Shown: positions 1-64,000 of the stretch, one piece after another
Layout of the letters: each line of letters begins with the position of its first letter
Position numbering within the stretch: the first letter of the stretch is position 1
Source: an uncultured Chloroflexia bacterium
GTDB taxonomy: Bacteria > Chloroflexota > Anaerolineae > Anaerolineales > UBA4823
Length of the DNA: 64,000 nucleotides
Direction: 5' to 3'
Assembly: GCA_963725685.1 (NCBI GenBank)
Contig: CAVRYZ010000008.1
Location: 398,709 to 462,708 of the forward strand
Made by a program: the position numbers and the translations under genes
Notes under the pieces: generated by a model
What the model was told of the DNA's origin: nothing
The model's database searches: none
The model's input: the letters and a program-made list of their open reading frames with translations, nothing else

Positions 1-279
1 CATGACCGCAGTGATGCTGATCGTGTAAGCAACGGAAAGATCAATGGATGCGCCAATAATTACCAGGGTCTGTCCAACAGCTATAATACCCAATGCCACA
101 GACCGGACCACGATGTTAATCATGATCGCCGGATTACTGAAGATCTGGCCATCCGCAAGGATTTGGTCCAATACTCCGCCTGCAACGAAAACGAGAATCA
201 GGAAGAAATAGACTGGTGGTACGTGAACAGAACGCAGGATCCTTCGCAACCCATTTCCAGAAACAGTTGCAGTGGTCAT
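1..279 (-). CDS. Sugar ABC transporter permease, N-terminal part (partial, continues past the window start)
   Basis: Absent from the ORF track because it runs off the edge. Reverse-strand translation from ATG at 279 gives MTTATVSGNGLRRILRSVHVPPVYFFLILVFVAGGVLDQILADGQIFSNPAIMINIVVRSVALGIIAVGQTLVIIGASIDLSVAYTISITAVM. This is a hydrophobic RbsC/AraH-like N-terminus. The start abuts the stop of the upstream ATPase. Confidence 0.6.
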   Translation of the reverse strand, partial: MTTATVSGNGLRRILRSVHVPPVYFFLILVFVAGGVLDQILADGQIFSNPAIMINIVVRSVALGIIAVGQTLVIIGASIDLSVAYTISITAVM

Positions 280-280
280 G

Positions 281-1867
281 TCATACCTCTCCTACTGAGG
301 TTGTAATCTCGGGGTTGTTACTTTTCGCATGGCCAGTTGCCATCAGCATGATTTCTTGTTCACTAGATTTTGCAGGGAGTTCACCAGCAATCCGGCGTTC
401 TGACATTACAATCACTCGGTCGCTCATTCCGATGATTTCTGGTAGTTCAGAAGAAATCATTAAAACTGCTGTGCCTTTTTTCGTTAATGCCCGAATCATG
501 TCGTGGATACTTGCCTTCGATTCAACGTCGATGCCGCGGGTTGGCTCATCAAATATAAACACGTTCGCATCCGAAGCCAGCCACTTGGCTAGTACCACTT
601 TCTGTTGATTTCCACCACTCAAGTATTGAGCTTCGCGGTCAAACGAGTCGGTTCTTATATCGACCTGTTTACCCAGCATTGGGACAAGTTTACGCGACGT
701 TCCGATTCCATCCTTGGAGATCATCCCAAATAAAGCCCTCACAGCACGGACGGTTAAAAGCATATTATCTCGAATGGGCTGCCTGGGGGCGATACCCTCT
801 GATTTTCGATCCTCGGTGACGAACCCCATCTTGTTCTTGATCGCCTTGAATGGGCTCTTGACGGCTATAGCTTTACCGTGCAGCTCAATCGTGCCTGATT
901 TGAATGGCACCACCCCAAATAAGGATTGCGCTAATTCTGTTCGTCCTGACCCCTGTAATCCGGCGATACCCAGCACTTCTCCTTTGCGAAGCTCAAAACT
1001 GATATCTGATAATATTTGGTTTGAAGCATTTTTGACTCTCAATACCACCTCGCCAATGTCCTCAGGCTTTCCCAATGGCGGGAAGTAATGGTCAAGGGTA
1101 CGTCCAACCATCAGATACACCACATCCGCCGGTGTTACATCTTTCTTGTTGACGGTTTTAATGAATTTTCCATCTTTTAATACTGTGATTTTTTCGGCGA
1201 GATCAAAAACCTCTTTCAAGCGGTGGGAAATAAATATGATCGACATTCCCTTCTGTTTCATTCGACCGACCAGGTCATTGAGCAGATTTACCTCTGTATA
1301 GGTCAATGCAGCAGTGGGCTCGTCCATGATCAGTACTTTTGCTTTGAAGGAAATTGCCTTCGCAATTTCAACCAGTTGTTGTTCGGCAACTGACAAACTG
1401 CTCACCTGGGCTGTAGGCGAGATCATTTTCTCTATGCCGATTTCTTTCAAAACATCCACTGCCTGCTTGTTCAACCTACGAGTATCGAGAGATCCCAGTG
1501 TTGAAGGTTCACGGCCAAGGAAGATATTTTGGGAAACAGTGCGCTCAGGTAGCAGGTTGAACTCTTGGTAAATGATGCTGACCCCTTTCATCTGCGCTTC
1601 CTTGGGGTGAGAGAAAGTTACTTTTTCACCACTCAGGTAAATTGTTCCAGAGTCAGGCGTATAAGCGCCGGACAATATTTTCATCAGGGTAGACTTACCT
1701 GCACCATTCTCACCAACGACGGCATGGATCTCACCAGGGAAGAATTGAAGGGAGACATCGTCAAGCGCGACCACACCCGGGAAACGCTTGGAAATGTGTT
1801 GAACTTCCACTGTCGGCTGGATGCTTTCAGGGGATTTTGGATTTAATTCATCAGGTTCATTTGCCAT
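281..1867 (-). CDS. Sugar ABC transporter ATP-binding protein (duplicated ABC cassette, RbsA/MglA type)
   Basis: 528 aa with two cassettes. Walker A motifs are GENGAGKST and GLQGSGRTE. Signature motifs are LSVAEQQ and LSGGNQQK. A GAGG Shine-Dalgarno lies upstream of ATG 1867. Confidence 0.9.
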   Translation of the reverse strand: MANEPDELNPKSPESIQPTVEVQHISKRFPGVVALDDVSLQFFPGEIHAVVGENGAGKSTLMKILSGAYTPDSGTIYLSGEKVTFSHPKEAQMKGVSIIYQEFNLLPERTVSQNIFLGREPSTLGSLDTRRLNKQAVDVLKEIGIEKMISPTAQVSSLSVAEQQLVEIAKAISFKAKVLIMDEPTAALTYTEVNLLNDLVGRMKQKGMSIIFISHRLKEVFDLAEKITVLKDGKFIKTVNKKDVTPADVVYLMVGRTLDHYFPPLGKPEDIGEVVLRVKNASNQILSDISFELRKGEVLGIAGLQGSGRTELAQSLFGVVPFKSGTIELHGKAIAVKSPFKAIKNKMGFVTEDRKSEGIAPRQPIRDNMLLTVRAVRALFGMISKDGIGTSRKLVPMLGKQVDIRTDSFDREAQYLSGGNQQKVVLAKWLASDANVFIFDEPTRGIDVESKASIHDMIRALTKKGTAVLMISSELPEIIGMSDRVIVMSERRIAGELPAKSSEQEIMLMATGHAKSNNPEITTSVGEV

Positions 1868-1897
1868 ATCGATTACCTCGCCAACGATGACCGCTGG

Positions 1898-2746
1898 TCA
1901 TGCAAATAATGATTGCAAAAATTGCAGACCTTGCTGGGCAATTGCATCCTGGCTGGGAGCGATAACGCGCCAGATGCTTACTGCCCGGGCAATCTCTTTT
2001 ACCTGTGAGGTGAAAGATTCAATCACAATCGGACCTTGATAATTCACACTTTTTAATGCCGCTGCAATCCCTTGCCAGTGCACCTGACCAGTCCCCGGTA
2101 TACCCCTGTCATTTTCGCAGGCATGGAAGTGATAGATTTTACTTCCAGCCATACGAATAGCATTCGGGCTGCTTTTTTCCTCAAGATGCATGTGGAATGT
2201 ATCCAGGTGTAGACCAATATTGTCCCGATCTGCATCCTTGATGAAGTCCAGCCCCTGAGAAACCGTATTGATCATATCGGTTTCAAATCGGTTCAGAGGC
2301 TCAAGAGCTAGTTTTATGCCCTGCAGAGCGGCATAATCTGCCAATTTGCGTATCTCTGTGACAGCTAAATTCCATTCCCTCTTCCTGTCGCCACTATCCT
2401 CCAGGTGAGCTTTACCAACCGCGGAATAAATCGGTCCACAAATCACTTGCGAGCCAAGCTGAGCAGCAGCATCAATCAGCCAGAGAGTATACTCGTGTGC
2501 GTTAGTGCGGATCTTCGGGTCGGGGCTGCAGATATTACGGTCTGCACCGAATACGCCACAAATGATCGCCGACAGTCGATTTTTTGCAATCGCTTCTTTT
2601 ATGGAAGGAATGTCTAGCAACTCGGGGTTTTCGCAAGCAATTTCCAGGATGTCGAATCCCATGGATTTTACTTTCGGCGCCAATTCAATCACCGCCTCCG
2701 TTGTGCAGGGGGATACCCAAACAAATGAATTGACTCCGAACTTCAT
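1898..2746 (-). CDS. Sugar phosphate isomerase/epimerase (xylose isomerase-like TIM barrel)
   Basis: Family-typical segments LEPLNRFET, HLDTFH and VIESF. I chose the internal ATG at 2746 (MKFGVNSF), which is preceded by GAGGAG. The longer ORF to 2827 would overlap the ROK gene. Confidence 0.75.
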   Translation of the reverse strand: MKFGVNSFVWVSPCTTEAVIELAPKVKSMGFDILEIACENPELLDIPSIKEAIAKNRLSAIICGVFGADRNICSPDPKIRTNAHEYTLWLIDAAAQLGSQVICGPIYSAVGKAHLEDSGDRKREWNLAVTEIRKLADYAALQGIKLALEPLNRFETDMINTVSQGLDFIKDADRDNIGLHLDTFHMHLEEKSSPNAIRMAGSKIYHFHACENDRGIPGTGQVHWQGIAAALKSVNYQGPIVIESFTSQVKEIARAVSIWRVIAPSQDAIAQQGLQFLQSLFA

Positions 2747-2756
2747 CGCTTGCTCC

Positions 2757-4070
2757 TCATCCTGCGTTGGCATCGACGCGGCTGGTTGAAAATATAAAGA
2801 TATTGTCCATGGCAAGATTAATCGCACCGATCACTCCGGCATCCGGTCCTATTTCCGAAAAAACAATCAGCAGATCACGGGTTGCCAAAGGCAGAGAACG
2901 GCGCAAGACGGTCTGGCGTATGGAGGATAGTAGCAGGTCACCCAGGTTACTTACTCCTCCGCCAATCACAATCATGCCCGGATTATAAAAATTCACCAGG
3001 CCAGCCAGTACATCACCAATAAATTGTCCACTTTCGCGAATAACCTCAATCGCCAATGCATCCCCTTCTCTTGAGGCATTGCCCACATCTTCCGCACGTA
3101 AGATGTTCCCGTTTCTTTCGTAATACTTCAACAGAATTGGGCTCTTTCCAGCCCGGGCTGCTTCCAATGAGCGTTCAGCGATTGCCGGACCAGCCGCGAT
3201 TGCTTCCAAACAACCTCTATTACCGCAATGACACAATGGACCGGTTTTATAAACTCCAATATGACCAATATCGCCTGCACAGCCACTGGCACCGCGGTAG
3301 ATTTTCCCGTCGCAGATAATTCCAGCACCAATTCCAGTTCCAATTTTTACAAATATCAGGTTATCCACACCTCTGCCAGCACCCTCACAAATTTCTCCCA
3401 GGGCCATTACATTAACATCATTGTCAACGACGACATTTGAAGTTGGGAACCATTGTTGTATGGTTTGGATAATTGGATACCGGTCCCATCCAGGCATGAT
3501 GGGCGGTGACACAAGGGTGCCCACGGTGAAATCTACCGGACCCGGGACACCAACGCCGATGCCCATTAGTGTGTCAGATCTTAAATTTTTTTGGTGGAGT
3601 AGGTTTTCAAGCAGAGAGCATACCCGCCCCAATATTCTAATCGGCCCATCTTTAACGGAGGCGGGCTCTGAAAATCGCACCAGCAGCTTGCCTGAAAAAT
3701 CCGCGATACCCAGATCTATGCTGGTGGCACCTATATCTACACCCGCCACCAGTCCAAAGTCACCGTTCAGGCTGAAGTTCTTGGAACGTCGTCCGCCAGT
3801 ATATTCTGTGACATTGTTTATTTCAATGATTTTTTTAGTGAGCAGAGAATCAATGCAACAGGTGACCTTGGTGCGTGAATAATCGGTGAAAGTGACCAGA
3901 TCCGATTTTGAGAACTCGCCATATTTTCGGATCAAATCGACCACTATTTTTTCTGAAGTGGTGATGAAGTATTGATTGGATGATGCCTCAACCTGGAACT
4001 GCCTTACCGGTTTTTCCAGTGAGGTGATGGTTCTAACTCTCTTGTTCAGCACTTCTCGGGCTATTCCCAT
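2757..4070 (-). CDS. ROK family transcriptional regulator (N-terminal wHTH plus ROK sugar-kinase-like domain)
   Basis: 437 aa. The N-terminal roughly 80 aa look like a winged HTH. ROK motifs are present: DIGATSIDLG, VGVPGPVD, and a Zn-binding HxGxxxxxxxCxCGxxGC-type segment (GHIGVYKTGPLCHCGNRGCLE). Confidence 0.85.
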   Translation of the reverse strand: MGIAREVLNKRVRTITSLEKPVRQFQVEASSNQYFITTSEKIVVDLIRKYGEFSKSDLVTFTDYSRTKVTCCIDSLLTKKIIEINNVTEYTGGRRSKNFSLNGDFGLVAGVDIGATSIDLGIADFSGKLLVRFSEPASVKDGPIRILGRVCSLLENLLHQKNLRSDTLMGIGVGVPGPVDFTVGTLVSPPIMPGWDRYPIIQTIQQWFPTSNVVVDNDVNVMALGEICEGAGRGVDNLIFVKIGTGIGAGIICDGKIYRGASGCAGDIGHIGVYKTGPLCHCGNRGCLEAIAAGPAIAERSLEAARAGKSPILLKYYERNGNILRAEDVGNASREGDALAIEVIRESGQFIGDVLAGLVNFYNPGMIVIGGGVSNLGDLLLSSIRQTVLRRSLPLATRDLLIVFSEIGPDAGVIGAINLAMDNIFIFSTSRVDANAG

Positions 4071-4230
4071 TTACAATATGGCTCGCTTTATAAATAGCAG
4101 GATAGTCATTATTGATCAACGCATACGAAAGGGCACCTGGTGCATGATACGGCGATCACTTGATCATTATGCCAGATCAAAATAATTTCTGGCCTGTGTA
4201 TTGAACCGAAGCATTCCAATGTGTAGAAGT

Positions 4231-4280
4231 GTTAATTACAGGATTACATATCATTATAGCCCGATGTACTCAGATGTCAA
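4231..4280 (-). promoter_or_regulatory. Near-consensus sigma70-type promoter (TTGACA-N16-TATAAT) with an adjacent operator-like motif, upstream of the ROK operon
   Basis: The reverse strand reads TTGACA (4280..4275), a 16-nt spacer, TATAAT (4258..4253), then gata-TGTAATCCTGTAATTAAC (4249..4231). The motif is shared with sites at 8065-8086, 8376-8395 and 37805-37816. Confidence 0.5.
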
Positions 4281-4389
4281 TATCTTTTGCGCAAATCAGT
4301 ACTACTTATGACATATTCGGTTATTAGTTGGCCTTATTTTATGGCACCCTGGCAATACAATATCCTTGAAGAGTATATCTTCCCTGCCA

Positions 4390-5721
4390 CTATAGGGTGA
4401 TACATTCCATCCCGAATACTTTTGATACCATTTCCAGCTCGTTCAAGTTATGACCATTGGTAATTATGTAGTGATGTGAAACCAGGTCATTGACCAACTT
4501 TTTCCCATTCGGCACATGAATGACAGCACCATTCAGACAATCCGAATTCTCAAACTGTGCATACTTCGGCAGCTCACCCTCCACAATCGACCAGCGATCA
4601 AAGGGTGGCATCAGTTTTACCAGGGTAATATCACCTTCCGCGATGCGGGCGTTAATTGCTGTCGCATTATCATCGACAATCGCCAGTACTTTCTTCTGCA
4701 GCTTCCATTCGGTTGAGAAGGATTGTGGAACCACACCAAAATATCCACAGTGGGCAGCCAGGATATAATTCTCTGGTGCTCCCTCAACCTCAGGGAAGTA
4801 TGGGATGTGTTCGTGTTTTAATGCCGCGTATCCCATCTGGAATGGATACAGGTTGGTCATCATGAAGGGGACTCCGATGGTTTTCCCTATCAGGACTTTG
4901 GTGAGCATTGAAACCAGGTCAGCTTCGCAGCCCCAAACAAGCCGTTGATCTTCGTATAGAAAATTCCATGCCAGGCACGGAGTTGTATCCGAGAACATGG
5001 ATTCATTCAGACAATTGATCCCAGCTGCGATGATGTTAGGGTCCTGGTCCAGGTCTCTCTTGACCGCCATGTAGACCTTTACCGCGCTTAATATTGCTCG
5101 TTTTGTCATTTTTCCGATCGGTGTATTGGCTTTGCGTTGCTCCCACACCTTTTGCGCTTCTTCATCCGAAATCGCACTTGCATCCTGTCCCAACTTTTTG
5201 AAGCTCTTCTTTATAACCGTAACTCCATATTTTTTCTCAATGGCCTCAATACATTCCGGTTCCCACCAGTAAAATCGTTTGAAGATATCATCCTGTTTTC
5301 CGGTGCCGCTGGCAGGGTTATCCTGGTAGGCCAAAATTTTTGATTGTTTCAACTGGCGTTTTAATGCAAAAGCCCGGCAGACCTGTTTGGTTTTTTCGAG
5401 ATCTGTGGGGCCAATGACTTTCACACCTTTGGCAGTCAGGTAGCTGTTTATTTCCCAATCCCACATCGAGACAGTACCAAATTCGGAGGTCACTATCAAG
5501 AGTGGCTGGGGCAGCTTCTTGATTTTATCCAGCAGGCGATAGGCTTGCCCCAGCATCTCCGGGAAGATCACCCCGTCTGCATCGGGCAGTTTTTCTCCCA
5601 AAAAGACTGGTTCTAATATCTCAGCTTCCTCCGCGAGAAGCGCGTGCAGTTTTATTAATTGGGTTGAGAATGCAGGATCATCGACAGTTTTAAAGTAAAT
5701 TGGAACAAGTTTTGCTTTCAT
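4390..5721 (-). CDS. Hypothetical protein, possibly a FucI/AraA-like sugar isomerase
   Basis: 443-aa ORF in a sugar-catabolic context. The GCEADLVSM and HCGYFG segments are reminiscent of fucose/arabinose isomerase-like proteins. The functional call is weak. Confidence 0.4.
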   Translation of the reverse strand: MKAKLVPIYFKTVDDPAFSTQLIKLHALLAEEAEILEPVFLGEKLPDADGVIFPEMLGQAYRLLDKIKKLPQPLLIVTSEFGTVSMWDWEINSYLTAKGVKVIGPTDLEKTKQVCRAFALKRQLKQSKILAYQDNPASGTGKQDDIFKRFYWWEPECIEAIEKKYGVTVIKKSFKKLGQDASAISDEEAQKVWEQRKANTPIGKMTKRAILSAVKVYMAVKRDLDQDPNIIAAGINCLNESMFSDTTPCLAWNFLYEDQRLVWGCEADLVSMLTKVLIGKTIGVPFMMTNLYPFQMGYAALKHEHIPYFPEVEGAPENYILAAHCGYFGVVPQSFSTEWKLQKKVLAIVDDNATAINARIAEGDITLVKLMPPFDRWSIVEGELPKYAQFENSDCLNGAVIHVPNGKKLVNDLVSHHYIITNGHNLNELEMVSKVFGMECITL

Positions 5722-5773
5722 AATAATCTCCTTCTAGCTCTTCAATAACTGATCACCATCCGTAGGTCAAACA

Positions 5774-5811
5774 AAGGAGGAACAGGGGTCTAAAGCAACC
5801 TGTCCCTCCTT
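5774..5811 (-). terminator. Rho-independent terminator after the Gfo/Idh/MocA gene
   Basis: The reverse strand reads AAGGAGGGACAGG-ttgctttagac-CCTGTTCCTCCTT followed by TGTTTG. The stem is 13 bp with one mismatch. Confidence 0.5.
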
Positions 5812-5850
5812 ATAAAATCACCAGTAATATCTTGATTGCCAATCCAAGCT

Positions 5851-7032
5851 TTACTTGACATCGGAGACGGTTACTTTTCGACCAGTGGTTGCAGATTGGA
5901 TTGCTGCTTCCAAAACCTGCATAACTTTCATTCCATCGTAGAAGTTCGGTGAAATCTTGGTGCCCTTTTCAATCGCCGTCAGGAAATCTACGATGGCATG
6001 CGAGAACGCGTGCTCATAGCCGATAATGTGTCCGGGTGGCCACCAGGCTGCCACGTATGGATGCGTGGAATTCGTCACCAGGATTGTCCGAAATCCCTGC
6101 TCGTCCGCAGCATCCGCCAGGTTCAAATATTGAAGCTCGTTCATCCGCTCAAGATTGAACACCAGGCTGCCCTTACTGCCGTAAATTTCAAAATAGTTAT
6201 AATTTTTACGCCCGCTGGCAAACCGGCTGGCTTCAAAGGATCCCAGGGCACCATTTTCAAACTCAGCCAGCATGAAGGCGGCATCGTCCACAGTGACCTT
6301 GGCCATATCTGTTGCCCCGGTTCCAGCTTTGAAAGTACCGGCCCCTATGCCGGGTAACGGTCTTTCGGTGATGAATGTCTTCATCATTGCCGTCACCGCC
6401 GTGATTTCCCCCACCAGGTAACGCCCGAGATCAACACTATGAGAATTCAAATCATAATGAGGGCCAGCACCCGCGAATTTCTTTTGTAAGTGCCAGGTCA
6501 GGGGGAATTTCGGGTCGGTGATCCAGTCTTGCAGGTAAGTTCCACGCCAATGATAGATCGTTCCGATCTTTCCTTCATCGATCAATTGCCTGGCAAATGT
6601 AATCGCCGGAGCCCGCCGGTAGTTGTGGTTCAGGTAATGCACCACTCCGGCTTTCTCTGCAGCCTCATACATTTCTTTGGCACCTGAATACGATAAGGTG
6701 ATGGGTTTTTCGCAGAAGATATGCTTCCCATTTTGTGCGGCTGCAATCGCAATCTCTTGGTGTAACCAGGTGGGTGTGCAGATATCAATCACATCGACGT
6801 CCTTACGCTCAACCACCTTGTGCCAATCCGTCTCGATTGCCTCCCACCCCCAGTTGTCAGCAAAAGTAGTGGTACATTCCACTTCTGTGTCACAAGCTAC
6901 CTTCATCACCGGTGTAATCCCAAGCTGAAAAAACTTGGACGTTCTACCCCAGGCGTTGCTGTGGGCTTTACCCATAAAGCCGGTTCCAATGATCGCAACA
7001 TTTACTTTTTTCAAGGCTTCCTCTCCTCTCAT
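5851..7032 (-). CDS. Gfo/Idh/MocA family oxidoreductase
   Basis: 393 aa. N-terminal Rossmann motif VAIIGTGFMGKAH, the family-typical EKP motif (FCEKPI), and a C-terminal alpha/beta domain. Confidence 0.85.
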   Translation of the reverse strand: MRGEEALKKVNVAIIGTGFMGKAHSNAWGRTSKFFQLGITPVMKVACDTEVECTTTFADNWGWEAIETDWHKVVERKDVDVIDICTPTWLHQEIAIAAAQNGKHIFCEKPITLSYSGAKEMYEAAEKAGVVHYLNHNYRRAPAITFARQLIDEGKIGTIYHWRGTYLQDWITDPKFPLTWHLQKKFAGAGPHYDLNSHSVDLGRYLVGEITAVTAMMKTFITERPLPGIGAGTFKAGTGATDMAKVTVDDAAFMLAEFENGALGSFEASRFASGRKNYNYFEIYGSKGSLVFNLERMNELQYLNLADAADEQGFRTILVTNSTHPYVAAWWPPGHIIGYEHAFSHAIVDFLTAIEKGTKISPNFYDGMKVMQVLEAAIQSATTGRKVTVSDVK

Positions 7033-7079
7033 TATCTCTTCCCAATTGTGTGCTTATTACACTCGTGTGGAGAGTGTAT

Positions 7080-7943
7080 TTAATTCAATTCGGAGGCAAT
7101 TTTTTTCAATGCCTTGACGCTCAATGCAACTGCTTCATCCTCCCGACCGGTCCAATCCGTGTGCGGGTGGTCAATTTCTACTGCCAGGAAGCCTTTAAAG
7201 TTGGCTTTGTGAAGCATTTGGGCTAAAGCCTGGTTATTGATCAGGCCCATCCCAACCGGTACACCGGCGAAGAAGTGCCAATCGGTTGGTCGAGCGTTTT
7301 TATCTGGCATCAGGTCTTTAACATGGGTAGCAAAAGTATACGGGGCAAGCTTTTCCATCCCTTTCACGGGGTCATCGAGCAGACGAAGAAAATTACCCGT
7401 GTCAAAATTCAGACCAAAGTATTCTGAATCAACCATCTCCAGCAATTGTAAGATTTCGTCACTGGTGAAGTCGATGTGGTTCTCCACCGCCATCTTAACA
7501 CCATGGTCTTTGGCAATTGGAACCGCTTTTTTGAACATTTTTACCAGAGCTTCCACCTGGGGTCCGTGCGGTTCGTGCCTGAACATCAAGCTGCTTCCTA
7601 CCACGCGCATCACATCCGCACCAATCGCGACGGCATTCGGGATGCCAGCCACCATTTCATCGTAGGCTGTCCAATTCTGGCCGCGTTCAAGACCATCCGG
7701 GTGACCCCAGGCGTATACACGATCCATTTTATACTCGTCCAATTGTGCTTTCAGGTCTTTGAACCAGGCTTTGTCGATTTTCGCAGGGAAGAAGCACGAT
7801 TCAAGCGATACCCCATCTACATTCAATTCTTTGGCGCGTTTGAGAAAATCCTGCATGGTCATATTTTTTGCAGGGGGTTCCTGATCTGGATATACTTCAC
7901 CGAAGAACCGATGGTAACAATAACTATCAATTCCGACTTTCAT
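7080..7943 (-). CDS. Sugar phosphate isomerase/epimerase (xylose isomerase-like TIM barrel)
   Basis: 287 aa with VENH, NFDTGNF and LAVEIDH segments. An AGGAGG-like Shine-Dalgarno (CAGGAGGC) precedes ATG 7943. Confidence 0.8.
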   Translation of the reverse strand: MKVGIDSYCYHRFFGEVYPDQEPPAKNMTMQDFLKRAKELNVDGVSLESCFFPAKIDKAWFKDLKAQLDEYKMDRVYAWGHPDGLERGQNWTAYDEMVAGIPNAVAIGADVMRVVGSSLMFRHEPHGPQVEALVKMFKKAVPIAKDHGVKMAVENHIDFTSDEILQLLEMVDSEYFGLNFDTGNFLRLLDDPVKGMEKLAPYTFATHVKDLMPDKNARPTDWHFFAGVPVGMGLINNQALAQMLHKANFKGFLAVEIDHPHTDWTGREDEAVALSVKALKKIASELN

Positions 7944-8064
7944 TTTATGCCTCCTGAGATTAGATTGGTGAATTTACTTGTATTTGAGCCCAGTTTTTGC
8001 CTCTAAGCCATCCATTCGCGAGGAATCGCATTGACTTTATTCTATTAAGCATTGGAGATGAGAA

Positions 8065-8115
8065 CCTGTCATTACAGGATAACATTATTATAACGATTAA
8101 TTTATCATAGTTCAA
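8065..8115 (-). promoter_or_regulatory. Sigma70-type promoter (TTGAAC-N17-TATAAT) with an operator-like motif, for the 7943..5851 operon
   Basis: The reverse strand reads TTGAAC (8115..8110), a 17-nt spacer, TATAAT (8092..8087), then aa-TGTTATCCTGTAATGACAGG (to 8065). Confidence 0.5.
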
Positions 8116-8343
8116 GACATAGACGCATAATTGCTGTGTTTATTTCAACAATATTGGAATTTATTTTAAAGGGCACCATCCATGTCAGATGATAGTAAGG
8201 GAGAATGGTTCACCAACCGATAAAGCGATTTTTCGCGAAATACTGGCATTCGTGCCAACCATAAATGAACATACTTGCATGAAAATAATTATAATGCCTA
8301 TCATTTTCCACTTCCAGCAATATGAGTTCTTACAATTATTCTA

Positions 8344-8395
8344 TTGACAGGTCTGGGATTTCTTTCTATAATAAGTTGTAATCACAGGATTACAA
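8344..8395 (+). promoter_or_regulatory. Consensus sigma70 promoter (TTGACA-N17-TATAAT) followed by a perfect 8-4-8 palindromic operator
   Basis: TTGACA lies at 8344-8349 and TATAAT at 8367-8372. The palindrome TTGTAATC-ACAG-GATTACAA spans 8376-8395, over the expected transcription start and 23 nt before the GntR start codon. Confidence 0.6.
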
Positions 8396-8417
8396 CAAAT
8401 CTTATTGATCTCAAGGG

Positions 8418-9251
8418 ATGGATCCCATGAAAGAATCGATCAATTTTGAGAGTCATATCCCATACTACCTTCAGCTTATAGATATTTTGAAGGAAAAGGT
8501 TCAACAAGCAGAATGGGCCCCAGGCGATCAAATTCCGGGTGAACAGGATCTCTGCGAGCATTATCAGGTCAGCCGTACTGTTGTCAGGCAGGCATTGCGC
8601 GAGCTGGAATATGAAGGTGTGATTACCCGCCAAAAAGGCAAAGGTACTTTCATCTCTCTGCCGAAAATCAGTGAAGGGCTGGTGCAAAAGCTGACTGGTT
8701 TTTACCAGGATATGGTGGAACGTGGTCTGAAACCGGGCTCAAAAGTGCTTCACCAAAATGTAAGCCCAGCTTCCGAGAAAGTAGCCCGTTTTCTCAGCAT
8801 CAAACCGGGTGAAAGGGTGATTGATATTCAGCGTTTGAGATATATCAATGACGAGCCTATTCAACTGGTCACCACCTATATTCCATTTGAGATCTGCCCA
8901 GGCCTATCCGAAGTTGATTTGACCAATCGCTCACTCTATGAATATCTGGAAAAGGAATGTGGCATTTTTATTGCCAAAGGACAGCGTTACATCGAAGCTG
9001 TGCTGGCAAATGAGCACGAAGCCGCATTGCTCGGTATTGACCGGGGAGCCCCATTATTGATGCTGGATAGTGTCAGCTTTTCAGAGGATGGGCAGCCGAT
9101 CGAATACTATCATGCCCTCCACCGCGGCGACCGGTCGCGCTTTGAAGTCGAGCTGGTCAGGTTGCGCGAATCGAACTCGAAGTCCGTTGACCTTGCGGGC
9201 AGCTTATCTGCTGCCTCAAAGGTGCGCTCAGCAAATGGGGTTTCGAAATAA
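8418..9251 (+). CDS. GntR family transcriptional regulator (HutC/FarR subfamily, UTRA effector domain)
   Basis: 277 aa. The N-terminal GntR wHTH is GDQIPGEQDLCEHYQVSRTVVRQALRELEYEGVITRQKGKGTFI. The C-terminal region is UTRA-like (IQRLRYINDEPIQL). Confidence 0.9.
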   Translation: MDPMKESINFESHIPYYLQLIDILKEKVQQAEWAPGDQIPGEQDLCEHYQVSRTVVRQALRELEYEGVITRQKGKGTFISLPKISEGLVQKLTGFYQDMVERGLKPGSKVLHQNVSPASEKVARFLSIKPGERVIDIQRLRYINDEPIQLVTTYIPFEICPGLSEVDLTNRSLYEYLEKECGIFIAKGQRYIEAVLANEHEAALLGIDRGAPLLMLDSVSFSEDGQPIEYYHALHRGDRSRFEVELVRLRESNSKSVDLAGSLSAASKVRSANGVSK

Positions 9252-9302
9252 TTAAAACGGTTGATAGGATGCATATTGATCTAGGAAATCTTTGGGAAAA
9301 GA

Positions 9303-10838
9303 ATGCAAAAGAAATATCTGATAGGCGTTGATCTAGGAACCAGCGGTACCAAAGCTGCGCTCTATCAGATTGACGGGAAGCTTATTTCCGAAGCCTCCGT
9401 TGAGGTCCCACTTTTTTATCCCACGCCGGGTGTTGTGGAGCAGGAAAATGAAGATTTCTACACTTCTGCTGCCCAGACTGTGCGGAAATGTGTGGAATCC
9501 AGCGGTGTCGACCCACGCGCCATCGCCGCAATTGCGTTTGATTCACAAATGGCTGGCGTTGGATTACTGGGAGAAGATTTCAAACCTGTCGCCAGGTTTG
9601 ACTCCTGGCTGGATATGCGCTGCCAACCTTATATCGAGTGGATGGATAAGGAAGCTGGTGATCGCATCACGCAGCTCACAGGCTGCCCACCCACCTGTGA
9701 CCATGGCCCCAAGATGCTGTGGTGGAAGCACGAACAGCCTGAGATATACCAGCAGACAGCTAAATTTGTGATGCCCGGAGGCTATGTGGCTGGTAGGATC
9801 GCCGGTTTACCATTCGATCAGGCATTCATCGACCATACTTACATCCATTTTTCAGGGTTTTCTGATGCCCAATCGGAAGTATGGTCCGCTGAATTATGCG
9901 ATCGATTCGGGTTGGATCAGGAAAAACTCCCCCGCATTATCGATTCCTGCACCATTATCGGTGAAGTACGGGAGGATTCTGCCAGTGAATTTGGTCTGGT
10001 TTCAGGAACTTTGATTGCAGCTGGTGCGGGAGATACTGCCGCAAATGCCTTGGGTGCTGGCATTGTGAACCCTGGAATGCTTTTTGATGTGGCAGGTACG
10101 GCGGCCGTCCTGGCTGGGTGCACCAATAAATTTGTGGCCGATACCAAAAATCGTGCCTTGATCACTATGCGTTCGGTCATCCATGGATTATGGAATCCGC
10201 TGGCATATATCGGGGGTGGTGGGATCGCATTACGCTGGTTCCGTGATCAGTTCTATAATCGGGCGCGCGGGCAAAGCCTGCCCATCACGGATGAAGACCT
10301 GTATCCGCATATGATCGCCCAGATTGAAACGGTGGCACCAGGCTCCGAAGGCTTGTTCTTCTCACCCCATCTTGGAGGTCGCATCTGCCCATCCAGCCCC
10401 GACATGCGTGGTGCATGGCTAGGAGTGTCGTGGTCACACACCCAGGCTCATTTTACCCGCTCGATTTTGGAAAGCATTGCCTACGAATATGCATATTATC
10501 TAAAAATACTGAAGGAAGCATTACCCGAATCAGTTTTGGTGGAAGCGCGCGTGGTTGGTGGCGGGGCACGCAGTTCAGTATGGAACCAGATCAAGGCTGA
10601 CGTGCTCAATGTGCCCTATCAAAGACTAAAAGGTAACGAGTTCGGTGCCTGGGGTGCGGCGATGATTGCTGGTAAAGCAGCTGGTTTGATCGATGACCTG
10701 GCTTCCCACGCTGAGCGATCTGCCGTATTGAGTGGCCTACCTTTCCACCCATCGCCAGAAAAGCACACCCTTTATGTCCCCCTGATTGAGAAATATATTG
10801 TACTGGAAGAAGCCTTGAACCAGTTTTATCGGTTGTAA
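9303..10838 (+). CDS. FGGY family carbohydrate kinase (xylulokinase-like)
   Basis: 511 aa. It has the N-terminal GVDLGTSGTKA motif and the C-terminal FGGY segment VVGGGARSSVWNQIKADVL. Confidence 0.85.
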   Translation: MQKKYLIGVDLGTSGTKAALYQIDGKLISEASVEVPLFYPTPGVVEQENEDFYTSAAQTVRKCVESSGVDPRAIAAIAFDSQMAGVGLLGEDFKPVARFDSWLDMRCQPYIEWMDKEAGDRITQLTGCPPTCDHGPKMLWWKHEQPEIYQQTAKFVMPGGYVAGRIAGLPFDQAFIDHTYIHFSGFSDAQSEVWSAELCDRFGLDQEKLPRIIDSCTIIGEVREDSASEFGLVSGTLIAAGAGDTAANALGAGIVNPGMLFDVAGTAAVLAGCTNKFVADTKNRALITMRSVIHGLWNPLAYIGGGGIALRWFRDQFYNRARGQSLPITDEDLYPHMIAQIETVAPGSEGLFFSPHLGGRICPSSPDMRGAWLGVSWSHTQAHFTRSILESIAYEYAYYLKILKEALPESVLVEARVVGGGARSSVWNQIKADVLNVPYQRLKGNEFGAWGAAMIAGKAAGLIDDLASHAERSAVLSGLPFHPSPEKHTLYVPLIEKYIVLEEALNQFYRL

Positions 10839-10885
10839 GCCTGAAGTTATCGTCTGGAGAAATACCTTGTTATGAGGAATTATTG

Positions 10886-11923
10886 ATGAAAAAACATATC
10901 CGAATTTGCATGATCGGTGGCGGAAGAGTCGGGAAAAACCACTCACGCGCCCTCACCCGTTACGTCCCTGGCGGGAAGATTGTTGCACTGGTTGAAACGA
11001 TGGAAGCGGTACGTCAGGAAACTGCGAATGAATTTGGGATCGAGAACCAGTTCGATTCGCTTGAGGCGGCGCTTGGTAAAGTTGATTTTGATGCTGTAGT
11101 CATTACCACCCCTACCCCCACCCACTTGCCGATTGCAAAGCTGGCAGCCGAAAATAAGAAGCATGTATTTCTTGAAAAACCGATGGCTCTATCCCTGGCA
11201 GAATGCGATGCAATCCTCAAGGTGATTGAGCAGAACGCGGTTCTTTTACAATTGGGTTTTATGCGTCGTTTTGATCCCGAGTTCGTCGCGGCTGCACAGC
11301 GCATCCAGGCGGGTGAGATTGGCCTGCCCATGATGATCAAAACCAATACTCACGGTCCAGGTTTACCGCCTGCATGGGCGCGCGATTTACGCACGTCGAA
11401 TGGTATGCTGGCGGAAGTGAACAGCCATGATTGGGATACCCTACGCTGGTTTATGAGCTCTAATCTAGAAAGAGTGTATACCGAAGTCGCGAACTTTAAA
11501 GGAGCTGCCAACCATGTCGATACTCCCAATTTCTATGATAATGTCCTGGTCAATGTAAAATTTGAGAATGGTGGCTTGGGCATGCTTTCAGGGGTCTGCC
11601 CCTGCGGTTATGGCTATGATGCCCGCGTAGAGATTATTGGCGAAAAAGGGATCATGCAAATCGGTGAGCTCAAAGGCCAATCGATCGTCGTCTGTACCGA
11701 CCGTGATCACGGGCTGGTGACCCCAATTTTTAGAACCTGGCCCGAACGATTCAAGTGGGCATATATCAATGAATTGGAACACTTTGTGGACTGCATCCTG
11801 ACTGAGACCCCACCCCGTGCTGGCGGAATTGACGGTCGTTGGGCGGTCGCGGGTGTTATAGCTGGGACAAAATCCTTTTTAGAAGGGCGTCCAGTTACCT
11901 TGAAAGAAATCATCAATGCCTGA
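10886..11923 (+). CDS. Gfo/Idh/MocA family oxidoreductase (inositol 2-dehydrogenase-like)
   Basis: Motifs are MIGGGRVGKNH (Rossmann) and FLEKPMA. ATG 10886 follows GAGGAA. The track start at 10883 is a TTG one codon upstream. Confidence 0.85.
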   Translation: MKKHIRICMIGGGRVGKNHSRALTRYVPGGKIVALVETMEAVRQETANEFGIENQFDSLEAALGKVDFDAVVITTPTPTHLPIAKLAAENKKHVFLEKPMALSLAECDAILKVIEQNAVLLQLGFMRRFDPEFVAAAQRIQAGEIGLPMMIKTNTHGPGLPPAWARDLRTSNGMLAEVNSHDWDTLRWFMSSNLERVYTEVANFKGAANHVDTPNFYDNVLVNVKFENGGLGMLSGVCPCGYGYDARVEIIGEKGIMQIGELKGQSIVVCTDRDHGLVTPIFRTWPERFKWAYINELEHFVDCILTETPPRAGGIDGRWAVAGVIAGTKSFLEGRPVTLKEIINA

Positions 11924-11945
11924 GGTACGTGGAGAGCGAGGCGAA

Positions 11946-12989
11946 ATGCTTGCTGCTGTATATCATGGCCCGAACGACTTACGCGTTGAAGATGTGCCAG
12001 TTCCTGAAATCGGAAAAGGTGAAATACTGGTCAAGGTGTTGAGTGCCAGTATATGCGGGACGGATTTGCGTATCTATCATGGAGATCACCGCATGTACCC
12101 GCCAGGGACGGTGCGTATTCCCGGGCACGAAGTGGTTGGCACCATTGAAAGTATAGGCGCACAGGTCAGTGGCTATACCATCGGACAGCGAGTATTTTGT
12201 GCACCCAACACCGGCTGCGGTCACTGCGAGCAGTGTGTGACCGGCAACAATAATCTGTGCGCCAATTATGACGCCATTGGGGTGACCTCCGATGGAGGTT
12301 TTGCGGAATATGTTCGGATTCCAGCCAACTCGGTCCAACAAGGCAATGTGATCCCTGTCAGCGAAAGTGTCGACCCGGCCGTGGCTGCCCTGGTAGAACC
12401 TTTTGCCTGTGTGCTCAGGGGGCAAAATGCCTTGCACATCAAACCCGGTGACGTTGTGTTGATCATGGGAGCTGGACCGATAGGGGTGATGCACCTCAAA
12501 CTTGCCAGGGCCCAAGGTGCAGGTCGCATCATCGTTAGCGAACTCACACCCGACCGTGCCATCCAGGCAAAGCGCATGGGTGCCCAGCGCGTGGTTGACC
12601 CTGGTTCAGAAGATATAAAAGCAATATTGGCTTCGGAAACGCATGGGCATGGCGCGGACGTGATCATTATTGCCGCACCAGTACATAAAGCGCAGGAGAG
12701 TGCCCTCGAGCTTGCCGCGATTGGTGGGAGGATTAACTTTTTCGGTGCGCTTCCGAAAGACAGACCTATTATCAGTTTTAATTCCAACCTGGTGCATTAC
12801 AAGGAGCTGGTAGTCACGGGTACAACCGCTTGCAGCACGGCTGATTGCTGGCAGGCGACCCGAATCATTGATTCTGGCCTGGTTGACCTATCGGATATCA
12901 TCAGCCAGCGGTTTCCATTAAAAGATGCTTTGAAAGCCTTCGCAGTCGCCGAAGACGGCAAATCCTTAAAAATTGTTCTGGAACCCTGA
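11946..12989 (+). CDS. Zinc-binding alcohol/polyol dehydrogenase (MDR family, sorbitol/threonine dehydrogenase-like)
   Basis: Motifs are CGTDLRIYHG, GHEVVG, the structural Zn Cys cluster CGHCEQCVTGNNNLC, and GAGPIG. I prefer ATG 11946 (GGAGAGCGAGG upstream). The ATG at 11916 is an alternative. Confidence 0.85.
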   Translation: MLAAVYHGPNDLRVEDVPVPEIGKGEILVKVLSASICGTDLRIYHGDHRMYPPGTVRIPGHEVVGTIESIGAQVSGYTIGQRVFCAPNTGCGHCEQCVTGNNNLCANYDAIGVTSDGGFAEYVRIPANSVQQGNVIPVSESVDPAVAALVEPFACVLRGQNALHIKPGDVVLIMGAGPIGVMHLKLARAQGAGRIIVSELTPDRAIQAKRMGAQRVVDPGSEDIKAILASETHGHGADVIIIAAPVHKAQESALELAAIGGRINFFGALPKDRPIISFNSNLVHYKELVVTGTTACSTADCWQATRIIDSGLVDLSDIISQRFPLKDALKAFAVAEDGKSLKIVLEP

Positions 12990-12994
12990 TCCCC

Positions 12995-13957
12995 ATGTCC
13001 TCTTCTTCCACATCCATGCTGCCACGACCGGCGATGACTGTTCAAGGGCCAGTCCCGTATGAACAATTGGGTATTACGGATGCGCATAATCACCTCTGGA
13101 TAGAAGCCGTCCCTGGAGGAAGAGAAGGCAATCCGGTTCTGAACCAGTATGACCTTATCCTGCGGGAGCTGGTCGAGTATCGCAGGAATGGTGGAGGTTC
13201 GGTGTTGGATTGTCAACCGGGTGGGTGTGGTCGCGATGGCAATAAGCTATTGCAGCTCTCAAAGGCGTCCAGGGTTAATCTCATCGCCTGTACAGGTTTC
13301 CACCTAAAAAAATACTACCCCCCCGATTACTGGTTATGGGAAGCAAGTGCTCAAAAAGTCAGTGATACCTTGACTTCCGAGCTGGAGCAAGGGGTAGATG
13401 AGACACTCAACACCCACATTTCTGCCAGGGCTGGGTTTATCAAGATCGCCCTCGAAGATGCCTGGACTGACTGTCCGCTTGCTGCCCTAGAAGGTGCTGC
13501 TTCAGCGGCGTACAACACCAAAGCAATCATCGAAATTCACACTGAAAAAGGTTCCCTGGCTGAAAAAGCCTGTGTTTATTTTATCGATCATTCGGTGTTG
13601 CCCCAACAGCTGGTGCTGTGCCACATTGACAAGAGGCCAGACCTGAGTCTGCATAAAGCACTTGCTGACCTTGGCGTGTTGCTCGAGTATGACACCTTTT
13701 ATCGACCGAAATATGATCCGGAAACTAACCTCTGGCCGTTGATTGATCGAATGGTCAGCGAAGGATTATCCAACCGGGTTGCCTTTGCCACCGATATGGC
13801 TGCGTCTTCTCTTTATCACAATATCGGCGGCGGACCAGGCCTGTCAAGTTTGCCTGGTGAAATCCAGCGAAGATTAGCCGAAAAAGGATACCCGGACACT
13901 GCCCGTAAGCAGATGCTGGGAGAGAATATCGCCCGCCGACTAGCCGGAATAGATTAA
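12995..13957 (+). CDS. Phosphotriesterase-family (PTE/PHP, amidohydrolase superfamily) protein, possible sugar(-phosphate) lactonase
   Basis: All family metal-ligand positions are recognisable: HNH (TDAHNHLW), a Lys in FIKIAL, a His in EIHTEKG, a His in LCHID and an Asp in ATDMA. The start could instead be M14 (13034). Confidence 0.8.
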   Translation: MSSSSTSMLPRPAMTVQGPVPYEQLGITDAHNHLWIEAVPGGREGNPVLNQYDLILRELVEYRRNGGGSVLDCQPGGCGRDGNKLLQLSKASRVNLIACTGFHLKKYYPPDYWLWEASAQKVSDTLTSELEQGVDETLNTHISARAGFIKIALEDAWTDCPLAALEGAASAAYNTKAIIEIHTEKGSLAEKACVYFIDHSVLPQQLVLCHIDKRPDLSLHKALADLGVLLEYDTFYRPKYDPETNLWPLIDRMVSEGLSNRVAFATDMAASSLYHNIGGGPGLSSLPGEIQRRLAEKGYPDTARKQMLGENIARRLAGID

Positions 13958-13976
13958 TTCCAATCAGGAGAATGAG

Positions 13977-14549
13977 ATGGTTGACTTACCCTTTGCATTC
14001 ACGCTTCCCATGCCGCAGGTGATTCCATCCAAGGTAGATAATCACATTGAAAGGCGCCTCTCGGCATTGCGCGGCCAATTTTTAGACCAGGAGACTTATT
14101 ACAAAATGCTCACGGATGGCGACAGGTTGATCTATGAAGTCTATGAAATCAAGCGCCCTGAAGTGGAAGGTGAGATTTTGATGGGAATCTCGATCGTCCA
14201 CCCGGGTAAGGTGGGCAATGAATTCTTTATGACCAAGGGACATTTTCACTCCATCCTCGAAACCGCGGAAGTCTATTATTGCTTACGCGGTGAGGGCTTT
14301 ATGGTGATGGAAACACCCGAAGGAGATACTTCTGTTGTAGCGCTCTCCCCGGGGAAAGTCTTGTATGTGCCGCCTCGCTGGGCTCACAGGTCAGTATGCA
14401 CCTCGCGCCAGGAAGACCTGGTGACATTCTTTGCTTACCCAGGGAATGCGGGCCATGACTATGGCACGATTGAACGCCAGGGTTTTCGCAAGCTGGTGGT
14501 TGAAGGCGCAAATGGTCCTGAGATTATTGATAACCCGCGCTGCCAGTGA
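13977..14549 (+). CDS. Cupin-type glucose-6-phosphate isomerase-like protein (cPGI family)
   Basis: 190 aa. PGKVGNEFFMTKGHFH...EVY and VPPRWAHRSV match my recollection of the cPGI signatures TxxxPxxxGxExxxTxGHxH..ExY and PPxxxHxxx(N). Confidence 0.7.
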   Translation: MVDLPFAFTLPMPQVIPSKVDNHIERRLSALRGQFLDQETYYKMLTDGDRLIYEVYEIKRPEVEGEILMGISIVHPGKVGNEFFMTKGHFHSILETAEVYYCLRGEGFMVMETPEGDTSVVALSPGKVLYVPPRWAHRSVCTSRQEDLVTFFAYPGNAGHDYGTIERQGFRKLVVEGANGPEIIDNPRCQ

Positions 14550-14561
14550 TCCGGAGTATAT

Positions 14562-15527
14562 ATGAAGCTTAAAGAATGCCGTTTACTGGTCACACCAACA
14601 TCCTATGGAAAAAACGATTCCCGCCTCAAGACGGAATTGGAGGCGCTGGTGGGAGAAGTGATCTACAACCCAACCGGCAAGCCGCTCTCCTCTACCGAGG
14701 TTGCCAGCTTATTGCCGGGGATCGATGGATATATTGCCGGGCTGGATGGTATCGATGCGATGGCTTTAAGCGCAGCTGACCGACTTAAGGTGATTTCGCG
14801 CTATGGGGTGGGGATTGATAATGTAGACCTGGTTGCGGCGCGCGAAAAAGGAATCGTGGTGACTAATACACCAGGAGCGAATTCTGTCTCGGTTGCAGAG
14901 CTTGCCCTGGGATTGATTCTGGCACTAGCGCGCCAGATCCCCGAAGCGGTTGAAGCGGTTCACCAGGGTAAATGGCCTCGCTATGCCGGGATCAGCCTGG
15001 AAGGTAAGACGATCGGCATTCTCGGTCTGGGCGCGATCGGTAAACAACTTGCCCGCCGTCTATCTGGATTTGATTGCAAGCTCCTGGCGTTCGATCCATT
15101 CGCAGATGCAAGTTTTGCGGATGCCAATCATGTTGAGCTCGCCAGCATGGAAGTGGTGATCCAGCGTTCCGATTTTATCAGCCTGCACCTGCCCCTGTTG
15201 CCAGAGACGCGCAACCTGGTGAATGAGAGCTTCTTGAGCAGGATGAAGAAAGGCTCTTTCCTGGTAAATACATCACGCGGTGAGGTGGTGGATGAATCAG
15301 CTCTGCTATCAGCATTACAGAGCGGCCATCTCAAAGGGGCGGGTCTGGATGCATTCACCATCGAGCCTCCTGATCCGAAGAACCCACTTTTGGGATTACC
15401 ACAGGTGATTGCCACGCCCCATCTTGGTGCGCAAACCGATGGCGCCACCAGCAATATGGGCTGGTTCGCCATGCGTGATTGTCTGGCAGTGTTAAAGAAT
15501 GAAATTCCAATGTATAGAGTCGTTTAA
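14562..15527 (+). CDS. D-isomer-specific 2-hydroxyacid dehydrogenase (PGDH/GyaR-like)
   Basis: 321 aa with the NAD motif GILGLGAIGKQLARR and the catalytic-region segments NTSRGEVVDE and TPHLGA. Confidence 0.85.
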   Translation: MKLKECRLLVTPTSYGKNDSRLKTELEALVGEVIYNPTGKPLSSTEVASLLPGIDGYIAGLDGIDAMALSAADRLKVISRYGVGIDNVDLVAAREKGIVVTNTPGANSVSVAELALGLILALARQIPEAVEAVHQGKWPRYAGISLEGKTIGILGLGAIGKQLARRLSGFDCKLLAFDPFADASFADANHVELASMEVVIQRSDFISLHLPLLPETRNLVNESFLSRMKKGSFLVNTSRGEVVDESALLSALQSGHLKGAGLDAFTIEPPDPKNPLLGLPQVIATPHLGAQTDGATSNMGWFAMRDCLAVLKNEIPMYRVV

Positions 15528-15559
15528 GCAGCATTTATCACAATATTATTGGAGGAGTT

Positions 15560-16204
15560 ATGCTAAAAGCAGAAGTATTGGAAAAAGTAAAGCAGCTGGG
15601 TTTCCTGGCGGTGATCCGCGGTCCGTCTCCAGAATTAACCGTCAAAATGGTTGAAGCCCTTGTGGCGGGTGGGGTATTGGGCATCGAGATTACTTACAGC
15701 ACACCGAATGCAGAGGATGTGGTCCGAACACTCACCAAGATGTTCGGGGACACGATTGTGCTCGGTATGGGAACCCTGACTAAGCCCGAGCAAGCGCTGA
15801 CTGCCAGGGCTGCTGGTGCAAGCTTCCTGGTTTCCCCGGTTTGCGAGCTGAACCTTGTAAAAGCCATGGTCGAGAGTGGCTTATTGTGCATGGCAGGGGC
15901 ATTTACTCCTACCGAGGTTTTCCAGGCATATAGCATGGGCGTCGATGTGGTCAAGATTTTCCCAGGCTCCCTGGGTGGACCAGCTTACATCAAAGCCCTT
16001 AGAGGACCCTTCCCGTATATCCCCATGATGCCCACTGGTGGGGTGAGTGCCGGGAATGTGGCAGATTGGTTTACCGCCGGGGTTGTGGCGGTAGGTGCCG
16101 GAAGTGAGCTTTGCCCACCCCAACTGGCAAAAGATGGGAAATTTGATGAGATCTCAAAACGCGTGGCTGAGTTCGTGCAGATTGTTAAATCCGCCAGAGG
16201 GTAA
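15560..16204 (+). CDS. eda: 2-dehydro-3-deoxyphosphogluconate / 4-hydroxy-2-oxoglutarate aldolase
   Basis: 214 aa. It shows the family pattern GIEITYSTP, VKIFPG (Schiff-base Lys region) and PTGGVS. Confidence 0.8.
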   Translation: MLKAEVLEKVKQLGFLAVIRGPSPELTVKMVEALVAGGVLGIEITYSTPNAEDVVRTLTKMFGDTIVLGMGTLTKPEQALTARAAGASFLVSPVCELNLVKAMVESGLLCMAGAFTPTEVFQAYSMGVDVVKIFPGSLGGPAYIKALRGPFPYIPMMPTGGVSAGNVADWFTAGVVAVGAGSELCPPQLAKDGKFDEISKRVAEFVQIVKSARG

Positions 16205-16216
16205 ACCGAGGACATA

Positions 16217-17188
16217 ATGACAGCCATCACCAAACAGGGAAACTATCCGGTTGTAAAAAAATCAGTTCCCACATTTTATTTTATTGGTGTGACCACCAGC
16301 AAGTCTTCGATTATGAAGGTTTTCCCCTTGTGGATGAAAATCCTGGGACGGGAAGAGGTGGTGATGGAGGGCGTGGATTGCAAAATCCATGATGACGCCG
16401 AGGTCTACCGGAGAGCGGTTGCGCAAATCAAATATGATCCCCTTTCATTAGGCTCGCTCGTAACCACGCACAAGATTGACCTGCTCAACGCCGCTCGAGA
16501 TATGTTTGAATATCTTGATCCATATGCGCTGATCACCGGTGAAGTATCCAGTATCTCGAAATTGGATGGCCGTTTGGAAGGGCACGCCAAGGATCCGATC
16601 ACTTCAGGCTCAAGCCTGGATGCGATCATCGAACCTGGTTATTTTGCCAGGACGCATGCTGAGGTACTGTGTTTTGGTGCGGGAGGCTCGGGTGTTGCCA
16701 CCCTGCTGCACCTGATCAACAATAAAGATAGGGGCGACCGACCGAGTAAATTCACATTCGTGAACCGTTCTCAAGGGCGGTTGGAGCACGCAAAAGAAAT
16801 GGTGGGAAGTTTAAAAACCGATATCGCCATCGATTACATCTGCAATTCAGACCCCGCGATTAACGATAAAATAATGGAGAAATTCCCGCCGCATAGTATC
16901 ATCATCAATGCCACCGGCATGGGTAAGGATACCCCTGGCTCACCCATCACCTGGCAGGGGAAATTCCCCGAGAACAGCATTGCCTGGGAATTCAACTACC
17001 GGGGTGAATTAGATTTCATGCACCAGTCCCTGGCCCAGGTAGAGAGCCGTCATGTTAAAGTTGAGGATGGATGGCTGTATTTTGTGCATGGTTGGACGCA
17101 GGTGGTTGCTCAAGTCTTACATTTTGACCTCACCCCAACCTTGTTCGACCAGCTGAATCAAGCTGCCTCATCGGTCAGAGGAAAGTAG
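16217..17188 (+). CDS. Shikimate/quinate dehydrogenase-family protein (substrate unknown)
   Basis: 323 aa. Segments are AroE-like: LVTTHKID (compare NVTxPxK), GAGGSGVA (NAD(P) loop) and INATGMG. The call is family level only. Confidence 0.5.
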   Translation: MTAITKQGNYPVVKKSVPTFYFIGVTTSKSSIMKVFPLWMKILGREEVVMEGVDCKIHDDAEVYRRAVAQIKYDPLSLGSLVTTHKIDLLNAARDMFEYLDPYALITGEVSSISKLDGRLEGHAKDPITSGSSLDAIIEPGYFARTHAEVLCFGAGGSGVATLLHLINNKDRGDRPSKFTFVNRSQGRLEHAKEMVGSLKTDIAIDYICNSDPAINDKIMEKFPPHSIIINATGMGKDTPGSPITWQGKFPENSIAWEFNYRGELDFMHQSLAQVESRHVKVEDGWLYFVHGWTQVVAQVLHFDLTPTLFDQLNQAASSVRGK

Positions 17189-17277
17189 TGTCTCATTATG
17201 ATGAAATTCGGGAATCTTTGGTGCATGAATTCAGTAACAGCAACCAGGATCCCCGCACAGGTTGAAAGGTTGATTGG

Positions 17278-17985
17278 ATGTTCCTGACAGCTAAAGACAT
17301 TGCAAAGATGATTGACCTGTCTTGTGTGCGTACGGTATCCAGCAAAGCAGATATCGATGAAATGGTGCAGGCGGCACACAAGTATGGTTTCGGTCACGTC
17401 TCGGTTCTGCAATGCTTTATTCCATACACCAAACAGCAGCTGCAGAGGGCTCCAGATGTGCTCCTGGTGGGTAATGTGAGTTTCCCTTCCGGCTCAGATT
17501 CCACCACGCTTAAAATTGCCCAGGCGAAGGAAATGCTTGCGGAAGGTTGTGACGAAATCGACATGGTCATGAATATCGGTAAGCTGCGTTCAGGCGAGCT
17601 CTCTGAGGTGGAAGAAGATGTGCGGGCGGTTATCGAGACTGTACGGCCGACCCCGGTGAAGGTGATCATCGAGATCATGGTTTTGACCACGGAGGAGACT
17701 GTCCAAGCATGCGGTGTATGCCTTCGGGCTGGTGCGGCTTTCATAAAAACAGGCACCGGTTGGGCTGATCGGGGTACCACCCTGGAGGATGTACGCTTGA
17801 TTAAATCGTTGGTGGGTGACCATATCCAGATCAAAGCCTCGGGTGGCATCCGCAGCCTGGATATGCTGGTGAAAATGCACACCGCTGGTGCAACGCGCTT
17901 TGGTGTGAATCTTAAAAGTGGGATCAAGATTGTGGAGGAGTGCCTGTCTCAAGGATCAATGGTCGAGGTAGGATCAGCATCGTAA
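17278..17985 (+). CDS. deoC: Deoxyribose-phosphate aldolase family protein
   Basis: 235 aa with DeoC-like segments IDLSCVR, VKVIIE, FIKTGTGW (Schiff-base Lys) and IKASGGIR. Confidence 0.75.
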   Translation: MFLTAKDIAKMIDLSCVRTVSSKADIDEMVQAAHKYGFGHVSVLQCFIPYTKQQLQRAPDVLLVGNVSFPSGSDSTTLKIAQAKEMLAEGCDEIDMVMNIGKLRSGELSEVEEDVRAVIETVRPTPVKVIIEIMVLTTEETVQACGVCLRAGAAFIKTGTGWADRGTTLEDVRLIKSLVGDHIQIKASGGIRSLDMLVKMHTAGATRFGVNLKSGIKIVEECLSQGSMVEVGSAS

Positions 17986-17999
17986 ATCATGGATATCTT

Positions 18000-19538
18000 A
18001 TGAGCAAGAAAATCATCTCTTTTGATCTCGGAACCGGCGGTAATAAAGCTTACCTATACGACATGGAAGGTAATTGCCTGGCAAGTGCCTTCGTGCCTTA
18101 CAGCACTCACTATCCTCAGGTGGGGTGGCATGAACAGCGCCCGGCAGATTGGTGGAATGCAGTTGTGGAGAGCACCCGCACCCTGCTCCAAACCAGCGCT
18201 GTGGATAAAGCTGATATTGCCTGCCTGGGCATATCTGGGCACAGCCTGGGTGCGGTACCGGTTGATATCCATGGGAATCTGCTAAGAGATGAAACGCCGA
18301 TCTGGTCTGACATCCGCGCCCAGGCGGAAGCCCAAGAATTCTTCAAAACGGTGAATCCGGAGGAATGGTATATGACCACCGGTAATGGCTTCCCGGCAGC
18401 CTGCTATACCATTTTCAAGGTGATGTGGTACAAGAAGCATGAACCCGAAATGTGGCGAAATGTTTATAAGATCCTCGGCACCAAGGATTATATTAACTTC
18501 AAGCTGACCGGTAAAATGCTGACCGACCACTCCTATGCGTCTGGTAGCGGAATTTATGACCTCAAAGATTGGAAATATTCTGGTGCGTTCGTTAATGCCA
18601 GTGGTATCCCAGCTGAGGTATGGCCTGAGACCGTGCCATCAACCCATATCATTGGTGATGTCCTGCCAGACATTGCAAGCTTGATGGGATTGGGCAATCG
18701 GGTTCTGGTGGTATGTGGCGGGGTGGATAACTCGTGCATGGCATTGGGAGCCAAAAATATCCGGGATGGGCGGGTTTATACCTCTTTGGGCTCCTCAGCC
18801 TGGATTGCTGTATCGTCCGAAAAGCCGGTGCTCGACAAGCAATATAAGCCCTATGTCTTTGCGCATGTGATCCCAAGTATGTTCACTTCCGCGGTCAGCA
18901 TATTTTCCGCAGGCACATCCTTTGCCTGGGTGAAGGACAATATCTGTACTGATTTGGTAGCAGAAGCTGACGCTGATGGTAAGGACGTCTATTCCTTGAT
19001 GAACGAGGTAGCTGAGCGGGCTCCGCTGGGCTCAAATAAATTGCTCTTCAACCCCAGCCTGGCTGGAGGTACCTCCCAGGATGCCAGCGTGAATATTCGT
19101 GGGGCATTCATTGGACTAGACCTGAAACACGGCAAGCCTGAGCTGATCCGCTCGGTGATGGAAGGCATCGCCATGAACCTGCGCCTACGCCTGGACCTGC
19201 TGCGAAAATATACCCGGCTGGAGGATGACATCCTGTTTGTGGGCGGAGGTGCTAAAAGCCGTTTCTATTTGGGTATCTTCGCTGATGTGTTCAACACGCG
19301 TATTCTAAAGACCAATATCGACCAGGACGCTGCCGCCCTGGGTGCGGCTGCCATTGCGGCAGTGGGCTGTGGCATCTGGCCGAATTTCGAGAAGATTGAC
19401 GAGATTCATAAAATTGTCGAGGTGGTTGAGCCGGATAAGGCTAACAACCAAAAATATGAAAAGCTGCTGCCAATATTCAGCCTGGCAGCAGAATATCAAG
19501 CCCAAGTGAGTGATGCGCTTCAGCAACTTGATTTATGA
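18000..19538 (+). CDS. FGGY family carbohydrate kinase
   Basis: I trimmed the start to ATG 18000 (MSKKIISFDLGTGGNKA), because the track ORF start at 17940 overlaps deoC. The FGGY C-terminal segment is VGGGAKSRFYLGIFADVF. Confidence 0.85.
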   Translation: MSKKIISFDLGTGGNKAYLYDMEGNCLASAFVPYSTHYPQVGWHEQRPADWWNAVVESTRTLLQTSAVDKADIACLGISGHSLGAVPVDIHGNLLRDETPIWSDIRAQAEAQEFFKTVNPEEWYMTTGNGFPAACYTIFKVMWYKKHEPEMWRNVYKILGTKDYINFKLTGKMLTDHSYASGSGIYDLKDWKYSGAFVNASGIPAEVWPETVPSTHIIGDVLPDIASLMGLGNRVLVVCGGVDNSCMALGAKNIRDGRVYTSLGSSAWIAVSSEKPVLDKQYKPYVFAHVIPSMFTSAVSIFSAGTSFAWVKDNICTDLVAEADADGKDVYSLMNEVAERAPLGSNKLLFNPSLAGGTSQDASVNIRGAFIGLDLKHGKPELIRSVMEGIAMNLRLRLDLLRKYTRLEDDILFVGGGAKSRFYLGIFADVFNTRILKTNIDQDAAALGAAAIAAVGCGIWPNFEKIDEIHKIVEVVEPDKANNQKYEKLLPIFSLAAEYQAQVSDALQQLDL

Positions 19539-19653
19539 CCCTGTTCAAATAGAATTATTAAGCTATTGGAGGAACACAAACCAACAAGCCAGCCAGCATT
19601 TCTGAATATCAAAGCCATAATTCGAAAATTATCTCTCGAAAGGAAAATATATT

Positions 19654-20625
19654 ATGAAAATAGGACTTTTCACGGCGACGTTTTTGGATATGCACATTGA
19701 AGAAGTATTCAAGATGGCCTCGGGTTTAGGATACGAAGCGGTAGAGATGCCTGCATTTGCAAATAACCCGCACCTTGACATCGAAAAGATTGTCAAAGGC
19801 AAGAATGCGGCAACGTTGAAAAAGCTGGTTAAGTCGTACGGGTTGATCATCTCCGCATTAGCCAACCATCCGGAAGGGCAGATTGTGCTTGGACCCTATG
19901 GAAAAGACACGGACGCGATTTTCAAAGGTACCAAGGAAGAGAAGATCAAGTTTGGCACCGAACGCATGATCAAGACCGCTCAGGCAGCCAATGCCCTTGA
20001 GGTGCCTGTGGTAACCGGGTTCATTGGCTGCGAGAATTTTGGCCGTTTCTTCCCCTGGCCTTATTCGAAAGGTTGGGCGGATATGGAAGTAGAATTTGTA
20101 GAGCGCTGGAGCAAAATCCTGGATAGATTTGGCGAGTATGGAGTTAAATTCGCCCATGAACCGCACCCCAATGAGCTGGTCTACAATGTGGAAACCGCCC
20201 TGCGTGCAGTTGAGCTGATGGGAGGTCGTAAGGAGTTCGGTTTCAACTTCGACCCTGCCAACTTGATTTACCTGGGCATTGATGTGGAGAACTTTATCGA
20301 CGCCCTTGCCGGGCGAATCTTACACGTGCACGCCAAAGACGGTGAAGTGGTGGTTCACAACGTCCGCCGTTCAGGTGTGATCCCGCAAGGTGACTGGCAG
20401 CGCCTTGGACGTGGTTTCCGCTTTAGAATCCCCGGCTGGGGTTCTGTGCCCTGGAAGAAAGTGATCACCGAGCTTTCGATGATTGGGTACAATTACGTCA
20501 TGTCGTACGAGCATGAAGATGTCACCATGAGCCGTCACGACGGCATCACCAAGACGATTGCTTATCTGAAACCATTGATGATTGAGAACCCTTACGAAGG
20601 TCGCAACGACGTTTTATTCCAATAA
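19654..20625 (+). CDS. Sugar phosphate isomerase/epimerase (xylose isomerase-like TIM barrel)
   Basis: 323 aa with HEPHPNE, NFDPANL, HVHAKDG and SYEHED segments. Confidence 0.8.
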   Translation: MKIGLFTATFLDMHIEEVFKMASGLGYEAVEMPAFANNPHLDIEKIVKGKNAATLKKLVKSYGLIISALANHPEGQIVLGPYGKDTDAIFKGTKEEKIKFGTERMIKTAQAANALEVPVVTGFIGCENFGRFFPWPYSKGWADMEVEFVERWSKILDRFGEYGVKFAHEPHPNELVYNVETALRAVELMGGRKEFGFNFDPANLIYLGIDVENFIDALAGRILHVHAKDGEVVVHNVRRSGVIPQGDWQRLGRGFRFRIPGWGSVPWKKVITELSMIGYNYVMSYEHEDVTMSRHDGITKTIAYLKPLMIENPYEGRNDVLFQ

Positions 20626-20655
20626 TCTTTTACAACTGATCAAGGAGTAATTTCT

Positions 20656-21714
20656 ATGGCAAACATGATGAAAGCTGCGGTTTTTGAAAAGGTTGGTGTG
20701 ATCAAGGTCAAGGAAGTACCTGTGCCAGAGATCGGCGATGACGATGTGCTCATCAAAGTGAAATATACCGGCATCTGCGGGACTGATTGGAGCATCTACA
20801 ACGGCTGGTATTCTGCCGACAAATTGCCCATGATCCCCGGGCATGAATTTTCGGGCGAGATCGCCAAACTTGGCAAGAATACCAAAGATTTAAAAGAGGG
20901 CGACCGGGTTACTGCCGACATCAATATGAGCTGCGGCACCTGTTTTTACTGCCTACGTGGTGAAAAGCTGCTGTGCAATAATTTCACCCAGCTGGGCATC
21001 CACACAGACGGCACATTTGCTGAATATGTGAAAGCCCCCGCCGCACAGGTGCATAAGCTGCCCGAAAACCTGAGCTTCGAAGAAGGCGCTTTTATCGAGC
21101 CGGTCTCGTGCGTCATCCATGCCGCCAAAGCCATGGATGCACGGCTGGGTAGCAGCGTGGCTATCATTGGGTGCGGCCTTGGCGTGCTGCATGCCCGCAT
21201 GGCAGTGCTGCGCGCCTGCGCCCCGGTTATCATCTTCGGTGACAATCGCAAGCGGCTGAAGATCGCCAAGGAGATGGGCGCTGATTATGCCATCCATATT
21301 GATGATATTGCAGACCCGGTTGCGGACGTGATGCGCCTCACGGGTGGACGGGGTGCAGATTACGTTATTGAAGCCGTTGGGACGGTACAAACCTATGAGC
21401 AGGCGTTTGCCATGCTCCGTCGGGGTGGCAAGCTCTCAGCATTCGGCATTGTCGGTGAACAAGATACGATGAAGATACGCCCGTTTGAGTTTGTGCTGGG
21501 TGAAAAGAAAGTCACTGGCTCGTGCGCAGGCGTGGGCAGCGATTGGCCTGACGCAATGACCCTGATCTCGAACGGGCGGATTAATCCCAAGCCGCTGTTT
21601 TCGATGAAGATCCCGCTGGAAGACCTGGATTGGGCGCTGCACGAGCTGCGTAAAGACCCCAGCCTGTTCAAGATTTTCGTCTCACCAGAGATCAGCCAAA
21701 GGGAAGCGATGTGA
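20656..21714 (+). CDS. Zinc-binding alcohol/polyol dehydrogenase (MDR family)
   Basis: 352 aa with CGTDWSIYNG, GHEFSG, the structural Zn cluster CGTCFYCLRGEKLLC and a GCGLGV nucleotide loop. Confidence 0.85.
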   Translation: MANMMKAAVFEKVGVIKVKEVPVPEIGDDDVLIKVKYTGICGTDWSIYNGWYSADKLPMIPGHEFSGEIAKLGKNTKDLKEGDRVTADINMSCGTCFYCLRGEKLLCNNFTQLGIHTDGTFAEYVKAPAAQVHKLPENLSFEEGAFIEPVSCVIHAAKAMDARLGSSVAIIGCGLGVLHARMAVLRACAPVIIFGDNRKRLKIAKEMGADYAIHIDDIADPVADVMRLTGGRGADYVIEAVGTVQTYEQAFAMLRRGGKLSAFGIVGEQDTMKIRPFEFVLGEKKVTGSCAGVGSDWPDAMTLISNGRINPKPLFSMKIPLEDLDWALHELRKDPSLFKIFVSPEISQREAM

Positions 21715-21935
21715 TTATCTTGATGGGACTGTCAAAATGTAACTATATTGTGGAAAATATCCCGCAACGTAGTGGCGTAGGGGTGGGATTTGAACAAAAT
21801 ACACTAGAATATTTTCCCCTACGCCCACTTGGTGTGCTTTCGGTCAGAGTGCAGAGGTAATTAATCATGATATCTGGTCGCACACCTACTTTTAGGGCAG
21901 CCCCATACAAATAAACCACGATATGGAGTCACCCA

Positions 21936-22325
21936 TTGAAGATCAGCCGTATCGAGCATATCTCTATAAATGTGGTTGACATCGTTAAATCGTTGGATTT
22001 TTACTCCCGCATTATGGGATTCAAGCAGCTGCAGACGGTAGACTGCGGCGAATTCGACATTACCTATTTCGCATTGCCAGATGGCTCACGCCTGGAGCTG
22101 TTTGATTATCATGGTAAAAATCACGCCGTCCCACGCCCGGAGAGCGAAGCAGGTCTCAGGCATATCGCCTTCGAGGTGGAAAACGTGGCTGAACATGAAG
22201 AACGCCTGCGTGCGGCAGGTGTGGAGATCAGCCTGCCCACTTGTGACCTGCCTAACCTGGGGGCACGCGTGCTGTTATTCCTCGACCCGAACGGTGTGAC
22301 CCTTGAATTCTGTGAAAAACTATAA
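21936..22325 (+). CDS. VOC/glyoxalase family protein
   Basis: 129 aa. IEHISINV...GLRHIAFEV...LDPNGVTLEF is typical of glyoxalase I/VOC folds. The start is TTG with GGAG upstream. Confidence 0.75.
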   Translation: MKISRIEHISINVVDIVKSLDFYSRIMGFKQLQTVDCGEFDITYFALPDGSRLELFDYHGKNHAVPRPESEAGLRHIAFEVENVAEHEERLRAAGVEISLPTCDLPNLGARVLLFLDPNGVTLEFCEKL

Positions 22326-22398
22326 TCTCGTACCAATAATGGTATTTCCACCAGGCAACAAACGAAGAATGCTAATATCTTAGCGGAGGTAACTGCAA

Positions 22399-23640
22399 AT
22401 GGAGACAAAAGAAATCCTGCTTTCACCCATCAAGATCGGTACTCACACCAGCCCTAACCGGTTTTTCAGCCAACCCATGGAATGCACCGATGCGGATGCA
22501 GACGGCAATCCGACCGATCTAACCTATGCGCGCTATGAGAACCTGTTCAAAGGTGAAGCTGGTATGGTCTGCCTTGAGGCCATCACCATCACCGATAAGA
22601 ACCGCGGCCGGCTGAACCAGCTGTTCATTATGCCTCAGAACCTGCCTGCACTCACGAAATTTGTCAGGCGCCTGCGCGAAGTGAACCCGAAAACCATTTT
22701 TATCTACCAGCTCACCCACTCGGGTGAACTGAGTAACCCTGAATTTTCAAAACGCTTAGCGGTAAAACCACTGCCAGGGTTCGAGGCGGATGTTTTCACC
22801 GAAGATGAGTTTGAAAAGATCATGGATGATTTTGTCCTGGCTGCCAAGATCACCTACGACTTAGGTGCAGATGGGATCGATATGAAATTCTGCCATGGCT
22901 ATCTCGGGTCTCAAATCCTGCGCCCCTACAACACCCGTAAATGGAAATACGGTGGGAAGTGGGAAAACCGGCGCCAGTTCGCCTTTGACCTGTACGAGCG
23001 CATCCAGAAGGCTGTACCTGATAAAAACTTCCTGATTGGCTCTAAGATCTCGGTTTGGGAGGGTTTCCCGGGCGGGTTTGGCACGGCTGGACCTGATACC
23101 CCGGTGATTGACTTGACTGAGCCGATAGACCTGGTGAAAGGCCTGGAAGAGCGTGGGGCACAATATTTCGTACAATCTGCAGGCAGCCCCTCCATCACAA
23201 TCAGCCTCACCCAGGCAGATAAAGACCATCCATATTTTGCCTACCTGCACCAGTACTTTGCTAAAGTATTGAGAGAAAATCTCAAAAAGGAAACCGTGGT
23301 GATTGGCTCGAACTACTCGGTGTTTGGCAAGGGCAGGAGCAAGCTGCAGGCAGTGAGCCATAAAGACAGCGCTTTGTTGGCGTATGGTGCTCAGAACATC
23401 GCCAAGGGTTACACAGATATGATCGGTCTCGGTCGCCAGTCATTGGCTGACCCGTTATTACCCTTGAAGTTGCGTGAAGGCCGGGAGAAGGAGATTAATT
23501 ATTGCACCACCTGTGATAACTGCCTTGAGCTGCTCATCCGCCAGAAGCCGATCGGCTGCTGCACGTATAACAAATACTACACCAAAGTATTGGTCAATAC
23601 GCGCAAGGAAAAGGGAAGCCTGAAGGAAATGCACACCTAG
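22399..23640 (+). CDS. Old Yellow Enzyme-like NADH:flavin oxidoreductase with a C-terminal Cys cluster
   Basis: 413 aa. OYE TIM-barrel segments are GADGIDMKFCHGYL and IGLGRQSLADP. A 4Fe-4S-like motif CTTCDNC...GCC follows, as in the 2,4-dienoyl-CoA reductase N-terminal module. There is no C-terminal FAD/NADPH domain. Confidence 0.8.
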   Translation: METKEILLSPIKIGTHTSPNRFFSQPMECTDADADGNPTDLTYARYENLFKGEAGMVCLEAITITDKNRGRLNQLFIMPQNLPALTKFVRRLREVNPKTIFIYQLTHSGELSNPEFSKRLAVKPLPGFEADVFTEDEFEKIMDDFVLAAKITYDLGADGIDMKFCHGYLGSQILRPYNTRKWKYGGKWENRRQFAFDLYERIQKAVPDKNFLIGSKISVWEGFPGGFGTAGPDTPVIDLTEPIDLVKGLEERGAQYFVQSAGSPSITISLTQADKDHPYFAYLHQYFAKVLRENLKKETVVIGSNYSVFGKGRSKLQAVSHKDSALLAYGAQNIAKGYTDMIGLGRQSLADPLLPLKLREGREKEINYCTTCDNCLELLIRQKPIGCCTYNKYYTKVLVNTRKEKGSLKEMHT

Positions 23641-23662
23641 GTCCAGGTCCGGTTATTGATGT

Positions 23663-23700
23663 AAAGGCCTGCCAAAAAATGTAAAGGCAGGCCTTTATCT
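23663..23700 (+). terminator. Rho-independent terminator
   Basis: AAAGGCCTGCC-aaaaaatgtaaa-GGCAGGCCTTT followed by ATCTT, located 23 nt after the OYE stop. Confidence 0.6.
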
Positions 23701-23819
23701 TGATTGTTGAACTGTGTTACCAGATAATTTCCTTCCAATCAAATTTAGCCTTTCGGTGTGCGTGATAGAATCCTGGCGATAAAATCCCAATCAGGCATAG
23801 ACTGGGAAAGGGAAAGATC

Positions 23820-24790
23820 ATGCAATACAGAAAATTTGGGAGAACTAATCTCCTCGTTAGTGAAATTGGGCATGGTTTGTGGGGGATGGGTGGTTGGACG
23901 GGATCGAATGACAGGCAGTCACTATCTGCTTTGCAAAAGTCGCTCGAGATGGGCTGCAATTTTTATGATAGCGCCTGGGCGTACGGGAGGGGTCCCAGCG
24001 ACAAATTGCTGGGGAACTGATTAAGGACAATCCGGGCACGACGATCGTTGCTGCCAGCAAGGTGCCGCCTAAAAACTTCCGATGGCCAGGTTCTTCGAAA
24101 GACAAACTGAAGGATGTGTTTCCACGCCAGCATATTCTTAATTTCACGGAGCGGATCCTGGATGGTATTGGAAGAGCACCTTTGGACTTGCTGCAATTTC
24201 ATGTATGGGACGATTCATGGACCGACGATGATGATTGGAAGCAGGCTATATCAGACCTGAAATCGAAAAACCTGATCCGCTTATTTGGCTTGAGTATTAA
24301 TCGCTGGGAACCCTGGAACGGAATCAGGGCGCTCAAGACCGGTCTGGTGGATGCAGTGCAGGTTATCTATAATATTTTCGACCAGGCACCTGAGGATGAG
24401 CTGTTCCCAGTGTGTAAAAAGATGGATATTGGGGTGATCGCCCGTGTGCCATTAGATGAGGGTGGATTATCCGGTACGTTAACCGATGATACACTCTTTC
24501 CGAGAGATGACTGGCGAGCCCGGTATTTTGGACCTGAGAACCTGCATCAAACGGTGGTGCGGGCGAATGCGCTGAAAGAATTATTGCCCAATGGCATGAG
24601 CCTGCCCGAAATGGCTCTGCGATTTACCTTGACCGATAATGCCGTGAGTACAACCATCGTGGGTATGCGGAATTTAGAACACCTGGAGGAGGATGTACGG
24701 GTGAGCGACGGGATCGGTTTACCTGAGGAATTAATCACCAGGCTGCGACCGCATCGATGGGATCGCAAGGTTGCTTCCTGGTCAGATTGA
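23820..24790 (+). pseudogene. Aldo/keto reductase interrupted by a 1-nt frameshift in a G4 run (pseudogene or homopolymer sequencing error)
   Basis: Frame A reads MQYRKFGRTNLLVSEIGHGLWGMGG...AWAYGRGPSDKLLGN*. The AKR continues in the next frame as ELIKDNPGTTIVAASKVPPKNFRW... to 24790. Adding one G to the GGGG run at 24011-24014 restores ...SDKLLGELIKDNPG.... Confidence 0.7.
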
Positions 24791-25003
24791 GGACCGGATT
24801 GTCACTTAGCCTGCATGCAGCTTACGGCGTGGGATTCCCATGCTTCAACCGTGAAATGCCCCAGAATCTGCGGTACATTTCATTATTTTATCTGCATCAT
24901 CGCATCGATTTTTTATGTTCAGGCTTTAATAGTTCGTGACGGATAATATCATGCTGTTTGACTTGCTCGTCGAAATAAACGGATTGCACTTCGCGCTTAA
25001 TGA

Positions 25004-26920
25004 TTATGGGCAATTCAACCATTCGATAGGCTGGCTGCCAGCATTACCCAGTCCATAACCATAGGGAAAGAGGGGAGCAGCACAACCGGTGAGATTAGCT
25101 GAGTTATTGAGGTTGATGGGCAACTGATCGTTCGAACGCGGCCATGTGTACGGAAGCGTGCCGACAAATGGATAATTCCCAAACAATACATCGGCCACGC
25201 CCGCCCCCTCCGAACCTGGCAGCCAGGCTGCCACCCAGGCATCCGCGGTTTGGTACTGGTCAGTGATTACCAGCGGGCGACCAGACAGAATCACCACGAT
25301 CAATTTATCCACTTTTGGGCGTAATGCCTTGATGACTGCCAGATCCACCTGGTAGAGGGTTAAATCAGCCCGATCTCCCAGACCTTCTGCATAAGGTACC
25401 TCACCCACAATCGCAATACCCACCGGGGCCTTACCGCTGAAACTCGCAAATTGACCCGAGCTATTGTACAGCACTTGAGTATTGGGACCAACCAGTTCCT
25501 GGATTCCTTCCAAAATGGTCGTTCCCAGCAGGGCGTTTCTTTGCTCCCCCTGCCAATCCAGCGTCCAACCACCTGCCTGGATCCCGGTGCTGTTGATCCC
25601 GGCCACCAGAATGGTCGAAACATTTTTATCAATCGGAAGAGCTGTATTGTCGTTCTTTAGTAGCACCAGCGATTCGCGTACCGCCTGGCGAGCCAGGGCT
25701 CTGTGCTCATCCGAGCCGACCGTCGCGGCTAAGGTTGGATCACCATAAGGATTTTCGAACAAGCCCAGCATAAACTTGGCGCGCAGGATACGGCGCACCG
25801 CATCGTCAATGCGCCCTTGAGTAATATCGCCATTCTCCACTGCATATTTCATGGTGTAGAAGAATTTCTGATAATAATAAGGCACCATATTCATATCAAT
25901 GCCCGCATTGATGGCAGTCACAACTGCCTGGTAGTAATCAGGATCCACCTTATCGATACCGCCCCAGTCAGAGACGATAAAACCCTGGAAACCAAGTTCA
26001 CCCTTGAGCACATCCGTCAGTAAATACCGCTGGGCATGCATCTTTACCCCATTCCAGCTGCTGAAGGAGACCATCACACTCATGGCGCCCGAATTCACGG
26101 CGGCCTGATAGGGAGGCAGGTATAAGCGGCGCAATGTCGCCTCATCCACCTGCGTGTCGCCTGTATCCAGCATGTACTGGTGGTACATGTACTGCTGGAT
26201 TGAGCCCCAGGTTGTACCTCCATCTCCGATAAAGTGTTTGGGGGTTGCCAGGGCATAAAGGATTTGACCTTCACTGGCGCTGTATCCTTGGGGGATGGTT
26301 TGAAAACCCTGGATATAAGCCGCAGAGAGCTCGGTCACCAGGGCAGTATCCTCGCTGAAGCCTTCATACGTGCGACCCCAGCGGATATCCTGTGGAACAG
26401 CCACGCATGGGGCAAAGTTCCAGGGGATACCCGCGGCGCGCATCTCCTCGGCAGTCACCTGCCCGATCTGGCGTACCAGCTCCGGGTCACGCGTAGCTCC
26501 CAGGCCGATGTTGTGGGGAAAAATCGTCGCGCCATTGACATGCCCAAAACCATGCACCGAGTCCACCCCGAAGATCAAGGGGATGCCCAGGCGCGACTTT
26601 ACCGCCTCAACCTCATAACTCTTCGCCACGCCGGTCCAATCTGCAAGCGAGTAAAAGCCCGAACTGTTCCCGCCGCTCAGAACGGAACCGATGAAATATT
26701 TGACAACTTCAGCAGGGGGAAATAAATAATAAGGGGAAATGCTGTTGTTTTCCGCCTGGGTCATCTGGCCGATCTTCTCTTCCAGGGTCATGCGGGAAAG
26801 CAAATCTTCAACGCGCACCTCCACTGGCTGGCTTGGATCCTTATACGGCACCGTTTTCGACTTCAGGGTGCACGAGACTAATAGAAGTACAAACAGCAGA
26901 AGAAAGGTTGTACGTTTCAT
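25004..26920 (-). CDS. Glycoside hydrolase family 3 (beta-glucosidase/beta-hexosaminidase-like) lipoprotein
   Basis: 638 aa. The lipobox is LLLVSC. GH3 motifs include GVDSVHG and the nucleophile region GFIVSDWGG. Confidence 0.9.
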   Translation of the reverse strand: MKRTTFLLLFVLLLVSCTLKSKTVPYKDPSQPVEVRVEDLLSRMTLEEKIGQMTQAENNSISPYYLFPPAEVVKYFIGSVLSGGNSSGFYSLADWTGVAKSYEVEAVKSRLGIPLIFGVDSVHGFGHVNGATIFPHNIGLGATRDPELVRQIGQVTAEEMRAAGIPWNFAPCVAVPQDIRWGRTYEGFSEDTALVTELSAAYIQGFQTIPQGYSASEGQILYALATPKHFIGDGGTTWGSIQQYMYHQYMLDTGDTQVDEATLRRLYLPPYQAAVNSGAMSVMVSFSSWNGVKMHAQRYLLTDVLKGELGFQGFIVSDWGGIDKVDPDYYQAVVTAINAGIDMNMVPYYYQKFFYTMKYAVENGDITQGRIDDAVRRILRAKFMLGLFENPYGDPTLAATVGSDEHRALARQAVRESLVLLKNDNTALPIDKNVSTILVAGINSTGIQAGGWTLDWQGEQRNALLGTTILEGIQELVGPNTQVLYNSSGQFASFSGKAPVGIAIVGEVPYAEGLGDRADLTLYQVDLAVIKALRPKVDKLIVVILSGRPLVITDQYQTADAWVAAWLPGSEGAGVADVLFGNYPFVGTLPYTWPRSNDQLPINLNNSANLTGCAAPLFPYGYGLGNAGSQPIEWLNCP

Positions 26921-27232
26921 AACTCATCCTACCCGTTTAAAGAGGTCTTTCCCTACGAAATGCTGACTAGGCCTTGCGTATCACCCATCGCGGGGGATAC
27001 GACCGTCGCGGCAATCCCTGTGAGCAGGTGGCATAAGGATCAGCTCCAGGTCGCGCGCGATGAAGCGGACCACCTTTTCGATGGTTAGCATTTTCTGTTA
27101 AAGATAAAGTATACAACAAGCTACCTAATTATCAACATAAGGGATCACTATATTGGTTATCAGCATGAGCACCATTGACCATTGGGTCAAGGTATTTCGA
27201 GATGGATTTTTGGAATAGTGACGTTCAATGAT

Positions 27233-27260
27233 GTAGAGACGCCCGTTGTGGCGTCTCTAC
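27233..27260 (-). terminator. Perfect 11-bp hairpin immediately downstream of the URO-D-like gene (possible terminator without a U-tract)
   Basis: GTAGAGACGCC-cgttgt-GGCGTCTCTAC lies 10 nt after the stop at 27271. No T-run follows on the reverse strand, so terminator function is uncertain. Confidence 0.35.
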
Positions 27261-27270
27261 GATATAAAAA

Positions 27271-28395
27271 TTAAAAGCTTTGGCGGTGTTTGGCACCATA
27301 GTTTAAGGCTTCTTCCAGGAAAGCCTCAATGTTCTCGAAGGGCGTGCCGGAGACAATCCCGTTCCCGGCGGCGAGGCACATACCACCATCCGGGCGATCG
27401 TAGGTATCGATCAAGCGGCGGACCTCAGATCGAACCCCTTCGGTATCCATCTCCTGCAGGGCATGCTGCACATCCACGCCGGCGAGGAAGGTCAGTTGGT
27501 CACCGAATTGGCGGGCAATGGCAGCTTCATCCATGGTACCTTTTTGGACGGGATGAAAGACATTTACTCCGGCCTCGATCAGATCAGGCAAGGCAAGCGT
27601 GTTGTTACCGCATGAATGCAACCACCAGTGTAAATGGTTCTTCCTTAGGAAGTCACCAATGCTGGCGTAGTAGGGCATGAGCAGGTCCTTGAACGTTTTT
27701 GGAGACATGAACAGCTGTCTTTGGTGACCCAGGTCATCACTGGTCCAGAATCCATCCGGTCGCAGCTCCCTGACGGCGCGCTGCAGATAACCCAGGTAGA
27801 GGTCACACAGTGCAGCATGCAGGCGATGGACTTCATTTGGATGGCGGTGATAATCCATCAACAAGGTGTACATGCCGCGGATTTCCCAGGGACGTTCGAA
27901 GAACAACCTCCAGCAGGCAAACAAAACATAGCGGTCCTGGCAATGAGCTTGCTCTGCCTGCAGCTTTAATTCGTCGAAACGCACATCCTGCTCCGGGTCG
28001 GGAAAATGGGCGATGAATTCATCTAGGAGCGACCAATCTTTTAACACGCAGCGGCTGTCATAAGGACCATCTTCCTTGAGATTCCAGGGTAGATTCCAAT
28101 GATGGTAGTCGGAAAGATCGATCCAGCAAAAAACCGCGTCCTCGGGGAAGCGTTCCAGGGTATTCAACTGTTCATGGTACTGCTCGCGCAAACCTTCACC
28201 CCACCAGCGCGCCATCACCAGTGGTATCCGGATTGGGTGATGGCGTTCGACTGCTTTAATCACTTCCTGGCGCGGTAATGGCCGGTAAAGGTCATCTGAA
28301 TCAGACATTTGATCAATCCCTATGGGCTTCAGATTATTCCAGTATGATTCATAAATAGCCTCAACCTGTTTGCAACAGATAAAGTCCATTTCCAT
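27271..28395 (-). CDS. Uroporphyrinogen decarboxylase (URO-D)-like family protein
   Basis: 374 aa. DDLGHQRQLFMSPKTFKDLLMPYY...LHSCGNNTLALPDLIEAGVNVFHPVQ matches the pattern I associate with URO-D/MtaA-like TIM barrels. The substrate is unknown. Confidence 0.6.
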   Translation of the reverse strand: MEMDFICCKQVEAIYESYWNNLKPIGIDQMSDSDDLYRPLPRQEVIKAVERHHPIRIPLVMARWWGEGLREQYHEQLNTLERFPEDAVFCWIDLSDYHHWNLPWNLKEDGPYDSRCVLKDWSLLDEFIAHFPDPEQDVRFDELKLQAEQAHCQDRYVLFACWRLFFERPWEIRGMYTLLMDYHRHPNEVHRLHAALCDLYLGYLQRAVRELRPDGFWTSDDLGHQRQLFMSPKTFKDLLMPYYASIGDFLRKNHLHWWLHSCGNNTLALPDLIEAGVNVFHPVQKGTMDEAAIARQFGDQLTFLAGVDVQHALQEMDTEGVRSEVRRLIDTYDRPDGGMCLAAGNGIVSGTPFENIEAFLEEALNYGAKHRQSF

Positions 28396-28667
28396 CCAAT
28401 ATCATCATATCACCAGACAAGACGGGATTTGCAGGAGACTTAAGCGATTAAATTGCTTGCGGAGGGTAATTATTGTATACTGAAGCTAATTCCATTGGGA
28501 AATTAGATAATTAAGCTGTTGATTTACTTTCGCTAAGAAACCAGGTATTGTTAATCCAATGATCTAAATCGAAGGGAAGTGAAGCAGAACGAAATTGTGA
28601 TCCTGGTCAAGACAGTTCATAAAATGATCAAATTCTAGCATTCATCAACCCCATATAAGGAGGAGCC

Positions 28668-29051
28668 ATGGAACGGAGATATCGCGCATTACGGATAATC
28701 GCTGACATTTACCGGTTACTTGGGTATATCGTGGCTGCAGTGACCATTTTGGCCATCCTGGCAATTTGTGGCCTATCGGTAGCCAGTGGCACTGTGGTCG
28801 AATCTTTTTCTCGAGATATAGGTATTAATTCAAGTGGGGCAGGAGTAGCAGGCAGCATCGTTGGCGGCCTTTTATTAAGCCTGGTCGTGCTGCTCTATGG
28901 TGGTATCGTGGCCGTATCTTTGATTGCGTTTGGAGAAGGGATTTACCTGTTAATTGCCGTTGAGGAAAATACCAGGAAGACCGCCCTGTTGATTCAAAAT
29001 CAGAGCAAGATCACCCCTCCAGCAGCGCAAGCGCAAATACCAGCAGCATAA
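28668..29051 (+). CDS. Small hypothetical membrane protein (2 predicted TM helices)
   Basis: 127 aa. AGGAGG precedes the ATG. There are two long hydrophobic segments and no recognisable family. Confidence 0.5.
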   Translation: MERRYRALRIIADIYRLLGYIVAAVTILAILAICGLSVASGTVVESFSRDIGINSSGAGVAGSIVGGLLLSLVVLLYGGIVAVSLIAFGEGIYLLIAVEENTRKTALLIQNQSKITPPAAQAQIPAA

Positions 29052-29291
29052 TATATTCGGAGATAGATCAGACGCTTCGTAAAACAACGCTGATGATGCT
29101 GGAAAATATATTTTGGAAATTTTGCCACAGCCAGCGTAGCAGCTAGAACAAGAAGACGCTGCAGGATCACTTGCTTCGCCGAAAACCAGCGTGGACAGGC
29201 GCAAGGACAATTTTCGAGCAATAAGGAGCAGATTACTTCCCACTCGCTTCGCTCGGGACAGGCGGGCTGACGCCCGCGCAATGATGCGTTA

Positions 29292-29327
29292 AAAATGGGC
29301 TGTCCGATTTAATGGACAGCCCATTTT
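29292..29327. terminator. Bidirectional terminator hairpin between convergent genes
   Basis: AAAATGGGCTGTCC-gatttaat-GGACAGCCCATTTT. The stem is flanked by an A-run and a T-run, so it can terminate transcription from both directions. Confidence 0.55.
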
Positions 29328-29350
29328 GTTTGCAAAGAATACCAGTAAGC

Positions 29351-32300
29351 CTACTTTCTGAGAATAGGCAGCCAGACCTTATTAGGCGCTGCCACAGTGA
29401 AGACGGCAGTTGCCTCACCATTCAGAATGCTACTTTCGTAGTGGGCAGTGTTGACGATGGTTTCACCGTACAGGCTGAAGTCCGTATCCACGCTGGCTGT
29501 GAAGACCACGGTCACATCCGCACCCGCGGGCAGGTTACCCGTCCAGCTGATCGTTCCGCCGTCCTCTGTAGCACCACCATCCTCTAAGAAGGCGACGAAG
29601 TTGATACCTTCAGGTAGGACGTCGGTGAGTGTGACTTGCAGGACCAAACCGTTGCCAGTATTACTCAGCACGATGGTGTACGTAACCAGGCTGCCTGGGA
29701 TGACTAGCTCAGGAGTGGATACCTCTTTCGAGATACCAAGTGCTAGCTCCTGCGGTAGTTTAACCACGTCATCTGAATACTCAGGATGCATGCCGTGGTT
29801 GCGCACGCGGATGCGCTGACCATCACCATCTTCTGAGACTAAGCCGGTCACGCGTACCAGATCATACACCTGGATATCGGCGAAATCGCCGTTGTAGCCA
29901 TCCAGGAAAACGCGCACTAAGCCACTTCCATCGTCAACGAAGAGGGTATCTTCCCCAACTTTGGTAGTGACGGTAGCGGTAATCACAGCCAGCCAACCCT
30001 GATTTTCTTCCAATGAAGCCTGATAGGTAGTGAAGGGCAGGGGAGCTACTTCGCCAGTGCTCGGCGTGATGACTTGCACCATCTCAGCTTCGAAGAACTC
30101 GATTTCAGTATCACCATTATAGATACCGATTGTGCCCACCACACGCACTTTCGTGCCGCGCGTGTAGCTGGTGGGATCGATATCTCCGGCAGGTGCATGC
30201 ACCGTGATGCCGCCCGTTTCATCCTGCACGTAGAGCACATTGAAGAATTCGCCGTAGGCGGCGGTAATCTCGCCTTCGATCCAGACCAGCTTATTCAGGT
30301 TGTCGGGCTGGTTGAGCTCAGTTTGAGCCCGGGCTTCGGCAATGGTGGACAGATGCAGCGGCTCACCCATCAGCCACATGGCAGCTTCCAGGTTGAAGAG
30401 CTCGTTCTGCTTGCCATCACCGGCAGTGTAGGCATAGGTGGTGAAGGCATCGTTACTGTCACCATACAGCAGGATACGCCCCGCACCATTGGGCAGCTGA
30501 GTGACGGCTGCCATTGGCACCGGCAGGGCACCAACTGGCGGCTCCGGCGGATCGTTAGGATACACCCAGGTTGGGTTGTAGATATAGGCATCACCGGCAC
30601 CATCCGCATCCGTGTTGCTGGTGTGGAAAGGATTGTGATAAGAGTCGTCACTATAACCAGTATCCAGGTCACCCTGTACAACGATGTGTACATCCGGAGT
30701 GTCAGCGGTGAGAGGTGTGCCTGGCGTGCGACCGCGCAGCGAATTTACACTCCAAGAGGCCATCGCTTCAACGTTAATCCCGATGGTGGTAGTGTATTCC
30801 GATGGGAAATCGCCCCAAATCGGTCCAAACACATAGCCATTATTATCATTACCCTCAAGGATTTCATCATCGTTCATGCGCATATTAATTTGAGCGCCGG
30901 TGTGGGATTCAATGGCTGCCAGGATATCGTTCTCACGATTGGCTACCGTCGCTGCCCAGGGGACCGAGCCAGTGTAATCGGAAAGACCACACAGCCACAA
31001 ACTGCCGCCGGCCGCTACGTAATCACCGATGGCAGTAAGCTCAGCATTGGTATAGGCAGTCTGAGGAGCCGTGATGATGAGCAGCTTAACCACGGTGGGG
31101 TTTAGGTCAGTCACAGTGAGCTCGTCCAGGTTTTTGAGCACATTGTACTGGTGATCGGATAGGTCATTGACCAGCATCTGCATCTCACTACCCTGGGCAT
31201 TCATATTCCCATGCCCGGCGTCAATCAGGATCAGCGGGAGATGCTCATCCGTCACCGTCAGGTTCAGCAGGCTGGTATTATCATCCGGGTTATCGCCTTC
31301 AGGTGCGCCAATTAATTGCGCCGTTACGACTGCGTCACCAACGCTGACAGGCTGCCAGCTGAAGTTGGCGGTTGCATCACCGTTACCCGGTGCATATACT
31401 TCTACAGAAGAAAGGAAGACACCATTCACATCCATACTCACCGTGACTGTGCGAGGGGCGATATTGCGATTGGTGACCCGGACAGTCAGTAGGGAAGGGT
31501 TGTAGATGGTGGGGATGGTGGGCTGGATGACCAGGTCAGTGATGGAAATATCTTCGCTGCCGAGTGTCCATACCGGTGAGCTGACGATGCGGTCACTATC
31601 AGCCTGGGTTACTCTGACGTAATAATAGTGAACCCCGGTGGAAATATCCAACAAGGGGGTCCAGGTAAAGCTGGCATTGGTCGGTTCGTACAGCGCGGCT
31701 ACCTCACCCTGGTCGGTGATGATCTGCACCAGGCTGGCGAGTTCTCCATCGGGGTCGTCTCCTTCGATTTCGAACTGGATTGTGCCTGAATTGGCGATCT
31801 CAGAGCCCATCCAGGCGCCGTTGGCTTTCATCCGTAATGAGAAGTTTTTATCTTCGGTAGCAAAGGTCCTGCGCTCGCGCAGGGCTTCGAGCAGGGCTTC
31901 CTTCGTCAGCCCAGACATGAGCACTCCTGTACGGTGATCGGTGTTGGTGCCCCAATAGGCGGTGTGCGTGTCTGCGTTATTGGAAGCACCCACTTTCCAG
32001 CCGTAATCCAACGAGCGGATGTACTCATCCTCTGAGAAATCATAGGATGTTCCGTTGCCATTACCAACTTCTTCCATCCTGGCAATATCAGATACTTCAG
32101 GATGGTAAGTCCAATCATTGAAGTTGATCCAACCCGGGTGATTGAATTGCATCACGGTCCCGGCTGGGTCCAGGCCGATCATACCCGTGGTGGAAGCCCA
32201 TTGGTAAAAGCCCATCACGGTCGAACCTGCTTCCAGGTTGGGGGTGTAGTCACAATAGGAGCAACCTGTATTTGTGCGCACGGCATGACGCACAGTATTG

Positions 32301-35300
32301 TAGACATTGATGTGACCTTCGGCGCCTTGGGTGTATTCAAAACCACGCAAGGCAACGAAATTGGAATTCGTTGCAGCCTCGACGGCAGCTAGGGTATTTG
32401 CCCATTCGGTGTCGTCGATAGCGTAGGAATGATCGGAGATGGCCATGAAGTCAAACCCGGCAGCAGCACCGGCTGCCAGTGCCTGATCAGGTGTGCCACT
32501 ACCATCTGAATAGCTGGTGTGATTGTGGATATCTCCAAAATAAACCAGCATTGGTGGTTCGATCGAGGTTTCGAAGGACCATATTTTATCTTCGCCCAGG
32601 GTCAACCCGGCCCAATCGGCGGTGGTGCCCAAGACGGTGGCGGTGTAGAGGGTGGTTGCCAGGAACTTCGCATCGGGATTGAGCGTGACCACAAAATTGG
32701 CAGGATTATAGCTCATGTGGTACGGCACTATGCCGAACGGTCCTTCAAGGATGAAGTGTTCCCCGTCCAGTGATAACGGGTGCATATCTTCGGTGAAAGT
32801 GATGACCACATTCGCAGTCAAAGCCACCTCGGTCGCATCCTCCAGGGGTGAAACCGCCACGATGGCTGGAGGGGTGATATCCGCAGCGCCGGTGGTAAAA
32901 CTCCACTCGTAGGGAGCAGATAGAGGAATGGCGTATACGTCGGTTACGCCCGTGGTCAGCGTGGCGGTATAAACGGTAAATGGAGACAGGCTCACATCAG
33001 GGGTGAAACTGGCGGTAAATGAGCCTGCATCATAGCTAACTACCCCACTGACTGGTCCAACCGAATCAACCAGCGTAAATGTGGCTGGGGTGAGGCTCGC
33101 TGGATCCATCGCCTTGCTGAAAGTCGCTTCCAGCGGGCGATAGAGATTGACGTCGAGCGCAGCCTCCGCAGGATTCGTAGCGGTTACGGTAGGTGGTCGC
33201 AGGTCGACGATATCGGCCTGAAAGCGCGGGTTTACCTGGGGGGTGTCATAGGCGCCGCTCATGCCGGTCACACGCATCAGCATGGGGAAGGTGAATGAGC
33301 TCGTGTCTATCCCGGTCGTCCCGTAAATATATACGGAAGTTTCTCCGCTGCCATCGTTGATCAAGATGGTCTTATTTGTGGTACCCGTCATAGATAATGC
33401 TGTACCCTGGATCTGCACCAGCCTGCCCTGCGTAGGAGCCAGCCCACCGGTGGGGGTAACCAGCGGGGCGGGGACGGTGCCCGTGTCTATCCAGTTGATA
33501 TAGTCTATGGTGCTTAATTCAAGCAAGGCATGATAGACACTCATGCTGCCCTTGATCTGAACCAGGTCGCCTAAAGACAACGGCGGTATTACAGTACCGT
33601 AGGGTGGGTAAATGTACAAACCACCTGTCTCGTCCTGGATGGCAAATGAACGCGTTGCGAAAGAACCGGGTAGAACCGTAACATTGCCACGGATCGTTCC
33701 ATACCAGCCTGCGCCACCTGCACGTGCCTCGGCAATTGTTGAGAGGATATCCGGGTCGATGACGGAGGTCGTCACCGGGTCACCCAGCGTGCCCGTTATC
33801 CAGTTGGAGGCCCACACGCCGTACATGTCATTTACCAGCGTGCCTTCCGTTGCCGGGGCAGTTACGGTGATCGTACGGATGGCGGTGGTTCCATCAGCCA
33901 TGCTGGGGATGGTCCAGCTGATTACATTGGTGTCGATCAGCTGACCGCCATCTGATGCAGATACGAAGGTGACACTGATAGGCAGGCTGTCGGTGATTAC
34001 CACCTGAGTGGCAGGTTCCCCCAGGCTGTTAACCGCCGAGAGAGTGTAATCGAAAGTCTCATTGACACTTACACTGCTGGGGGCTGTTTTGCCGATCGTC
34101 ATCTCAGCAATGGGTGGTACATCGACACATCTAGCGGCAGCAGCCCAGTTGGTGGCTACCCGGATGCCATCTACTGTTCCGGCGGGAGAGGATGTGGCTC
34201 CTCCCTGGCGAATTGCAACAGCAGACATAGCAACCGATGTCCCGATGAGGCTGACAGACACCAGTGGTATGGAAGGTTCTGTATAAGAGCAGGTATCCAA
34301 GACATACAAAGCACTATCGAGGTTGTTAATATTGTACTTGGCTACAACCAGATAGGTTGTGCCGAAGGCGAAGTTGGTGGCACCATATATGGGTGTACCG
34401 GAGGATGGAAACAAGCCAAAGTTCAGTTGTCCGCCCGTATTTTTGGCGTAAACCCTGGCACGCAAGTTCGAGGTCCCAGTATCTTTGATGTGCAGGAAAT
34501 AATCGCCTGTGGTGGTGGCCGAGGACAAATTGACCAGAGCTGCAAAGTATACAGTTCCAGTGCTCTGCGCGGCAAAGCTGCGGTTTACGTCCTCACCTCC
34601 CAAAGAAGTAAAGGTGGCGGAACCAGCGATCCCTGACGAGGCATAAGATGGCATTGAAAGGCTGGTGGGGGCATACTGGACTGGATTGGTACCTGCGCCT
34701 GAATGGGCGATCCAGTTCCCAGCGCTCACTACCGTCAAATCACCCGCCGAACCGCCATAGCTGAAATTCTCATCTAGAAGTGGGGGTGGAACATAACACG
34801 TTGCTGCGTCAGCCCAATTGTCTGCCACTCGAATGCCATCCACCGTCCCGTTGGGACCAGTGGTGGCTCCGCCCTGTCGAATGGCAATCCCGAGGATGGA
34901 GGCCAAAGGTGTGCCTGTTGCAGAGGCGAGTGGCGCAGGCTCTGTGCTCGAACAGCTATCTAGGACAAACACATCGCTGGCACCGCTGACCTGATCATGT
35001 TTGGCTACCACCAAGTAGGTGGTGTTATAGGCGAAATTAGTCGTGCCGTATGTGGGGGTGCTGCTCGTGCCAATCCCGAACTGCAGCGCTCCTGCGGAAT
35101 CACGGGCGAAGAGACGTGCCGCGAAGCCAGTGGTCGAATTTTTAAAGTGGATAAAATAGTCACCGGCGGTGGTCGCCATGGACAAATTGACCAGAGAGGC
35201 ATAATACACTACACTTCCGGTCTGTTCTGCAAAGGTGCGGTTCGCATCCTCTCCCGAAAGATCAAAGACCGCGGAACCGGCGATGCCTGATGAGACGTAA

Positions 35301-35590
35301 GACGGCATCACCAGGCTGGTAATGGCATACTGGATTGGATTGGTGCCCGCACCGGAGTGGGCAACCCAGAGTCCACCGCTCATTACGGTGAGGTCACCCG
35401 CAACTCCACCATAGTCAAAGTTCTCATCCAGAAGTGGGTCGGCCAACACACCCGATTGGTGGCGCACAGCCGGTAATCCACTGGCTTGAGCCTGACTGGT
35501 GGGCGAAAAAGCGGGCAGGATCAGCATGAGCACCATGATGGCTCGAGCTGATATGCTTAAATAATGACGGTACTTCCCTTGTAAGTGCAT
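29351..35590 (-). CDS. Giant secreted multidomain protein (2079 aa)
   Basis: Domain order, N- to C-terminal:
- N-terminal signal/TM segment IMVLMLILPAFSPTSQAQA.
- Two tandem copies of a 218-aa module.
- DUF11-like repeat (also one near the C-terminus, EVSTPELVIPGSLVTYTIVLSNTG).
- OB-fold-like segment FAIQDETGGLYIYP.
- SbsA-Ig-type domains (PPTVTATNPAE.., PPAIVAVSPLE..).
- PHP motif FGDIHNHTSYSDG...ISDHS...NADTHT.
- CARDB-like domain.
- Second OB-fold-like segment LYVQDETGGITVHAP. Confidence 0.85.
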   Translation of the reverse strand: MHLQGKYRHYLSISARAIMVLMLILPAFSPTSQAQASGLPAVRHQSGVLADPLLDENFDYGGVAGDLTVMSGGLWVAHSGAGTNPIQYAITSLVMPSYVSSGIAGSAVFDLSGEDANRTFAEQTGSVVYYASLVNLSMATTAGDYFIHFKNSTTGFAARLFARDSAGALQFGIGTSSTPTYGTTNFAYNTTYLVVAKHDQVSGASDVFVLDSCSSTEPAPLASATGTPLASILGIAIRQGGATTGPNGTVDGIRVADNWADAATCYVPPPLLDENFSYGGSAGDLTVVSAGNWIAHSGAGTNPVQYAPTSLSMPSYASSGIAGSATFTSLGGEDVNRSFAAQSTGTVYFAALVNLSSATTTGDYFLHIKDTGTSNLRARVYAKNTGGQLNFGLFPSSGTPIYGATNFAFGTTYLVVAKYNINNLDSALYVLDTCSYTEPSIPLVSVSLIGTSVAMSAVAIRQGGATSSPAGTVDGIRVATNWAAAARCVDVPPIAEMTIGKTAPSSVSVNETFDYTLSAVNSLGEPATQVVITDSLPISVTFVSASDGGQLIDTNVISWTIPSMADGTTAIRTITVTAPATEGTLVNDMYGVWASNWITGTLGDPVTTSVIDPDILSTIAEARAGGAGWYGTIRGNVTVLPGSFATRSFAIQDETGGLYIYPPYGTVIPPLSLGDLVQIKGSMSVYHALLELSTIDYINWIDTGTVPAPLVTPTGGLAPTQGRLVQIQGTALSMTGTTNKTILINDGSGETSVYIYGTTGIDTSSFTFPMLMRVTGMSGAYDTPQVNPRFQADIVDLRPPTVTATNPAEAALDVNLYRPLEATFSKAMDPASLTPATFTLVDSVGPVSGVVSYDAGSFTASFTPDVSLSPFTVYTATLTTGVTDVYAIPLSAPYEWSFTTGAADITPPAIVAVSPLEDATEVALTANVVITFTEDMHPLSLDGEHFILEGPFGIVPYHMSYNPANFVVTLNPDAKFLATTLYTATVLGTTADWAGLTLGEDKIWSFETSIEPPMLVYFGDIHNHTSYSDGSGTPDQALAAGAAAGFDFMAISDHSYAIDDTEWANTLAAVEAATNSNFVALRGFEYTQGAEGHINVYNTVRHAVRTNTGCSYCDYTPNLEAGSTVMGFYQWASTTGMIGLDPAGTVMQFNHPGWINFNDWTYHPEVSDIARMEEVGNGNGTSYDFSEDEYIRSLDYGWKVGASNNADTHTAYWGTNTDHRTGVLMSGLTKEALLEALRERRTFATEDKNFSLRMKANGAWMGSEIANSGTIQFEIEGDDPDGELASLVQIITDQGEVAALYEPTNASFTWTPLLDISTGVHYYYVRVTQADSDRIVSSPVWTLGSEDISITDLVIQPTIPTIYNPSLLTVRVTNRNIAPRTVTVSMDVNGVFLSSVEVYAPGNGDATANFSWQPVSVGDAVVTAQLIGAPEGDNPDDNTSLLNLTVTDEHLPLILIDAGHGNMNAQGSEMQMLVNDLSDHQYNVLKNLDELTVTDLNPTVVKLLIITAPQTAYTNAELTAIGDYVAAGGSLWLCGLSDYTGSVPWAATVANRENDILAAIESHTGAQINMRMNDDEILEGNDNNGYVFGPIWGDFPSEYTTTIGINVEAMASWSVNSLRGRTPGTPLTADTPDVHIVVQGDLDTGYSDDSYHNPFHTSNTDADGAGDAYIYNPTWVYPNDPPEPPVGALPVPMAAVTQLPNGAGRILLYGDSNDAFTTYAYTAGDGKQNELFNLEAAMWLMGEPLHLSTIAEARAQTELNQPDNLNKLVWIEGEITAAYGEFFNVLYVQDETGGITVHAPAGDIDPTSYTRGTKVRVVGTIGIYNGDTEIEFFEAEMVQVITPSTGEVAPLPFTTYQASLEENQGWLAVITATVTTKVGEDTLFVDDGSGLVRVFLDGYNGDFADIQVYDLVRVTGLVSEDGDGQRIRVRNHGMHPEYSDDVVKLPQELALGISKEVSTPELVIPGSLVTYTIVLSNTGNGLVLQVTLTDVLPEGINFVAFLEDGGATEDGGTISWTGNLPAGADVTVVFTASVDTDFSLYGETIVNTAHYESSILNGEATAVFTVAAPNKVWLPILRK
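34127..35434 (-). repeat. Tandem duplication of a roughly 218-aa (654-nt) N-terminal module inside the giant gene
   Basis: Copy 1 covers aa 53-270 (LLDENFDYGGVAGDLTVMSGGLWVAHSGAGTNPIQYA...GTVDGIRVADNWADAATC). Copy 2 covers aa 271-488 (LLDENFSYGGSAGDLTVVSAGNWIAHSGAGTNPVQYA...GTVDGIRVATNWAAAARC). The copies are collinear over their full length. Confidence 0.8.
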
Positions 35591-35850
35591 TTTTCCTCCT
35601 CAACGGGCAATAATTTAACCCAGGCCTGGCGCGAAAATCTACGCTGGCTAATATAAAGGTCCCTAATTTTTTAGGGGAACTGGAGCCATACTTGACAATG
35701 ATTTGACCTTTGCAGGGGTTAAGCAAATAATATCAGGTTTCAAGGGTTTTGTAAATTGAAAGCTGAGAAAACCGGCTTTATGTTCATGTAAAAAGCAAGC
35801 GTTGGAAAACCGACATCTCTTGGATACCGCCATGTTATACTCGCCATGAC

Positions 35851-36759
35851 ATGACCCCTTTCGCGATTGCTCTCGTCACGGTCTCGGCCTTTATCCACGC
35901 TTTTTGGAATCTGCTGGGTAAACGGCAAAATCCATCCGTGGCGTTCTTTTTTGTCGCCTCAGTATTTGCAGCGATTTGTTTCTCACCCCTGCTGCTGGTT
36001 TACCGCAACACATTTGCCTTGATCCCAGGGCGGGTATGGATTTGGTTGGGGCTTACCGCCTTATTTGAGCTGATCTATTACATCGGCTTGGCGGGGGCAT
36101 ACCGCCATGGTGACATGTCGGTGGCTTATCCGCTGGCGCGGGCGATTCCGGTCATCCTGGTGGCATTAATTGCCACGCTGCTGGGTTTGGGGAAACCGCT
36201 CAGCCTGATGGGTGTGTTGGGCATCCTGGCGGTGGCAATCGGTTGCCTGCTCCTGCCCCAACGCAGCCTGCGCCATCTGCAGCTCTCCAGTTATCTAACC
36301 GCCTGCTGCTTGCTGGCAGGTGTGGCTGCCATCGGCACCACCGGGTATACCCTGGTGGATAACCAGGTGCTGGCTGATCTATTATCTGCACCTGGGATTG
36401 GGCTGAACCGGATCGAGATAGCCTTTTTTTACCTGGCATTAGACAGCGTCTTTATTGCCGTAGTGATGGGTGGGTATATTCTGTTCGCGCGCTTTGAACG
36501 GATTGAGCTACATAAAACATGGGAGATGAACAGAAAGATGGCGCTGATTACCGGTCTGCTGATCGTGGGCACATATGGCCTGGTGCTGGCCGCCATGGCT
36601 TATGCCACCAACGTCAGTTATATTGCCGCGTTTCGCCAGCTTAGCATCCCATTGGGAGCCATCTTGGGCATCCTGGTCCAAAAGGAACCAGCTTACCCTC
36701 CCAAGCTGGCCAGTATCGGTATTATTTTTGTGGGTTTGATCCTGATTGCCCTGGCATGA
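35851..36759 (+). CDS. EamA/DMT family transporter
   Basis: 302 aa with about 10 hydrophobic helices in a duplicated EamA-like pattern. The ATG lies 9 nt after an extended -10 element, so the mRNA may be leaderless. Confidence 0.8.
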   Translation: MTPFAIALVTVSAFIHAFWNLLGKRQNPSVAFFFVASVFAAICFSPLLLVYRNTFALIPGRVWIWLGLTALFELIYYIGLAGAYRHGDMSVAYPLARAIPVILVALIATLLGLGKPLSLMGVLGILAVAIGCLLLPQRSLRHLQLSSYLTACCLLAGVAAIGTTGYTLVDNQVLADLLSAPGIGLNRIEIAFFYLALDSVFIAVVMGGYILFARFERIELHKTWEMNRKMALITGLLIVGTYGLVLAAMAYATNVSYIAAFRQLSIPLGAILGILVQKEPAYPPKLASIGIIFVGLILIALA

Positions 36760-36907
36760 AGGGGTGGTCTACAGCAAATTCATCAGCTCCTAAGCGATGC
36801 GATAAATTAATTCCTCATAATGAAAGCTATGCTCCAACAAGCACCCCGGGAACCCAGGTTGCCGTGTATGATAAAATAGTGCCCACATTGAGCAAAGGAG
36901 CAGATTA

Positions 36908-37723
36908 ATGATAGATCAACCTAAAGGAGAAAAGCCCGCCCTGACGGTCATTATCCAGTCTTGGTGGACTCCCGCGCTGGTTGTGGTCGCGCTGGTGGTT
37001 GGGCTGTTGGCGGGTTATTTCGGTCACCCGTTGTTAGCAAAAGACTCGCAGCCCACGCAACCCGTTGTAGTGGTTAATACGCCGGTACCCTCTGATCCCA
37101 CTGGCCAGCTTTCAAGCCCGACAGCCACCGTGAATCCTACCATCGCTGCGATCGACAGTACTGAGAAATTGATGGCATACCTTGTCCAGAATACCACCCA
37201 CTTCAAAGGCGATCCCAACGCCACGGTCACAATCATCGAATTTAGCGATTATCAATGACCATACTGCGGGCGTTTTGCCGCTGACGCGGGTCGTCAGATC
37301 GAAACAACTTACGTAGATACAGGCAAAGTGCGTTTTGGTTATTTCAACTTTGCCTTCCTGGGAGATGAATCACAGTGGTCAGCTGAAGCTGCTGAATGTG
37401 CTGGTGATCAAGATGCATATTGGGAATTTCATGATTACCTGTTCACCCATCAGAGTGGTGAGAATGGGGGTGCGTTCAGCAAAGATAACTTGAAAGGCTT
37501 CGCAGCCAGCATGAAATTGGATACAAAGGCATTCAATACCTGCCTTGACTCGGGAAAATATACTCAGCTCGTCCAGGATCAAACCAATATTGGCCGGCAA
37601 TTAGGGGTATCCTCCACGCCTACTTTTGCCGTCAATGGGAAGCCTGTGGTCGGGGCGCAATCTTTCGATACTTTCAAAGCTACCATCGATGGGCTTCTAA
37701 ACCCACCTGCCCCAACCCCGTAG
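36908..37723 (+). CDS. Membrane-anchored DsbA-like thiol:disulfide oxidoreductase with an in-frame TGA (candidate Sec) at the first position of the CxxC motif
   Basis: Track ORFs 36908..37258 and 37328..37723 share one frame. The read-through sequence is ...ATVTIIEFSDYQ-TGA(37256-37258)-PYCGRFAADAGRQIETTYVDTGKVRFGYF..., with no other stop. DsbA/BdbD proteins normally read F-S-D-(Y/F)-Q-C-P-Y-C here. There is an N-terminal TM anchor. Confidence 0.7.
37281..37297 (+). promoter_or_regulatory. Candidate bacterial SECIS-like hairpin downstream of the DsbA-like TGA
   Basis: CTGACG-cgggt-CGTCAG. The 6-bp stem starts 23 nt after the TGA and the loop contains G and U. An alternative weaker hairpin lies at 37264-37283. 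Confidence 0.35.
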
Positions 37724-37746
37724 TTGATACGCAGTTTTAGTATCTC

Positions 37747-37786
37747 AACGAGCAGACGCCACATGCCTGCTCGTTGTTGTTTTATT
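37747..37786 (+). terminator. Rho-independent terminator after the DsbA-like gene
   Basis: AACGAGCAG-acgccacatgc-CTGCTCGTT followed by GTTGTTTTATT. Confidence 0.6.
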
Positions 37787-37816
37787 GGTATACTGTAGAT
37801 AACGTTACAGGATTAC
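37786..37816 (+). promoter_or_regulatory. Extended -10 promoter (TGgTATACT) plus an operator-like motif upstream of alr
   Basis: TGGTATACT lies at 37786-37794. TTACAGGATTAC at 37805-37816 contains an 11-mer (TTACAGGATTA) identical to part of the site at 4237-4247. Confidence 0.35.
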
Positions 37817-37836
37817 TGGGACCCAGAGCGAGATAG

Positions 37837-38991
37837 ATGCCATCCATTAATGACCCCACAATCGGCTCGAACGAGATAGTCCGCCCCACCCTGGTGGAGG
37901 TGGACTTGAAGCGCCTGGCGGACAACTTCAATGCTATCCGCCAGCACATCGGCTCTGCCGGGGTGATGCCCATCCTCAAGGCAAATGCGTACGGTCATGG
38001 CTTGCTGCGCGTGGCACAGCTGATGGAAGCCCTGGGCGCGGATTACATCGGGGTTGCCGTTTTGGAAGAGGGCATCCTGCTGCGCGAGAACGGCATCCGC
38101 ATGCCCATCCTGGTGCTGGGAGGTATCCTGGGCAATCAGGTGCCAGGATTCCTGAAGTACGACTTAACCATCACCGCTTCTTCCATCGAAAAACTATCCC
38201 AGGTGGATGAAATGGCCGCCCAGATGGGTGTTAAGGCGAAGGTTCACCTGAAGATTGACACGGGGATGGAACGGATTGGGGTGCATTATTACAATGCACC
38301 TGGTTTCCTGGAAGCCACCCTGAAATGCCGATCGATCAACTTTGAAGGCATCTATTCTCATTTTGCCAATGCCGACCTGCCTGATTTGCAGGATGCACGT
38401 TTACAGCTAGAGCGCTTCATGGAAGTCTTGTCCTTTTATGATCAGCATAGCCTGCCCCCTCCACCCTTGCGCCATATGGCAAATTCGCCTGCTATTTTGC
38501 GCCTGCCGGAAGCCAACTTTGATCTCGTCCGCCCAGGTTTGCTGCTGTATGGAGTTTATCCATCATTGCTGATTCCTCATTCCGTCAAGGTTTACCCGGC
38601 TTTGAGCTGGAGATCACGTGTGGTGTACTTCAAAGTTATCCTGCCCAACCACCCGGTGGGGTATGGCTCCAGCTGGCAAACGGATCATATGGTGCGGGCA
38701 GTGACTGCCCCGGTGGGTTATGGGGATGGCTATTTTCGCAGCATGTCGAATAAAGCCATGGTTCTGCTGCACGGTAAAAAATACCCCGTTGTGGGGCGGA
38801 TCTCCATGGACCAAATCGTGATCAATATCGAATGGGACAGCGCATATAACGATGATGAGGTCATCCTGATCGGCGAATCAGGCACCGAGTCCATCACCTG
38901 TGAAGACCTGGCAGTTTGGGCAGGCACCATCCCTTATGAAATCCTGACCAATATCAATACGCGTGTGCCGCGCATTTATAAGGGTGATTAA
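37837..38991 (+). CDS. alr: Alanine racemase
   Basis: 384 aa with the PLP-Lys motif PILKANAYGHG and C-terminal catalytic-Tyr-region segments. Confidence 0.9.
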   Translation: MPSINDPTIGSNEIVRPTLVEVDLKRLADNFNAIRQHIGSAGVMPILKANAYGHGLLRVAQLMEALGADYIGVAVLEEGILLRENGIRMPILVLGGILGNQVPGFLKYDLTITASSIEKLSQVDEMAAQMGVKAKVHLKIDTGMERIGVHYYNAPGFLEATLKCRSINFEGIYSHFANADLPDLQDARLQLERFMEVLSFYDQHSLPPPPLRHMANSPAILRLPEANFDLVRPGLLLYGVYPSLLIPHSVKVYPALSWRSRVVYFKVILPNHPVGYGSSWQTDHMVRAVTAPVGYGDGYFRSMSNKAMVLLHGKKYPVVGRISMDQIVINIEWDSAYNDDEVILIGESGTESITCEDLAVWAGTIPYEILTNINTRVPRIYKGD

Positions 38992-39047
38992 GTATCGAAT
39001 TTGGCAATTAAGACAATTTCTGCCAGCAGAATACTGAAAGTTCAGGT

Positions 39048-39926
39048 CTATGGGGGCGCAAAAGAAGGCTGCAATTTCTCGCTGGTAAGGATCACCAACC
39101 CGATAAAGATTAATCCAATCCCGACGACTGCCAGGGCAGATAAAGCCTCGTGCAGAAAGACCACCCCCAACAATCCAGCCGTCAGGGGCTCTCCCAGGGT
39201 GAGGCTGGCAGCAGTAGCCACGGGTACCAACCGCAACCCACGGGCGAATAATGTATAGGCGAAACCGGCAGTGATCACCCCAAGATGCAGGATGACCAGG
39301 TACCCGGCTGGCTGCGACAACCAACGGAGATCGGCAGTGACAAGCAGCGGAAGAACGAATAAAGCCCCCAGACAAAATGTCACTGCCATGACTGCCTCAG
39401 GCGCGTGATCGTCGAGCAACCCCTTGCTGACGGTGGTAAAAACTGCATACGACCCGCCGGCGCAGATGGCCAGGAAAATACCCAATAAATCGATATGAAT
39501 TTTTTCACCTGCGGTGATCAACAGCACACAGCCGATGATACCCAAAAAAGTCGCTATCACCCAACAGCGGCTGGGGCGTTCACCCCGGACAAGGAAGCCG
39601 ATTGGACCTGCCAGGATCGGTGTGCTGCCAATCCCAACGATGGTGCCTATGGCTACGCCGGTGCGCGCCACCCCGGCAAAGAAAAACATCTGATAGGCTG
39701 CCATGCTCAGCGCACCCAGTAAGGTCGGCCAAAAAGGCCAGCGTTTTCCATCACGCAGTGCACCCCGCCAGGCAGCAATACTCAATAACGTCAACCCCCC
39801 TAATGCAATCCGCAGGGTTCCGATGATGATGGGCTGCGCACCGGTTGGAGCTAAGGTCTGGGCAGTACCATTGGTGCCCCACAAGCATGCCGCCAGCAGA
39901 ACGAGCCAATAGCCACGCGATTTCAT
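39048..39926 (-). CDS. EamA/DMT family transporter
   Basis: 292 aa and about 10 TM helices. The start MKSRGYWLVLLAACLWGTNGTA is typical of EamA-domain proteins. Confidence 0.8.
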   Translation of the reverse strand: MKSRGYWLVLLAACLWGTNGTAQTLAPTGAQPIIIGTLRIALGGLTLLSIAAWRGALRDGKRWPFWPTLLGALSMAAYQMFFFAGVARTGVAIGTIVGIGSTPILAGPIGFLVRGERPSRCWVIATFLGIIGCVLLITAGEKIHIDLLGIFLAICAGGSYAVFTTVSKGLLDDHAPEAVMAVTFCLGALFVLPLLVTADLRWLSQPAGYLVILHLGVITAGFAYTLFARGLRLVPVATAASLTLGEPLTAGLLGVVFLHEALSALAVVGIGLIFIGLVILTSEKLQPSFAPP

Positions 39927-39975
39927 CGGTATGCCATGAATTTCATATCTTTATTTTTCGCGAGATCGATGGTTA

Positions 39976-40308
39976 TCATTTCTCGGGCAGGGTAGAGGCA
40001 TATGCAACACCCATCTCAACCCAAGACTGCAAATCTATATCAGCTGCTACACCTTCAGGCGCCACCAAAATCCATCCTGCCATCGGTTTTCCGGGCATCA
40101 CCATGAATGGCCGCATGTAGGCCCGCCTCAGGGCGGAGGCATTGTTTTCAGCGCCCACTCGCACAATTAAGTCATCCCCTTGTACGCCACAAACCATATT
40201 TCCACGCTGCATAAACCCGACTCCGCCGAACATTTTCTTTTCGACAATCTCTGGGTGCACTTCCAGCACGATGCGGATGCGTTGAGTGAGATTTTGGTCG
40301 TATGGCAT
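39976..40308 (-). CDS. TfoX N-terminal domain-containing protein
   Basis: 110 aa. KKMFGGVGFMQRGNMVCGV is the pattern I associate with the TfoX/Sxy N-terminal domain. Confidence 0.6.
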   Translation of the reverse strand: MPYDQNLTQRIRIVLEVHPEIVEKKMFGGVGFMQRGNMVCGVQGDDLIVRVGAENNASALRRAYMRPFMVMPGKPMAGWILVAPEGVAADIDLQSWVEMGVAYASTLPEK

Positions 40309-40390
40309 GAGTTCCTCCGTTCAGTCAAAGGGATGCGGAGAATTCTACCCTAAATTTTCACTCTCTTTACATTTTTCTCACTTGTGCGTT

Positions 40391-40437
40391 AAAAAAAACT
40401 GGCAGGTCCAGGATCAATGATTCAAGATCTGCCAGTC
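40391..40437 (-). terminator. Rho-independent terminator at the end of the flx/hdr-like cluster
   Basis: The reverse strand reads CTGGCAG-(23 nt)-CTGCCAG followed by TTTTTTTT, 18 nt after the stop at 40455. Confidence 0.6.
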
Positions 40438-40454
40438 AGACTCGTATAAAATAT

Positions 40455-41306
40455 TTACAGGAAGCTCTCCAGCAAGGAACCTACTTCCGCCATGGTGAAT
40501 ACAGGTCCGTCCACACAGATCAGCTTGGTGCCAAGGTTGCAGCGCCCGCACTTGCCAATCCCACAGTGCATACGCGCTTCCAGCGTGACGTAATTCTGTT
40601 CAGGCAGGAAGTTAAGCTTTTCCACCAGCACGCGATTGACAAAGTGGATCATGATGGGCGGCCCGCAGGTGATGGTGATCGCATTGCGTGGCGAGGGAGC
40701 CACTTTTTCCAGCAGCTGGGTGATCAGACCCACACTGTGGCTCCAGGTTTCGTCAGCCTGATCAACGGTCAGGTGCAGCTCTGTGTCTGGAGTTGCGCGC
40801 CATTCATCATATTCATCCGTGAAGACCAGCATGGATGGGTTCCTGGCTGCCCAGAGAATTTGAAAATACCCATAATCCCTACGGTTGGCCATCACCGACT
40901 GGATCACCGGGCGCAGGGGGGCACCTCCGATGCCTCCCCCGATCACGATCAGGTTCTTTCCCTTAAACTTATCCATGGGGAAGCCATTTCCCATGGGGCC
41001 GCGAACTCCCACCATGTCTCCCACGCCCAGCTCATGCAGGTCGGTGGTGACTGAACCCAGGCGGTTGATGGCGAAATCGATCGTGGCATCCCCATTCTGT
41101 GGGATATTGGCGATCCCAAATGGGGCTTCACCCACTCCGAAGGCTGAGACGAAAGCAAATTGCCCTGGTTTATAGTCTTGGAAGGCCTTGCCACCGCCAT
41201 TAAGCATCTCGACTCGAAAGAGCTTGATCTCTGTGGCGATATCTTTAACCTCGATGAGTTTTCCGAGGTAAGGCAGCATGGGGTTGGTTTCCAGTTTGTC
41301 TGTCAT
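40455..41306 (-). CDS. FAD/NAD(P)-binding ferredoxin-reductase-type subunit with a C-terminal [2Fe-2S] motif (HydG/AsrB/FlxA-like)
   Basis: 283 aa with a PyrK/sulfhydrogenase-gamma-like fold. Motifs are RLGSVT, LIVIGGGIGGAPL and the C-terminal CGIGKCGRC. Confidence 0.8.
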   Translation of the reverse strand: MTDKLETNPMLPYLGKLIEVKDIATEIKLFRVEMLNGGGKAFQDYKPGQFAFVSAFGVGEAPFGIANIPQNGDATIDFAINRLGSVTTDLHELGVGDMVGVRGPMGNGFPMDKFKGKNLIVIGGGIGGAPLRPVIQSVMANRRDYGYFQILWAARNPSMLVFTDEYDEWRATPDTELHLTVDQADETWSHSVGLITQLLEKVAPSPRNAITITCGPPIMIHFVNRVLVEKLNFLPEQNYVTLEARMHCGIGKCGRCNLGTKLICVDGPVFTMAEVGSLLESFL

Positions 41307-41309
41307 CGG

Positions 41310-42311
41310 TTACCTCCTGCCAACATACCCCAATACTTCGGTGATATCCACATTCACCGGGCAGGCATCGATACAACGTCCGCAGCCTGTACATGATACC
41401 GGACCGTAATGGATGGGGAAATAATAGAACTTGCAGAAGAAACGGTTGCGCAGGCGCTGATTCTTCATAAATCGGGGGTTGTGCCCACCTGCCACCCGCC
41501 GGTATGGGATGCCGTTGCACGAATCCCAGCAGCGGATGCGCTCGGATTGATTTTGCCCATTGCCCCCCGCTAGAACCTCGTCGCGTACATCGAAACAACG
41601 GCAGCTGGGGCAAACATAGGCACAGATCCGGCAGCTCAAACAGCGCTCGGCCATCTCAGCCCAAAAGTCATCATTAAACCTGGCTGGCCATACTTCCTTG
41701 GGAGGAACTTTTAGCTCACGTTTTCTGGCATGGGTGGGATGAGGCCGAATCTCAGACAGTCCATCGAAAATGGGAAACTTCTTGCTGATATTCTCGCCCT
41801 TCTCGGTGATGATCTCTGCCACATAACCGCCGTTGGAGGCAGTTAGCATGATATCCATTCCGGTGGGGTCATCCGGAGAGCCACCCACATTGGTACAAAA
41901 GCAGCTGGCACCCATGGATGGGCATGCCAAACCGATGAGGGTGGTGTTCTCTCGACGGCGCGCATAGTATGGATCCACAGGTTCATTCTCAATGAACAGC
42001 GCGTCCAGGGTGAGCAATCCCCTGGCATCACAAGGGCGGACGCCAAAAATAATCGATTTACCCTCTGGGATGGTTTCAGTTAACTTCACCTGCCCGGCAA
42101 GTTTTTCAATCAGCATCAGGCGCTCGGTAGGTGGGAAGAAAACTTCCTTAACTGACATGAATGAACGTACAAAGTCCCATACCACCTCATGCGTATCAGC
42201 CACCGGGCGGTAAAGGATGTTGCCGGCAATGTCCAATGGGGCGATCAGGGTTTGATCATGCGCCAGGCGGTCAAGCCAGGCCGCCAGCTCCTGGTGAGTC
42301 AGGTAGTTCAT
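41310..42311 (-). CDS. 4Fe-4S dicluster subunit (sulfhydrogenase beta/AsrA/FlxB-like)
   Basis: I trimmed the start to ATG 42311 (MNYLTHQELAAWL), which overlaps the upstream stop as ATGA. Motifs are FGVRPCDARG, CFCTNVGG, CLSCRICAYVCPSCRC and CTGCGRCIDACP. Confidence 0.75.
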   Translation of the reverse strand: MNYLTHQELAAWLDRLAHDQTLIAPLDIAGNILYRPVADTHEVVWDFVRSFMSVKEVFFPPTERLMLIEKLAGQVKLTETIPEGKSIIFGVRPCDARGLLTLDALFIENEPVDPYYARRRENTTLIGLACPSMGASCFCTNVGGSPDDPTGMDIMLTASNGGYVAEIITEKGENISKKFPIFDGLSEIRPHPTHARKRELKVPPKEVWPARFNDDFWAEMAERCLSCRICAYVCPSCRCFDVRDEVLAGGNGQNQSERIRCWDSCNGIPYRRVAGGHNPRFMKNQRLRNRFFCKFYYFPIHYGPVSCTGCGRCIDACPVNVDITEVLGYVGRR

Positions 42312-43726
42312 GGCAGGTTCTCCTCTCCGCCCAGGATGGTCACAAAGGGTGGCGGTACGGCTGCCATCCCGGCCTGGTAGCTGAAAATAGACTCCATCTC
42401 CTGCGCCATCTTGCGGTGGATCAGGCTGAGGGGGAGGTCCATCGGGCAGGCGCGTTCGCACTCATTACAGCCCACACAGCGCCCTGCCAGGTGGTATGCT
42501 CTCCCCAGGTGGAAGGCACGCTTTTCATCCACATCAATTCCCATGCCCACCCAGAGTGAATCGTCGCGCTCATACAGGCAGATGGGGCAATCACACATCG
42601 GGCATGCCTGCCGGCAGGCGTAGCAACGAATGCAGCGGTCGAACTGGCTGAGCCAGAAGTTCATCCTTTCAACAGGTGTGAGGGCATTCAGGCGTTCGAT
42701 CCCGGGGTAAACATGCTCGGGGGGGATTTCGCGATAAGTCGTTTCAGGGTCTCCAATGAGCGTATCGTATACCACCGGTGTACGCACGTTACAGGCTGCG
42801 CAGCGCGTCTGGATCGCTCCACTTTTATCGTTATTGAACCCCGCTCCCTGCCGGATGCCATCGCAGGCCATGCCAATCACATACACCTGCTCACGTAAGA
42901 ACCGATTCTCAGCCAGCAGGACGTTTATGGAACGGCTGTCGCATGGTTTTACTACTACGGCTGCTTTGGGTATGCTATCAGGCTTCTTTTTCTTTCCGCC
43001 ATCCGTTCCCCAGCCCAGTTTTTTACTCAAGTAAGCAGTCAGGTTATGGGTGCAGTCCTTGTTCCAGACCAGGCGTTCAACATTTTCGGGCTGGTGGATA
43101 AATGCGGGGCGTGTCCGTCCCCTGGGCCCCACTTCATAACCGATCACACTCTCCACCTGTTTGTTGGCCAGTAAATCTCGGGCGGCTGATCGCAAAGCCT
43201 CGGTTTGCTGTTCGTGAACGGGTGTGTTATAAACGGCATGCTTGGGCTGTTCATCATTAAAAGCTGAATAACGGTGGCTGATAGGTTCCTGTTCCCACAC
43301 AAAATGCGCCTGGCGCTCGGAAACTTTCCAATGGATAGGTCCGAGAGCACGCACAGTATCGGTAAAATCAGTGGTGATGTGCGAGTAACGCTCCCCTTCC
43401 GAAGCAGACACCCAATCAAGCCGGATGCGTTCAGGTTCAAGGCCGGCATAGGCCAGCAAGGCGCGCAAGATAGGCAGACGCTTGGCTGCCCGGTGGTTGC
43501 CGGTATTGTAATGGCACTCGCCGATATGGCAACCCAATACCAGCACACCGTCCGCCCCCTGCTCGAAGGTGCGCATGATCAGCTCGGGTGAAACCCGCCC
43601 TGAGCATGGCACACGGATGTCGCGGATATTAGCCGGAGATTTCAAGCGGGCGATGCCAGCGGTATCGGCACCGGTGTAACTGCACCAGGTGCACAGATAA
43701 GCAATGATCTTGGGTTCAAATGGCAT
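42308..43726 (-). CDS. MvhD-like (hydrogenase delta/FlxD-like) domain fused to an Fe-S cluster domain
   Basis: 472 aa. The N-terminal roughly 135 aa read IIAYLCTWCSYTGADTAG...VPCSGRV...GADGVLVLGCHIGECHY, an MvhD pattern. The C-terminal part has CIRCYACRQACPMCDC and CVGCNECERACP clusters. A strong Shine-Dalgarno (TAGGAGGTGG) is present. Confidence 0.8.
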   Translation of the reverse strand: MPFEPKIIAYLCTWCSYTGADTAGIARLKSPANIRDIRVPCSGRVSPELIMRTFEQGADGVLVLGCHIGECHYNTGNHRAAKRLPILRALLAYAGLEPERIRLDWVSASEGERYSHITTDFTDTVRALGPIHWKVSERQAHFVWEQEPISHRYSAFNDEQPKHAVYNTPVHEQQTEALRSAARDLLANKQVESVIGYEVGPRGRTRPAFIHQPENVERLVWNKDCTHNLTAYLSKKLGWGTDGGKKKKPDSIPKAAVVVKPCDSRSINVLLAENRFLREQVYVIGMACDGIRQGAGFNNDKSGAIQTRCAACNVRTPVVYDTLIGDPETTYREIPPEHVYPGIERLNALTPVERMNFWLSQFDRCIRCYACRQACPMCDCPICLYERDDSLWVGMGIDVDEKRAFHLGRAYHLAGRCVGCNECERACPMDLPLSLIHRKMAQEMESIFSYQAGMAAVPPPFVTILGGEENLP

Positions 43727-43737
43727 GCCACCACCTC

Positions 43738-46700
43738 CTATGGGTTCAGGATCCCGGGAACAACCGGTTCAGCCGCCAATGCCCCGATCATCTCATTGAC
43801 GATTTGTTGATCATCGAAATGAATGAGGGTAATGGCTTTATCACGGCAGGTTGAGGCGCAGGTACCGCAACCTTTACACAGGTATGTATTGACTGAAGCC
43901 ACGCTTTCTTTCAGTTCGATGGCGCTGTATGGGCAGGCATTGACACACAAGCCACAGCCGGCACAACGCTGCAGGTTCACTGAGGCAACCGATGGATCCA
44001 GGGCAATCGTACCCTGATCGAGCAGAGACAGGGCGGCGGCGGCTGCGCCACCTGCCTGAGCCACGCTGTCTGGGATATCCTTCGGGCTCTGGCAGGCGCC
44101 AGCGACATAAATGCCCTCGGTGGTAGTTTCCACAGGAGCTAGCTTGGGATGTTTCTCGAGGAAGAACCCATCCGGGCTGCGGCTGATCCCGAATATGTGA
44201 GCCACCTGGGCAGCATCCGCCTGCGCCTCCAGACCTGTGGATAGGATAACCATATCCACTTCGACGTGGTCCGGCTGACCATGAAAGGCTTCGTCCCATT
44301 TCACAACGAGATGCCCATCCTGAGCCTGGATACTTCTGACATGCCCGTGGTAGAAATTAACCCCTCTTGCACGGGTGCGGTTATAAAACTCTTCGTAGTC
44401 TTTACCGAAGGAGCGCATATCGCGGTAGATTTCATGTACTTCAGCGCCCACATATTCGTGCACCAGCTGCGCCAGTTTGAGAGAGTACATGCAGCATGCC
44501 CGTGAACAATACTCGTTATATTTGTCGTCCCGGCTGCCCACACAGTGCACAATAGCAACCCGCCTGGGTGGCTGGCCATTTTTAAGGGTGACCCTTCCAA
44601 GGGTCGGTCCACCAATATTGATCAGACGCTCAAATTCCATCGAGCTAAGCACATTATCCAGCTGACCATACCCCAGCTCAGGAATGCGGGATGGGTCAAA
44701 ATCTTTGAAACCTGTTGCCAGCACGATTGTGCCTACCTTGAGATCCAGATAGCTATCCTTCATATCATGGTTGATGGCACCGCGTTCACACGCAGACAGG
44801 CATTCCAGGCATTCGGAACAGATACCACAACGCAAACAGCGCTCGGCTTCGGTAATTGCCTCTTCTTCTGTAAATGCCAGATCGACTTCATTGAAGTTGT
44901 TTTCCCGCGCTTTCGCTGGAATGGTGCGGGTCTTGGTACGGGCATTGTCCGTTGCCCAGCCAATTTCCATCTTTTCCGCCACTTCTTCCTTGGTAAAAGT
45001 GGCGATGGGCAGCTTGGGTGGTTCCTGAACTCCTTCAACCCCACGCAGGAAGCGATCGATGCACCTAGCCACATGATGACCTTCTCCGATGGCGTCCACG
45101 ACGAAGAATGTGGTCCCGCGGCGAACGTCACCTGCCACGAACACACCTGGCATGCTGGACATCATTTCATCATCGGTTTCGATACCCATTGAGCTGAGCT
45201 TGCGGATGCGAGTATCGGCAGGCAGGAATGTGAAATCTGGCTGCTGACCGACGGCCCAAATGACCAGGTCACATGGAATTACATGTTCAGTGCCGGGGAT
45301 TTCTTCCACCTGGCGTTTGCCATTGACGATCGCGCCGACCTTGGCTTCCACGCAACGAATCCCAACGATTTGATTTAACTGGATGACAACCTCTTTGAAC
45401 ACCCGGTTGCGGATGATTTCAACCCCCTCTTTGACAGCCTCATCCATCTCGTTGAATGACGCGCGCATACCACGACACACAATTTTCACCTTGGGGCTGC
45501 CCAGTCGAATGGACACGCGGGCAGCATCGAGGGCCACGTCTCCAGCCCCGATCACTGCGATTTCGCGACCACTCAAGTTGAGCTTTTCTCCCAGGCAAGC
45601 CCGGCGAAGCAGGTCAAGGCTGAGCCAGTTATCGGGATGCTCTGTTCCCGGAATGCTCAGCTTCCAGGCACTATGAGCACCTGTGGCAATAATCACCGCT
45701 TCATAACCCTGGTCAAACAGCCCGGGGATATCGTCCACGCGCGTGCTCAGGCGCATTTCCACGCCTTCATCGACAATTTGCTGAATCTCCCAATCCAGGC
45801 GGTCATAGGGCAGGCGGTGAGGTGGAATTCCGACCCGCATCATGCCCCCGGCAATGGGAAGAGAGTCAAAAACTGTGGCACTGTAACCGAAGCGCACCAG
45901 ATCCAAAGCTGCGGTCATGCCAGCCGGACCAGCCCCGATGATGGCTACTTTCTTACCGGTGGGGATGGGAGCGTGTGAAAATGGAGTGCCCACCAGTGAT
46001 TTATCGCGCATGTTGGGCAGCTCGTCACGGTGAGCAAAAGCCCAATCGGCGACGAACCACTTCAACTTCATGATGCTGACGGGTTCATCATATAACCCCC
46101 GACTGCATTGTTCCTCACAGCGACGGTTGCACACCCGCCCGCAAACCGAGGGGAATGGATGCTCGCGCCGGATAGCCCAATAGGCATCGGCATATCGCTT
46201 TTGCTTGATCAGGGCGATATATCCCTGGGCACGCTGGTCGGTGGGGCAGGCAGCCCGGCAGGGTGCGATGCCACGTTTTTCGATTACATATGCCCCGGGA
46301 ACTGACTGAGCTGAATTGCGGTAGATGGCTTTGCGGGTGCTTAACCCCCGGTCAAAGGTGTTAATCACATCCACCGGGCAGACGTCGGCGCACTTTCCGC
46401 AACCTGTGCATTGCGATTCATCCACAAAACGGGCCTTCCTGCGTACTCGCACCTGGTAATTGCCAACATACCCGGATACATTCTCAACTTCACTGTAGGT
46501 GAGCAGGCTGATGTTTTCGTGACGTCCAACGGACGTCGTTTTGGGGGTAAGTATTCAAGCCGCACAGTCTAGCGTGGGAAAGGTCTTGTAGAGCTGGGCC
46601 ATATGCCCGCCGATACTTGGCTCACGCTCCACCATATAGACCTTCTTGCCTGCATCTGCCAGGCGCAGGGCAGCCTCGATCCCGGCAATACCGCCGCCCA

Positions 46701-47148
46701 GCACTAATGCTGATTGTTCCATATCAACCGTGCGCATGTTCAGCGGGCGGTGATGGTGCACCCGGCTGACCGCTGCGCTGACCATGTGTTTGGCTTTTTC
46801 GGTTGCCAGGGCAGGATCGTCCACCACCCATGAGCAGTGCTCACGAATGTTGGCCATCTGGAAGAAGAATGGATTCAACCCACCTTCTTTACAAGCCCTG
46901 CGAAAGGTAGGCTCATGCATCAATGGCGTGCATGAGGCCACTACCACGCGGTTCAATCCCTGCTCGCGGATATCCTGCTTGATCAAGTCTTGACCAGGGT
47001 CGGAGCACATATAGGTGTAATCGCGTGCCAGAACAACATTTTCCAAATTTCGGGCATACTCCACCACGGCAGTTACATCCACCTTGGCAGCGATATTGGT
47101 ACCGCAGTGACATATGTAGACCCCGGTCTTTATTTTGGAGAGGTTCAT
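43738..47148 (-). CDS. hdrA: HdrA-like flavoprotein (1136 codons) with an in-frame TGA (candidate Sec198) and an inserted NfnB/GltD-like NAD(P)H-binding module
   Basis: Track ORFs 46555..47148 and 43738..46452 share one frame (102-nt gap, no other stop). The read-through is ...KTFPTLDCAA-TGA(46557..46555)-ILTPKTTSVGRHENISLLTYSEVENVSGYVGNYQVRVRRKARFVDESQCTGCGKC.... The insert at about 45040-46272 carries the GltD-type Cys motifs and two dinucleotide loops (IIGAGPAGMTAA, VIGAGDVALDAA). Confidence 0.8.
46521..46537 (-). promoter_or_regulatory. Candidate SECIS-like hairpin downstream of the HdrA(1136) TGA
   Basis: The reverse strand reads GACGUCC-guu-GGACGUC. The perfect 7-bp stem starts 18 nt after the UGA, with a GUU apical loop. 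Confidence 0.5.
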
Positions 47149-49169
47149 GCCACCTCCTCTTCAAGCAACACGGGCTTTTTCAAAACCGACATGATTCCAA
47201 CGATTTCTGCCAGGATTTGATCCTGGGTAAAGCCATTCTGGATCGGTGCATGCACCAGGCAAGCGGCCACGCAGGCACCGCAACCTTTGCATAACACCTC
47301 GTTCACGTGTGCCACGATATGCCCTTCTAACTCCACCATATCGATCGCATGGTATGGGCATTGGCTCTCACAGGTACGGCATCCACAGCATATGGTTTGG
47401 TCAATATAGGTGGTGAAAGGTTCCAGGGTGACGTGCCCGGCATCCATAAGCGAAAGGGCTGCCGCGGCGGCTGCGGCACCTTGGGCTACGCTATCAGGAA
47501 TATCTTTGGGACTCTGGCAGGTGCCTGCCAGGTAGACGCCGTCGGTGGTCGTTTCCACCGGAGCCAGCTTGGGATGTTTTTCTAGGAAAAAGCCATCTGG
47601 ACCGCGGCTGATGCTGAAGGTTTGCGCCACATGGGCCGCATCCGGTTGGGGTTCTATCCCTGTGCTCAGCACAACCATATCCACCAGCTGCTCGTTGGGT
47701 TCACCTGTGAACAGGTCGGTTGAGGTGATTTTTAGCTGTCCATTATCTGGTGTGACCTGTAAACCACTCCCACCGGCTTCCTGGTCAAAGCGGGTGAAGT
47801 GCACCCCTGACCGTGCCACACGCTCGTAAAAAGCTTCGTAGCCTTTACCAAAGGCGCGCATATCGCGGTAATACTCGTGTACTTCTGCGCCCACATAATC
47901 GCATATCAACTGTGCCAGCTTGAGCGAGTACATGCAGCACACCCGTGAGCAATATTCGTGATACTCTTTGTTCCGGCTGCCAACACAGTGTACGATAGCA
48001 ACCCTTTCCGGTTTACGGCCGTCCTTGAGCCGTACCTCCCCGGTGGTGGGCCCACCGGTGTTGATCAAACGCTCCAATTCCATGCTGGTGAGCACATTAT
48101 CCAGCTCACCATAACCGTATTGTTGAATCCGGCGGGCTTCAAAATCCTTGAACCCCGTCGCCAGGATGATTGCTCCAACTTCCAGGTCAAGATGCTCTTC
48201 CTGCTGCTCGAAATTTATTGATCCGGTCTGGCAGAACTTTTCACACGCCCGGCATTTGCCCTTTTGGAAATAGGCACAATTTTGGGTGTCTATGACCGGA
48301 ACACGCGGCACGGCCTGTGCGAACGGGAAATATATCGCCGAGCGATTACCCAATCCCAAATCGAACTCGGATGGGATCTTTTTCCAAGGGCATTTTTCAA
48401 CGCAGGTACCGCATCCTGTGCAGGTGCTCTCGTCCACGTAGCGTGGTTTTCGGCGCACTTTTACGGTGAAATTGCCTACATATCCGGAAACGGATTCGAC
48501 CTCGCTGTAGCTCAGCAGGGTGATGTTTTCGTGGCGTCCAACGGACACCATTTTGGGGGTGAGAATTCAGGCCGCACAGTCGAGGGTAGGAAAGGTCTTA
48601 TAAAGTTGGGTCATATGCCCGCCGATGCTCGGCTGCCTCTCCACCAGGTAAACATGCTTGCCGGTGTCAGCCAGGCGCAGGGCGGCCTCAATCCCGGCAA
48701 TACCCGCACCCACCACCATGGCGCTTTGTTTCATCTCCACCTGGCGGGCTTCCAGCGGCTTTTGGTATTGCACCCGCCTGACAGCGGCAGACAGGAGGGC
48801 TTTAGCTTTGTGGGTCGCGCTGGGCATGTCTTCCGACACCCATGAGCACTGCTCGCGGATGTTGGTCATATGGAATAAAAATGGATTTAACCCCGCATCA
48901 GCACAAGCTCGCCGGAAGGTGGCTTCATGCATCAAAGGCGAACAAGAAGCCACTACAATACGATCCAGGCCCTCATTACGGATATCATCCTTGATGAGAG
49001 CCTGGCCAGGGTCGGAACACATATAAGCATAATGGCGGGCAACCAACACATTCTCCAATGAGGCGGCATGGTTGGTCACGGCTTCAACATCCACCATCGA
49101 GGCGATATTGGTGCCGCAATGGCAGATATAAACCCCGATCTTGGGGCTGCCTTTATTGGTTGGTTTCAT
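47145..49169 (-). CDS. hdrA: Heterodisulfide reductase subunit A-like flavoprotein (674 aa) with an in-frame TGA (candidate Sec201)
   Basis: Track ORFs 48567..49169 and 47145..48551 share one frame (15-nt gap). The read-through is ...KTFPTLDCAA-TGA(48569..48567)-ILTPKMVSVGRHENITLLSYSEVESVSGYVGNF.... The N-terminal Cys domain, FAD loop VVGAGIAGIEAAL and ferredoxin motifs are intact. The stop overlaps the next hdrA start as ATGA. Confidence 0.85.
48533..48549 (-). promoter_or_regulatory. Candidate SECIS-like hairpin downstream of the HdrA(674) TGA
   Basis: The reverse strand reads GGUGUCC-guu-GGACGCC. The 7-bp stem includes one G-U pair. Position and loop are the same as in the paralog, with compensatory base changes. 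Confidence 0.5.
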
Positions 49170-49367
49170 CCGGTGATTCTCCTCATATGGAAATTAGCAC
49201 AGATAAAATTGGCACCTGATAAAAGCTGTTTGAATCATAAAGTCGTTCAGAAACACAAAATAGTCGCCTGGCGGTGGTGGATCGATGAAAGCGACATGAC
49301 TGGCGAAACCCGGCATCAAAATTCTTCTGGATCCCGGCTTATGCACCGGGGTTCATCTATAGCATAC

Positions 49368-49385
49368 TTGTGCAAGGTTGCACAA
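49368..49385. promoter_or_regulatory. Perfect palindrome TTGTGCAA-GG-TTGCACAA upstream of the hdr cluster (Rex- or CRP/FNR-type operator candidate)
   Basis: 18-bp dyad about 200 nt upstream of hdrA start 49169. It overlaps a possible reverse-strand promoter (TTGTGC-N18-TATAGA). It resembles the Rex box TTGTGAA-N4-TTCACAA and the CRP site TGTGA-N6-TCACA. Confidence 0.4.
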
Positions 49386-49459
49386 TATAGTGTAATATGG
49401 CACAAAATCGATAGGATGAAAGTGACAATTGTAGGCGGTTGAAAACTGCCCCCTGATAA

Positions 49460-50281
49460 TCAGTATCTGAGCGGTAATATAGCAGGCTTATTTAAAGCTG
49501 TTATTTGCCCCGCATCTCGGCAGATTCTCGGACAGCGTTTCAAAAATGAGGGCGTATTGAGTCCCCGCTCCAGTAGATAGGTGAGATATTGCCCCATCAA
49601 GTTTTCAAGCTCACCATCCACTGTGGATGATAGGCGGGCACGCTGGGCTTCCGTATAGTTGGAACGCTGGAAGTGACGTAAAATTCTCAGCGCGGGCATG
49701 CTCACCGGGCGCACACTAGCTTCTCTTGCTCCGCATTTAGGGCAAATGACCCCTCCCTTTTCAAAAGAGAAGAATTGGTCTTTAGCCTGGATTTCTTCCC
49801 CGCAATTCACGCACTGCAGGAGCTGAGGCCGAAAACCAACCAGGTCCAGTAATCTCACCTCATAGTAGCGGACCGCAAAAGCTGGGTCCGTTTCTTTGTT
49901 AATCCGGGAGAGGGTCTCACCTAACAGACGGTACAGGGCAAAATTCTCCCCTTCTTCATAGGTGAAGCGATCCAATAGTTCAATGATGTATGAAGCATAC
50001 CCCACGCGCACAAGGTCTTCACGCAGATCCAGGTAGGCATCCTTGGCCTCGGCTTGTGTGACGATAGGTAAATCCCGCCCATGGGCCAGCAGCAGCTCCA
50101 CGCGCGTGAAGGGTTCCAGGTGCCCAGCTTTACGCGAACGAGGCTTGCGGACGCCTTTAGCCACCACCCGCAGCTTGCCAAGCTCGCGGGTGAACAGCCA
50201 CAGCAGACGGTCGGCCTCCCCCCAGTCTGTGTGGCGGAGCACGATGGCTTCAACTCGTTGTGAGCGTGCGCGTGATGGCAT
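49460..50281 (-). CDS. recO: DNA repair protein RecO
   Basis: 273 aa. It has an N-terminal OB-fold pattern (AIVLRHTDWGEADRLLWLFTRELGKLRVVAKGVRKPRSR) and a zinc finger (CVNCGEE...CPKCG). Confidence 0.85.
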   Translation of the reverse strand: MPSRARSQRVEAIVLRHTDWGEADRLLWLFTRELGKLRVVAKGVRKPRSRKAGHLEPFTRVELLLAHGRDLPIVTQAEAKDAYLDLREDLVRVGYASYIIELLDRFTYEEGENFALYRLLGETLSRINKETDPAFAVRYYEVRLLDLVGFRPQLLQCVNCGEEIQAKDQFFSFEKGGVICPKCGAREASVRPVSMPALRILRHFQRSNYTEAQRARLSSTVDGELENLMGQYLTYLLERGLNTPSFLKRCPRICRDAGQITALNKPAILPLRY

Positions 50282-50297
50282 GAGTTTATTATAATCG

Positions 50298-50326
50298 TTG
50301 ACTAGCTAGATGATTGCTGGTAAAAT
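50298..50326 (+). promoter_or_regulatory. Sigma70-type promoter for rplI (TTGACT-N17-TAAAAT)
   Basis: TTGACT lies at 50298-50303 and TAAAAT at 50321-50326, about 70 nt upstream of the rplI ATG. Confidence 0.5.
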
Positions 50327-50396
50327 CACACCTTGCCTGTGGCGTTGTACCCTTCGCCCGGGCAAAATTTTGCAGATACCGAAAGGGCTTGAGAAA

Positions 50397-50972
50397 ATGA
50401 AAGTACTCCTCCTGAAAGACGTATACAAATTAGGTCGGGCTGGTGACGTTAAGAAGGTTGCCGATGGATATGGTCGCAATTACCTGCTTCCACAAGCGAT
50501 GGCGGTACTGGCGACTGCCGAGGCGCTTAAAATGTCTGAACGCATTCGCGAGAAAGCCAACGTCCAGCGTGCCATCGTTAACCAAGAGATGGATGGCGTC
50601 GCCAAGCAGATAAGCGGGCTTACCCTGATCTTCCCTGCCAAAGCTTCCGAAACGGGTAAATTATACGGTTCGGTGACCACCCAAATGATTGCGGATGCCA
50701 TTAAGGCCAAATCGGGCGTGGAAGTTGCCAGGCGCCAGATCGATTCTCAACCATTACGCATGTTGGGTGAGTATAAAGTGCATATCCGGCTCACGGTTGA
50801 CCTGATCCCAACCATCGATGTCATCGTGCACCGCGAAGGCGAAGCCATCACCGCAACAACTCCCATCAAACCAGCCGTAAAGATCGTTGAGGAAGTTGTT
50901 GAGGAATCCGAGCCAGCTGAATCCGAAGCTGATGCCGAAGACGAAGCAGAAGCTGAACCCGAAGCCGAGTAA
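50397..50972 (+). CDS. rplI: 50S ribosomal protein L9 with an acidic C-terminal extension
   Basis: MKVLLLKDVYKLGRAGDVKKVADGYGRNYLLPQAMAV is the canonical L9 N-terminus. I chose ATG 50397 rather than the track start at 50310. The tail is EESEPAESEADAEDEAEAEPEAE. Confidence 0.9.
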   Translation: MKVLLLKDVYKLGRAGDVKKVADGYGRNYLLPQAMAVLATAEALKMSERIREKANVQRAIVNQEMDGVAKQISGLTLIFPAKASETGKLYGSVTTQMIADAIKAKSGVEVARRQIDSQPLRMLGEYKVHIRLTVDLIPTIDVIVHREGEAITATTPIKPAVKIVEEVVEESEPAESEADAEDEAEAEPEAE

Positions 50973-50995
50973 CAAACTCAATCGATTACAACACA

Positions 50996-51046
50996 ACGGG
51001 TGCTTGAAGGGTGAAACTTCCCTGCACGGCACCCGTGTTGATGTTT
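50996..51046 (+). terminator. Probable terminator after rplI
   Basis: ACGGGTGC-(24 nt with an inner AGGG/CCCT stem)-GCACCCGT followed by GTTGATGTTT. Confidence 0.4.
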
Positions 51047-51069
51047 AAGCTTGCTGTATAATACAGTCG

Positions 51070-52380
51070 ATGTCCATCGGCACACAGCTCCGTCAAGCCC
51101 GAGAATCGCAGTCATTGAGTCTCGATCAGGTTGCGCAAGCGACGCATATCCGCCTGCACTATCTGGAAGCTTTAGAAGCGGATAAATTCGAATTGCTTCC
51201 TTCCACAGCCCAAGTTCGAGGCTTCCTGCGCGGTTATGGAGAATACCTAAAGCTCAATTCGGATGATCTTATCCACACTCTTAAAAAAGATTCTTTGATC
51301 GGCCTTAACGAAATCACCCCTATCGTATCCGCTGAAGAGGTCAATGAGCCTCTAACCAGCTCGGATGAAATCTTTAAAGAGCTCGGGCACAAGCTACGAA
51401 CCCAACGTGAATTAATGGGTGTATCCCTGGGAGATGTTGAGCGCCACACCCATATTCGCATGCATTACGTCGAGGCGCTCGAGAGTGGAGATATTGGCCA
51501 CCTGCCATCCCCGGTGCAAGGGAGAGGTATGCTGAGCAATTATGCCTCCTTCCTGGGTCTCAACACGGAGGCAATTTTGCTCCATTTTGCGGATGGATTA
51601 CAGGCAGGTCTGTATGACCGTCTGGCAGCCAGGCAATCCACCACGCCCAACCCACGCCGTCAGGAATCAGGCAAAGTTCCAGCCCGCCCATCGCAGCTGA
51701 AACGTCTATTTTCGATGGATCTATTCGTTGGAGGCTTTCTTGTCATCTTCCTGCTGGGCTTCTCCATTTGGGGCGCCATGCGGATATCAAGCTTGAATTC
51801 TGATAAGCAGCCATCTCCGACTGCTCCGCCCGTATCAGAGATTTTATTATCTACTCCCGATGAAGGGCTGATTGGTACACCCGCAATCATCCCTGGTAGC
51901 GTAGTTCCAATTTCGCCCACGCTGGTGATCGATACCCCCCTGATCACCCTCACGCTTCAGGTGGCTGTAACTGGAACCCCGGTGGTCATTGGACCCACCC
52001 CGGGTAACACCAACGCACCCGTGCAGATTTATTTAGTAGCCAATGCAAGTGCCTGGCTGCGGATTATTGTGGATGGTGAAATCGCTTTTCAAGGCCGGGT
52101 GATGCCAGGTAGTGCTTATACCTTTGCCGGTAATGATCGGATTGAGCTTTTAACCGGCGATGGCTCCAGTTTACAGGTGTATTACAACCAACAGAATTTG
52201 GGGCAGTTGGGTTCATACGGGCAGGTGGTCGAGCGCATTTTCTCCATCGAAGGCGTGCAGACGGCCACACCTGCGGTACCATATACCAGCACTCCAGCTC
52301 CAACCACCACTGTTGCTCCCTCTGCCACGCCATCACCAACGGCGAATACCCGCACGCCCACCCCTACTCCCAAACCATAA
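51070..52380 (+). CDS. RodZ-like protein with two tandem XRE-type HTH domains, one TM helix and a DUF4115-like C-terminal domain
   Basis: 436 aa. HTH 1 is LRQARESQSLSLDQVAQATHIRLHYLEALE. HTH 2 is LRTQRELMGVSLGDVERHTHIRMHYVEALE. The TM helix is LFVGGFLVIFLLGFSIWGAM. The C-terminal segment is LRIIVDGEIAFQGRVMPGSAYTF..LQVYYNQQ, followed by a Pro/Thr-rich tail. Confidence 0.7.
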   Translation: MSIGTQLRQARESQSLSLDQVAQATHIRLHYLEALEADKFELLPSTAQVRGFLRGYGEYLKLNSDDLIHTLKKDSLIGLNEITPIVSAEEVNEPLTSSDEIFKELGHKLRTQRELMGVSLGDVERHTHIRMHYVEALESGDIGHLPSPVQGRGMLSNYASFLGLNTEAILLHFADGLQAGLYDRLAARQSTTPNPRRQESGKVPARPSQLKRLFSMDLFVGGFLVIFLLGFSIWGAMRISSLNSDKQPSPTAPPVSEILLSTPDEGLIGTPAIIPGSVVPISPTLVIDTPLITLTLQVAVTGTPVVIGPTPGNTNAPVQIYLVANASAWLRIIVDGEIAFQGRVMPGSAYTFAGNDRIELLTGDGSSLQVYYNQQNLGQLGSYGQVVERIFSIEGVQTATPAVPYTSTPAPTTTVAPSATPSPTANTRTPTPTPKP

Positions 52381-52391
52381 GTCTTTTAATA

Positions 52392-53729
52392 ATGAAGAAT
52401 AAATCTTTTCATATGATCTCCCTTGGCTGTGCCAAGAATGCAGTCGATTCAGCCTCCATGGCGCAAATTTTAGCGACTGCAGGCTACCAGTCAACCAACG
52501 ACCCCTCCAAAGCCAGGGTATTGATTGTCAACACCTGCGGTTTCATCGGCCCGGCGAAGGAAGAGTCATTTGAGGTCCTCCAGGAGCTGGCGGAACATAA
52601 ACTAGCAGGTCAAATCTTGATCGCCGCCGGCTGCCTCACCCAGCGCTATGGAGCGGAAGTGGCGCATCGAGTACATGGAATCGATGGCATCATCGGAACG
52701 CGCCGCTGGATGGATATCCTCGATGTGGTGGAGGCTTTACGCCATGGGCAGCACCCCGAACCCCTGTATCACCTGCCGGAGGTTGCCACGGTTGGCACGG
52801 ATGAACGTGGCGTGCTGCGGGCAGGCATCCAGGGGAACAGCGCTTTTGTAAAGATTGCCGACGGATGCCGCCGTCCATGTGCTTTTTGTGCCATCCCCCT
52901 GATCAAAGGTCCAGCCGTCAGCCGCCCAATGGAGGTGATTGTCGATGAAGTTCGTCAGCTGAGCGATATGGGGATGCATGAAGTCAACCTGATTGCCCAG
53001 GATACTACCGATTACGGTTATGACCTTGGAATGAAAGACGGTCTGGCAAACCTGCTGGAGCGATTAACAAAAGCTGTGCCGGAACTCGATTGGATCCGCC
53101 TCATGTACGCTTACCCGGGCTATGTAACCGATCGGCTGATCGATGTCATGGCTTCAAAACCCCAAGTGCTGCCTTATTTGGATATGCCCCTGCAGCATGC
53201 CCACCCCGCTACATTGCAGCGCATGAAACGACCTGCCAATATGGATTGGGTGCACCGCACCCTGCAGAAAATGCGGGCCGCCATGCCCGACCTGACTATA
53301 AGGACGACCTTTATCGTTGGATACCCCGGTGAGACAGAAGCTGAATTCCAGACCCTGTTGGATTTTGTGAAAGAAATCCGCTTTGACCGGGTGGGAACAT
53401 TCCTTTTCTCATTTGAACCCGGTACAGCCAGCGAAGCTCTGGGTGACCCGGTTGCGCAGGAAGTGAAGCAAGAACGCTATGACCGCCTGATGGCACTTCA
53501 GCAGGATATATCCCTTGAGGTTAACCAGAGCTTCATGGGCAAGACTTTGGATGTACTTTTTGAAGGCCAGGGAGATGGGTTATCCATGGGGCGCAGCTAC
53601 CGCGATGCACCAGAAATCGATGGCCTGGTAATTGTGGAAGGCAACGCTCCCCTGGGTGAGCTCTTGCCCGTGCGCATAACCGGGGCGATGCCTTATGACT
53701 TGAGTGGTGTGGTGATTACTCGGGGCTAA
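52392..53729 (+). CDS. rimO: Ribosomal protein S12 methylthiotransferase
   Basis: 445 aa. The MTTase N-domain reads SLGCAKNAVDSASM..VNTCGF..AGCL. The radical SAM motif is CRRPCAFCAIP. A C-terminal TRAM domain is present. The RimO-type N-terminus (LGCxKNxVDS) argues against MiaB. Confidence 0.75.
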   Translation: MKNKSFHMISLGCAKNAVDSASMAQILATAGYQSTNDPSKARVLIVNTCGFIGPAKEESFEVLQELAEHKLAGQILIAAGCLTQRYGAEVAHRVHGIDGIIGTRRWMDILDVVEALRHGQHPEPLYHLPEVATVGTDERGVLRAGIQGNSAFVKIADGCRRPCAFCAIPLIKGPAVSRPMEVIVDEVRQLSDMGMHEVNLIAQDTTDYGYDLGMKDGLANLLERLTKAVPELDWIRLMYAYPGYVTDRLIDVMASKPQVLPYLDMPLQHAHPATLQRMKRPANMDWVHRTLQKMRAAMPDLTIRTTFIVGYPGETEAEFQTLLDFVKEIRFDRVGTFLFSFEPGTASEALGDPVAQEVKQERYDRLMALQQDISLEVNQSFMGKTLDVLFEGQGDGLSMGRSYRDAPEIDGLVIVEGNAPLGELLPVRITGAMPYDLSGVVITRG

Positions 53730-53775
53730 AAAAAAACTATGTAAATTGTAAATAGCTGATTCCACTTGTTTAAAT

Positions 53776-53820
53776 GATGAACGCCTGGGTGAGGGGGGCA
53801 CCCAGACGTTCATCGTTTGC
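53776..53820 (+). terminator. Rho-independent terminator after rimO
   Basis: GATGAACGCCTGGGTG-agggggg-CACCCAGACGTTCATC (16 bp, one mismatch) followed by GTTTGC. Confidence 0.55.
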
Positions 53821-53882
53821 AATAATACACGATTGTTTTGATTTTGACAAGGGTAAAAAAGGAATTGTAAGACAACTTGCAG

Positions 53883-53955
53883 CGCCCCAGGCGGGAGTCG
53901 AACCCACAACCTAAGCGTTAGGAGTGCTTCGCTCTATCCTTTGAGCTACTGGGGC
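53883..53955 (-). tRNA. tRNA-Arg (anticodon CCU)
   Basis: I folded this by hand from the reverse strand: GCCCCAG-TA-GCTC-AAAGGATA-GAGC-G-AAGCA-CTCCTAA-CGCTT-AGGTT-GTGGG-TTCGACT-CCCGC-CTGGGGC-G. The cloverleaf is canonical, with U33 and A37. There is one A31/C39 mismatch and no encoded CCA. Confidence 0.85.
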
Positions 53956-53995
53956 TTTCGCCCGAGATTATAGCATGGATGTGTGTTAAATTAAA

Positions 53996-54031
53996 GCTTC
54001 CCGCCTGGTTTACGGCGGGAAGCTCAATTTT
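53996..54031. terminator. Terminator hairpin between sdhB and tRNA-Arg
   Basis: GCTTCCCGCC-tggtttac-GGCGGGAAGC. The flanks are TTAAA on one side and TCAATTTTT on the other. On the reverse strand the stem is followed by TTTAATTT. Confidence 0.5.
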
Positions 54032-54044
54032 TGATACGCTCTAC

Positions 54045-54758
54045 TTAATCCACTCTTCCGGTTGCAATGGCCGCCTTTACTTCACCAATCGCCTGGGTAA
54101 CTTCAATCTCACGCGGGCAACACTCGGTGCAGTTGAAGACCGTATGACAACGGTACACCCCAAACTGGTCGTTTAAGATGCGCAATCGATCCGCTGCAGC
54201 CCTATCGCGGCTATCAAATATGAAGCGGTGGGCAGCCACTATGGCAGCGGGTCCGACGTATTGGTCGCTCGCCCAAAATATGGGGCAAGATGTGGTGCAG
54301 CAGGCGCACAGGATGCACTTGGTGGTATCGTCAAAGCGCTCGCGCTCATCAATACTTTGCAGGCGTTCCGTTGGCGGTGGGGTTTCATCATTGATGAAAT
54401 ATGGTTTGACCGACTTGAAATGGGCAAAGAACTGCTCCATGTCTACGATAAGGTCTTTTATCAGACGTAAGCCCAACAAAGGCTCGACGGTGATCTTGTC
54501 GGTGTGGAAGTCCTTCAGCAATGCCTTGCAGGCCAGGTAATTCCGGCCATTAATTCGCATGGCATCAGAACCGCAAACGCCATGCGCGCAGGACCGCCGG
54601 AAGGATAGTGTGCCGTCAAAAGAGCCTTTGATGTATTCCAACATATCCAGGACGCGATCCGTGGGCTGAGCTTCCATCTTATACGTTTCGTAATGAGGCT
54701 TCTTATCTTTTTCAGGATTAAAACGGAAGACTTTGACTGTTACTTGCATGGCTGCCAC
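54045..54758 (-). CDS. sdhB: Succinate dehydrogenase/fumarate reductase iron-sulfur subunit
   Basis: 237 aa. The 2Fe-2S motif is SCAHGVCGSDAMRINGRNYLAC. The 4Fe-4S/3Fe-4S motifs are CILCACCTTSCP and CHTVFNCTECCP. Confidence 0.9.
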   Translation of the reverse strand: MAAMQVTVKVFRFNPEKDKKPHYETYKMEAQPTDRVLDMLEYIKGSFDGTLSFRRSCAHGVCGSDAMRINGRNYLACKALLKDFHTDKITVEPLLGLRLIKDLIVDMEQFFAHFKSVKPYFINDETPPPTERLQSIDERERFDDTTKCILCACCTTSCPIFWASDQYVGPAAIVAAHRFIFDSRDRAAADRLRILNDQFGVYRCHTVFNCTECCPREIEVTQAIGEVKAAIATGRVD

Positions 54759-54763
54759 CTCGT

Positions 54764-56575
54764 TTAATAAACTCGTTCCTTAGGCTGGAATTTTGTAAGC
54801 ACGACTGGTTTGTAACCCAGCTCGATCTGACCATCGGACTTTACCCATGAGAGCGTGTGCTTTAACCAATTGACGTCGTCACGTTTTGGATAATCATCCC
54901 GGGCATGTGCCCCACGGCTCTCAGTGCGAGCCAGTGCACAGACTGTGACAACCTCAGCAATTTCGAGCAGGTTGCCCAGCTCCCAGATATTGATCATTTC
55001 CGTGTTGAAGATATTCCCCTGGTCGTGTAATGGGATGTGCTTGTAGCGCTCGCGCAACTCACGCACCGTCTCCAGGGCTGATTGCATCCCCTCGCCGGTA
55101 CGGAACATGCCCACGCTATCCATCATCACGGCTTTCATCTTGCCGCTGACTTCCAGGATTTTCTCGTTACCCTGGGCATTGCGAATGGCATCGATTTGTG
55201 CCCGGGTAAATTCGGTCGGGTCAGCTGGCAGAGGTTGAAAAGCTGCACCCTGGGAGAATTCGGCTGCACGCAGCCCGGAGTGCTTGCCAAATACGATCAG
55301 ATCAAGCAGCGAATTGGTGCCAAGCCGGTTGGCTCCATGGACGGAAACGCAAGCCACTTCACCGGCGGCATATAAGCCCGGCATGACGGTGTTATTAGAA
55401 TCGATTACCACTTCACCGAACTTGTTCGTCGGAATGCCACCCATCGTATAGTGAGCCGTTGGCTGTACCGGCATCGGCTGAGCCACCGGGTCTACTCCTA
55501 AATAAGTGCGGGCAAAATCCACGATATCGGGCAGCTTGGCGATGATTTCCTCACCCGTCAGGATATATGGAGTTCCATCCAGACGTTTACGCCCATCCAG
55601 GGCGGCATACTTGTTTACCGTCTCGGGTCTGACGTCTAAATACAGGTAATTCTGTCCATTGATCCCGTTACCGGCTTTTATCTCCAGATACATAGCCCGG
55701 CTGATCACGTCGCGGGAGGCCAGGTCTTTCACACGGGGAGCATACCTTTCCATGAATCGTTCGCCCTTGCCGTTGATCAGCACCCCTCCCTCTCCGCGCA
55801 CACCCTCGGTGATCAGGATACCCAGCTTATAGATCCCCGTGGGGTGGAATTGGAAGAATTCCATATCTTCCATCGGTATGCCGTGCCGCATGGTGACGGC
55901 AATTCCATCACCCGTGTAGGCATAGGCGTTGGAGGTGATATCCCACACCCGTCCATGCCCGCCGGTGGCGAGAATGACTGACTTGGCGTGGAAGACGTGC
56001 AGCTCGGAGGTGCCGAGTTCAATCGCCACCACACCTGCGGTAACCCCATTGACTACCAGCAGGTCCACCACCTGGAATTCATCGTAAAAATTGACATTAT
56101 TCTTCAGACATTGCTGGTACAGCGTTTGCAGGATCATGTGACCGGTGCGGTCTGCTGCGTAGCATGCCCGTCTGACGGGTTTTCCAGTCACATTATTGGT
56201 ATGCCCACCAAATGGACGTTGGGCAATCTTGCCTTCTTTTGTGCGTGAAAAGGGTAATCCATAATGCTCGAGCTCATATACTGCCTGTACGGCTTCATAG
56301 CACATGAACTCAATGGCATCCTGATCGCCTAAATAGTCGCTGCCTTTGACTGTGTCAAAAGTGTGCCATTCCCAATGGTCCTCTTCATCGTTACCCAGGG
56401 CTGCACCCACCCCGCCTTGAGCGGTGCCGGTATGTGAACGGGTTGGGTACAGCTTGCTGATCACAGCCGTGTTGGCGGTCTTCGAAGCGTACAGGGCTGC
56501 CATCAAGCCAGCGCCGCCCGCTCCGACTACAATTACCTCAAATTGATGTATTTTCATAATGTCAGGGCTCCTCAC
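54764..56575 (-). CDS. sdhA: Succinate dehydrogenase/fumarate reductase flavoprotein subunit
   Basis: 603 aa with VIVVGAGGAGLMAA, the covalent-FAD His region RSHTGTAQGG, HPTG and the C-terminal RTESRGAHARDD. The start may be M7 (56557). Confidence 0.9.
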   Translation of the reverse strand: MRSPDIMKIHQFEVIVVGAGGAGLMAALYASKTANTAVISKLYPTRSHTGTAQGGVGAALGNDEEDHWEWHTFDTVKGSDYLGDQDAIEFMCYEAVQAVYELEHYGLPFSRTKEGKIAQRPFGGHTNNVTGKPVRRACYAADRTGHMILQTLYQQCLKNNVNFYDEFQVVDLLVVNGVTAGVVAIELGTSELHVFHAKSVILATGGHGRVWDITSNAYAYTGDGIAVTMRHGIPMEDMEFFQFHPTGIYKLGILITEGVRGEGGVLINGKGERFMERYAPRVKDLASRDVISRAMYLEIKAGNGINGQNYLYLDVRPETVNKYAALDGRKRLDGTPYILTGEEIIAKLPDIVDFARTYLGVDPVAQPMPVQPTAHYTMGGIPTNKFGEVVIDSNNTVMPGLYAAGEVACVSVHGANRLGTNSLLDLIVFGKHSGLRAAEFSQGAAFQPLPADPTEFTRAQIDAIRNAQGNEKILEVSGKMKAVMMDSVGMFRTGEGMQSALETVRELRERYKHIPLHDQGNIFNTEMINIWELGNLLEIAEVVTVCALARTESRGAHARDDYPKRDDVNWLKHTLSWVKSDGQIELGYKPVVLTKFQPKERVY

Positions 56576-56589
56576 ATCCTGTAATCGCT

Positions 56590-57018
56590 TTAATACGCAG
56601 ATCCAATAATTACGTATATACCGACAATTACCATTCCCAACCAGAGCAGTGCGATGAGCGCTCTGAGGAATGGCTGCCAGAACGTGTGACCGACATAATC
56701 CTCAACGATCATGCGAATCCCGTTGGCTGCGTGGGTGAAGGCAAAAAATACGATCAGGTATTGCATGATCTGCCAGAAAGCGGTAGCCCATCCCAGGGTA
56801 ACGTCGGGGATATTGCTGTTAATCACGTGATTGGGGTTGGGTAAAAATGTCCACCTTAAGACTGTGGGCAGGTCCATCTGCAAGCGCGCACCCATCGCCA
56901 TGGCTGAGCCGAGGCCGATCAATGCCAGCAGGATGATTCCCAAACCGGAGATGCGGGTAAATAACCACATTATATAATCCAAATTTATGCCACGTTGTGG
57001 AATGTAACGAGGTCGCAT
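56590..57018 (-). CDS. sdhD: Succinate dehydrogenase hydrophobic membrane anchor subunit
   Basis: 142 aa with 3 predicted TM helices, positioned between sdhC and sdhA. Called from position and hydrophobicity. Confidence 0.6.
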   Translation of the reverse strand: MRPRYIPQRGINLDYIMWLFTRISGLGIILLALIGLGSAMAMGARLQMDLPTVLRWTFLPNPNHVINSNIPDVTLGWATAFWQIMQYLIVFFAFTHAANGIRMIVEDYVGHTFWQPFLRALIALLWLGMVIVGIYVIIGSAY

Positions 57019-57037
57019 ATCTCTCTCTCCTCAGCTT

Positions 57038-57472
57038 TTACCCGGCCTGTAAGGCGCGAGTTACAATCACATATACAGTCAGCACATAGATTGGGGTAAA
57101 TACCGCCCATAGCAGGTAAACCGCTTCGCGTTCATATTTGAGCATCTTAGGCCAAATGTCGAGGATGGCAACGCGGAATCCATTTAATGTGTGGAAAAGC
57201 ACACAAAAGACAACAATGATTTGGAACCACCACGATTCGTAGATCGTATTGATGGTTGTCCCCCAGGTGCCCAACACCTGTTGCATGGAAAATGAGGCTG
57301 CAACGTGAACACCGACGAAAAGAATAATCCCCATGGCGGTGAGGCGATGGAGCGCAAATGCGTAGTAAGGAGTGCTCCCTTTATATAGCCAGCCTTTAAA
57401 ACCGGTGTATTTACCGTATGCCATGTGCTCCTCCTTTAATCGTGTAAAAGTACCGAAAAATGGATCTCTCAA
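57038..57472 (-). CDS. sdhC: Succinate dehydrogenase cytochrome b subunit
   Basis: 144 aa with 3 TM helices and conserved His residues (HRLTA, HTLNGFR). It is the first gene of the sdh operon. The start may be M17 (57424). Confidence 0.6.
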   Translation of the reverse strand: MRDPFFGTFTRLKEEHMAYGKYTGFKGWLYKGSTPYYAFALHRLTAMGIILFVGVHVAASFSMQQVLGTWGTTINTIYESWWFQIIVVFCVLFHTLNGFRVAILDIWPKMLKYEREAVYLLWAVFTPIYVLTVYVIVTRALQAG

Positions 57473-57581
57473 TTATCCCATTTGTTTAACATTAGGGAAA
57501 AGTGATAAAACTCATGGATTATTCATATTACTTATCCTTATCATCATAACATGATATGTTCTACAATTATATGTGCTGGAC

Positions 57582-57668
57582 AAGACGATCTTCCTGTGTC
57601 AATGATGTACAATATGCTTACGAACCTGCTCAAGGCACCCATCAGGAAGATCGTCTTCCCGGTTTTTA
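57582..57668 (+). promoter_or_regulatory. Long leader stem-loop with a U-tract upstream of the Rieske/cytochrome b operon (attenuator-like)
   Basis: A perfect 15-bp inverted repeat, AAGACGATCTTCCTG (57582-57596) and CAGGAAGATCGTCTT (57643-57657), is separated by 46 nt. It is followed by CCCGGTTTTTAAAAA, about 40 nt before the start codon. A candidate promoter TTATCA-N18-TACAAT ends at 57567. Confidence 0.4.
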
Positions 57669-57706
57669 AAAATTAATAGGACTAAATTGCTCACCAGGAG
57701 GTACAA

Positions 57707-58192
57707 ATGCCCGGTTTCCCCCATATGAGCCGTCGAGAGTTCGTCTCCGTTGTGACTGCTGCAGCCGGCACGGTCATGGGAGCGTTGATCGGCATTCCAG
57801 CTATCGGCTATCTGATTGCCCCGGCTCTGCAAAAGTTATCTGCCGATGCGTGGATCCCGGCAGGTCCAGTGGCTAATTACCCGGTTGGCGTCCCCACCTT
57901 ATTCAACTTCAACCGCACCAAGGTCAATGGCTGGGAGAAAACCGTCAACAGTTACGGTGTCTATGTCATTCAGAACCAGGATGGTTCTATCCTGGCGCTC
58001 TCCAACAAGTGCACCCACCTGAGCTGCCGTGTCAACTGGAAAGCTGATGTGACCGCCTACGTATGCCCCTGCCATGATGCCTATTTTGACATCAACGGGG
58101 GGATCGTTAAAGGTCCCCAACCGAGAGCTCTTGACAAGTACGAAACCAAAGTCGAGGAAAGTATTCTCTTCATTCACTTCCTGGGGAGCTAA
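57707..58192 (+). CDS. Rieske [2Fe-2S] protein of a cytochrome bc/b6f-type complex (Tat signal)
   Basis: 161 aa with the twin-arginine-like segment SRREFV and the Rieske boxes CTHLSC and CPCHDAYF. Confidence 0.85.
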   Translation: MPGFPHMSRREFVSVVTAAAGTVMGALIGIPAIGYLIAPALQKLSADAWIPAGPVANYPVGVPTLFNFNRTKVNGWEKTVNSYGVYVIQNQDGSILALSNKCTHLSCRVNWKADVTAYVCPCHDAYFDINGGIVKGPQPRALDKYETKVEESILFIHFLGS

Positions 58193-58195
58193 TTT

Positions 58196-58855
58196 ATGTT
58201 CCAAAAGACATTTACCTGGCTTGATGAACGTCTCGGGTTGAAGACCATCTATAATACGGTCCTCGACCGCAAGGTACCTAAAGTCAATTGGTGGTTCACC
58301 CTGGGGAGTGCCAGCCTGTTCCTCTTTCTCCTCCAGGGTATTACCGGCATCATGCTCACAATCTATTATGTGCCCTCCCCCGACCATGCCTATGACAGCA
58401 TCCAGTACATCATGACCGGGGTCAGTTTTGGCTGGCTGATCCGCGGCATCCATCACTGGGGTTCCAGTCTGATGGTATTGATCGTATTTTTCCACATGCT
58501 GCGTACATATTTCTTCGGCGCCTACAAATATCCGCGTGAGTTCACCTGGGTCACTGGAGTATTTTTGCTCCTGCTCACCCTGGGAATGGGCTTTACAGGC
58601 TACTTGCTCCCCTGGAACCAACGGGCGTATTGGGCAACCACGGTAGCAACTTCCATTGCAGGTACAGTACCTTTCTTAGGCAATTTTATAAACCAGGTAC
58701 TGCGCGGAGGAGGTGACCTCTCGGCAGTGACTCTGGCCCGTTTCTTCTCAGTCCATATCTGGTGGTTCCCAGCTATGATTGCTGGTTTGATTGGTGTCCA
58801 CCTGTATATGGTCATCCGTCTGGGTATCTCTTCGGTCCCCAAAGCAGAAGATTAG
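58196..58855 (+). CDS. Cytochrome b6-like (cytochrome b N-terminal, 4-helix) subunit
   Basis: 219 aa. WWFTLGSASLFLFLLQGITGIML, IRGIHHWGSSLM and FFSVHIWWFPA are cytochrome b/b6 haem-ligand regions. Confidence 0.9.
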   Translation: MFQKTFTWLDERLGLKTIYNTVLDRKVPKVNWWFTLGSASLFLFLLQGITGIMLTIYYVPSPDHAYDSIQYIMTGVSFGWLIRGIHHWGSSLMVLIVFFHMLRTYFFGAYKYPREFTWVTGVFLLLLTLGMGFTGYLLPWNQRAYWATTVATSIAGTVPFLGNFINQVLRGGGDLSAVTLARFFSVHIWWFPAMIAGLIGVHLYMVIRLGISSVPKAED

Positions 58856-58870
58856 GAAAAGGAGACAGCC

Positions 58871-60103
58871 GTGAACGAAGAGCAAAAGAAACAATACAAA
58901 GAAAAATATACCCAGGAAAAGCAAAACGGGGTCAAGTTCTGGCCGGATATCATTTATAAAGACCTGGTCATCACCACGGCTCTGTTTATCATTCTGGTCA
59001 TCCTGGCAACATGGATCGGTGTATCGCAGGAGCCAAAAGCCGACCCATCCGATTCGGCCTATGTTCCCCGTCCCGAATGGTATTTCCTGTTCCTTTTCCA
59101 GCTTTTAAAATATTTCCCCGGATCTATAGAGTGGCTCGGGACAACGATCATACCTATCATTGCCGTCCTGGCATTATTTTTATTGCCATTCTTCGACCGG
59201 AACTCAAAACGGCATTGGAAATCCCGCCCTGTGGCAGTCATCATCATGTCTGTGATGGTGGTTGGGATAGTGGTCTTAACCGTTATGGCAGCTGTAACCA
59301 CCCCAGCCCAGGAGGTGACTGGCACAATCGCCGGGACTGTGCCTGAGCAAATTCTCGCCGGGCAAGACTTATACTCAATCAATTGTACTGAGTGTCACGG
59401 TCCGGATGGTGAAGGGGGTGAAGTCAAGGGTGTTGAAGGGCTTGAAGGCTATATCATGAAGGCCATCAATACGAAAGATGAGATGTACACGCGTAACGAT
59501 CAGACTTTCACCGATATTATCTCCTATGGTCAACCTGACCTGGGAATGGTTCCGTTCGCCCGGGCTTATGGTGGGGCCTTAGGTCCTTCCGATATCGAAG
59601 TGATCGTCACTTTCATGCGCTACACCTGGGACGACCGGGTTGAGCTACCCCAGGAAGTAGCCTCCGCCAACGCCATTCCCACCCTTGCCGCAGGCGAAGT
59701 ACCCTCTTATGAGGTACACATTGCGGCGATACAAAAGCGCTATTGTGTTTCCTGCCACCGGGCTGGCAAGAAGAATAATAACTACATAATGGACAATTAC
59801 GATAACACAATAAAAACAGGTGATCATGCTCCCGACCTGATCGCCGGTGACTTGTTGTGCAACACCATGCAAATGCTTAACCGGGTCGAGGGGCTTGAAG
59901 CTGGCAACCCGATGCCTCCCACGCGCGCCCTCCCGCCTGAGCTGATTGCCATCTACCAGGCATGGATCATGGCGGGTATGCCCAATACCTCCGCGGATGC
60001 AGCTGCGCTTTCGGCAAGTCAGAGTGCGACCGAAACGCCAATTGCACCGGTAGAAACGATCCCACCACTACCCGGAACGGCCTCGGTCACACCCACCCCA
60101 TAA
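58871..60103 (+). CDS. Cytochrome b C-terminal (subunit IV-like) domain fused to a dihaem c-type cytochrome
   Basis: 410 aa with a GTG start after AAGGAG. It has the PEWYFLFLFQLLKY (PEWY) motif, then two CxxCH motifs (CTECH, CVSCH). Confidence 0.8.
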   Translation: MNEEQKKQYKEKYTQEKQNGVKFWPDIIYKDLVITTALFIILVILATWIGVSQEPKADPSDSAYVPRPEWYFLFLFQLLKYFPGSIEWLGTTIIPIIAVLALFLLPFFDRNSKRHWKSRPVAVIIMSVMVVGIVVLTVMAAVTTPAQEVTGTIAGTVPEQILAGQDLYSINCTECHGPDGEGGEVKGVEGLEGYIMKAINTKDEMYTRNDQTFTDIISYGQPDLGMVPFARAYGGALGPSDIEVIVTFMRYTWDDRVELPQEVASANAIPTLAAGEVPSYEVHIAAIQKRYCVSCHRAGKKNNNYIMDNYDNTIKTGDHAPDLIAGDLLCNTMQMLNRVEGLEAGNPMPPTRALPPELIAIYQAWIMAGMPNTSADAAALSASQSATETPIAPVETIPPLPGTASVTPTP

Positions 60104-60109
60104 TCATCC

Positions 60110-62152
60110 ATGGGCACGGTGGTTTATTCACCGTGCCCTTTTGATTCCTGTTGTGCTACAATACCCTGCATGTCAGCTCACCCGGGGCGGCTTTTTTCAA
60201 TATTTGTAACCCTGCTCGTCATATTAATCATATGTACCGGTAGCTCATCTGCCCAAGCTGATTTCACAGCAACTTTAACTGCTCCTGACATAACTAATTT
60301 TCCACATCTGACCACCTATCTGGATGTGCATGACCCCTCGGGTGGATTTATCTACGGGCTCACCTCGCAGGATGTCACCATCCAGGAAAACGGGGCATCA
60401 GTACCGGTCAGTGAGCTGGAAGAGCAGAGGGTTGGGGTGCAATTCGTCGTCGCAATATCCCCTGGCAACACATTCACCATCCGTGATGGCCTGGGAAACT
60501 CCCGCTATGAATACTTGCTTCAGGATTTCCTCTCCGGAACCTGGGTTCGTCAACCTTCGGGTGTTGATGATTTCAGCCTGATCTCCATCGGCGGTGCCCA
60601 GCTGATTCATTCATCCAGCCCGCTTGCGCTGCATACATCGCTTGCGACTTATAATCCAGTTGACCCAAATGCCATCCCCAGCCTTGAAGTGCTAGCTTCT
60701 GCCTTGCAGGTGGCTTCCGACCAGACCAACCGTCCGGGGATGGAGCGGGCAATACTTTTTATCACTTCTCCCCAAGAGACGGATGTTTCGTTGGGACTAC
60801 AATCCATTATCGCAAGTGCCAACCAGGAAAATATCCACATCTTTGTCTGGTTGGTGGCTGCAGCGGAGGTTTTTGACTTACCGCAGATTGACCTCCTTCG
60901 TAACCTGGCGGAGCAGACGCATGCTGCTTTTTTTGCCTTTTCACATGATGAAACCGTTCCCGAGTTGGACGATATGCTTGAGCCATTACGGCACGTCTAC
61001 CGGCTGGGTTATGACTCACAAGCTGCTGCAACTGGCTCTCAACAGGTAGCTGCCCAGGTGAGCATTGGAACCGAGATAGTCACCACCCTACCACGGTCCT
61101 TTGAGATAAATCTCGAATCCCCTGTGCCAACCATCGTTGACCCGCCAACTCAGATCCTGCGTTCATTTTCCAATCAACCGACCCCAGTAACAACCAATGT
61201 GAATGCTGATCTCTTTCCAGTGGAACAGGTTTTCGACATCCAGATAGCCTTTCCTGATGGTCATGAACGCCCGGTTACCCTCACCCGTCTTTACGTCGAT
61301 GATGCAATTGCAGCCGAAAATATAAATCCACCTTATGACCAGATCGTATGGGATTTGCGTCCATACACGATGGATGGTGTGCATACTTTGCGTGTCGAAG
61401 CGACGGATGAGTTAGGGCTGGTTGGAACATCGATTGATTATCATGTGGAGATCAGCGTTCCGAACACCACTCAGGGATTGATGGTCGCGGTTTCGCAAAA
61501 ACGCCCGCTGATCATCGGTGTCACCGTCATCCTATCCGCTTCCATCCTGGTTTTGGTGCTGATTGTGGGTGGACGGATCCGCCCCAAACCGCATCCAGGT
61601 CAGGTCAGGCCTTCAGCAGGCAGCACTGACAAGACCAGACCTTCGGGGTATCGTGAACGCATGCAACAGCGTAAAGACCCCGTCACCCAACCGGTGAAAA
61701 TTGCCTCATCTGAGCCATTGATCGGTAAACCCCGCTCAAGAAGCTGGAAAGAGCGCATCCCATGGTTTACGCAGAAAGTAACACCCATCCCTGCCCTGGC
61801 TTACCTGATCCCGATGGTAGGTTCTGATGAACCCACTTTACCCGCACCGTTACAAATCACCAATCGGGATATCACTCTCGGAAGTGACGCCCATCAAGCC
61901 ACCCTGGTCATTGTTGATCCATCTGTAGGAGCTGTCCATGCCCGGATTCAGCATGCAGATAAAACATTCCTGATCACAGACACAGGCAGCGGGGCAGGCA
62001 CCTGGGTGAATTACGAACAGGTGAGCCCACAGGGAACTACCCTCGAGCATATGGATATCATCCATTTGGGAAGGATAGGTTTCAGGTTTAAGCTTTCCGA
62101 GCCAGGTCCATTACGGAAGATCGTGGTCACGCCTTTGGAGCCAAAATCGTGA
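60110..62152 (+). CDS. FHA domain-containing membrane protein
   Basis: 680 aa. The N-terminal signal/TM segment suggests M21 at 60170 as the likely start. A large extracytoplasmic region is followed by the TM helix IIGVTVILSASILVLVLIVGG. The C-terminal FHA domain reads ITLGSDAHQATLVIVDPSVGAVHARIQH..FLITDTGSGAGTWVN. Confidence 0.75.
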   Translation: MGTVVYSPCPFDSCCATIPCMSAHPGRLFSIFVTLLVILIICTGSSSAQADFTATLTAPDITNFPHLTTYLDVHDPSGGFIYGLTSQDVTIQENGASVPVSELEEQRVGVQFVVAISPGNTFTIRDGLGNSRYEYLLQDFLSGTWVRQPSGVDDFSLISIGGAQLIHSSSPLALHTSLATYNPVDPNAIPSLEVLASALQVASDQTNRPGMERAILFITSPQETDVSLGLQSIIASANQENIHIFVWLVAAAEVFDLPQIDLLRNLAEQTHAAFFAFSHDETVPELDDMLEPLRHVYRLGYDSQAAATGSQQVAAQVSIGTEIVTTLPRSFEINLESPVPTIVDPPTQILRSFSNQPTPVTTNVNADLFPVEQVFDIQIAFPDGHERPVTLTRLYVDDAIAAENINPPYDQIVWDLRPYTMDGVHTLRVEATDELGLVGTSIDYHVEISVPNTTQGLMVAVSQKRPLIIGVTVILSASILVLVLIVGGRIRPKPHPGQVRPSAGSTDKTRPSGYRERMQQRKDPVTQPVKIASSEPLIGKPRSRSWKERIPWFTQKVTPIPALAYLIPMVGSDEPTLPAPLQITNRDITLGSDAHQATLVIVDPSVGAVHARIQHADKTFLITDTGSGAGTWVNYEQVSPQGTTLEHMDIIHLGRIGFRFKLSEPGPLRKIVVTPLEPKS

Positions 62153-63114
62153 TCCACCTTGACCATGCTCACCTGAATATCTCCGCCGCAACTCATCCAG
62201 GTATGAAGGGTAAGATAAATGAAGATCGTTATTCAGTTTTAGCTTACCGCTTCAATTCAGATGATCACCGTCCAACCGTATTAGCATTACTTGCCGATGG
62301 TATTGGAGGTCATCGTGCTGGTGAGGTAGCAGCTCAGCTGGCAGTGGAGAATATCAATCGCTATGTCGAGGAGAGCCAGCTGAATCAACCTGAGCATATA
62401 TTGAAGCAAGCGTTTACTTATACCAACCAGGTTATCCTCGATCAATCAAAAACGGATCCTTCCCTGGCTGGTATGGGCACCACCTGCGTGTGCGCCTGGG
62501 TAATCGGCGACCAGCTCTATGCGACCTCCGTGGGTGACTCACGGCTGTATTTACAACGCGGATCAAAGCTAATTTGCCTTACGACGGATCACACCTGGAT
62601 CCAGGAGGCACTAGCCCAGCATAGCCTGTCGCCTGACCAGGTTAAGGGGCATCCCAATGCCCATATCATCCGGCGGTTCCTGGGCTCGATGAATGCGATT
62701 AACCCGGATATGCGCCTGCGCCTGCATCCCAACGAGAGCGATATTCAGGCGGAGGCTAACCAGGGTCTGCGCTTGCTGCCTGGTGATCGATTAATGTTAT
62801 GCAGTGATGGCTTAACCGATTTGGTTCAGGATGGGGAGATCCTGAATATTTTACGCACCAGGCAGCTTGAATTAGGTCCAACCCAATTAATTAATATTGC
62901 CAACCAGCGAGGAGGGCACGACAATATCACGGTTGTAGCTTTGGAAGTGCCTCAGCCGGCCCATATCACGCAGCCCTTACACGTCTTACCTGCGCCAGAA
63001 AGTAAGCTTGGCCAAAAAAACAAACGCTCTGTGGTTTCTTGGCTGATGCTTGGCTTGCTCCTGGTGGCGATTATTTTGCTGGTTTTATTATTGATCTACT
63101 TTCCGTACCTGTGA
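62149..63114 (+). CDS. PP2C-family Ser/Thr protein phosphatase with a C-terminal TM anchor
   Basis: 321 aa with NEDRY, ADGIGGH, GMGTT, LCSDGL and GGHDNITVV motifs. The GTG start overlaps the FHA gene stop as GTGA. Confidence 0.85.
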   Translation: MIHLDHAHLNISAATHPGMKGKINEDRYSVLAYRFNSDDHRPTVLALLADGIGGHRAGEVAAQLAVENINRYVEESQLNQPEHILKQAFTYTNQVILDQSKTDPSLAGMGTTCVCAWVIGDQLYATSVGDSRLYLQRGSKLICLTTDHTWIQEALAQHSLSPDQVKGHPNAHIIRRFLGSMNAINPDMRLRLHPNESDIQAEANQGLRLLPGDRLMLCSDGLTDLVQDGEILNILRTRQLELGPTQLINIANQRGGHDNITVVALEVPQPAHITQPLHVLPAPESKLGQKNKRSVVSWLMLGLLLVAIILLVLLLIYFPYL

Positions 63115-63156
63115 AATGCTGCGTATATTGGAGGACGAATGAGTGCAGGTCTACGG

Positions 63157-64000
63157 GGGTCAAGGGATGAAAATTAGACCCACCATACACGCCGTGATTG
63201 CGTGTCTGTTTTTGTTAGTGAGCTGTGCTGACCCCAGTCAGACGAAAAATACACCGTCTGCGTCGAAACTACCCGCCAGCGCGACGATCGAACCGGCTTT
63301 GACCATTACCCAGTCTTCGAGCGCTTCGCCCGCCCCGACAGATACACAAACCACGCTGACTGCAGTACCTCAGGTCACACCCGTTGAAAGTACAGCCACC
63401 CCAACCTTACCAGCTCCAATACCGGCCCAATATGATCTGGTTGCCAGCTTTGACTACTTTGCACACTCGCTCTCCGTGGCAGAATCGATTAGCTACACGA
63501 ATATCATCTCAGAATCCATTCCAGACTTGATCCTGGTGGTAGAACCCAACCGCTGGCAGGGAGGCTTCGAGCTGGTTTCGATCACCTGGGAAGATGGGGT
63601 GAATATTGCCGGTTATGAGCTTAAGGATGCCCAGCTGCATATCCCATTGGCTCAGCCGCTTCAACCGGGTGAAAGTTTGGGGTTAAAGATTAGTTACCTA
63701 TTAACACTTCCAGTGATCCCTGAACCTTCAGAATTTAATCGCCCGGTGCCGTATGGCTACACCTCGAGGCAGACTAATATCGTGGATTGGTACCCGTATG
63801 TTCCTCCTTATATTGAAGGTGGTGGGTGGCTGGTGCATAAAAAATGGTGGTTTGGCGAACATCAGGTGTTTACCATGGCAGATTTTGAGGTGAAGCTTAC
63901 TTTGGTGGAGCCGGTCCAGGATTTGATCATTGCCGCATCAGCGCCGGCAGTGCAGAATGGGACAAGTTATTCCTATCAGCTTGAATCAGCGCGTACATTT
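63157..64000 (+). CDS. Putative lipoprotein (partial, continues past the window end), possibly the N-terminal region of an M1-type peptidase
   Basis: Absent from the track because there is no stop. My translation is MKIRPTIHAVIACLFLLVSCADPSQ..., with the lipobox LVSC, a Pro/Thr/Ser-rich linker, then AQYDLVASFDYFAHSLSVAESISYTNI.... The frame stays open to the window end. The function guess is weak. Confidence 0.45.

Follow-up and report, generated by a model that had tools for sequence, protein, structure and literature searches.

A shared operator-like element at three promoters of an Anaerolineae sugar locus, probably recognised by the adjacent HutC-subfamily GntR regulator

The window, by which we mean the whole stretch of 64,000 nucleotides that was analysed, carries genes for two transcriptional regulators among sugar-related operons. 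The features of the locus are the following.

2757..4070, minus strand: gene for a NagC/Mlc-like regulator of the ROK family, full-length and with its N-terminal region present (Pfam ROK)
From 2757..4070 to beyond the window start, minus strand: target operon 1, with the ROK gene first and genes for a TIM barrel, an ABC ATPase, two permeases, a binding protein and three TIM barrels
4230..4248, minus strand: putative operator site 1, TGTAATCCTGTAATTAACA, separated from the ROK-operon −10 box by GATA (4 nt)
4253..4280, minus strand: ROK-operon promoter (−35 TTGACA 4280-4275, spacer 16, −10 TATAAT 4258-4253; 12/12 hexamer match)
4301..4328: another conserved imperfect palindrome, distinct from the operator element and located upstream of the ROK −35 box, ACTAATAAC-N-GTCATAAGTAGT on the minus strand
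4390..7943, minus strand: target operon 2, three genes (Pfam)
4390-5721, minus strand: its 443-aa protein with an AraA/FucI isomerase fold
5851-7032, minus strand: its levoglucosan-dehydrogenase-like (LgdA-like) Gfo/Idh/MocA enzyme
7080-7943, minus strand: its xylose-isomerase-like TIM barrel
8067..8084, minus strand: putative operator site 2, TGTTATCCTGTAATGACA, separated by AA (2 nt) from the −10 box of the TIM-barrel/Gfo operon
8065-8078, minus strand: core palindrome nested within site 2, CCTGTAATGACAGG
8087..8115, minus strand: promoter of the divergent TIM-barrel/Gfo operon (−35 TTGAAC 8115-8110, spacer 17, −10 TATAAT 8092-8087; 10/12)
8344..8372, plus strand: GntR-operon promoter (−35 TTGACA 8344-8349, spacer 17, −10 TATAAT 8367-8372; 12/12)
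8376..8395, plus strand: putative operator site 3, a candidate autoregulatory site, TTGTAATCACAGGATTACAA, AAG (3 nt) after the −10 box
8418..9251, plus strand: HutC-subfamily GntR regulator gene (wHTH and UTRA domains), the proposed binder
9303..21714, plus strand: twelve catabolic genes (Pfam and NCBIfam), in order FGGY kinase, IolG-like dehydrogenase, Zn-ADH, PTE-type lactonase-like protein, cupin PGI-like protein, 2-hydroxyacid dehydrogenase, KDPG-type aldolase, unknown protein, DeoC-like aldolase, FGGY kinase, TIM barrel, Zn-ADH

The GntR protein consists of an N-terminal winged helix-turn-helix (PF00392, E = 4.9e-20, residues 17-79) and a C-terminal UTRA domain (PF07702, E = 4.6e-47, residues 101-239). 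The ATG at 8418 is not conserved, being ACG in two relatives, and the start conserved in the alignment is probably the ATG at 8427. The twelve catabolic genes that follow are presumably co-transcribed with it, and the gene order GntR-FGGY-Gfo-ADH-PTE-cupin-2HADH is kept in most of 80 loci. In the ROK protein, NCBIfam NagC/Mlc alignments span residues 42-420. In target operon 2, NCBIfam model NF052479 scores 405.6 bits, under its 650-bit cut-off, and the AraA/FucI-fold assignment comes from an AF2 model whose Foldseek search returned an L-arabinose isomerase (E = 9e-21).

A promoter scan of positions 3900-8600 placed the three promoters at the top of the promoter-like sites on the relevant strand, the 10/12 score being shared with two other sites. 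All three are of the sigma-70 type, with −35 and −10 hexamers within the 16-18-nt spacing range, and the hexamers are invariant while the spacers vary; at the GntR promoter, the block CTATTGACA...TATAAT is kept across about 60 genomes. A search that took in RNA-seq and metatranscriptome runs found the locus in DNA metagenomes only.

The preliminary description of this DNA reported that each promoter is followed within 2-4 nt by the same element, and these sequences are indeed present: TGTwATCCTGTnATkACA, about 18 bp long, begins 2-4 nt downstream of the TTGACA/TTGAAC-16/17-TATAAT promoters. The element had been read in the direction of transcription throughout; site 3, however, aligns best in the opposite orientation to sites 1 and 2, its reverse complement, TGTAATCCTGTGATTACA, being the form that matches the other two. 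The alignment of site 3 in that description took in the first hexamer only. Similarly, the perfect 8-4-8 palindrome described at site 3 is a feature of this genome and its closest relative but not of other genomes. Its eighth base (C8383) is C, G, T or A elsewhere, so the conserved form of site 3 is TTGTAAT-n-ACAGG-ATTACAA. Within the element lies a GT-N4-AC core with half-sites about 6 nt apart, which takes the form CCTGT-N4-ACAGG (N4 being AATT, AATG or AACG) in site 2, in a fourth site described below, and in genomes G018 and G022, and TGTAATnACA in site 3. Across the genus, site 1 has one additional base in its right half (TAACA versus TACA).

Conservation of the site extends to about 70 related genomes. 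Among 11 genomes of the genus, −35 box, −10 box and operator are invariant, also at sites 1 and 2, while spacers and UTRs diverge, and the 14-kb regions of 10 relatives each hold exactly three syntenic copies of ACAGGATWACA. The mean information content of the site 3 operator is 1.78 bits per position, compared with 0.27 for the promoter spacer, 0.40 for the 5'UTR and 0.19-0.40 for the flanks. More distant genomes keep site 1 as TGTAAT-[GC]A-TGTAAT-TAC. In 66 of 79 Anaerolineae loci, whose GntR orthologues are 56-92% identical, TGTAAT-N6-AT[TA]A[CT]A stands right after the −10 box of the GntR gene. Conservation in orthologous promoters is thus strong, with syntenic copies and invariant sites. 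In the set of 80 loci, matches with at most 2 mismatches are intergenic, with none inside a mapped orthologous gene, and all but 4 fall in the 400 bp that precede a mapped gene start; by downstream gene they number 119 for GntR, 75 for TIM2 and 15 for ROK, and most loci that contain the TIM2 orthologue have a match upstream of it.

The element is also specific within the genome. For TGTAATCCTGTAAT, at most 2 mismatches gave 4 matches in the window against 0.31 expected, a count that none of 100 shuffles reached. When the 3.31-Mb genome was scanned with a position weight matrix (PWM) built solely from the sites of other genomes, sites 2, 3 and 1 scored 32.1, 30.0 and 24.2 bits, and a fourth site on contig C1 scored 22.9/21.9 bits; apart from these four and one false positive, the genome background was at most 14.6 bits. 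The fourth site enlarges the regulon beyond the three sites first described: it lies upstream of a CUT2-type sugar ABC transporter, also upstream of the orthologous transporter in two further genomes (G011 and G015), and at a greater distance from its putative −10 box than sites 1-3. The fifth match (C4:92582-92601, 22 bits) falls within a T-box-leader-like RNA (RF00230, 56 bits, E = 2.9e-11, below the gathering score) and was rejected because its sequence is not conserved in the relatives' copies of this leader. Both the genome scan and the match positions in the 80 loci show no scatter of the motif over coding DNA. A half-site pattern, TGTAAT-N6-ATTACA with at most 2 mismatches, was discarded as unspecific, with 112 genome matches mostly in coding DNA; the conserved centre CCTGT is therefore needed. 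A reversed-pattern control gave no match in 41 and none in 151 genomes.

An alternative is that the element is not a protein-binding site at all. It always adjoins a −10 box, and a terminator scan flagged the site 3 palindrome as a hairpin with a possible 9-bp stem, as might be expected of a promoter-intrinsic or initial-transcribed sequence or of a 5'UTR RNA hairpin. Sites 1 and 2, however, share the sequence and have no equivalent hairpin, and the opposite orientation of site 3 relative to transcription argues that RNA polymerase does not read the element directionally. With a start about 7 nt past the −10 box, the transcript would begin in the left arm, leaving the RNA stem truncated; the stems are invariant in sequence and show no compensatory changes; and the fourth site is further from its putative −10 box. 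On these points the hairpin reading of site 3 was rejected, and we consider it extremely unlikely that no protein operator is involved. Instead, the non-coding placement and conservation of the sites, the two points on which the preliminary description said it could be refuted, support the earlier proposal of a repressor operator over the start region that would tie the divergent operons into one regulon.

As candidate repressors, the preliminary description named both the GntR/HutC and the ROK protein. The occurrence of the motif follows the former. By the strict pattern, it is present in 13 of 13 genomes with a GntR orthologue that is at least 57% identical (the present genome and 12 relatives) versus 1 of 28 without (p = 8e-10), and in an order-wide sample in 7 of 7 with versus 1 of 144 without (p = 3e-11). 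Genome G072, assembled in 460 contigs, has the motif and no detected GntR orthologue; in the genus to which it belongs, about 11.7 kb separate the motif from the GntR gene. Since the GntR gene and the sites are gained or lost together, as parts of a single locus, this co-occurrence reflects in part linkage rather than functional dependence.

It is highly improbable that the shared motif is the binding site of the ROK regulator and that ROK governs the three operons, its own included. The ROK protein is encoded as a full-length regulator, site 1 lies within its own promoter, and in the genus it always occurs together with the sites. Yet in seven genomes, Flexilinea flocculi TC1 among them, the GntR promoter retains its operator in the absence of a ROK orthologue: their best ROK matches are at most 35% identical, and about half of these matches are kinase-length and lack the N-terminal region. 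At many loci that have GntR and the operator, moreover, no ROK gene lies closer than 6 kb. Furthermore, the palindrome at 4301..4328, which reads ACTTATGAC-N7-GTCATAAGT in relatives, is a better candidate for ROK autoregulation. It is conserved in the genus alignment and in distant ROK promoters. With up to 2 mismatches allowed, the genome gave 10 matches, among which the copy in the ROK promoter is the sole one in a regulator promoter and the only one that looks meaningful; this palindrome may be the operator of ROK itself. The GT-N4-AC core of the shared motif, moreover, is a GntR-family signature. Gene co-occurrence, persistence without ROK and the HutC-typical core together narrow the candidates to the GntR/HutC protein.

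It is very unlikely that another trans-acting factor, such as a paralogue of GntR from another locus or a CRP/NtcA-like protein acting on TGTA...TACA, binds the sites and that the adjacent GntR gene is merely linked. Some genomes encode a paralogue of 44% identity whose recognition helix is identical and which is associated with the same motif; in G018, the motif precedes the operon of such a paralogue, with no ROK gene nearby. TGTA-N10-TACA is, moreover, loosely akin to CRP-family half-sites. Against this, each genome has no more than four conserved sites, all tied to the pathway, and the motif is missing from nine genomes of the genus that do not have the locus; a 41-44% identical paralogue was not found in the present assembly, which is 78.6% complete and gave a single match at E ≤ 1e-40. 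The 10 nt between TGTA and TACA differ from the N8 of NtcA and from the TGTGA-N6-TCACA of CRP, and CRP-type activators do not usually bind downstream of the −10 box. The CRP/NtcA-like reading was rejected for its wrong spacing and the locus-bound distribution of the motif.

We therefore regard the sites as probable operators of the local HutC-subfamily GntR regulator (8418/8427-9251), acting by repression, a proposal drawn from comparative sequence analysis. The nearest solved structures align over the full length with E values of about 1e-44. NagR (YvoA) of Bacillus subtilis (PDB 4WWC/4U0V; PMC4333415), the best PDB match with E = 1.3e-44, is likewise a HutC-subfamily protein with wHTH and UTRA domains that autoregulates a local sugar regulon, as is predicted here, from natural sites that are imperfect palindromes with 4-5-bp half-sites 6 nt apart. 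In NagR, G-4 is contacted via Arg48 and the Gly69 wing is used (PMC4333415); the equivalents R53 and G74 are retained here, as are G-4/T-3 and the 6-nt gap between half-sites in CCTGTAATTACAGG. In contrast, Arg38 of NagR reads G-5, while here the residue is Gln43 and the operator has T at −5; across the loci, residue 43 (Q, P, M or L) shows no clean co-variation with the central operator bases, so this comparison carries no weight in the argument. The operator itself differs (CCTGTAATTACAGG here, GTGGTCTAGACCAC in NagR), and the target genes are not nag genes. DasR of Streptomyces coelicolor (PDB 4ZS8; PMC4918961; E = 8.8e-43), of the same subfamily, likewise has a palindromic GT-N4-AC-type operator and responds to a phosphosugar, but it is a global regulator with many sites, unlike the four sites per genome and one pathway found here. 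In motif and targets, the present system differs from the NagR/DasR orthologous group with its GlcNAc regulon and dre sites. All NCBIfam HutC-type equivalogs score far below cut-off (at best 152 bits, against a 269-bit cut-off), so the protein is not a NagR orthologue.

Unlike the NagR operator, the element includes an additional hexamer (TGTwAT or ATTACA) that is conserved at 8 bp from the core, and its centre is asymmetric yet conserved. With about 18-26 bp in total, it exceeds a NagR-type 14-mer, and a single symmetric dimer offers no obvious explanation for these features. MngR/FarR of E. coli, another member of the HutC subfamily, is reported to bind tandem TGTATTA-type repeats; these directly repeated TGTA-rich units resemble the TGTAAT-NN-TGTAAT seen here, but differ in repeat period and sequence. 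Tentatively, the operator may be not a simple HutC dimer site but a series of TGTAAT hexamers, three to four in number, arrayed in an 8-bp register, whose full form would be the 26-bp palindrome TGTAAT-CC-TGTAA/TTACA-GG-ATTACA, sites 1 and 2 representing its left 18 bp and site 3 its right 18 bp, with the regulon serving an undescribed sugar/phospho-lactone catabolic pathway across Anaerolineae. Doubtful as this is, such an array would imply a binding mode unusual for the family, with two cooperating dimers or a "1.5-site" mode.

For the GntR repressor, these data suggest the following mechanism. Without inducer, dimeric GntR, possibly as two dimers, would occupy the roughly 18-bp TGTwAT-CCTGTn-ATkACA, in which the nested core CCTGT-N4-ACAGG would be the counterpart of the NagR dre site GTGGT-N4-ACCAC. 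Because the sites begin 2-4 nt past the −10 box, the repressor would cover the predicted start region and either exclude RNA polymerase or prevent open complex formation. It would thereby repress its own 13-gene catabolic operon (autoregulation), the divergent TIM-barrel/LgdA-like dehydrogenase/AraA-fold isomerase operon, the ROK/ABC-transporter/TIM-barrel operon and the second, CUT2-type sugar ABC transporter on contig C1. The effector may be a sugar-derived, probably phosphorylated intermediate produced by the first FGGY kinase; as in NagR and DasR, its binding to the UTRA domain would displace the DNA-binding domains, and the regulon would be derepressed.

The reasoning is of the same kind as for RegPrecise-style local sugar regulons, such as those of the LacI and GntR families (PMC3840689, PMC4052901), in which the regulator adjoins its targets, the palindrome is conserved in orthologous promoters and autoregulation occurs. 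Literature searches for the motif TGTAATTACA, for the regulon and for Chloroflexi/Anaerolineae regulon reconstructions returned nothing relevant. Most likely, this is an ordinary but clearly defined local sugar regulon; a HutC repressor overlapping its promoter is a textbook mechanism, and the general interest is accordingly modest. Anaerolineae are abundant in soils, sediments and digesters and mostly uncultured, and to our knowledge almost nothing is known about their gene regulation. Here, canonical TTGACA-17-TATAAT promoters are conserved among them, and the operator, with about four sites per genome, can serve as a marker of the regulon. By tying scattered genes such as the ABC transporter on contig C1 to a conserved 13-gene pathway, it helps to assign their functions, and the cultured Flexilinea flocculi TC1, with the same GntR gene and operator, offers a testable system.

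The locus carries two regulator genes and the operons around them, which are as follows.

2757-4070, minus strand: NagC/Mlc-like ROK regulator (Pfam, NCBIfam)
After ROK in the same operon, minus strand: xylose-isomerase-like TIM barrel and ABC ATPase (Pfam, NCBIfam)
7080-7943, minus strand: TIM barrel of operon 2, an operon separate from the ROK operon
5851-7032, minus strand: levoglucosan-dehydrogenase-like Gfo/Idh/MocA enzyme (NF052479, 405.6 bits, cut-off 650)
4390-5721, minus strand: 443-aa orphan protein, operon 2
8418-9251, plus strand: HutC-type GntR regulator, wHTH + UTRA (Pfam, NCBIfam)
After GntR to 21714, plus strand: twelve catabolic genes (Pfam, NCBIfam)

Beyond the window start, the ROK operon also includes two permeases, a binding protein, and three further TIM barrels. 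Translation of GntR probably begins at the ATG at 8427, which most of the 11 genus genomes retain (two have GTG) and which has a GGGA(T/C)GG resembling a ribosome-binding site upstream of it. The ATG at 8418, the first in the open reading frame, is not conserved, being replaced by ACG in two relatives (G009 and G011).

Each of the three operons has a near-consensus promoter followed by an operator-like element, and their positions in the preliminary description were confirmed in the sequence.

Site 1, ROK operon, minus strand: -35 TTGACA 4280-4275, 16-nt spacer, -10 TATAAT 4258-4253, gap GATA, operator TGTAATCCTGTAATTAACA 4248-4230
Site 2, operon 2, minus strand: -35 TTGAAC 8115-8110, 17-nt spacer, -10 TATAAT 8092-8087, gap AA, operator TGTTATCCTGTAATGACA 8084-8067
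Site 3, GntR operon, plus strand: -35 TTGACA 8344-8349, 17-nt spacer, -10 TATAAT 8367-8372, gap AAG, operator TTGTAATCACAGGATTACAA 8376-8395

With hexamer matches of 12/12, 12/12, and 10/12, the promoters are among the best promoter-like sites in a consensus scan of 3900-8600. The 14-mer common to the sites, TGTAATCCTGTAAT, has 4 window matches with at most two mismatches, against 0.31 expected, a number reached in 0 of 100 shuffles. Site 3 aligns best to the other two as its reverse complement, TGTAATCCTGTGATTACA, so its orientation relative to transcription is opposite to theirs. This follows from the architecture of the element: its fully symmetric form, found in the comparison genome G022 and at a fourth site described below, is a 26-bp palindrome, TGTAAT-CC-TGTAA|TTACA-GG-ATTACA, of which sites 1 and 2 are the left and site 3 the right 18 bp. 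The G022 copy, TATAATCCTGTAATTACAGGATTACA, overlaps the -10 box. The perfect 8-4-8 palindrome noted earlier for site 3 stands only in part, its symmetry being partly accidental because position 8 varies freely among genomes.

Of 21 genus genomes, 11 have a GntR orthologue with 75-92% identity, and ACAGGATWACA is present in exactly three copies, at corresponding positions, in 10/10 syntenic 14-kb regions. When each promoter is aligned, the -35, -10, and operator blocks are invariant, whereas the 16-17-nt spacers and 5'UTRs diverge. Per position, the operator carries 1.78 bits of information, the spacer 0.27, the UTR 0.40, and the sequence further upstream 0.19; 30 of 42 promoters have 4 nt between -10 box and operator. 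The preliminary description had named two checks, occurrence in coding regions and conservation in orthologous promoters. Across 80 loci, the matches with at most two mismatches are all intergenic, none lying inside a mapped gene, and all but 4 have a mapped gene start at most 400 bp downstream; the genes concerned are GntR (119), the operon 2 TIM barrel (75), and ROK (15). As to orthologous promoters, besides the three sites per region in the genus, TGTAAT-N6-AT[TA]A[CT]A stands right behind the GntR -10 box in 66 of 79 Anaerolineae loci (orthologues 56-92% identical), including that of the cultured Flexilinea flocculi TC1, with TTGACA-17-TAAAAT-T-TGTAATTACAGGATTATA. We regard it as highly improbable that the motif is no protein site but a promoter element or an RNA hairpin.

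A 22-column PWM derived from 81 distinct sites, all from other genomes, was run over the organism's own genome, a 3.31-Mb MAG of 8 contigs that is 78.6% complete. Site 2 scored 32.1 bits, site 3 30.0 bits, and site 1 24.2 bits; two further positions, C1:736776-736801 (22.9 and 21.9 bits on the two strands) and C4:92582-92601 (22.0 bits), came before the rest of the genome at no more than 14.6 bits. The C1 site, outside the window (6777-6802 of the excerpted locus L117), is a near-perfect 26-bp palindrome, TTTAATCCTGTAACGACAGGATAACA, about 160 nt upstream of genes for a lipoprotein sugar-binding protein, a fused ABC ATPase-permease, and a permease (CUT2-type), and it is kept in G011 and G015 upstream of 88-90% identical transporter orthologues. 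It is predicted to be a true operator, the fourth. By contrast, the hit on C4 was rejected as a false positive, lying inside a T-box-leader-like RNA and not being conserved in the copies of this RNA in relatives. This RNA (C4:92529-92715, minus strand; L116 530-716) is located downstream of a tRNA gene, has a GGGTGGTACCGCGG box and a terminator, and is kept in most genus genomes; it matches RF00230 with 56 bits (E = 2.9e-11), below the 93-bit gathering score.

Both the GntR/HutC-type and the ROK regulator had been proposed to bind the motif, and its distribution favors GntR. The strict pattern TGTWATCCTGTNATKA occurs in 13/13 genomes whose GntR orthologue is at least 57% identical (12 relatives and the own genome), in 0/9 genus genomes without the locus, in 0/16 genomes of other families, and once in G018, described below (Fisher p = 8e-10). 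Among 151 genomes sampled across the order, TGTAATNACAGGATTACA is found in 7/7 whose orthologue is at least 65% identical and in 1/144 others, the lone exception being G072, a 460-contig assembly with the motif in which no GntR orthologue was detected. In two genomes of the genus of G072 (G086:C2, G156:C22), about 11.7 kb separate the exact motif from the GntR orthologue, and the motif is not directly upstream. Co-occurrence of gene and sites is in part physical linkage. Binding by ROK is very unlikely and not needed, since F. flocculi and six other genomes keep the operator with a best ROK match of at most 35% identity, about half of these matches being kinase-length and without the N-terminal region. 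Moreover, the ROK promoter has a different conserved palindrome of its own.

This imperfect palindrome, ACTAATAAC...GTCATAAGTAGT, spans 4301-4328, about 20 nt upstream of the ROK-promoter -35 box, and has the form ACTTATGAC-N7-GTCATAAGT in relatives. Of 10 genome-wide matches with at most two mismatches, only the copy at 4301-4328 looks meaningful, and it is a natural candidate for an autoregulatory operator of ROK.

Another factor or a GntR paralogue as the binding protein is unlikely. In G018, which is without the orthologous locus, TGTWATCCTGTNATKA occurs once, before an operon with a 44% identical GntR paralogue whose recognition helix, VSRTVVRQAL, is the same as that of GntR; no ROK gene is nearby. 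The operon (about 3818-7883 of L112, C5:121000-135000) encodes a cupin-PGI, a 2-hydroxyacid dehydrogenase, a KDPG aldolase, a protein of no known function, the paralogue, and an ABC ATPase, and TATAAT-N10-TGTAATCCTGTAATTACAGG stands in front of it. The whole looks like a paralogous regulon with the same operator.

We therefore consider it likely that GntR is an autoregulated HutC-type repressor that would occupy the operators at four promoters, including its own, and occlude them until a sugar-derived effector releases it. A check of sequencing runs for the locus recovered it from DNA metagenomes and from no RNA run. The proposed system would work like NagR of B. subtilis and DasR of Streptomyces at their dre operators. 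GntR is not an orthologue of either, because all NCBIfam equivalog scores are below the cut-offs and the motif and target genes differ. In its geometry, the nested core CCTGT-N4-ACAGG corresponds to GTGGT-N4-ACCAC, the operator of NagR. NagR makes base-specific contacts to G-5 through Arg38, to G-4 through Arg48, and to G-7 through the Gly69 wing (PMC4333415). As with NagR, the operator retains G-4 and T-3, and GntR has equivalents of Arg48 and Gly69 in R53 and G74; unlike in NagR, Gln43 takes the place of Arg38, and T is found at -5. A single dimer does not account for the outer hexamer, which is conserved and lies 8 bp away from the core, for the additional base of site 1, or for the direct repeat TGTAAT-[GC]A-TGTAAT-TAC of distant ROK promoters.

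The alignment between the Gfo/Idh/MocA enzyme and levoglucosan dehydrogenase (NF052479) spans the entire enzyme, and a PTE-family protein (12995-13957, plus strand) has phospho-furanose lactonase NF045706 as its best match, at 108 bits against a cut-off of 630; these matches are hints of a route through 3-keto-sugars or phospho-lactones. Sequence searches of Pfam, NCBIfam, and PDB gave no match for the 443-aa protein, which is 62-94% identical across Anaerolineae. Its AF2 model is confident (pLDDT 82, pTM 0.86) and resembles L-arabinose/L-fucose isomerases in Foldseek (E = 9e-21, TM 0.68, 12-15% identity), and the protein is thus predicted to be a sequence-orphan sugar isomerase co-transcribed with the LgdA-like dehydrogenase.

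Literature searches found no description of the motif or the regulon. The mechanism itself is unsurprising; the motif can serve to mark the regulon of a conserved Anaerolineae sugar pathway.

What the first reader, a model, noticed from the sequence alone, without database searches (positions are those of the whole stretch)
36908..37723. DsbA-like oxidoreductase with an in-frame TGA at the first Cys of its CxxC motif (candidate U-P-Y-C selenoprotein)
- The ORF track shows two pieces, 36908..37258 and 37328..37723, in the same frame. The only stop between them is the TGA at 37256-37258.
- Read-through gives ...NATVTIIEFSDYQ-[TGA]-PYCGRFAADAGRQIETTYVDTGKVRFGYFNFAFLG....
- DsbA/BdbD-type thioredoxin-fold proteins carry F-S-D-(Y/F)-Q-C-P-Y-C at this point. 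The TGA therefore replaces the nucleophilic Cys codon.
- A stop at this position with frame and downstream sequence conserved fits selenocysteine better than decay.
- A 6-bp hairpin (37281-37297, loop CGGGU) begins 23 nt after the TGA.
- The protein has an N-terminal membrane anchor, so the redox centre would be extracytoplasmic. I believe that is uncommon among characterised bacterial selenoproteins.
Basis: partly seen in the sequence, partly recalled or inferred. Interest (0 to 1): 0.8.

Follow-up and report, generated by a model that had tools for sequence, protein, structure and literature searches.

The report
Selenocysteine DsbA-like oxidoreductase gene in Anaerolineae
This is almost certainly a real selenoprotein gene: a membrane-anchored DsbA/BdbD-type disulfide enzyme whose first active-site cysteine is replaced by selenocysteine encoded by UGA, but it belongs to a kind of bacterial selenoprotein that has been known since 2004-2006.

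Summary
One gene (36908..37723, +) has a single in-frame TGA (37256-37258) at the first Cys of the CxxC motif of a Thioredoxin_4/DsbA domain. The Pfam match spans the TGA.

- **Codon survey:** among 163 related loci the aligned codon is TGA (52), TGT (66) or TGC (45), and nothing else. All 34 relatives with at least 60% identity carry TGA.
- **Coding constraint:** purifying selection continues downstream of the TGA.
- **SECIS-like hairpin:** a 17-nt hairpin (37281-37297, loop CGGGU) is conserved in 44 distinct Anaerolineae sequences. It is 99.6% paired, and 3 of its 6 pairs show compensatory changes. Cys forms lack it.
- **Genetic code:** TGA is an ordinary stop for 16 of 42 long ORFs in the window, so the code is standard.
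- **Other Sec candidates:** two HdrA genes in the same window carry TGA at the position of Cys197 of structurally solved HdrA, each followed by a hairpin.
- **Not testable:** selA, selB, selC and selD in the same genome could not be checked.

The best NCBIfam hit is NF041057, "thioredoxin-like (seleno)lipoprotein", which is the published "DsbG-like" UxxC selenoprotein family. The score is below the family cut-off, and the protein has a transmembrane anchor rather than a lipobox. Verdict: a genuine selenoprotein and a new member of a known kind, of modest interest.

The parts
36895..36900 (+). Shine-Dalgarno-like AAGGAG, 7 nt upstream of the ATG
   Evidence: Read directly from the sequence
36908..37723 (+). 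Complete selenoprotein gene: 271 codons including Sec117, with TAG stop at 37721-37723
   Evidence: Full-length Cys- and Sec-form homologues align end to end.
36968..37024 (+). Single N-terminal hydrophobic transmembrane anchor (residues ~21-39, TPALVVVALVVGLLAGYFG). There is no Cys, so no lipobox.
   Evidence: Hydropathy. The segment is conserved in homologues.
37190..37690 (+). Thioredoxin_4 / DsbA-like thioredoxin-fold domain (residues 95-261)
   Evidence: Pfam PF13462 at 132.2 bits and PF01323 at 64.1 bits. The closest solved structure is B. subtilis BdbD, 3EU3, E=3.9e-22.
37256..37258 (+). UGA read as selenocysteine (residue 117), the N-terminal nucleophilic position of the U-P-Y-C redox motif
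   Evidence: The aligned codon is TGA in 52 loci, TGT in 66 and TGC in 45. Homologues listed with 'W' here have TGA in their DNA.
37265..37267 (+). TGC for Cys120, the resolving Cys of the UxxC motif
   Evidence: Invariant in the alignment. It aligns to the second Cys of BdbD CPSC.
37281..37297 (+). 17-nt SECIS-like hairpin: 6-bp stem CUGACG/CGUCAG with apical loop CGGGU. The loop starts 28 nt after the UGA.
   Evidence: Across 44 distinct sequences, 99.6% of cells are paired, 3 of 6 pairs have compensatory double changes, and 0/500 shuffles reach the observed score. Cys forms have a median of 2/6 pairs at the same register.
37397..37399 (+). Codon of Cys164, an invariant second-pair cysteine in the helical insert
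   Evidence: Invariant column. A structural disulfide with Cys212 is inferred, not tested.
37541..37543 (+). Codon of Cys212, the invariant partner of Cys164
   Evidence: Invariant column. The role is inferred.
37746..37786 (+). Terminator-like hairpin (10-bp stem) followed by a U-rich tract, just after the stop codon
   Evidence: Fold: -20.2 kcal/mol, z = -2.57. The consensus scan missed it because the loop is longer than 8 nt.

Best explanation
The gene 36908..37723 encodes one 271-residue, N-terminally membrane-anchored thiol:disulfide oxidoreductase of the DsbA/BdbD (Thioredoxin_4) type.

**Decoding.** The UGA at 37256-37258 is decoded as selenocysteine, giving a U-P-Y-C active site. The ribosome reaches the UGA while the 17-nt hairpin 22 nt downstream (37281-37297, loop CGGGU) is bound by SelB·GTP·Sec-tRNA(Sec). 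Sec is inserted and translation continues to the TAG at 37721. This mechanism is inferred by analogy with the bacterial SECIS/SelB system.

**Function.** The catalytic domain is expected to face the outside of the cytoplasmic membrane (inferred from the single N-terminal anchor and from homology to BdbD/DsbA). There Sec117 and Cys120 would cycle between selenol/thiol and selenenylsulfide to exchange disulfides with exported proteins. Whether it acts mainly as an oxidant, a reductant or an isomerase is not known.

**Shown:** gene unity; the Sec/Cys codon pattern; coding constraint past the UGA; a conserved, covarying hairpin specific to UGA forms; a standard genetic code; co-occurring UGA-HdrA genes.

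**Inferred:** the actual insertion of selenium, the membrane topology, and the direction of the redox reaction.
For: 1. **One gene.** The Pfam domain match spans the TGA. Full-length Cys homologues are colinear. BdbD aligns across the site, with CPSC opposite (U)PYC.
2. **Sec/Cys signature.** Among 163 loci the aligned codon is TGA in 52, TGT in 66 and TGC in 45, with no TGG, TAA or TAG. The search patterns ended before this codon, so they did not bias it. TGA is found in 34/34 relatives of at least 60% identity, 12/15 at 49-60%, and 6/114 below that.
3. **'W' explained.** The 'W' in database proteins P0001, P0002 and P0007 is TGA in the DNA, so these are code-4 gene calls.
4. **Translation continues.** Downstream of the TGA, differences at codon position 3 far outnumber those at positions 1 and 2 (1028 against 253 and 221 in the first 60 codons). 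Synonymous changes outnumber nonsynonymous ones (808 against 410). The frame stays open for at least 140 codons in 40 of 41 loci.
5. **Hairpin.** It is conserved with compensatory changes: A-U to G-C in 6 sequences, U-A to A-U in 2, and C-G to A-U in 1. Of all cells, 99.6% are paired and 0/500 shuffles reach the score. Sliding the 3' partner column by 1-3 positions destroys pairing. Some compensations pair an amino-acid change with a synonymous change (D to G with CGU to CGC; Q to L with GCU to GCA). Cys forms have a median of 2/6 pairs and a maximum of 4/6.
6. **Standard code.** TGA terminates 16 of 42 long ORFs in the window.
7. **The lineage reads UGA in other selenoprotein families.**
   - Two HdrA genes in the window have TGA in FPTLDCAA*ILTPK, aligned to Cys197 of 5ODC_A. 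Each is followed by a hairpin about 17-34 nt after the UGA.
   - Six syntenic MAG loci carry both the DsbA TGA and the HdrA TGA.
   - HdrA, DsbA-like and DsbG-like are published selenoprotein families.
8. **SelD link.** A distant TGA-form locus (L061) has a SelD gene, itself with an in-frame TGA at the Cys17-equivalent position, 8 kb away.
Against: - No tRNA-Sec, selA, selB or selD was found in the 64-kb window or in the flanks of the Anaerolineae loci. The rest of the genome could not be searched.
- No Rfam SECIS family matches, even at E up to 10.
- On the single window sequence, the folding energy downstream of the TGA is no better than shuffled controls.
- The stem is short, at 6 bp.
- The NCBIfam (seleno)lipoprotein model scores below its cut-off (167.4 against 190 bits).
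- There is no protein-level evidence.
Confidence: 0.9

Rival explanations
1. The UGA is recoded, but to cysteine rather than selenocysteine. This could happen through a SelB-dependent Cys-tRNA with a UCA anticodon, or through thiophosphate-derived Cys on tRNA(Sec). The protein made would then be an ordinary CPYC DsbA.
For: Every comparative signature found here would look identical under this reading: the conserved UGA, the SECIS-like hairpin and the coding constraint. No Sec-synthesis genes could be shown in the same genome. That such Cys-recoding systems exist is recalled from the literature. It was not verified here, and the paper I checked turned out to be about SepRS/SepCysS.
Against: It would need a rarer system than standard Sec decoding. 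HdrA and DsbG/DsbA-like proteins are established Sec families. A distant TGA-form locus sits next to a SelD gene, which makes selenophosphate.
Confidence: 0.04
2. The TGA is a genuine stop. The gene would then be a pseudogene, or split into a 116-residue N-terminal fragment and a separately initiated 131-residue C-terminal fragment starting at the GTG at 37328.
For: The ORF finder reports two pieces. Single-sequence folding is unremarkable. One relative (L017) has an additional in-frame stop 103 codons further on.
Against: - The TGA is conserved in 52 loci down to ~38% identity, always at the Cys column.
- The 23 codons between the TGA and the GTG are strongly conserved as protein, with third-position variation.
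- The thioredoxin fold cannot be formed by either piece alone, since the Pfam match spans both.
- The other 40 of 41 loci have no further stop.
Confidence: 0.03
3. The TGA is a sequencing or assembly error, or a recent point mutation of TGC/TGT (or TGG), in this one genome.
For: TGA is one substitution away from TGC, TGT and TGG. Database homologues appeared to have Trp at this site.
Against: Independent assemblies from many samples and MAGs have the same TGA. The apparent Trp is TGA in the DNA. No locus has TGG.
Confidence: 0.005
4. The organism uses an alternative genetic code in which UGA is a sense codon (code 4 or 25).
For: Several gene callers translated the homologues with UGA as Trp.
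Against: TGA terminates 16 of 42 long ORFs in the window. The only convincing in-frame TGAs are at Cys positions of three redox proteins.
Confidence: 0.005

Closest known systems
DsbG-like selenoprotein family = NCBIfam NF041057 'Rcas_1661 family thioredoxin-like (seleno)lipoprotein' (UxxC)
   Same: It is the best NCBIfam hit, aligned almost end to end (protein 50-261 against profile 35-245 of 247). The redox motif is the same UxxC. It is a thioredoxin-like extracytoplasmic protein, and the family is named after a Chloroflexota (Roseiflexus) gene.
   Different: The score of 167.4 bits is below the 190-bit cut-off. The N-terminus has no Cys or lipobox, so the protein would be held by a transmembrane anchor rather than a lipid. 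It forms its own Anaerolineae clade with conserved synteny.
DsbA-like selenoproteins (form 1, PF01323, UxxC) of the Sargasso Sea, Anaeromyxobacter, Desulfovibrio and Desulfotomaculum
   Same: It has a PF01323 match. Sec is at the first position of the CxxC, with a bacterial SECIS-like hairpin downstream whose small apical loop contains G.
   Different: Those proteins were assigned to COG2761 (FrnE-like). This protein scores much better on Thioredoxin_4/COG1651-type models. The phylum is also different.
Bacillus subtilis BdbD (PDB 3EU3), a membrane-anchored DsbA-type oxidase
   Same: It is the closest solved structure (E=3.9e-22). The CxxC and the T-P (cis-Pro) loop are aligned. From general knowledge of BdbD, it also has an N-terminal membrane anchor with the catalytic domain outside the cell.
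   Different: BdbD has Cys (CPSC) and works with BdbC. This protein has Sec (UPYC), an extra invariant Cys pair (C164/C212), and no partner gene identified nearby.
E. coli fdhF-type bacterial SECIS / SelB recoding
   Same: There is a hairpin inside the coding sequence shortly after the UGA, with G/U in a small apical loop. At 17 nt it is comparable in size to the minimal SelB-binding fdhF hairpin; that comparison rests on memory.
   Different: The sequence differs. The stem starts 22 nt after the UGA. No Rfam SECIS model matches.

Membership tests
Bacterial selenoprotein gene (UGA-Sec recoding) | In-frame UGA aligned with Cys in homologues | tested here: met
   The aligned codon is TGA in 52 loci, TGT in 66 and TGC in 45. 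Protein alignment.
Bacterial selenoprotein gene (UGA-Sec recoding) | The sequence downstream of the UGA is under coding constraint and the frame stays open | tested here: met
   Codon position 3 differences far exceed positions 1 and 2, synonymous changes exceed nonsynonymous ones, and 40/41 loci stay open for at least 140 codons.
Bacterial selenoprotein gene (UGA-Sec recoding) | A stem-loop immediately downstream of the UGA with a small apical loop containing G (bacterial SECIS features as described in PMC1088965) | tested here: met
   6-bp stem with 5-nt loop CGGGU; the loop starts 28 nt after the UGA. It covaries and is specific to UGA forms. The published numeric spacing range is recalled from memory and was not checked.
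Bacterial selenoprotein gene (UGA-Sec recoding) | selA, selB, selD and tRNA-Sec present in the same genome | not testable with these tools
   None were found in the window or in 35 related loci. The window could not be extended. Indirect support comes from two UGA-HdrA genes in the window and from SelD next to a distant UGA-form locus.
Bacterial selenoprotein gene (UGA-Sec recoding) | Selenium demonstrated in the protein | not testable with these tools
   Needs 75Se labelling or mass spectrometry.
NF041057 Rcas_1661 family thioredoxin-like (seleno)lipoprotein (= DsbG-like selenoprotein) | HMM score at or above the curated cut-off (190 bits) | tested here: not met
   167.4 bits, E=4.1e-49.
NF041057 Rcas_1661 family thioredoxin-like (seleno)lipoprotein (= DsbG-like selenoprotein) | UxxC redox motif | tested here: met
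   U-P-Y-C. Motif as listed.
NF041057 Rcas_1661 family thioredoxin-like (seleno)lipoprotein (= DsbG-like selenoprotein) | Lipoprotein signal peptide with a lipobox Cys | tested here: not met
   There is no Cys anywhere in residues 1-116. A single hydrophobic anchor is present instead.
DsbA/BdbD-type thioredoxin-fold oxidoreductase (Pfam PF13462 / PF01323) | Pfam score above the gathering threshold | tested here: met
   PF13462 scores 132.2 against 23.2; PF01323 scores 64.1 against 25.6.
DsbA/BdbD-type thioredoxin-fold oxidoreductase (Pfam PF13462 / PF01323) | CxxC active site and conserved T/V-Pro (cis-Pro) loop in register with a solved member | tested here: met
   The alignment to BdbD 3EU3 places (U)PYC opposite CPSC and S-T-P-T opposite A-T-P-T. 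T237 and P238 are invariant.
DsbA/BdbD-type thioredoxin-fold oxidoreductase (Pfam PF13462 / PF01323) | Extracytoplasmic catalytic domain | tested here: inconclusive
   There is one N-terminal hydrophobic segment. Its orientation was not predicted with a dedicated tool.
DsbA/BdbD-type thioredoxin-fold oxidoreductase (Pfam PF13462 / PF01323) | Membrane redox partner (DsbB/BdbC/VKOR) | not tested
   None was seen among the window ORFs of at least 150 aa that were scanned. Small ORFs and the rest of the genome were not examined.

The most novel reading that the evidence does not exclude
In this Anaerolineae clade, Sec is fixed in the membrane-anchored DsbA-type catalyst: 34 of 34 relatives with at least 60% identity carry TGA. 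If this protein is the main extracytoplasmic disulfide catalyst, folding of envelope and secreted proteins in these anaerobes would depend on selenium supply. It would run on a selenenylsulfide, with the selenoprotein exported unfolded through the general secretory pathway rather than Tat. A less likely alternative that is also not excluded is SelB-type recoding of this UGA to Cys.
Probability: 0.2. Interest if true: 0.5.

Novelty: new member of a known kind. Interest (0 to 1): 0.3.

Why it matters
- **Annotation.** Sec-form genes of this clade sit in public protein sets either split in two or translated with Trp by code-4 gene calls. Recognising them fixes a systematic error across dozens of Anaerolineae MAGs.
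- **A defined SECIS for a little-studied class.** The work yields a well-supported SECIS for Anaerolineae: a 17-nt hairpin with covariation. The two HdrA hairpins add to this. Together they could seed a covariance model for finding further selenoproteins in Chloroflexota.
- **Biology.** A selenol in an exported disulfide catalyst could be useful for disulfide exchange under low-oxygen conditions. This idea is not new, because DsbA-like and DsbG-like selenoproteins have been predicted for two decades and remain uncharacterised biochemically.

Tried and rejected
- **Rfam SECIS.** A gathering-threshold search of the window and a permissive search around the site found no SECIS family, only chance snoRNA-like hits.
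- **Single-sequence folding.** Three stretches starting at or just before the TGA (the longest reaching ~100 nt past it) fold no better than shuffles. Only comparative analysis gave a signal.
- **tRNA-Sec.** ARAGORN found only tRNA-Arg in the window and no tRNA-Sec in 35 related loci.
- **selD/selA.** There were no hits in the window or the Anaerolineae flanks, and one SelD hit in L061.
- **Extending the window.** Looking up its first and last genes returned nothing on record.
- **The 'W' in the closest homologues.** I first considered a genuine WxxC family with a TGG-to-TGA mutation in the window. This was rejected because the DNA shows TGA and no locus has TGG.
- **Other same-frame TGA junctions.** The junctions at 1900 and 14547 are ordinary adjacent genes. 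Those at 46557 and 48569 proved to be HdrA Sec candidates.
- **Literature.** A search for 'Rcas_1661' gave nothing. PMC5424206 was read for UGA-to-Cys recoding but covers SepRS/SepCysS only.
- **Not attempted.** Structure prediction was skipped because sequence matches to Pfam and BdbD were already decisive.

Full report
**Observation.** The window has two same-frame ORFs, 36908..37258 and 37328..37723. Translating 36908-37723 gives a single internal stop, the TGA at 37256-37258, in the context IIEFSDYQ*PYCGRFAADAGRQIE. With Cys substituted for the stop, Pfam Thioredoxin_4 (PF13462, 132 bits) and DSBA (PF01323, 64 bits) match residues 95-261 and 108-260 as single stretches that span the stop. 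An AAGGAG lies 7 nt upstream of the ATG. A strong terminator-like hairpin follows the TAG.

**Is the TGA real and conserved?**
- A protein search returned 4314 relatives.
- The eight closest (64-79% identity) showed 'W' at the TGA column, and more distant ones showed Cys. This raised the possibility of a WxxC family with a TGG-to-TGA mutation in the window.
- Fetching the DNA for three of them showed TGA in every case. Gene callers had used a code in which TGA is Trp.
- Scans of the GTDB species-representative genomes and of JGI metagenomes gave 160 further loci. The search patterns ended before the codon in question.
- A tblastn-anchored read-out of the aligned codon over all 163 loci held gave TGA 52, TGT 66 and TGC 45, and nothing else.
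- By identity to the window protein, TGA is present in 34/34 relatives of at least 60% identity, 12/15 at 49-60%, and 6/114 below that. This sample is biased towards proteins with the EFSDYQ/GYFNFAF motifs. One search shows many Cys forms at 50-57% identity with EF(S/G)DFQC.
- TGA forms occur in about 20 species-level Anaerolineae/Chloroflexota MAGs, two loci of one Dehalococcoidia MAG, and one Acidobacteriota MAG.

This excludes a sequencing error and a private nonsense mutation.

**Is the sequence after the TGA translated?** I compared the window with the Anaerolineae TGA forms.
- In the first 60 codons after the TGA there are 253, 221 and 1028 differences at codon positions 1, 2 and 3. Synonymous codon differences number 808 against 410 nonsynonymous. 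This pattern matches, or is stronger than, the one upstream of the TGA.
- In 40 of 41 loci the frame stays open for at least 140 further codons.
- TGA terminates 16 of 42 long ORFs in the window, so the genetic code is standard.

**SECIS.** On the window sequence alone, folding energy is unremarkable, and no Rfam SECIS model matches. Comparative analysis is decisive.
- The hairpin CUGACG-CGGGU-CGUCAG lies at 37281-37297, with its stem starting 22 nt after the UGA and its loop 28 nt after.
- It is present in 44 distinct Anaerolineae TGA-form sequences, and 99.6% of cells are paired.
- Three of the six pairs show double compensatory changes: A-U to G-C in six sequences, U-A to A-U in two, and C-G to A-U in one.
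- None of 500 column shuffles reaches the observed covariation score. Sliding the 3' partner column by 1-3 positions collapses pairing to 6-64%.
- Several compensations couple an amino-acid change to a synonymous change (D to G with CGU to CGC; Q to L with GCU to GCA). That is what an RNA-level constraint superimposed on a coding sequence would produce.
- At the same register, Cys-form genes have a median of 2/6 pairs and a maximum of 4/6, against a median of 6/6 in TGA forms.
- The distant Dehalococcoidia/Acidobacteriota TGA forms carry a different 8-bp hairpin closer to the UGA. One compensatory change is visible by eye (AGCGUUUC/GAAACGCU against AGAGUUUC/GAAACUCU).
- A small apical loop containing G is the feature that the selenoproteome literature cites for bacterial SECIS elements.

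**Does this organism decode Sec?**
- *Direct search.* The window contains no tRNA-Sec. None of the ORFs scanned against Pfam looks like SelA, SelB or SelD. None was found in the flanks of related Anaerolineae loci. The window could not be extended. The direct test is therefore open.
- *HdrA genes.* Two more candidates lie 9-12 kb away on the minus strand. Two HdrA genes (49169..47145 and 47148..43738) each have one in-frame TGA in FPTLDCAA*ILTPK.
- The read-through product of the first matches HdrA of Methanothermococcus thermolithotrophicus (5ODC_A) over its whole length (E=5e-212). The TGA sits opposite Cys197, a ligand of the N-terminal Fe-S cluster.
- HdrA is one of the most widespread selenoprotein families.
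- Each HdrA TGA is followed by a 7-8 bp hairpin with a G/U-containing loop about 24 nt after the UGA. The two paralogues differ by compensatory changes.
- Six syntenic MAG loci carry both the DsbA TGA and the HdrA TGA.
- *SelD.* In the Acidobacteriota contig L061, a SelD gene lies 8 kb from the TGA-form DsbA. It has its own in-frame TGA at the Cys17-equivalent position.
- *Precedent.* Sec-containing formate dehydrogenases have been predicted in subphylum I Chloroflexi single-cell genomes.

**What the protein is.**
- The closest solved structure is B. subtilis BdbD (3EU3, E=3.9e-22). CPSC lies opposite (U)PYC, and the T-P cis-proline loop is aligned.
- A single hydrophobic segment (residues ~21-39) is the only candidate membrane anchor. 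There is no Cys in residues 1-116, so no lipobox.
- Cys120, Cys164 and Cys212 are invariant. I infer that C164/C212 form a structural disulfide.
- The gene lies in strongly conserved synteny in more than 20 loci: EamA transporter, Sec-dsbA, alanine racemase, EamA, then the HydG-like/Fer4_22/MvhD/HdrA cluster. It appears to be monocistronic.
- The most likely mechanism is SelB/SECIS-dependent insertion of Sec at residue 117, followed by export of the catalytic domain. Thiol-disulfide exchange would then proceed through a Sec117-Cys120 selenenylsulfide.
- Insertion of selenium, the topology, and the direction of catalysis are all inferred.

**Comparison with known families.**
- DsbA-like (UxxC, COG2761/PF01323) and DsbG-like (UxxC, COG1651) selenoproteins were described in the Sargasso Sea and complete-genome selenoproteome surveys. 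Both are listed in a 2026 review, which equates the DsbG-like family with NCBIfam NF041057.
- NF041057, 'Rcas_1661 family thioredoxin-like (seleno)lipoprotein', is the best NCBIfam hit for this protein. The match is near full length, but the score of 167.4 bits is below the 190-bit cut-off. The lipoprotein feature is also not met.
- I therefore do not file the protein as a member of NF041057. I file it as a transmembrane-anchored Anaerolineae relative within the known class of DsbA/DsbG-like UxxC selenoproteins.
From general knowledge, periplasmic Sec-containing formate dehydrogenases and [NiFeSe] hydrogenases are classic cases, and the NF041057 name already implies exported selenoproteins.

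**Verdict.** This is a genuine, conserved selenoprotein gene (confidence about 0.9) and a new member of a known kind. Its practical value lies in correcting annotation and in the well-supported lineage-specific SECIS. It holds little surprise for a specialist. Interest 0.3.

Noticed in passing
window 47145-49169 (-), TGA at 48567-48569: A canonical HdrA gene (674 codons) has one in-frame TGA in FPTLDCAA*ILTPK, opposite Cys197 of HdrA 5ODC_A. An 8-bp hairpin follows about 16-34 nt after the TGA. This is a second candidate selenoprotein gene in the window.
   Followed up: yes
window 43738-47148 (-), TGA at 46555-46557: A second HdrA-like gene (1136 codons) has the same TGA motif. A GltD-like Fer4_20/Pyr_redox_2 module is inserted between the HdrA N- and C-terminal parts. 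It resembles the bacterial hdrA_N-insert-hdrA_C arrangement mentioned in PMC1794560. It is followed by MvhD-Fer4, Fer4_22 and HydG/AsrB-like genes (40455-43726).
   Followed up: partly
P0001-P0008; loci L001-L003: Public protein sets hold the Sec forms of this DsbA translated with Trp at the TGA. These are code-4 gene calls on short contigs. It is a systematic annotation artefact that hides selenoproteins.
   Followed up: yes
L061:9014-10048 (-): On the Acidobacteriota MAG contig, a SelD homologue (40% identity to E. coli SelD) has its own in-frame TGA at the Cys17-equivalent position (ELASCAG*AGK). It lies 8 kb from a TGA-form DsbA.
   Followed up: partly
L030:4957 and L053:5644 (also L061, L120, L163): Distant TGA-form DsbA genes carry a different SECIS-like hairpin (AGCGUUUC-CGUGAY-GAAACGCU, starting ~10 nt after the UGA). 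One Dehalococcoidia MAG (W31_80) has two such paralogues.
   Followed up: partly
L017:10328 onward: This TGA-form relative has an additional in-frame stop 103 codons after the Sec codon, and its tblastn match ends early. It could be decay or an assembly error.
   Followed up: no
window 37274-37285 region (alignment A3 columns 19-30): A possible second small hairpin, GG(G)C...GCC, lies between the UGA and the main hairpin. Two sequences (L017, L020) change Phe to Trp (UUU to UGG) in a way that could extend pairing. RNAalifold supports only two invariant pairs.
   Followed up: partly
window 29351-35590 (-): A 2079-residue protein with a signal-like N-terminus, Big_5 and DUF11 domains lies two genes upstream of the DsbA gene, beyond the EamA gene at 35851-36759. 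It is a plausible exported protein. A homologue is present in L004 and L005.
   Followed up: no
window 4390-5721 (-) and 16217-17188 (+): Two long ORFs (443 and 323 aa) inside a sugar-catabolism cluster have no Pfam match at E<=1e-5.
   Followed up: no
window 57707-60103 (+): Genes for Rieske, cytochrome b and a cytochrome b C-terminal/cytochrome c fusion form a bc-type complex. They are followed by FHA-domain and PP2C phosphatase genes.
   Followed up: no

What the first reader, a model, noticed from the sequence alone, without database searches (positions are those of the whole stretch)
36908..49169. Three independent TGA-at-catalytic-Cys events within 12 kb imply a Sec-decoding organism whose selenoproteome is missed by ORF calling
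- The DsbA-like gene and both hdrA genes each carry exactly one in-frame TGA at a redox-active Cys position.
- Together they argue that this genome uses the Sec-insertion trait.
- No selA/selB/selC/selD lies in this window, so the machinery must be elsewhere.
- Every TGA-split gene pair in the rest of the genome should be re-examined.
Basis: inference. Interest (0 to 1): 0.7.

Follow-up and report, generated by a model that had tools for sequence, protein, structure and literature searches.

The report
Selenocysteine UGA codons in redox genes
Three genes on this fragment of an uncultured Anaerolineae (Chloroflexota) genome, two HdrA flavoproteins and a DsbA-like thiol oxidoreductase, almost certainly read one in-frame UGA as selenocysteine, a well-known recoding that gene callers mistake for a stop or for tryptophan.

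Summary
Each of the three genes has exactly one in-frame TGA, and in each it sits where homologues have a redox or cluster cysteine: 37256-37258 (+), 46555-46557 (-) and 48567-48569 (-).

The Sec reading is strongly supported by comparison with relatives:
- The HdrA TGA occurs in 130 of 144 hdrA copies from 75 related loci. The DsbA TGA occurs in all 18 sequences of its clade.
- dN/dS is 0.02-0.14 on both sides of every TGA.
- A hairpin 16-22 nt downstream of each TGA has frozen synonymous sites and one compensatory change per family. It is absent from the Cys forms.
- TGA also ends 15 of 46 window genes, so the genetic code is not reassigned.

- The two hdrA events are paralogues sharing one SECIS, so there are two independent families, not three events.
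- In HdrA the residue is the Cys197 equivalent, a cluster ligand or Cys-Sec pair member. It is not a proven catalytic residue.

selA, selB, selD and tRNA-Sec were not found in the window or in 1.39 Mb of relatives' loci, and the rest of the genome was unreachable.

HdrA and DsbA-like (UxxC) are established selenoprotein families, and Anaerolinea thermophila has SelA/B/D. This is an ordinary new member of a known kind.

The parts
36908..37723 (+). DsbA-like / Thioredoxin_4 selenoprotein gene (271 residues read through). It has an N-terminal hydrophobic anchor and a UPYC active site.
   Evidence: Translation. Pfam PF13462 at 2.6e-38 and PF01323 at 2e-17. Best solved relative is BdbD 3EU3. dN/dS is 0.10 upstream and 0.14 downstream of the TGA against L001.
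37256..37258 (+). Sec-UGA of the DsbA-like gene (first Cys position of CxxC).
   Evidence: TGA in all 18 members of the clade down to about 64% amino-acid identity. Cys (TGY) in relatives at 57% identity or less.
37281..37297 (+). Candidate SECIS hairpin CUGACG-CGGGU-CGUCAG. The stem starts 22 nt after the UGA and the apical loop starts 28 nt after it.
   Evidence: Sequence. 100% paired in 16 distinct sequences, with one compensatory A-U to G-C change in L160 (GAC>GGC with CGT>CGC). Third-position entropy is 0 in codons +9, +10, +11 and +13, against 0.9-1.7 in downstream codons.
43738..47148 (-). hdrA-long: an HdrA with an NfnB/GltD-like insertion of about 460 aa (Fer4_20 + Pyr_redox_2). 1136 residues read through.
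   Evidence: Translation. Pfam. dN/dS 0.022 upstream and 0.035 downstream. Public gene calls split the orthologue into 197 + 904 aa.
46555..46557 (-). Sec-UGA of hdrA-long (Cys197 equivalent).
46520..46538 (-). SECIS hairpin of hdrA-long: GACGUCC-GUU-GGACGUC.
   Evidence: It carries the compensatory G-C to A-U variant relative to the family consensus.
47145..49169 (-). hdrA-short: a canonical-length HdrA, 674 residues read through. Its own terminal stop is TGA, overlapping the ATG of hdrA-long (ATGA).
   Evidence: Translation. PDB 5ODC at E = 4.7e-212 over the full length. dN/dS 0.044 upstream and 0.041 downstream. All database relatives at 83-96% identity are 464-468-aa fragments (one of 430 aa) that start after the TGA.
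48567..48569 (-). Sec-UGA of hdrA-short (Cys197 equivalent).
48532..48550 (-). SECIS hairpin of hdrA-short: UGGUGUCC-GUU-GGACGCCA. 8 bp, with the apical loop 24 nt after the UGA.
   Evidence: Family alignment A1 (124 sequences) is 99% paired. Stem codons are frozen at synonymous sites.
40455..43726 (-). Rest of the operon. None of these genes has an internal TGA. MvhD/FlpD + Fer4: 42308-43726. Fer4_22 protein: 41310 to about 42311. NfnA/PyrK-like NAD_binding_1 + DHODB_Fe-S_bind: 40455-41306.
   Evidence: Pfam. The same order is seen in L001.

Best explanation
The three TGAs are selenocysteine codons. While the mRNA is translated, a short hairpin just downstream of each UGA acts as a bacterial SECIS. 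In hdrA this is an 8-bp stem with a GUN loop. In the dsbA-like gene it is a 6-bp stem with a CGGGU loop. The hairpin recruits SelB carrying Sec-tRNA(Sec), so the ribosome inserts Sec instead of terminating.

The products are full-length proteins:
- Two HdrA flavoproteins with Sec at the Cys197-equivalent position of the C-x-x-C/U pair. One of them is fused to an NfnB-like module.
- A membrane-anchored DsbA/BdbD-like thiol-disulfide oxidoreductase with a U-P-Y-C active site.

The two hdrA genes inherited codon and SECIS from one ancestral Sec-hdrA by duplication. The dsbA-like gene is a separate and younger Cys-to-Sec conversion, restricted to one clade.

What is shown: the position of the TGAs, their conservation, selection on both halves of each gene, the hairpins and their constraint, and that TGA is otherwise a stop.

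What is inferred: that SelB and tRNA-Sec exist in this genome, and that selenium is actually incorporated.
For: 1. The TGAs align with Cys in homologues and in solved structures.

2. The syntenic MAG L001/L003 (84.5-87.4% nucleotide identity) keeps all three TGAs. dS is 0.54-0.88 and dN/dS is 0.02-0.14 both upstream and downstream of each TGA.

3. Across the 75 loci returned by the genome scan plus L002 and the window (76 sources), nearly all Anaerolineae or Anaerolineales MAGs, the HdrA site is TGA in 130 copies and TGY in 14. 64 sources are all-TGA, 11 are all-Cys and 1 is mixed. Where several copies share a locus, they are all Sec (54 loci) or all Cys (L012, L015), as expected for a genome-level trait.

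4. hdrA hairpin:
- In 124 distinct TGA contexts, third-position entropy is 0 at stem codons +7 GTG, +8 TCC and +10 GGA, and 0.28 at +11 CGC.
- It is 1.39 at loop codon +9 and 1.0-1.9 in flanking four-fold codons.
- 99% of cells are paired. There is one G-C to A-U compensatory pair and U.G to C-G changes.
- 118 of 128 Sec forms have 8 of 8 pairs. Cys forms with the same amino acids have 2-7 pairs and use varied codons.

5. dsbA hairpin:
- All 18 clade members carry the TGA (16 distinct sequences were aligned), at 64-98% protein identity.
- 100% of cells are paired and the synonymous sites are frozen.
- There is one compensatory A-U to G-C change, made by a non-synonymous plus a synonymous substitution.

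6. TGA terminates 15 of 46 window genes, including hdrA-short itself.

7. No start codon follows the TGAs closely. The next start is 24 codons downstream in dsbA and 34 in hdrA-long. The intervening stretch is the most conserved part of each gene.

8. HdrA and DsbA-like UxxC are listed selenoprotein families (PMC1794560, PMC13188914). Sec197 has been seen in the M. maripaludis HdrA cryo-EM structure (PMC13518236). Anaerolinea thermophila has SelD/SelA/SelB.
Against: - No Sec machinery was seen. None is in the window or in 1.39 Mb of relatives' loci (ARAGORN and tblastn with E. coli SelA/SelB). These loci cover only a few percent of each genome, so this is uninformative rather than negative.
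- ARAGORN may miss the 8/4-type tRNA-Sec reported for Chloroflexi (PMC5389517).
- No Rfam SECIS family matches, even at E up to 10.
- Covariation is thin, with one compensatory event per hairpin. For dsbA, 33 of 500 shuffles reach the observed score.
- Single-sequence folding z-scores are weak, -0.2 to -1.6.
- There is no protein-level evidence.
Confidence: 0.9

Rival explanations
1. The UGAs are recoded, but as cysteine rather than selenocysteine, by a selC*-type tRNA-Cys(UCA) delivered by a SelB paralogue. This has been described for some Deltaproteobacteria.
For: Such a system exists (PMC5389517). It would use the same UGA-plus-hairpin signal, so none of the sequence evidence here distinguishes it from Sec insertion.
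Against: - It has been reported only in Deltaproteobacteria and a few other lineages, and always alongside a complete Sec system.
- Cultured Anaerolineae carry ordinary SelA/B/D.
- Keeping a UGA and SECIS for tens of species merely to encode Cys is unparsimonious, because TGY would do. Two relatives (L012, L015) do use TGY and have lost the hairpin.
Confidence: 0.04
2. The TGAs are true stops. The genes would then be split, with two polypeptides each, or be pseudogenes or assembly errors.
For: Automatic annotation treats them this way. Some of the related MAGs are long-read assemblies, and the window has at least one apparent frameshift elsewhere.
Against: - The same TGA occurs in over 60 independent assemblies from different projects and platforms.
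- dN/dS is about 0.02-0.14 on both sides.
- There is no nearby restart codon. A restart would delete the second active-site Cys of DsbA and the conserved ILTPK segment of HdrA.
- The region just after each TGA is the most conserved DNA in its gene.
- A split would cut through the FAD-binding domain of HdrA.
Confidence: 0.02
3. TGA is reassigned genome-wide to Trp or Gly (code 4 or code 25). This is what the gene callers that produced the 'W' proteins assumed.
For: Database proteins P0001-P0007 read FSDYQ-W-PYC at the site.
Against: - 15 of 46 window genes end in TGA. Pfam-complete proteins stop there, and hdrA-short's own stop is TGA.
- In-frame TGAs occur only at the three Cys positions.
- Homologues have Cys at the site, never Trp or Gly.
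- The lineage is Chloroflexota with about 52% GC.
Confidence: 0.01

Closest known systems
Sec-containing HdrA of Methanococcus maripaludis / M. jannaschii and of Deltaproteobacteria and Clostridia (e.g. Syntrophobacter fumaroxidans, Moorella thermoacetica)
   Same: - Same protein family over the full length (5ODC, E = 4.7e-212).
- Sec at the same residue, Cys/Sec197 of the CxxC/U pair.
- Tandem hdrA-hdrA arrangement with mvhD, as noted for bacteria in PMC1794560.
   Different: - The host is an uncultured Anaerolineae.
- No hdrBC, frhA or frhG genes are present in the operon.
- One copy carries an NfnB-like insertion, so far described for ANME-1 archaeal HdrA9-11 (PMC9012536).
- MvhD here is a Cys form.
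- The SECIS is of the bacterial in-frame type, not an archaeal 3'-UTR element.
DsbA-like selenoprotein form 1 (UxxC, PF01323), e.g. in Anaeromyxobacter dehalogenans and Desulfotomaculum reducens
   Same: A PF01323/PF13462 thioredoxin-fold domain with Sec replacing the first Cys of CxxC.
   Different: This clade is nearest to BdbD-type, membrane-anchored Thioredoxin_4 proteins. The Sec form is confined to a shallow clade of 64% identity or more, surrounded by Cys forms at 57% or less. Orthology with the published examples was not tested.
E. coli fdhF/fdnG SECIS-SelB recoding system
   Same: An in-frame UGA is followed within a few tens of nucleotides by a hairpin inside the coding sequence. The apical loop contains G/U. 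This is the mechanism inferred here.
   Different: - The hairpins here are shorter, 6-8 bp with a 3- or 5-nt loop.
- No bulged U is evident.
- There is no sequence similarity, and no Rfam SECIS model matches.
- SelB binding has not been tested.
selC* tRNA-Cys(UCA) / SelB* recoding of Sec codons as Cys (PMC5389517)
   Same: It would act on the same UGA-plus-hairpin signals.
   Different: It is not known in Chloroflexota, and nothing here calls for it.

Membership tests
Bacterial selenoprotein gene (UGA-Sec with in-frame SECIS) | In-frame UGA at a position occupied by Cys in homologues | tested here: met
Bacterial selenoprotein gene (UGA-Sec with in-frame SECIS) | The UGA is conserved among orthologues and both gene halves are under purifying selection | tested here: met
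   dN/dS 0.02-0.14 on both sides, with dS 0.54-0.88. 130 of 144 hdrA copies and 18 of 18 dsbA-clade copies are TGA.
Bacterial selenoprotein gene (UGA-Sec with in-frame SECIS) | A stem-loop shortly downstream of the UGA with G in the apical loop, conserved as a structure. The published bSECIS model gives about 16-37 nt from UGA to apical loop. That figure is recalled from memory, not checked here. | tested here: met
   Hairpins have the loop starting 24 nt (hdrA) and 28 nt (dsbA) after the UGA. 99-100% of cells are paired, synonymous sites are frozen, and there is one compensatory change in each. The hairpin is absent from Cys forms. Covariation support is modest.
Bacterial selenoprotein gene (UGA-Sec with in-frame SECIS) | selA, selB, selD and tRNA-Sec present in the same genome | not testable with these tools
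   Absent from the window and from 1.39 Mb of relatives' loci. The class-level precedent is Anaerolinea thermophila, SelD+ SelA+ SelB+.
Bacterial selenoprotein gene (UGA-Sec with in-frame SECIS) | Selenium actually incorporated (75Se labelling or mass spectrometry) | not testable with these tools
   This needs an experiment.
HdrA selenoprotein family | Full-length HdrA architecture: N-terminal cluster domain, thioredoxin-reductase-like FAD domain and ferredoxin domains | tested here: met
   Pfam. Aligns to 5ODC_A residues 3-649 at E = 4.7e-212.
HdrA selenoprotein family | Sec at the Cys197 position | tested here: met
   Alignment KTFPTNDCSIC197ILAPK against KTFPTLDCAA-U-ILTPK. Sec197 in M. maripaludis (PMC13518236).
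DsbA-like selenoprotein form 1 (UxxC) | PF01323 DSBA domain with a UxxC motif | tested here: met
   PF01323 at 2e-17 and PF13462 at 2.6e-38. Motif U-P-Y-C. The family definition is taken from PMC13188914.
Rfam-curated SECIS families | A match to a curated covariance model | tested here: not met
   No SECIS hit at the gathering threshold or at E up to 10. The hairpins are therefore not members of any curated SECIS family, although they fit the generic bacterial SECIS layout.
Genetic code 4 / 25 (TGA as a sense codon genome-wide) | TGA not used as a terminator | tested here: not met
   15 of 46 genes end in TGA. No other plausible TGA read-through was found in the window.
HdrA-NfnB fusion (ANME-1 HdrA9-11 type) | An NfnB/GltD-like module of about 500 aa inserted in the HdrA ferredoxin domain | tested here: met
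   Fer4_20 plus Pyr_redox_2 occupy residues about 295-690 of the 1136-aa protein, between HdrA segments. Described in PMC9012536. Common descent with the archaeal fusions was not tested.

The most novel reading that the evidence does not exclude
The tandem Sec-HdrA and Sec-HdrA::NfnB proteins may form an obligate heterodimer together with MvhD, a Fer4_22 protein and an NfnA-like subunit. Each Sec197 equivalent would bridge to the partner's N-terminal [4Fe-4S] cluster. The result would be a selenium-dependent, NADPH-linked Hdr-Nfn hybrid with two bifurcating flavins, widespread in soil Anaerolineae and hidden by broken gene calls. HdrA::NfnB fusions have so far been discussed only for ANME-1 archaea.
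Probability: 0.2. Interest if true: 0.5.

Novelty: new member of a known kind. Interest (0 to 1): 0.25.

Why it matters
- **Annotation.** In this widespread group of soil and sediment Anaerolineae MAGs, the hdrA genes are deposited as two fragments. The dsbA-like gene is deposited as a fragment, or as a protein with a spurious Trp in its active site. Metabolic reconstructions and protein-family statistics for these MAGs are therefore wrong at these loci.
- **Ecology.** It flags these organisms as selenium users.
- **Detection.** It provides two compact, very well conserved SECIS hairpins that could seed lineage-specific selenoprotein searches in Chloroflexota.
- **Principle.** It does not change what is known about Sec decoding.

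Tried and rejected
- **Other TGA-split pairs in the window.** The pairs 13977/14562 and 1901/284 are separate complete genes by Pfam. TGA stops followed by open frame (FGGY kinase, AKR, RecO, ABC) end Pfam-complete proteins.
- **Motif scan of relatives.** A scan of 1.39 Mb of relatives' loci for further C..U / U..C read-through candidates gave only off-frame noise.
- **Rfam.** No SECIS family matched, at gathering or at permissive thresholds.
- **Single-sequence folding.** 65-nt stretches gave weak z-scores. For dsbA the MFE differs between sequences, so the hairpin was defined by conservation instead.
- **Sec machinery.** ARAGORN and tblastn with E. coli SelA/SelB on all fetched loci found nothing.
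- **Source genome.** Exact-protein look-ups to find the window's source contig failed twice. The nearest public genome is L050 (MFD05942.bin.2.106) at 92.4% nucleotide identity.
- **DsbA relatives.** I first read the full-length database relatives of DsbA as Cys forms. I rejected this when their sequences showed W at the site and their DNA showed TGA.
- **PMC5424206.** I consulted it for UGA-to-Cys recoding, but it does not deal with that. PMC5389517 does.
Full report
**1. What is in the sequence**

ORF listing and translation show three genes, each interrupted by a single in-frame TGA.

- A DsbA-like gene on the + strand, 36908-37723. The TGA is at 37256-37258, in the motif FSDYQ-TGA-PYC.
- hdrA-long on the - strand, 47148-43738 (1136 codons). 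The TGA is at 46557-46555, in TLDCAA-TGA-ILTPK.
- hdrA-short on the - strand, 49169-47145 (674 codons). The TGA is at 48569-48567, in the same motif.

Pfam places the first gene in Thioredoxin_4/DSBA. The other two are HdrA-type flavoproteins. The long one carries an extra Fer4_20 + Pyr_redox_2 (NfnB/GltD-like) module.

Against solved structures:
- The HdrA TGA aligns with Cys197 of the C194-x-x-C197 pair of Methanothermococcus HdrA (5ODC, E = 4.7e-212).
- The DsbA TGA aligns with the first Cys of the CPSC active site of B. subtilis BdbD (3EU3).

The two hdrA genes head an operon with three further genes: an MvhD/FlpD-ferredoxin gene, a Fer4_22 gene, and an NfnA/PyrK-like gene.

The window has no selA, selB or selD among 56 scanned ORFs. 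Its only tRNA is tRNA-Arg.

**2. Stops, errors or a changed code?**

A syntenic contig from a related MAG (L001 = L003, CAWELB01) is 84.5-87.4% identical at the nucleotide level and has TGA at all three positions.

Nei-Gojobori estimates against it give dS of 0.54-0.88. dN/dS upstream and downstream of the TGA is:
- dsbA: 0.10 and 0.14
- hdrA-long: 0.022 and 0.035
- hdrA-short: 0.044 and 0.041

Both halves of every gene are therefore under strong purifying selection.

The next possible start codon lies 24 codons (dsbA) or 34 codons (hdrA-long) after the TGA. The DNA in between is the best-conserved part of each gene.

TGA is also the ordinary terminator of 15 of 46 genes in the window. That includes hdrA-short itself, whose TGA stop overlaps the ATG of hdrA-long. 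This rules out a genome-wide reassignment of TGA.

**3. How widely are the TGAs conserved?**

A scan of one genome per GTDB species with HdrA-long returned 75 loci. Nearly all are Anaerolineae or Anaerolineales MAGs, many from the 'MFD' series. The nearest, L050, is 92.4% identical to the window over 22.8 kb. The window therefore comes from an uncultured Anaerolineae not itself present in these collections.

At the HdrA site:
- 130 copies have TGA and 14 have TGT or TGC.
- The Cys forms are both copies of L012 and of L015, one divergent third paralogue in L014, and the outgroups (Fraserbacteria, Bipolaricaulota and others).
- Where several copies lie on one locus, they are all Sec (54 loci) or all Cys (2 loci). 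That is the pattern expected if Sec use is a property of the genome.

In the protein database, every relative of HdrA-short at 83-96% identity is a 464-468-aa fragment (one of 430 aa) that starts after the TGA. Full-length (Cys) proteins appear only at 73% identity or less.

For the DsbA-like gene:
- 11 species-level genomes of the close clade have TGA.
- So do the four nearest metagenome contigs (68-76% identity).
- So do three further contigs fetched through database proteins.
- That makes 18 of 18. Cys forms begin at 57% identity or less.

The apparently full-length database relatives P0001-P0007 carry W at the site. A gene caller translated the TGA with code 4.

**4. SECIS evidence**

*hdrA.* The mRNA after the UGA reads UGA AUN CUN ACN CCN AAR AUG GUG UCC GUN GGA CGC CAC. 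The segment U-G-GUG-UCC / GGA-CGC-C-A forms an 8-bp stem with a GUN loop. The loop starts 24 nt after the UGA.

- Across 124 distinct TGA contexts, third-position entropy is 0.00 at the stem codons GTG, TCC and GGA, and 0.28 at CGC.
- It is 1.39 at the loop codon GTN and 1.0-1.9 at flanking four-fold codons. For comparison, Gly at +28 uses all four codons about evenly.
- The formal pair count gives 99% of 896 cells paired. Five pairs are invariant. One pair changes G-C to A-U on both sides in 4 distinct sequences, which is the window's own hdrA-long clade (GTG..CGC to ACG..CGT). One pair changes U.G to C-G in 8 sequences.
- 118 of 128 Sec forms keep 8 of 8 pairs. The 14 Cys forms keep 2-7. Those with the same amino acids (L012, L015) use varied codons there.

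*dsbA.* The block CU GAC GCG GGU CGU CAG forms CUGACG-CGGGU-CGUCAG, with the loop starting 28 nt after the UGA.

- It is 100% paired in 16 distinct sequences.
- Synonymous sites within it are invariant, while downstream codons vary (entropy 0.9-1.7).
- L160 carries a compensatory A-U to G-C change made by GAC>GGC (Asp>Gly) together with CGT>CGC.

*Limits.* There is one compensatory event per hairpin. The shuffle control for dsbA is only 33 of 500. Single-sequence folding z-scores are weak. No Rfam SECIS model matches. The weight of the argument rests on synonymous-site freezing that is specific to stem positions and to TGA-bearing genes.

**5. Mechanism**

The best explanation is standard bacterial Sec insertion. 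SelB carrying Sec-tRNA(Sec) binds the hairpin as the ribosome reaches the UGA and delivers Sec.

In HdrA, the residue is described in two ways:
- as the ligand donated to the partner protomer's N-terminal [4Fe-4S] cluster (PMC9012536);
- in the M. maripaludis cryo-EM structure, as Sec197 forming a Cys-Sec pair between FAD and cluster A3, with an unresolved role (PMC13518236).

So 'redox-active or cluster-ligand' is accurate, and 'catalytic' is not established.

In the DsbA-like protein, Sec replaces the N-terminal Cys of the CxxC motif. This protein has an N-terminal hydrophobic anchor and resembles BdbD.

The two hdrA genes share codon, motif and hairpin. They therefore count as one ancestral Sec acquisition followed by duplication. 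The dsbA-like Sec is a separate, shallower Cys-to-Sec conversion.

**6. Rivals**

- *UGA read as Cys through a selC*-type tRNA-Cys and SelB* (PMC5389517).* This cannot be excluded from sequence alone, but it is unprecedented in this phylum and unparsimonious (about 4%).
- *True stops, pseudogenes or assembly errors.* Excluded by section 2 and by recurrence in dozens of independent assemblies (about 2%).
- *Code 4 or 25.* Excluded by stop-codon usage (1% or less).

**7. The machinery**

- No tRNA-Sec (ARAGORN) and no SelA or SelB (tblastn with the E. coli proteins from L078) occur in the window or in the 1.39 Mb of fetched loci.
- That is only a few percent of each genome. ARAGORN may also miss the 8/4-type tRNA-Sec reported for Chloroflexi.

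Indirect support:
- Peng et al. 2016, Table S1, lists Anaerolinea thermophila UNI-1 and Caldilinea aerophila as SelD+ SelA+ SelB+, with 4 and 3 selenoproteins.
- BSepDB lists Chloroflexota among selenoprotein-rich taxa.

**8. Comparison with what is known, and novelty**

HdrA is a classical selenoprotein family of methanogens, Deltaproteobacteria and Clostridia, where tandem hdrA genes next to mvhD/frhD were already noted (PMC1794560). 'DsbA-like protein form 1, UxxC, PF01323' is in the current catalogue of prokaryotic selenoproteins (PMC13188914).

The finding is thus a new member of known kinds, in a lineage where the trait is already documented at class level.

What is mildly new:
- how pervasive Sec-hdrA is in soil and sediment Anaerolineae MAGs;
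- the compact, nearly invariant SECIS shared by the paralogues;
- the clade-restricted Sec-DsbA;
- the fact that public annotations of all of them are broken.

The hdrA::nfnB fusion operon is the more unusual biology, but it lies outside the finding.

**9. Verdict**

Confidence in Sec decoding is about 0.9. Interest is low to moderate (0.25).

Noticed in passing
window 43738-47148 (-) with 40455-43726 (-): hdrA-long is an HdrA with an NfnB/GltD-like module of about 460 aa inserted (Fer4_20 + Pyr_redox_2). The operon ends with an NfnA/PyrK-like gene (NAD_binding_1 + DHODB_Fe-S_bind) and has no hdrBC. HdrA::NfnB fusions have been described for ANME-1 archaea (PMC9012536). Here the architecture is conserved across about 70 bacterial Anaerolineae MAGs.
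   Followed up: partly
window 23643-24790 (+): An aldo/keto reductase gene appears frameshifted near 24010-24030. The N-terminal 'MQYRKFG...SDKLLGN' is in one frame and the rest (24062-24790, Pfam positions 84-286 of 291) is in another. This is either a pseudogene or a single-base assembly error. It is not a TGA event.
   Followed up: partly
P0001-P0007; L079-L082, L159-L161: Public protein entries for the DsbA-like orthologues read FSDYQ-W-PYC. On these short contigs the gene caller translated the Sec-TGA as Trp (code 4), which puts a spurious residue in the active site.
   Followed up: yes
L002, L004, L008, L010, L034, L065, L070, L076: Several relatives carry three hdrA copies on one locus, all with the TGA and the same hairpin. 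In L002 the hdrA-long region looks duplicated or rearranged: gene calls of 518, 261 and 77 aa are followed by a further 159- and 514-aa pair.
   Followed up: no
L012 (JAIOAQ01) and L015 (CALGPL01): These two Anaerolineales MAGs have Cys codons in both hdrA copies and no hairpin. This suggests lineage-level loss, or absence, of Sec decoding. It makes a natural control for a sel-gene search.
   Followed up: partly
window 47145-47148: The TGA stop of hdrA-short overlaps the ATG of hdrA-long (ATGA). The same mRNA therefore uses UGA once as Sec and, 1.4 kb later, as a genuine terminator coupled to reinitiation.
   Followed up: yes
window 29351-35590 (-): A 2079-aa ORF with Big_5, DUF11, PHP-like and OB-fold-like segments lies just upstream of the finding. 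It is probably a large surface protein.
   Followed up: no
window 42308-43726 (-): The MvhD/FlpD subunit belongs to a family (FrhD/MvhD/VhuD) that is itself often a selenoprotein. Here it has no in-frame TGA, so it is a Cys form sitting next to two Sec-HdrA genes.
   Followed up: partly
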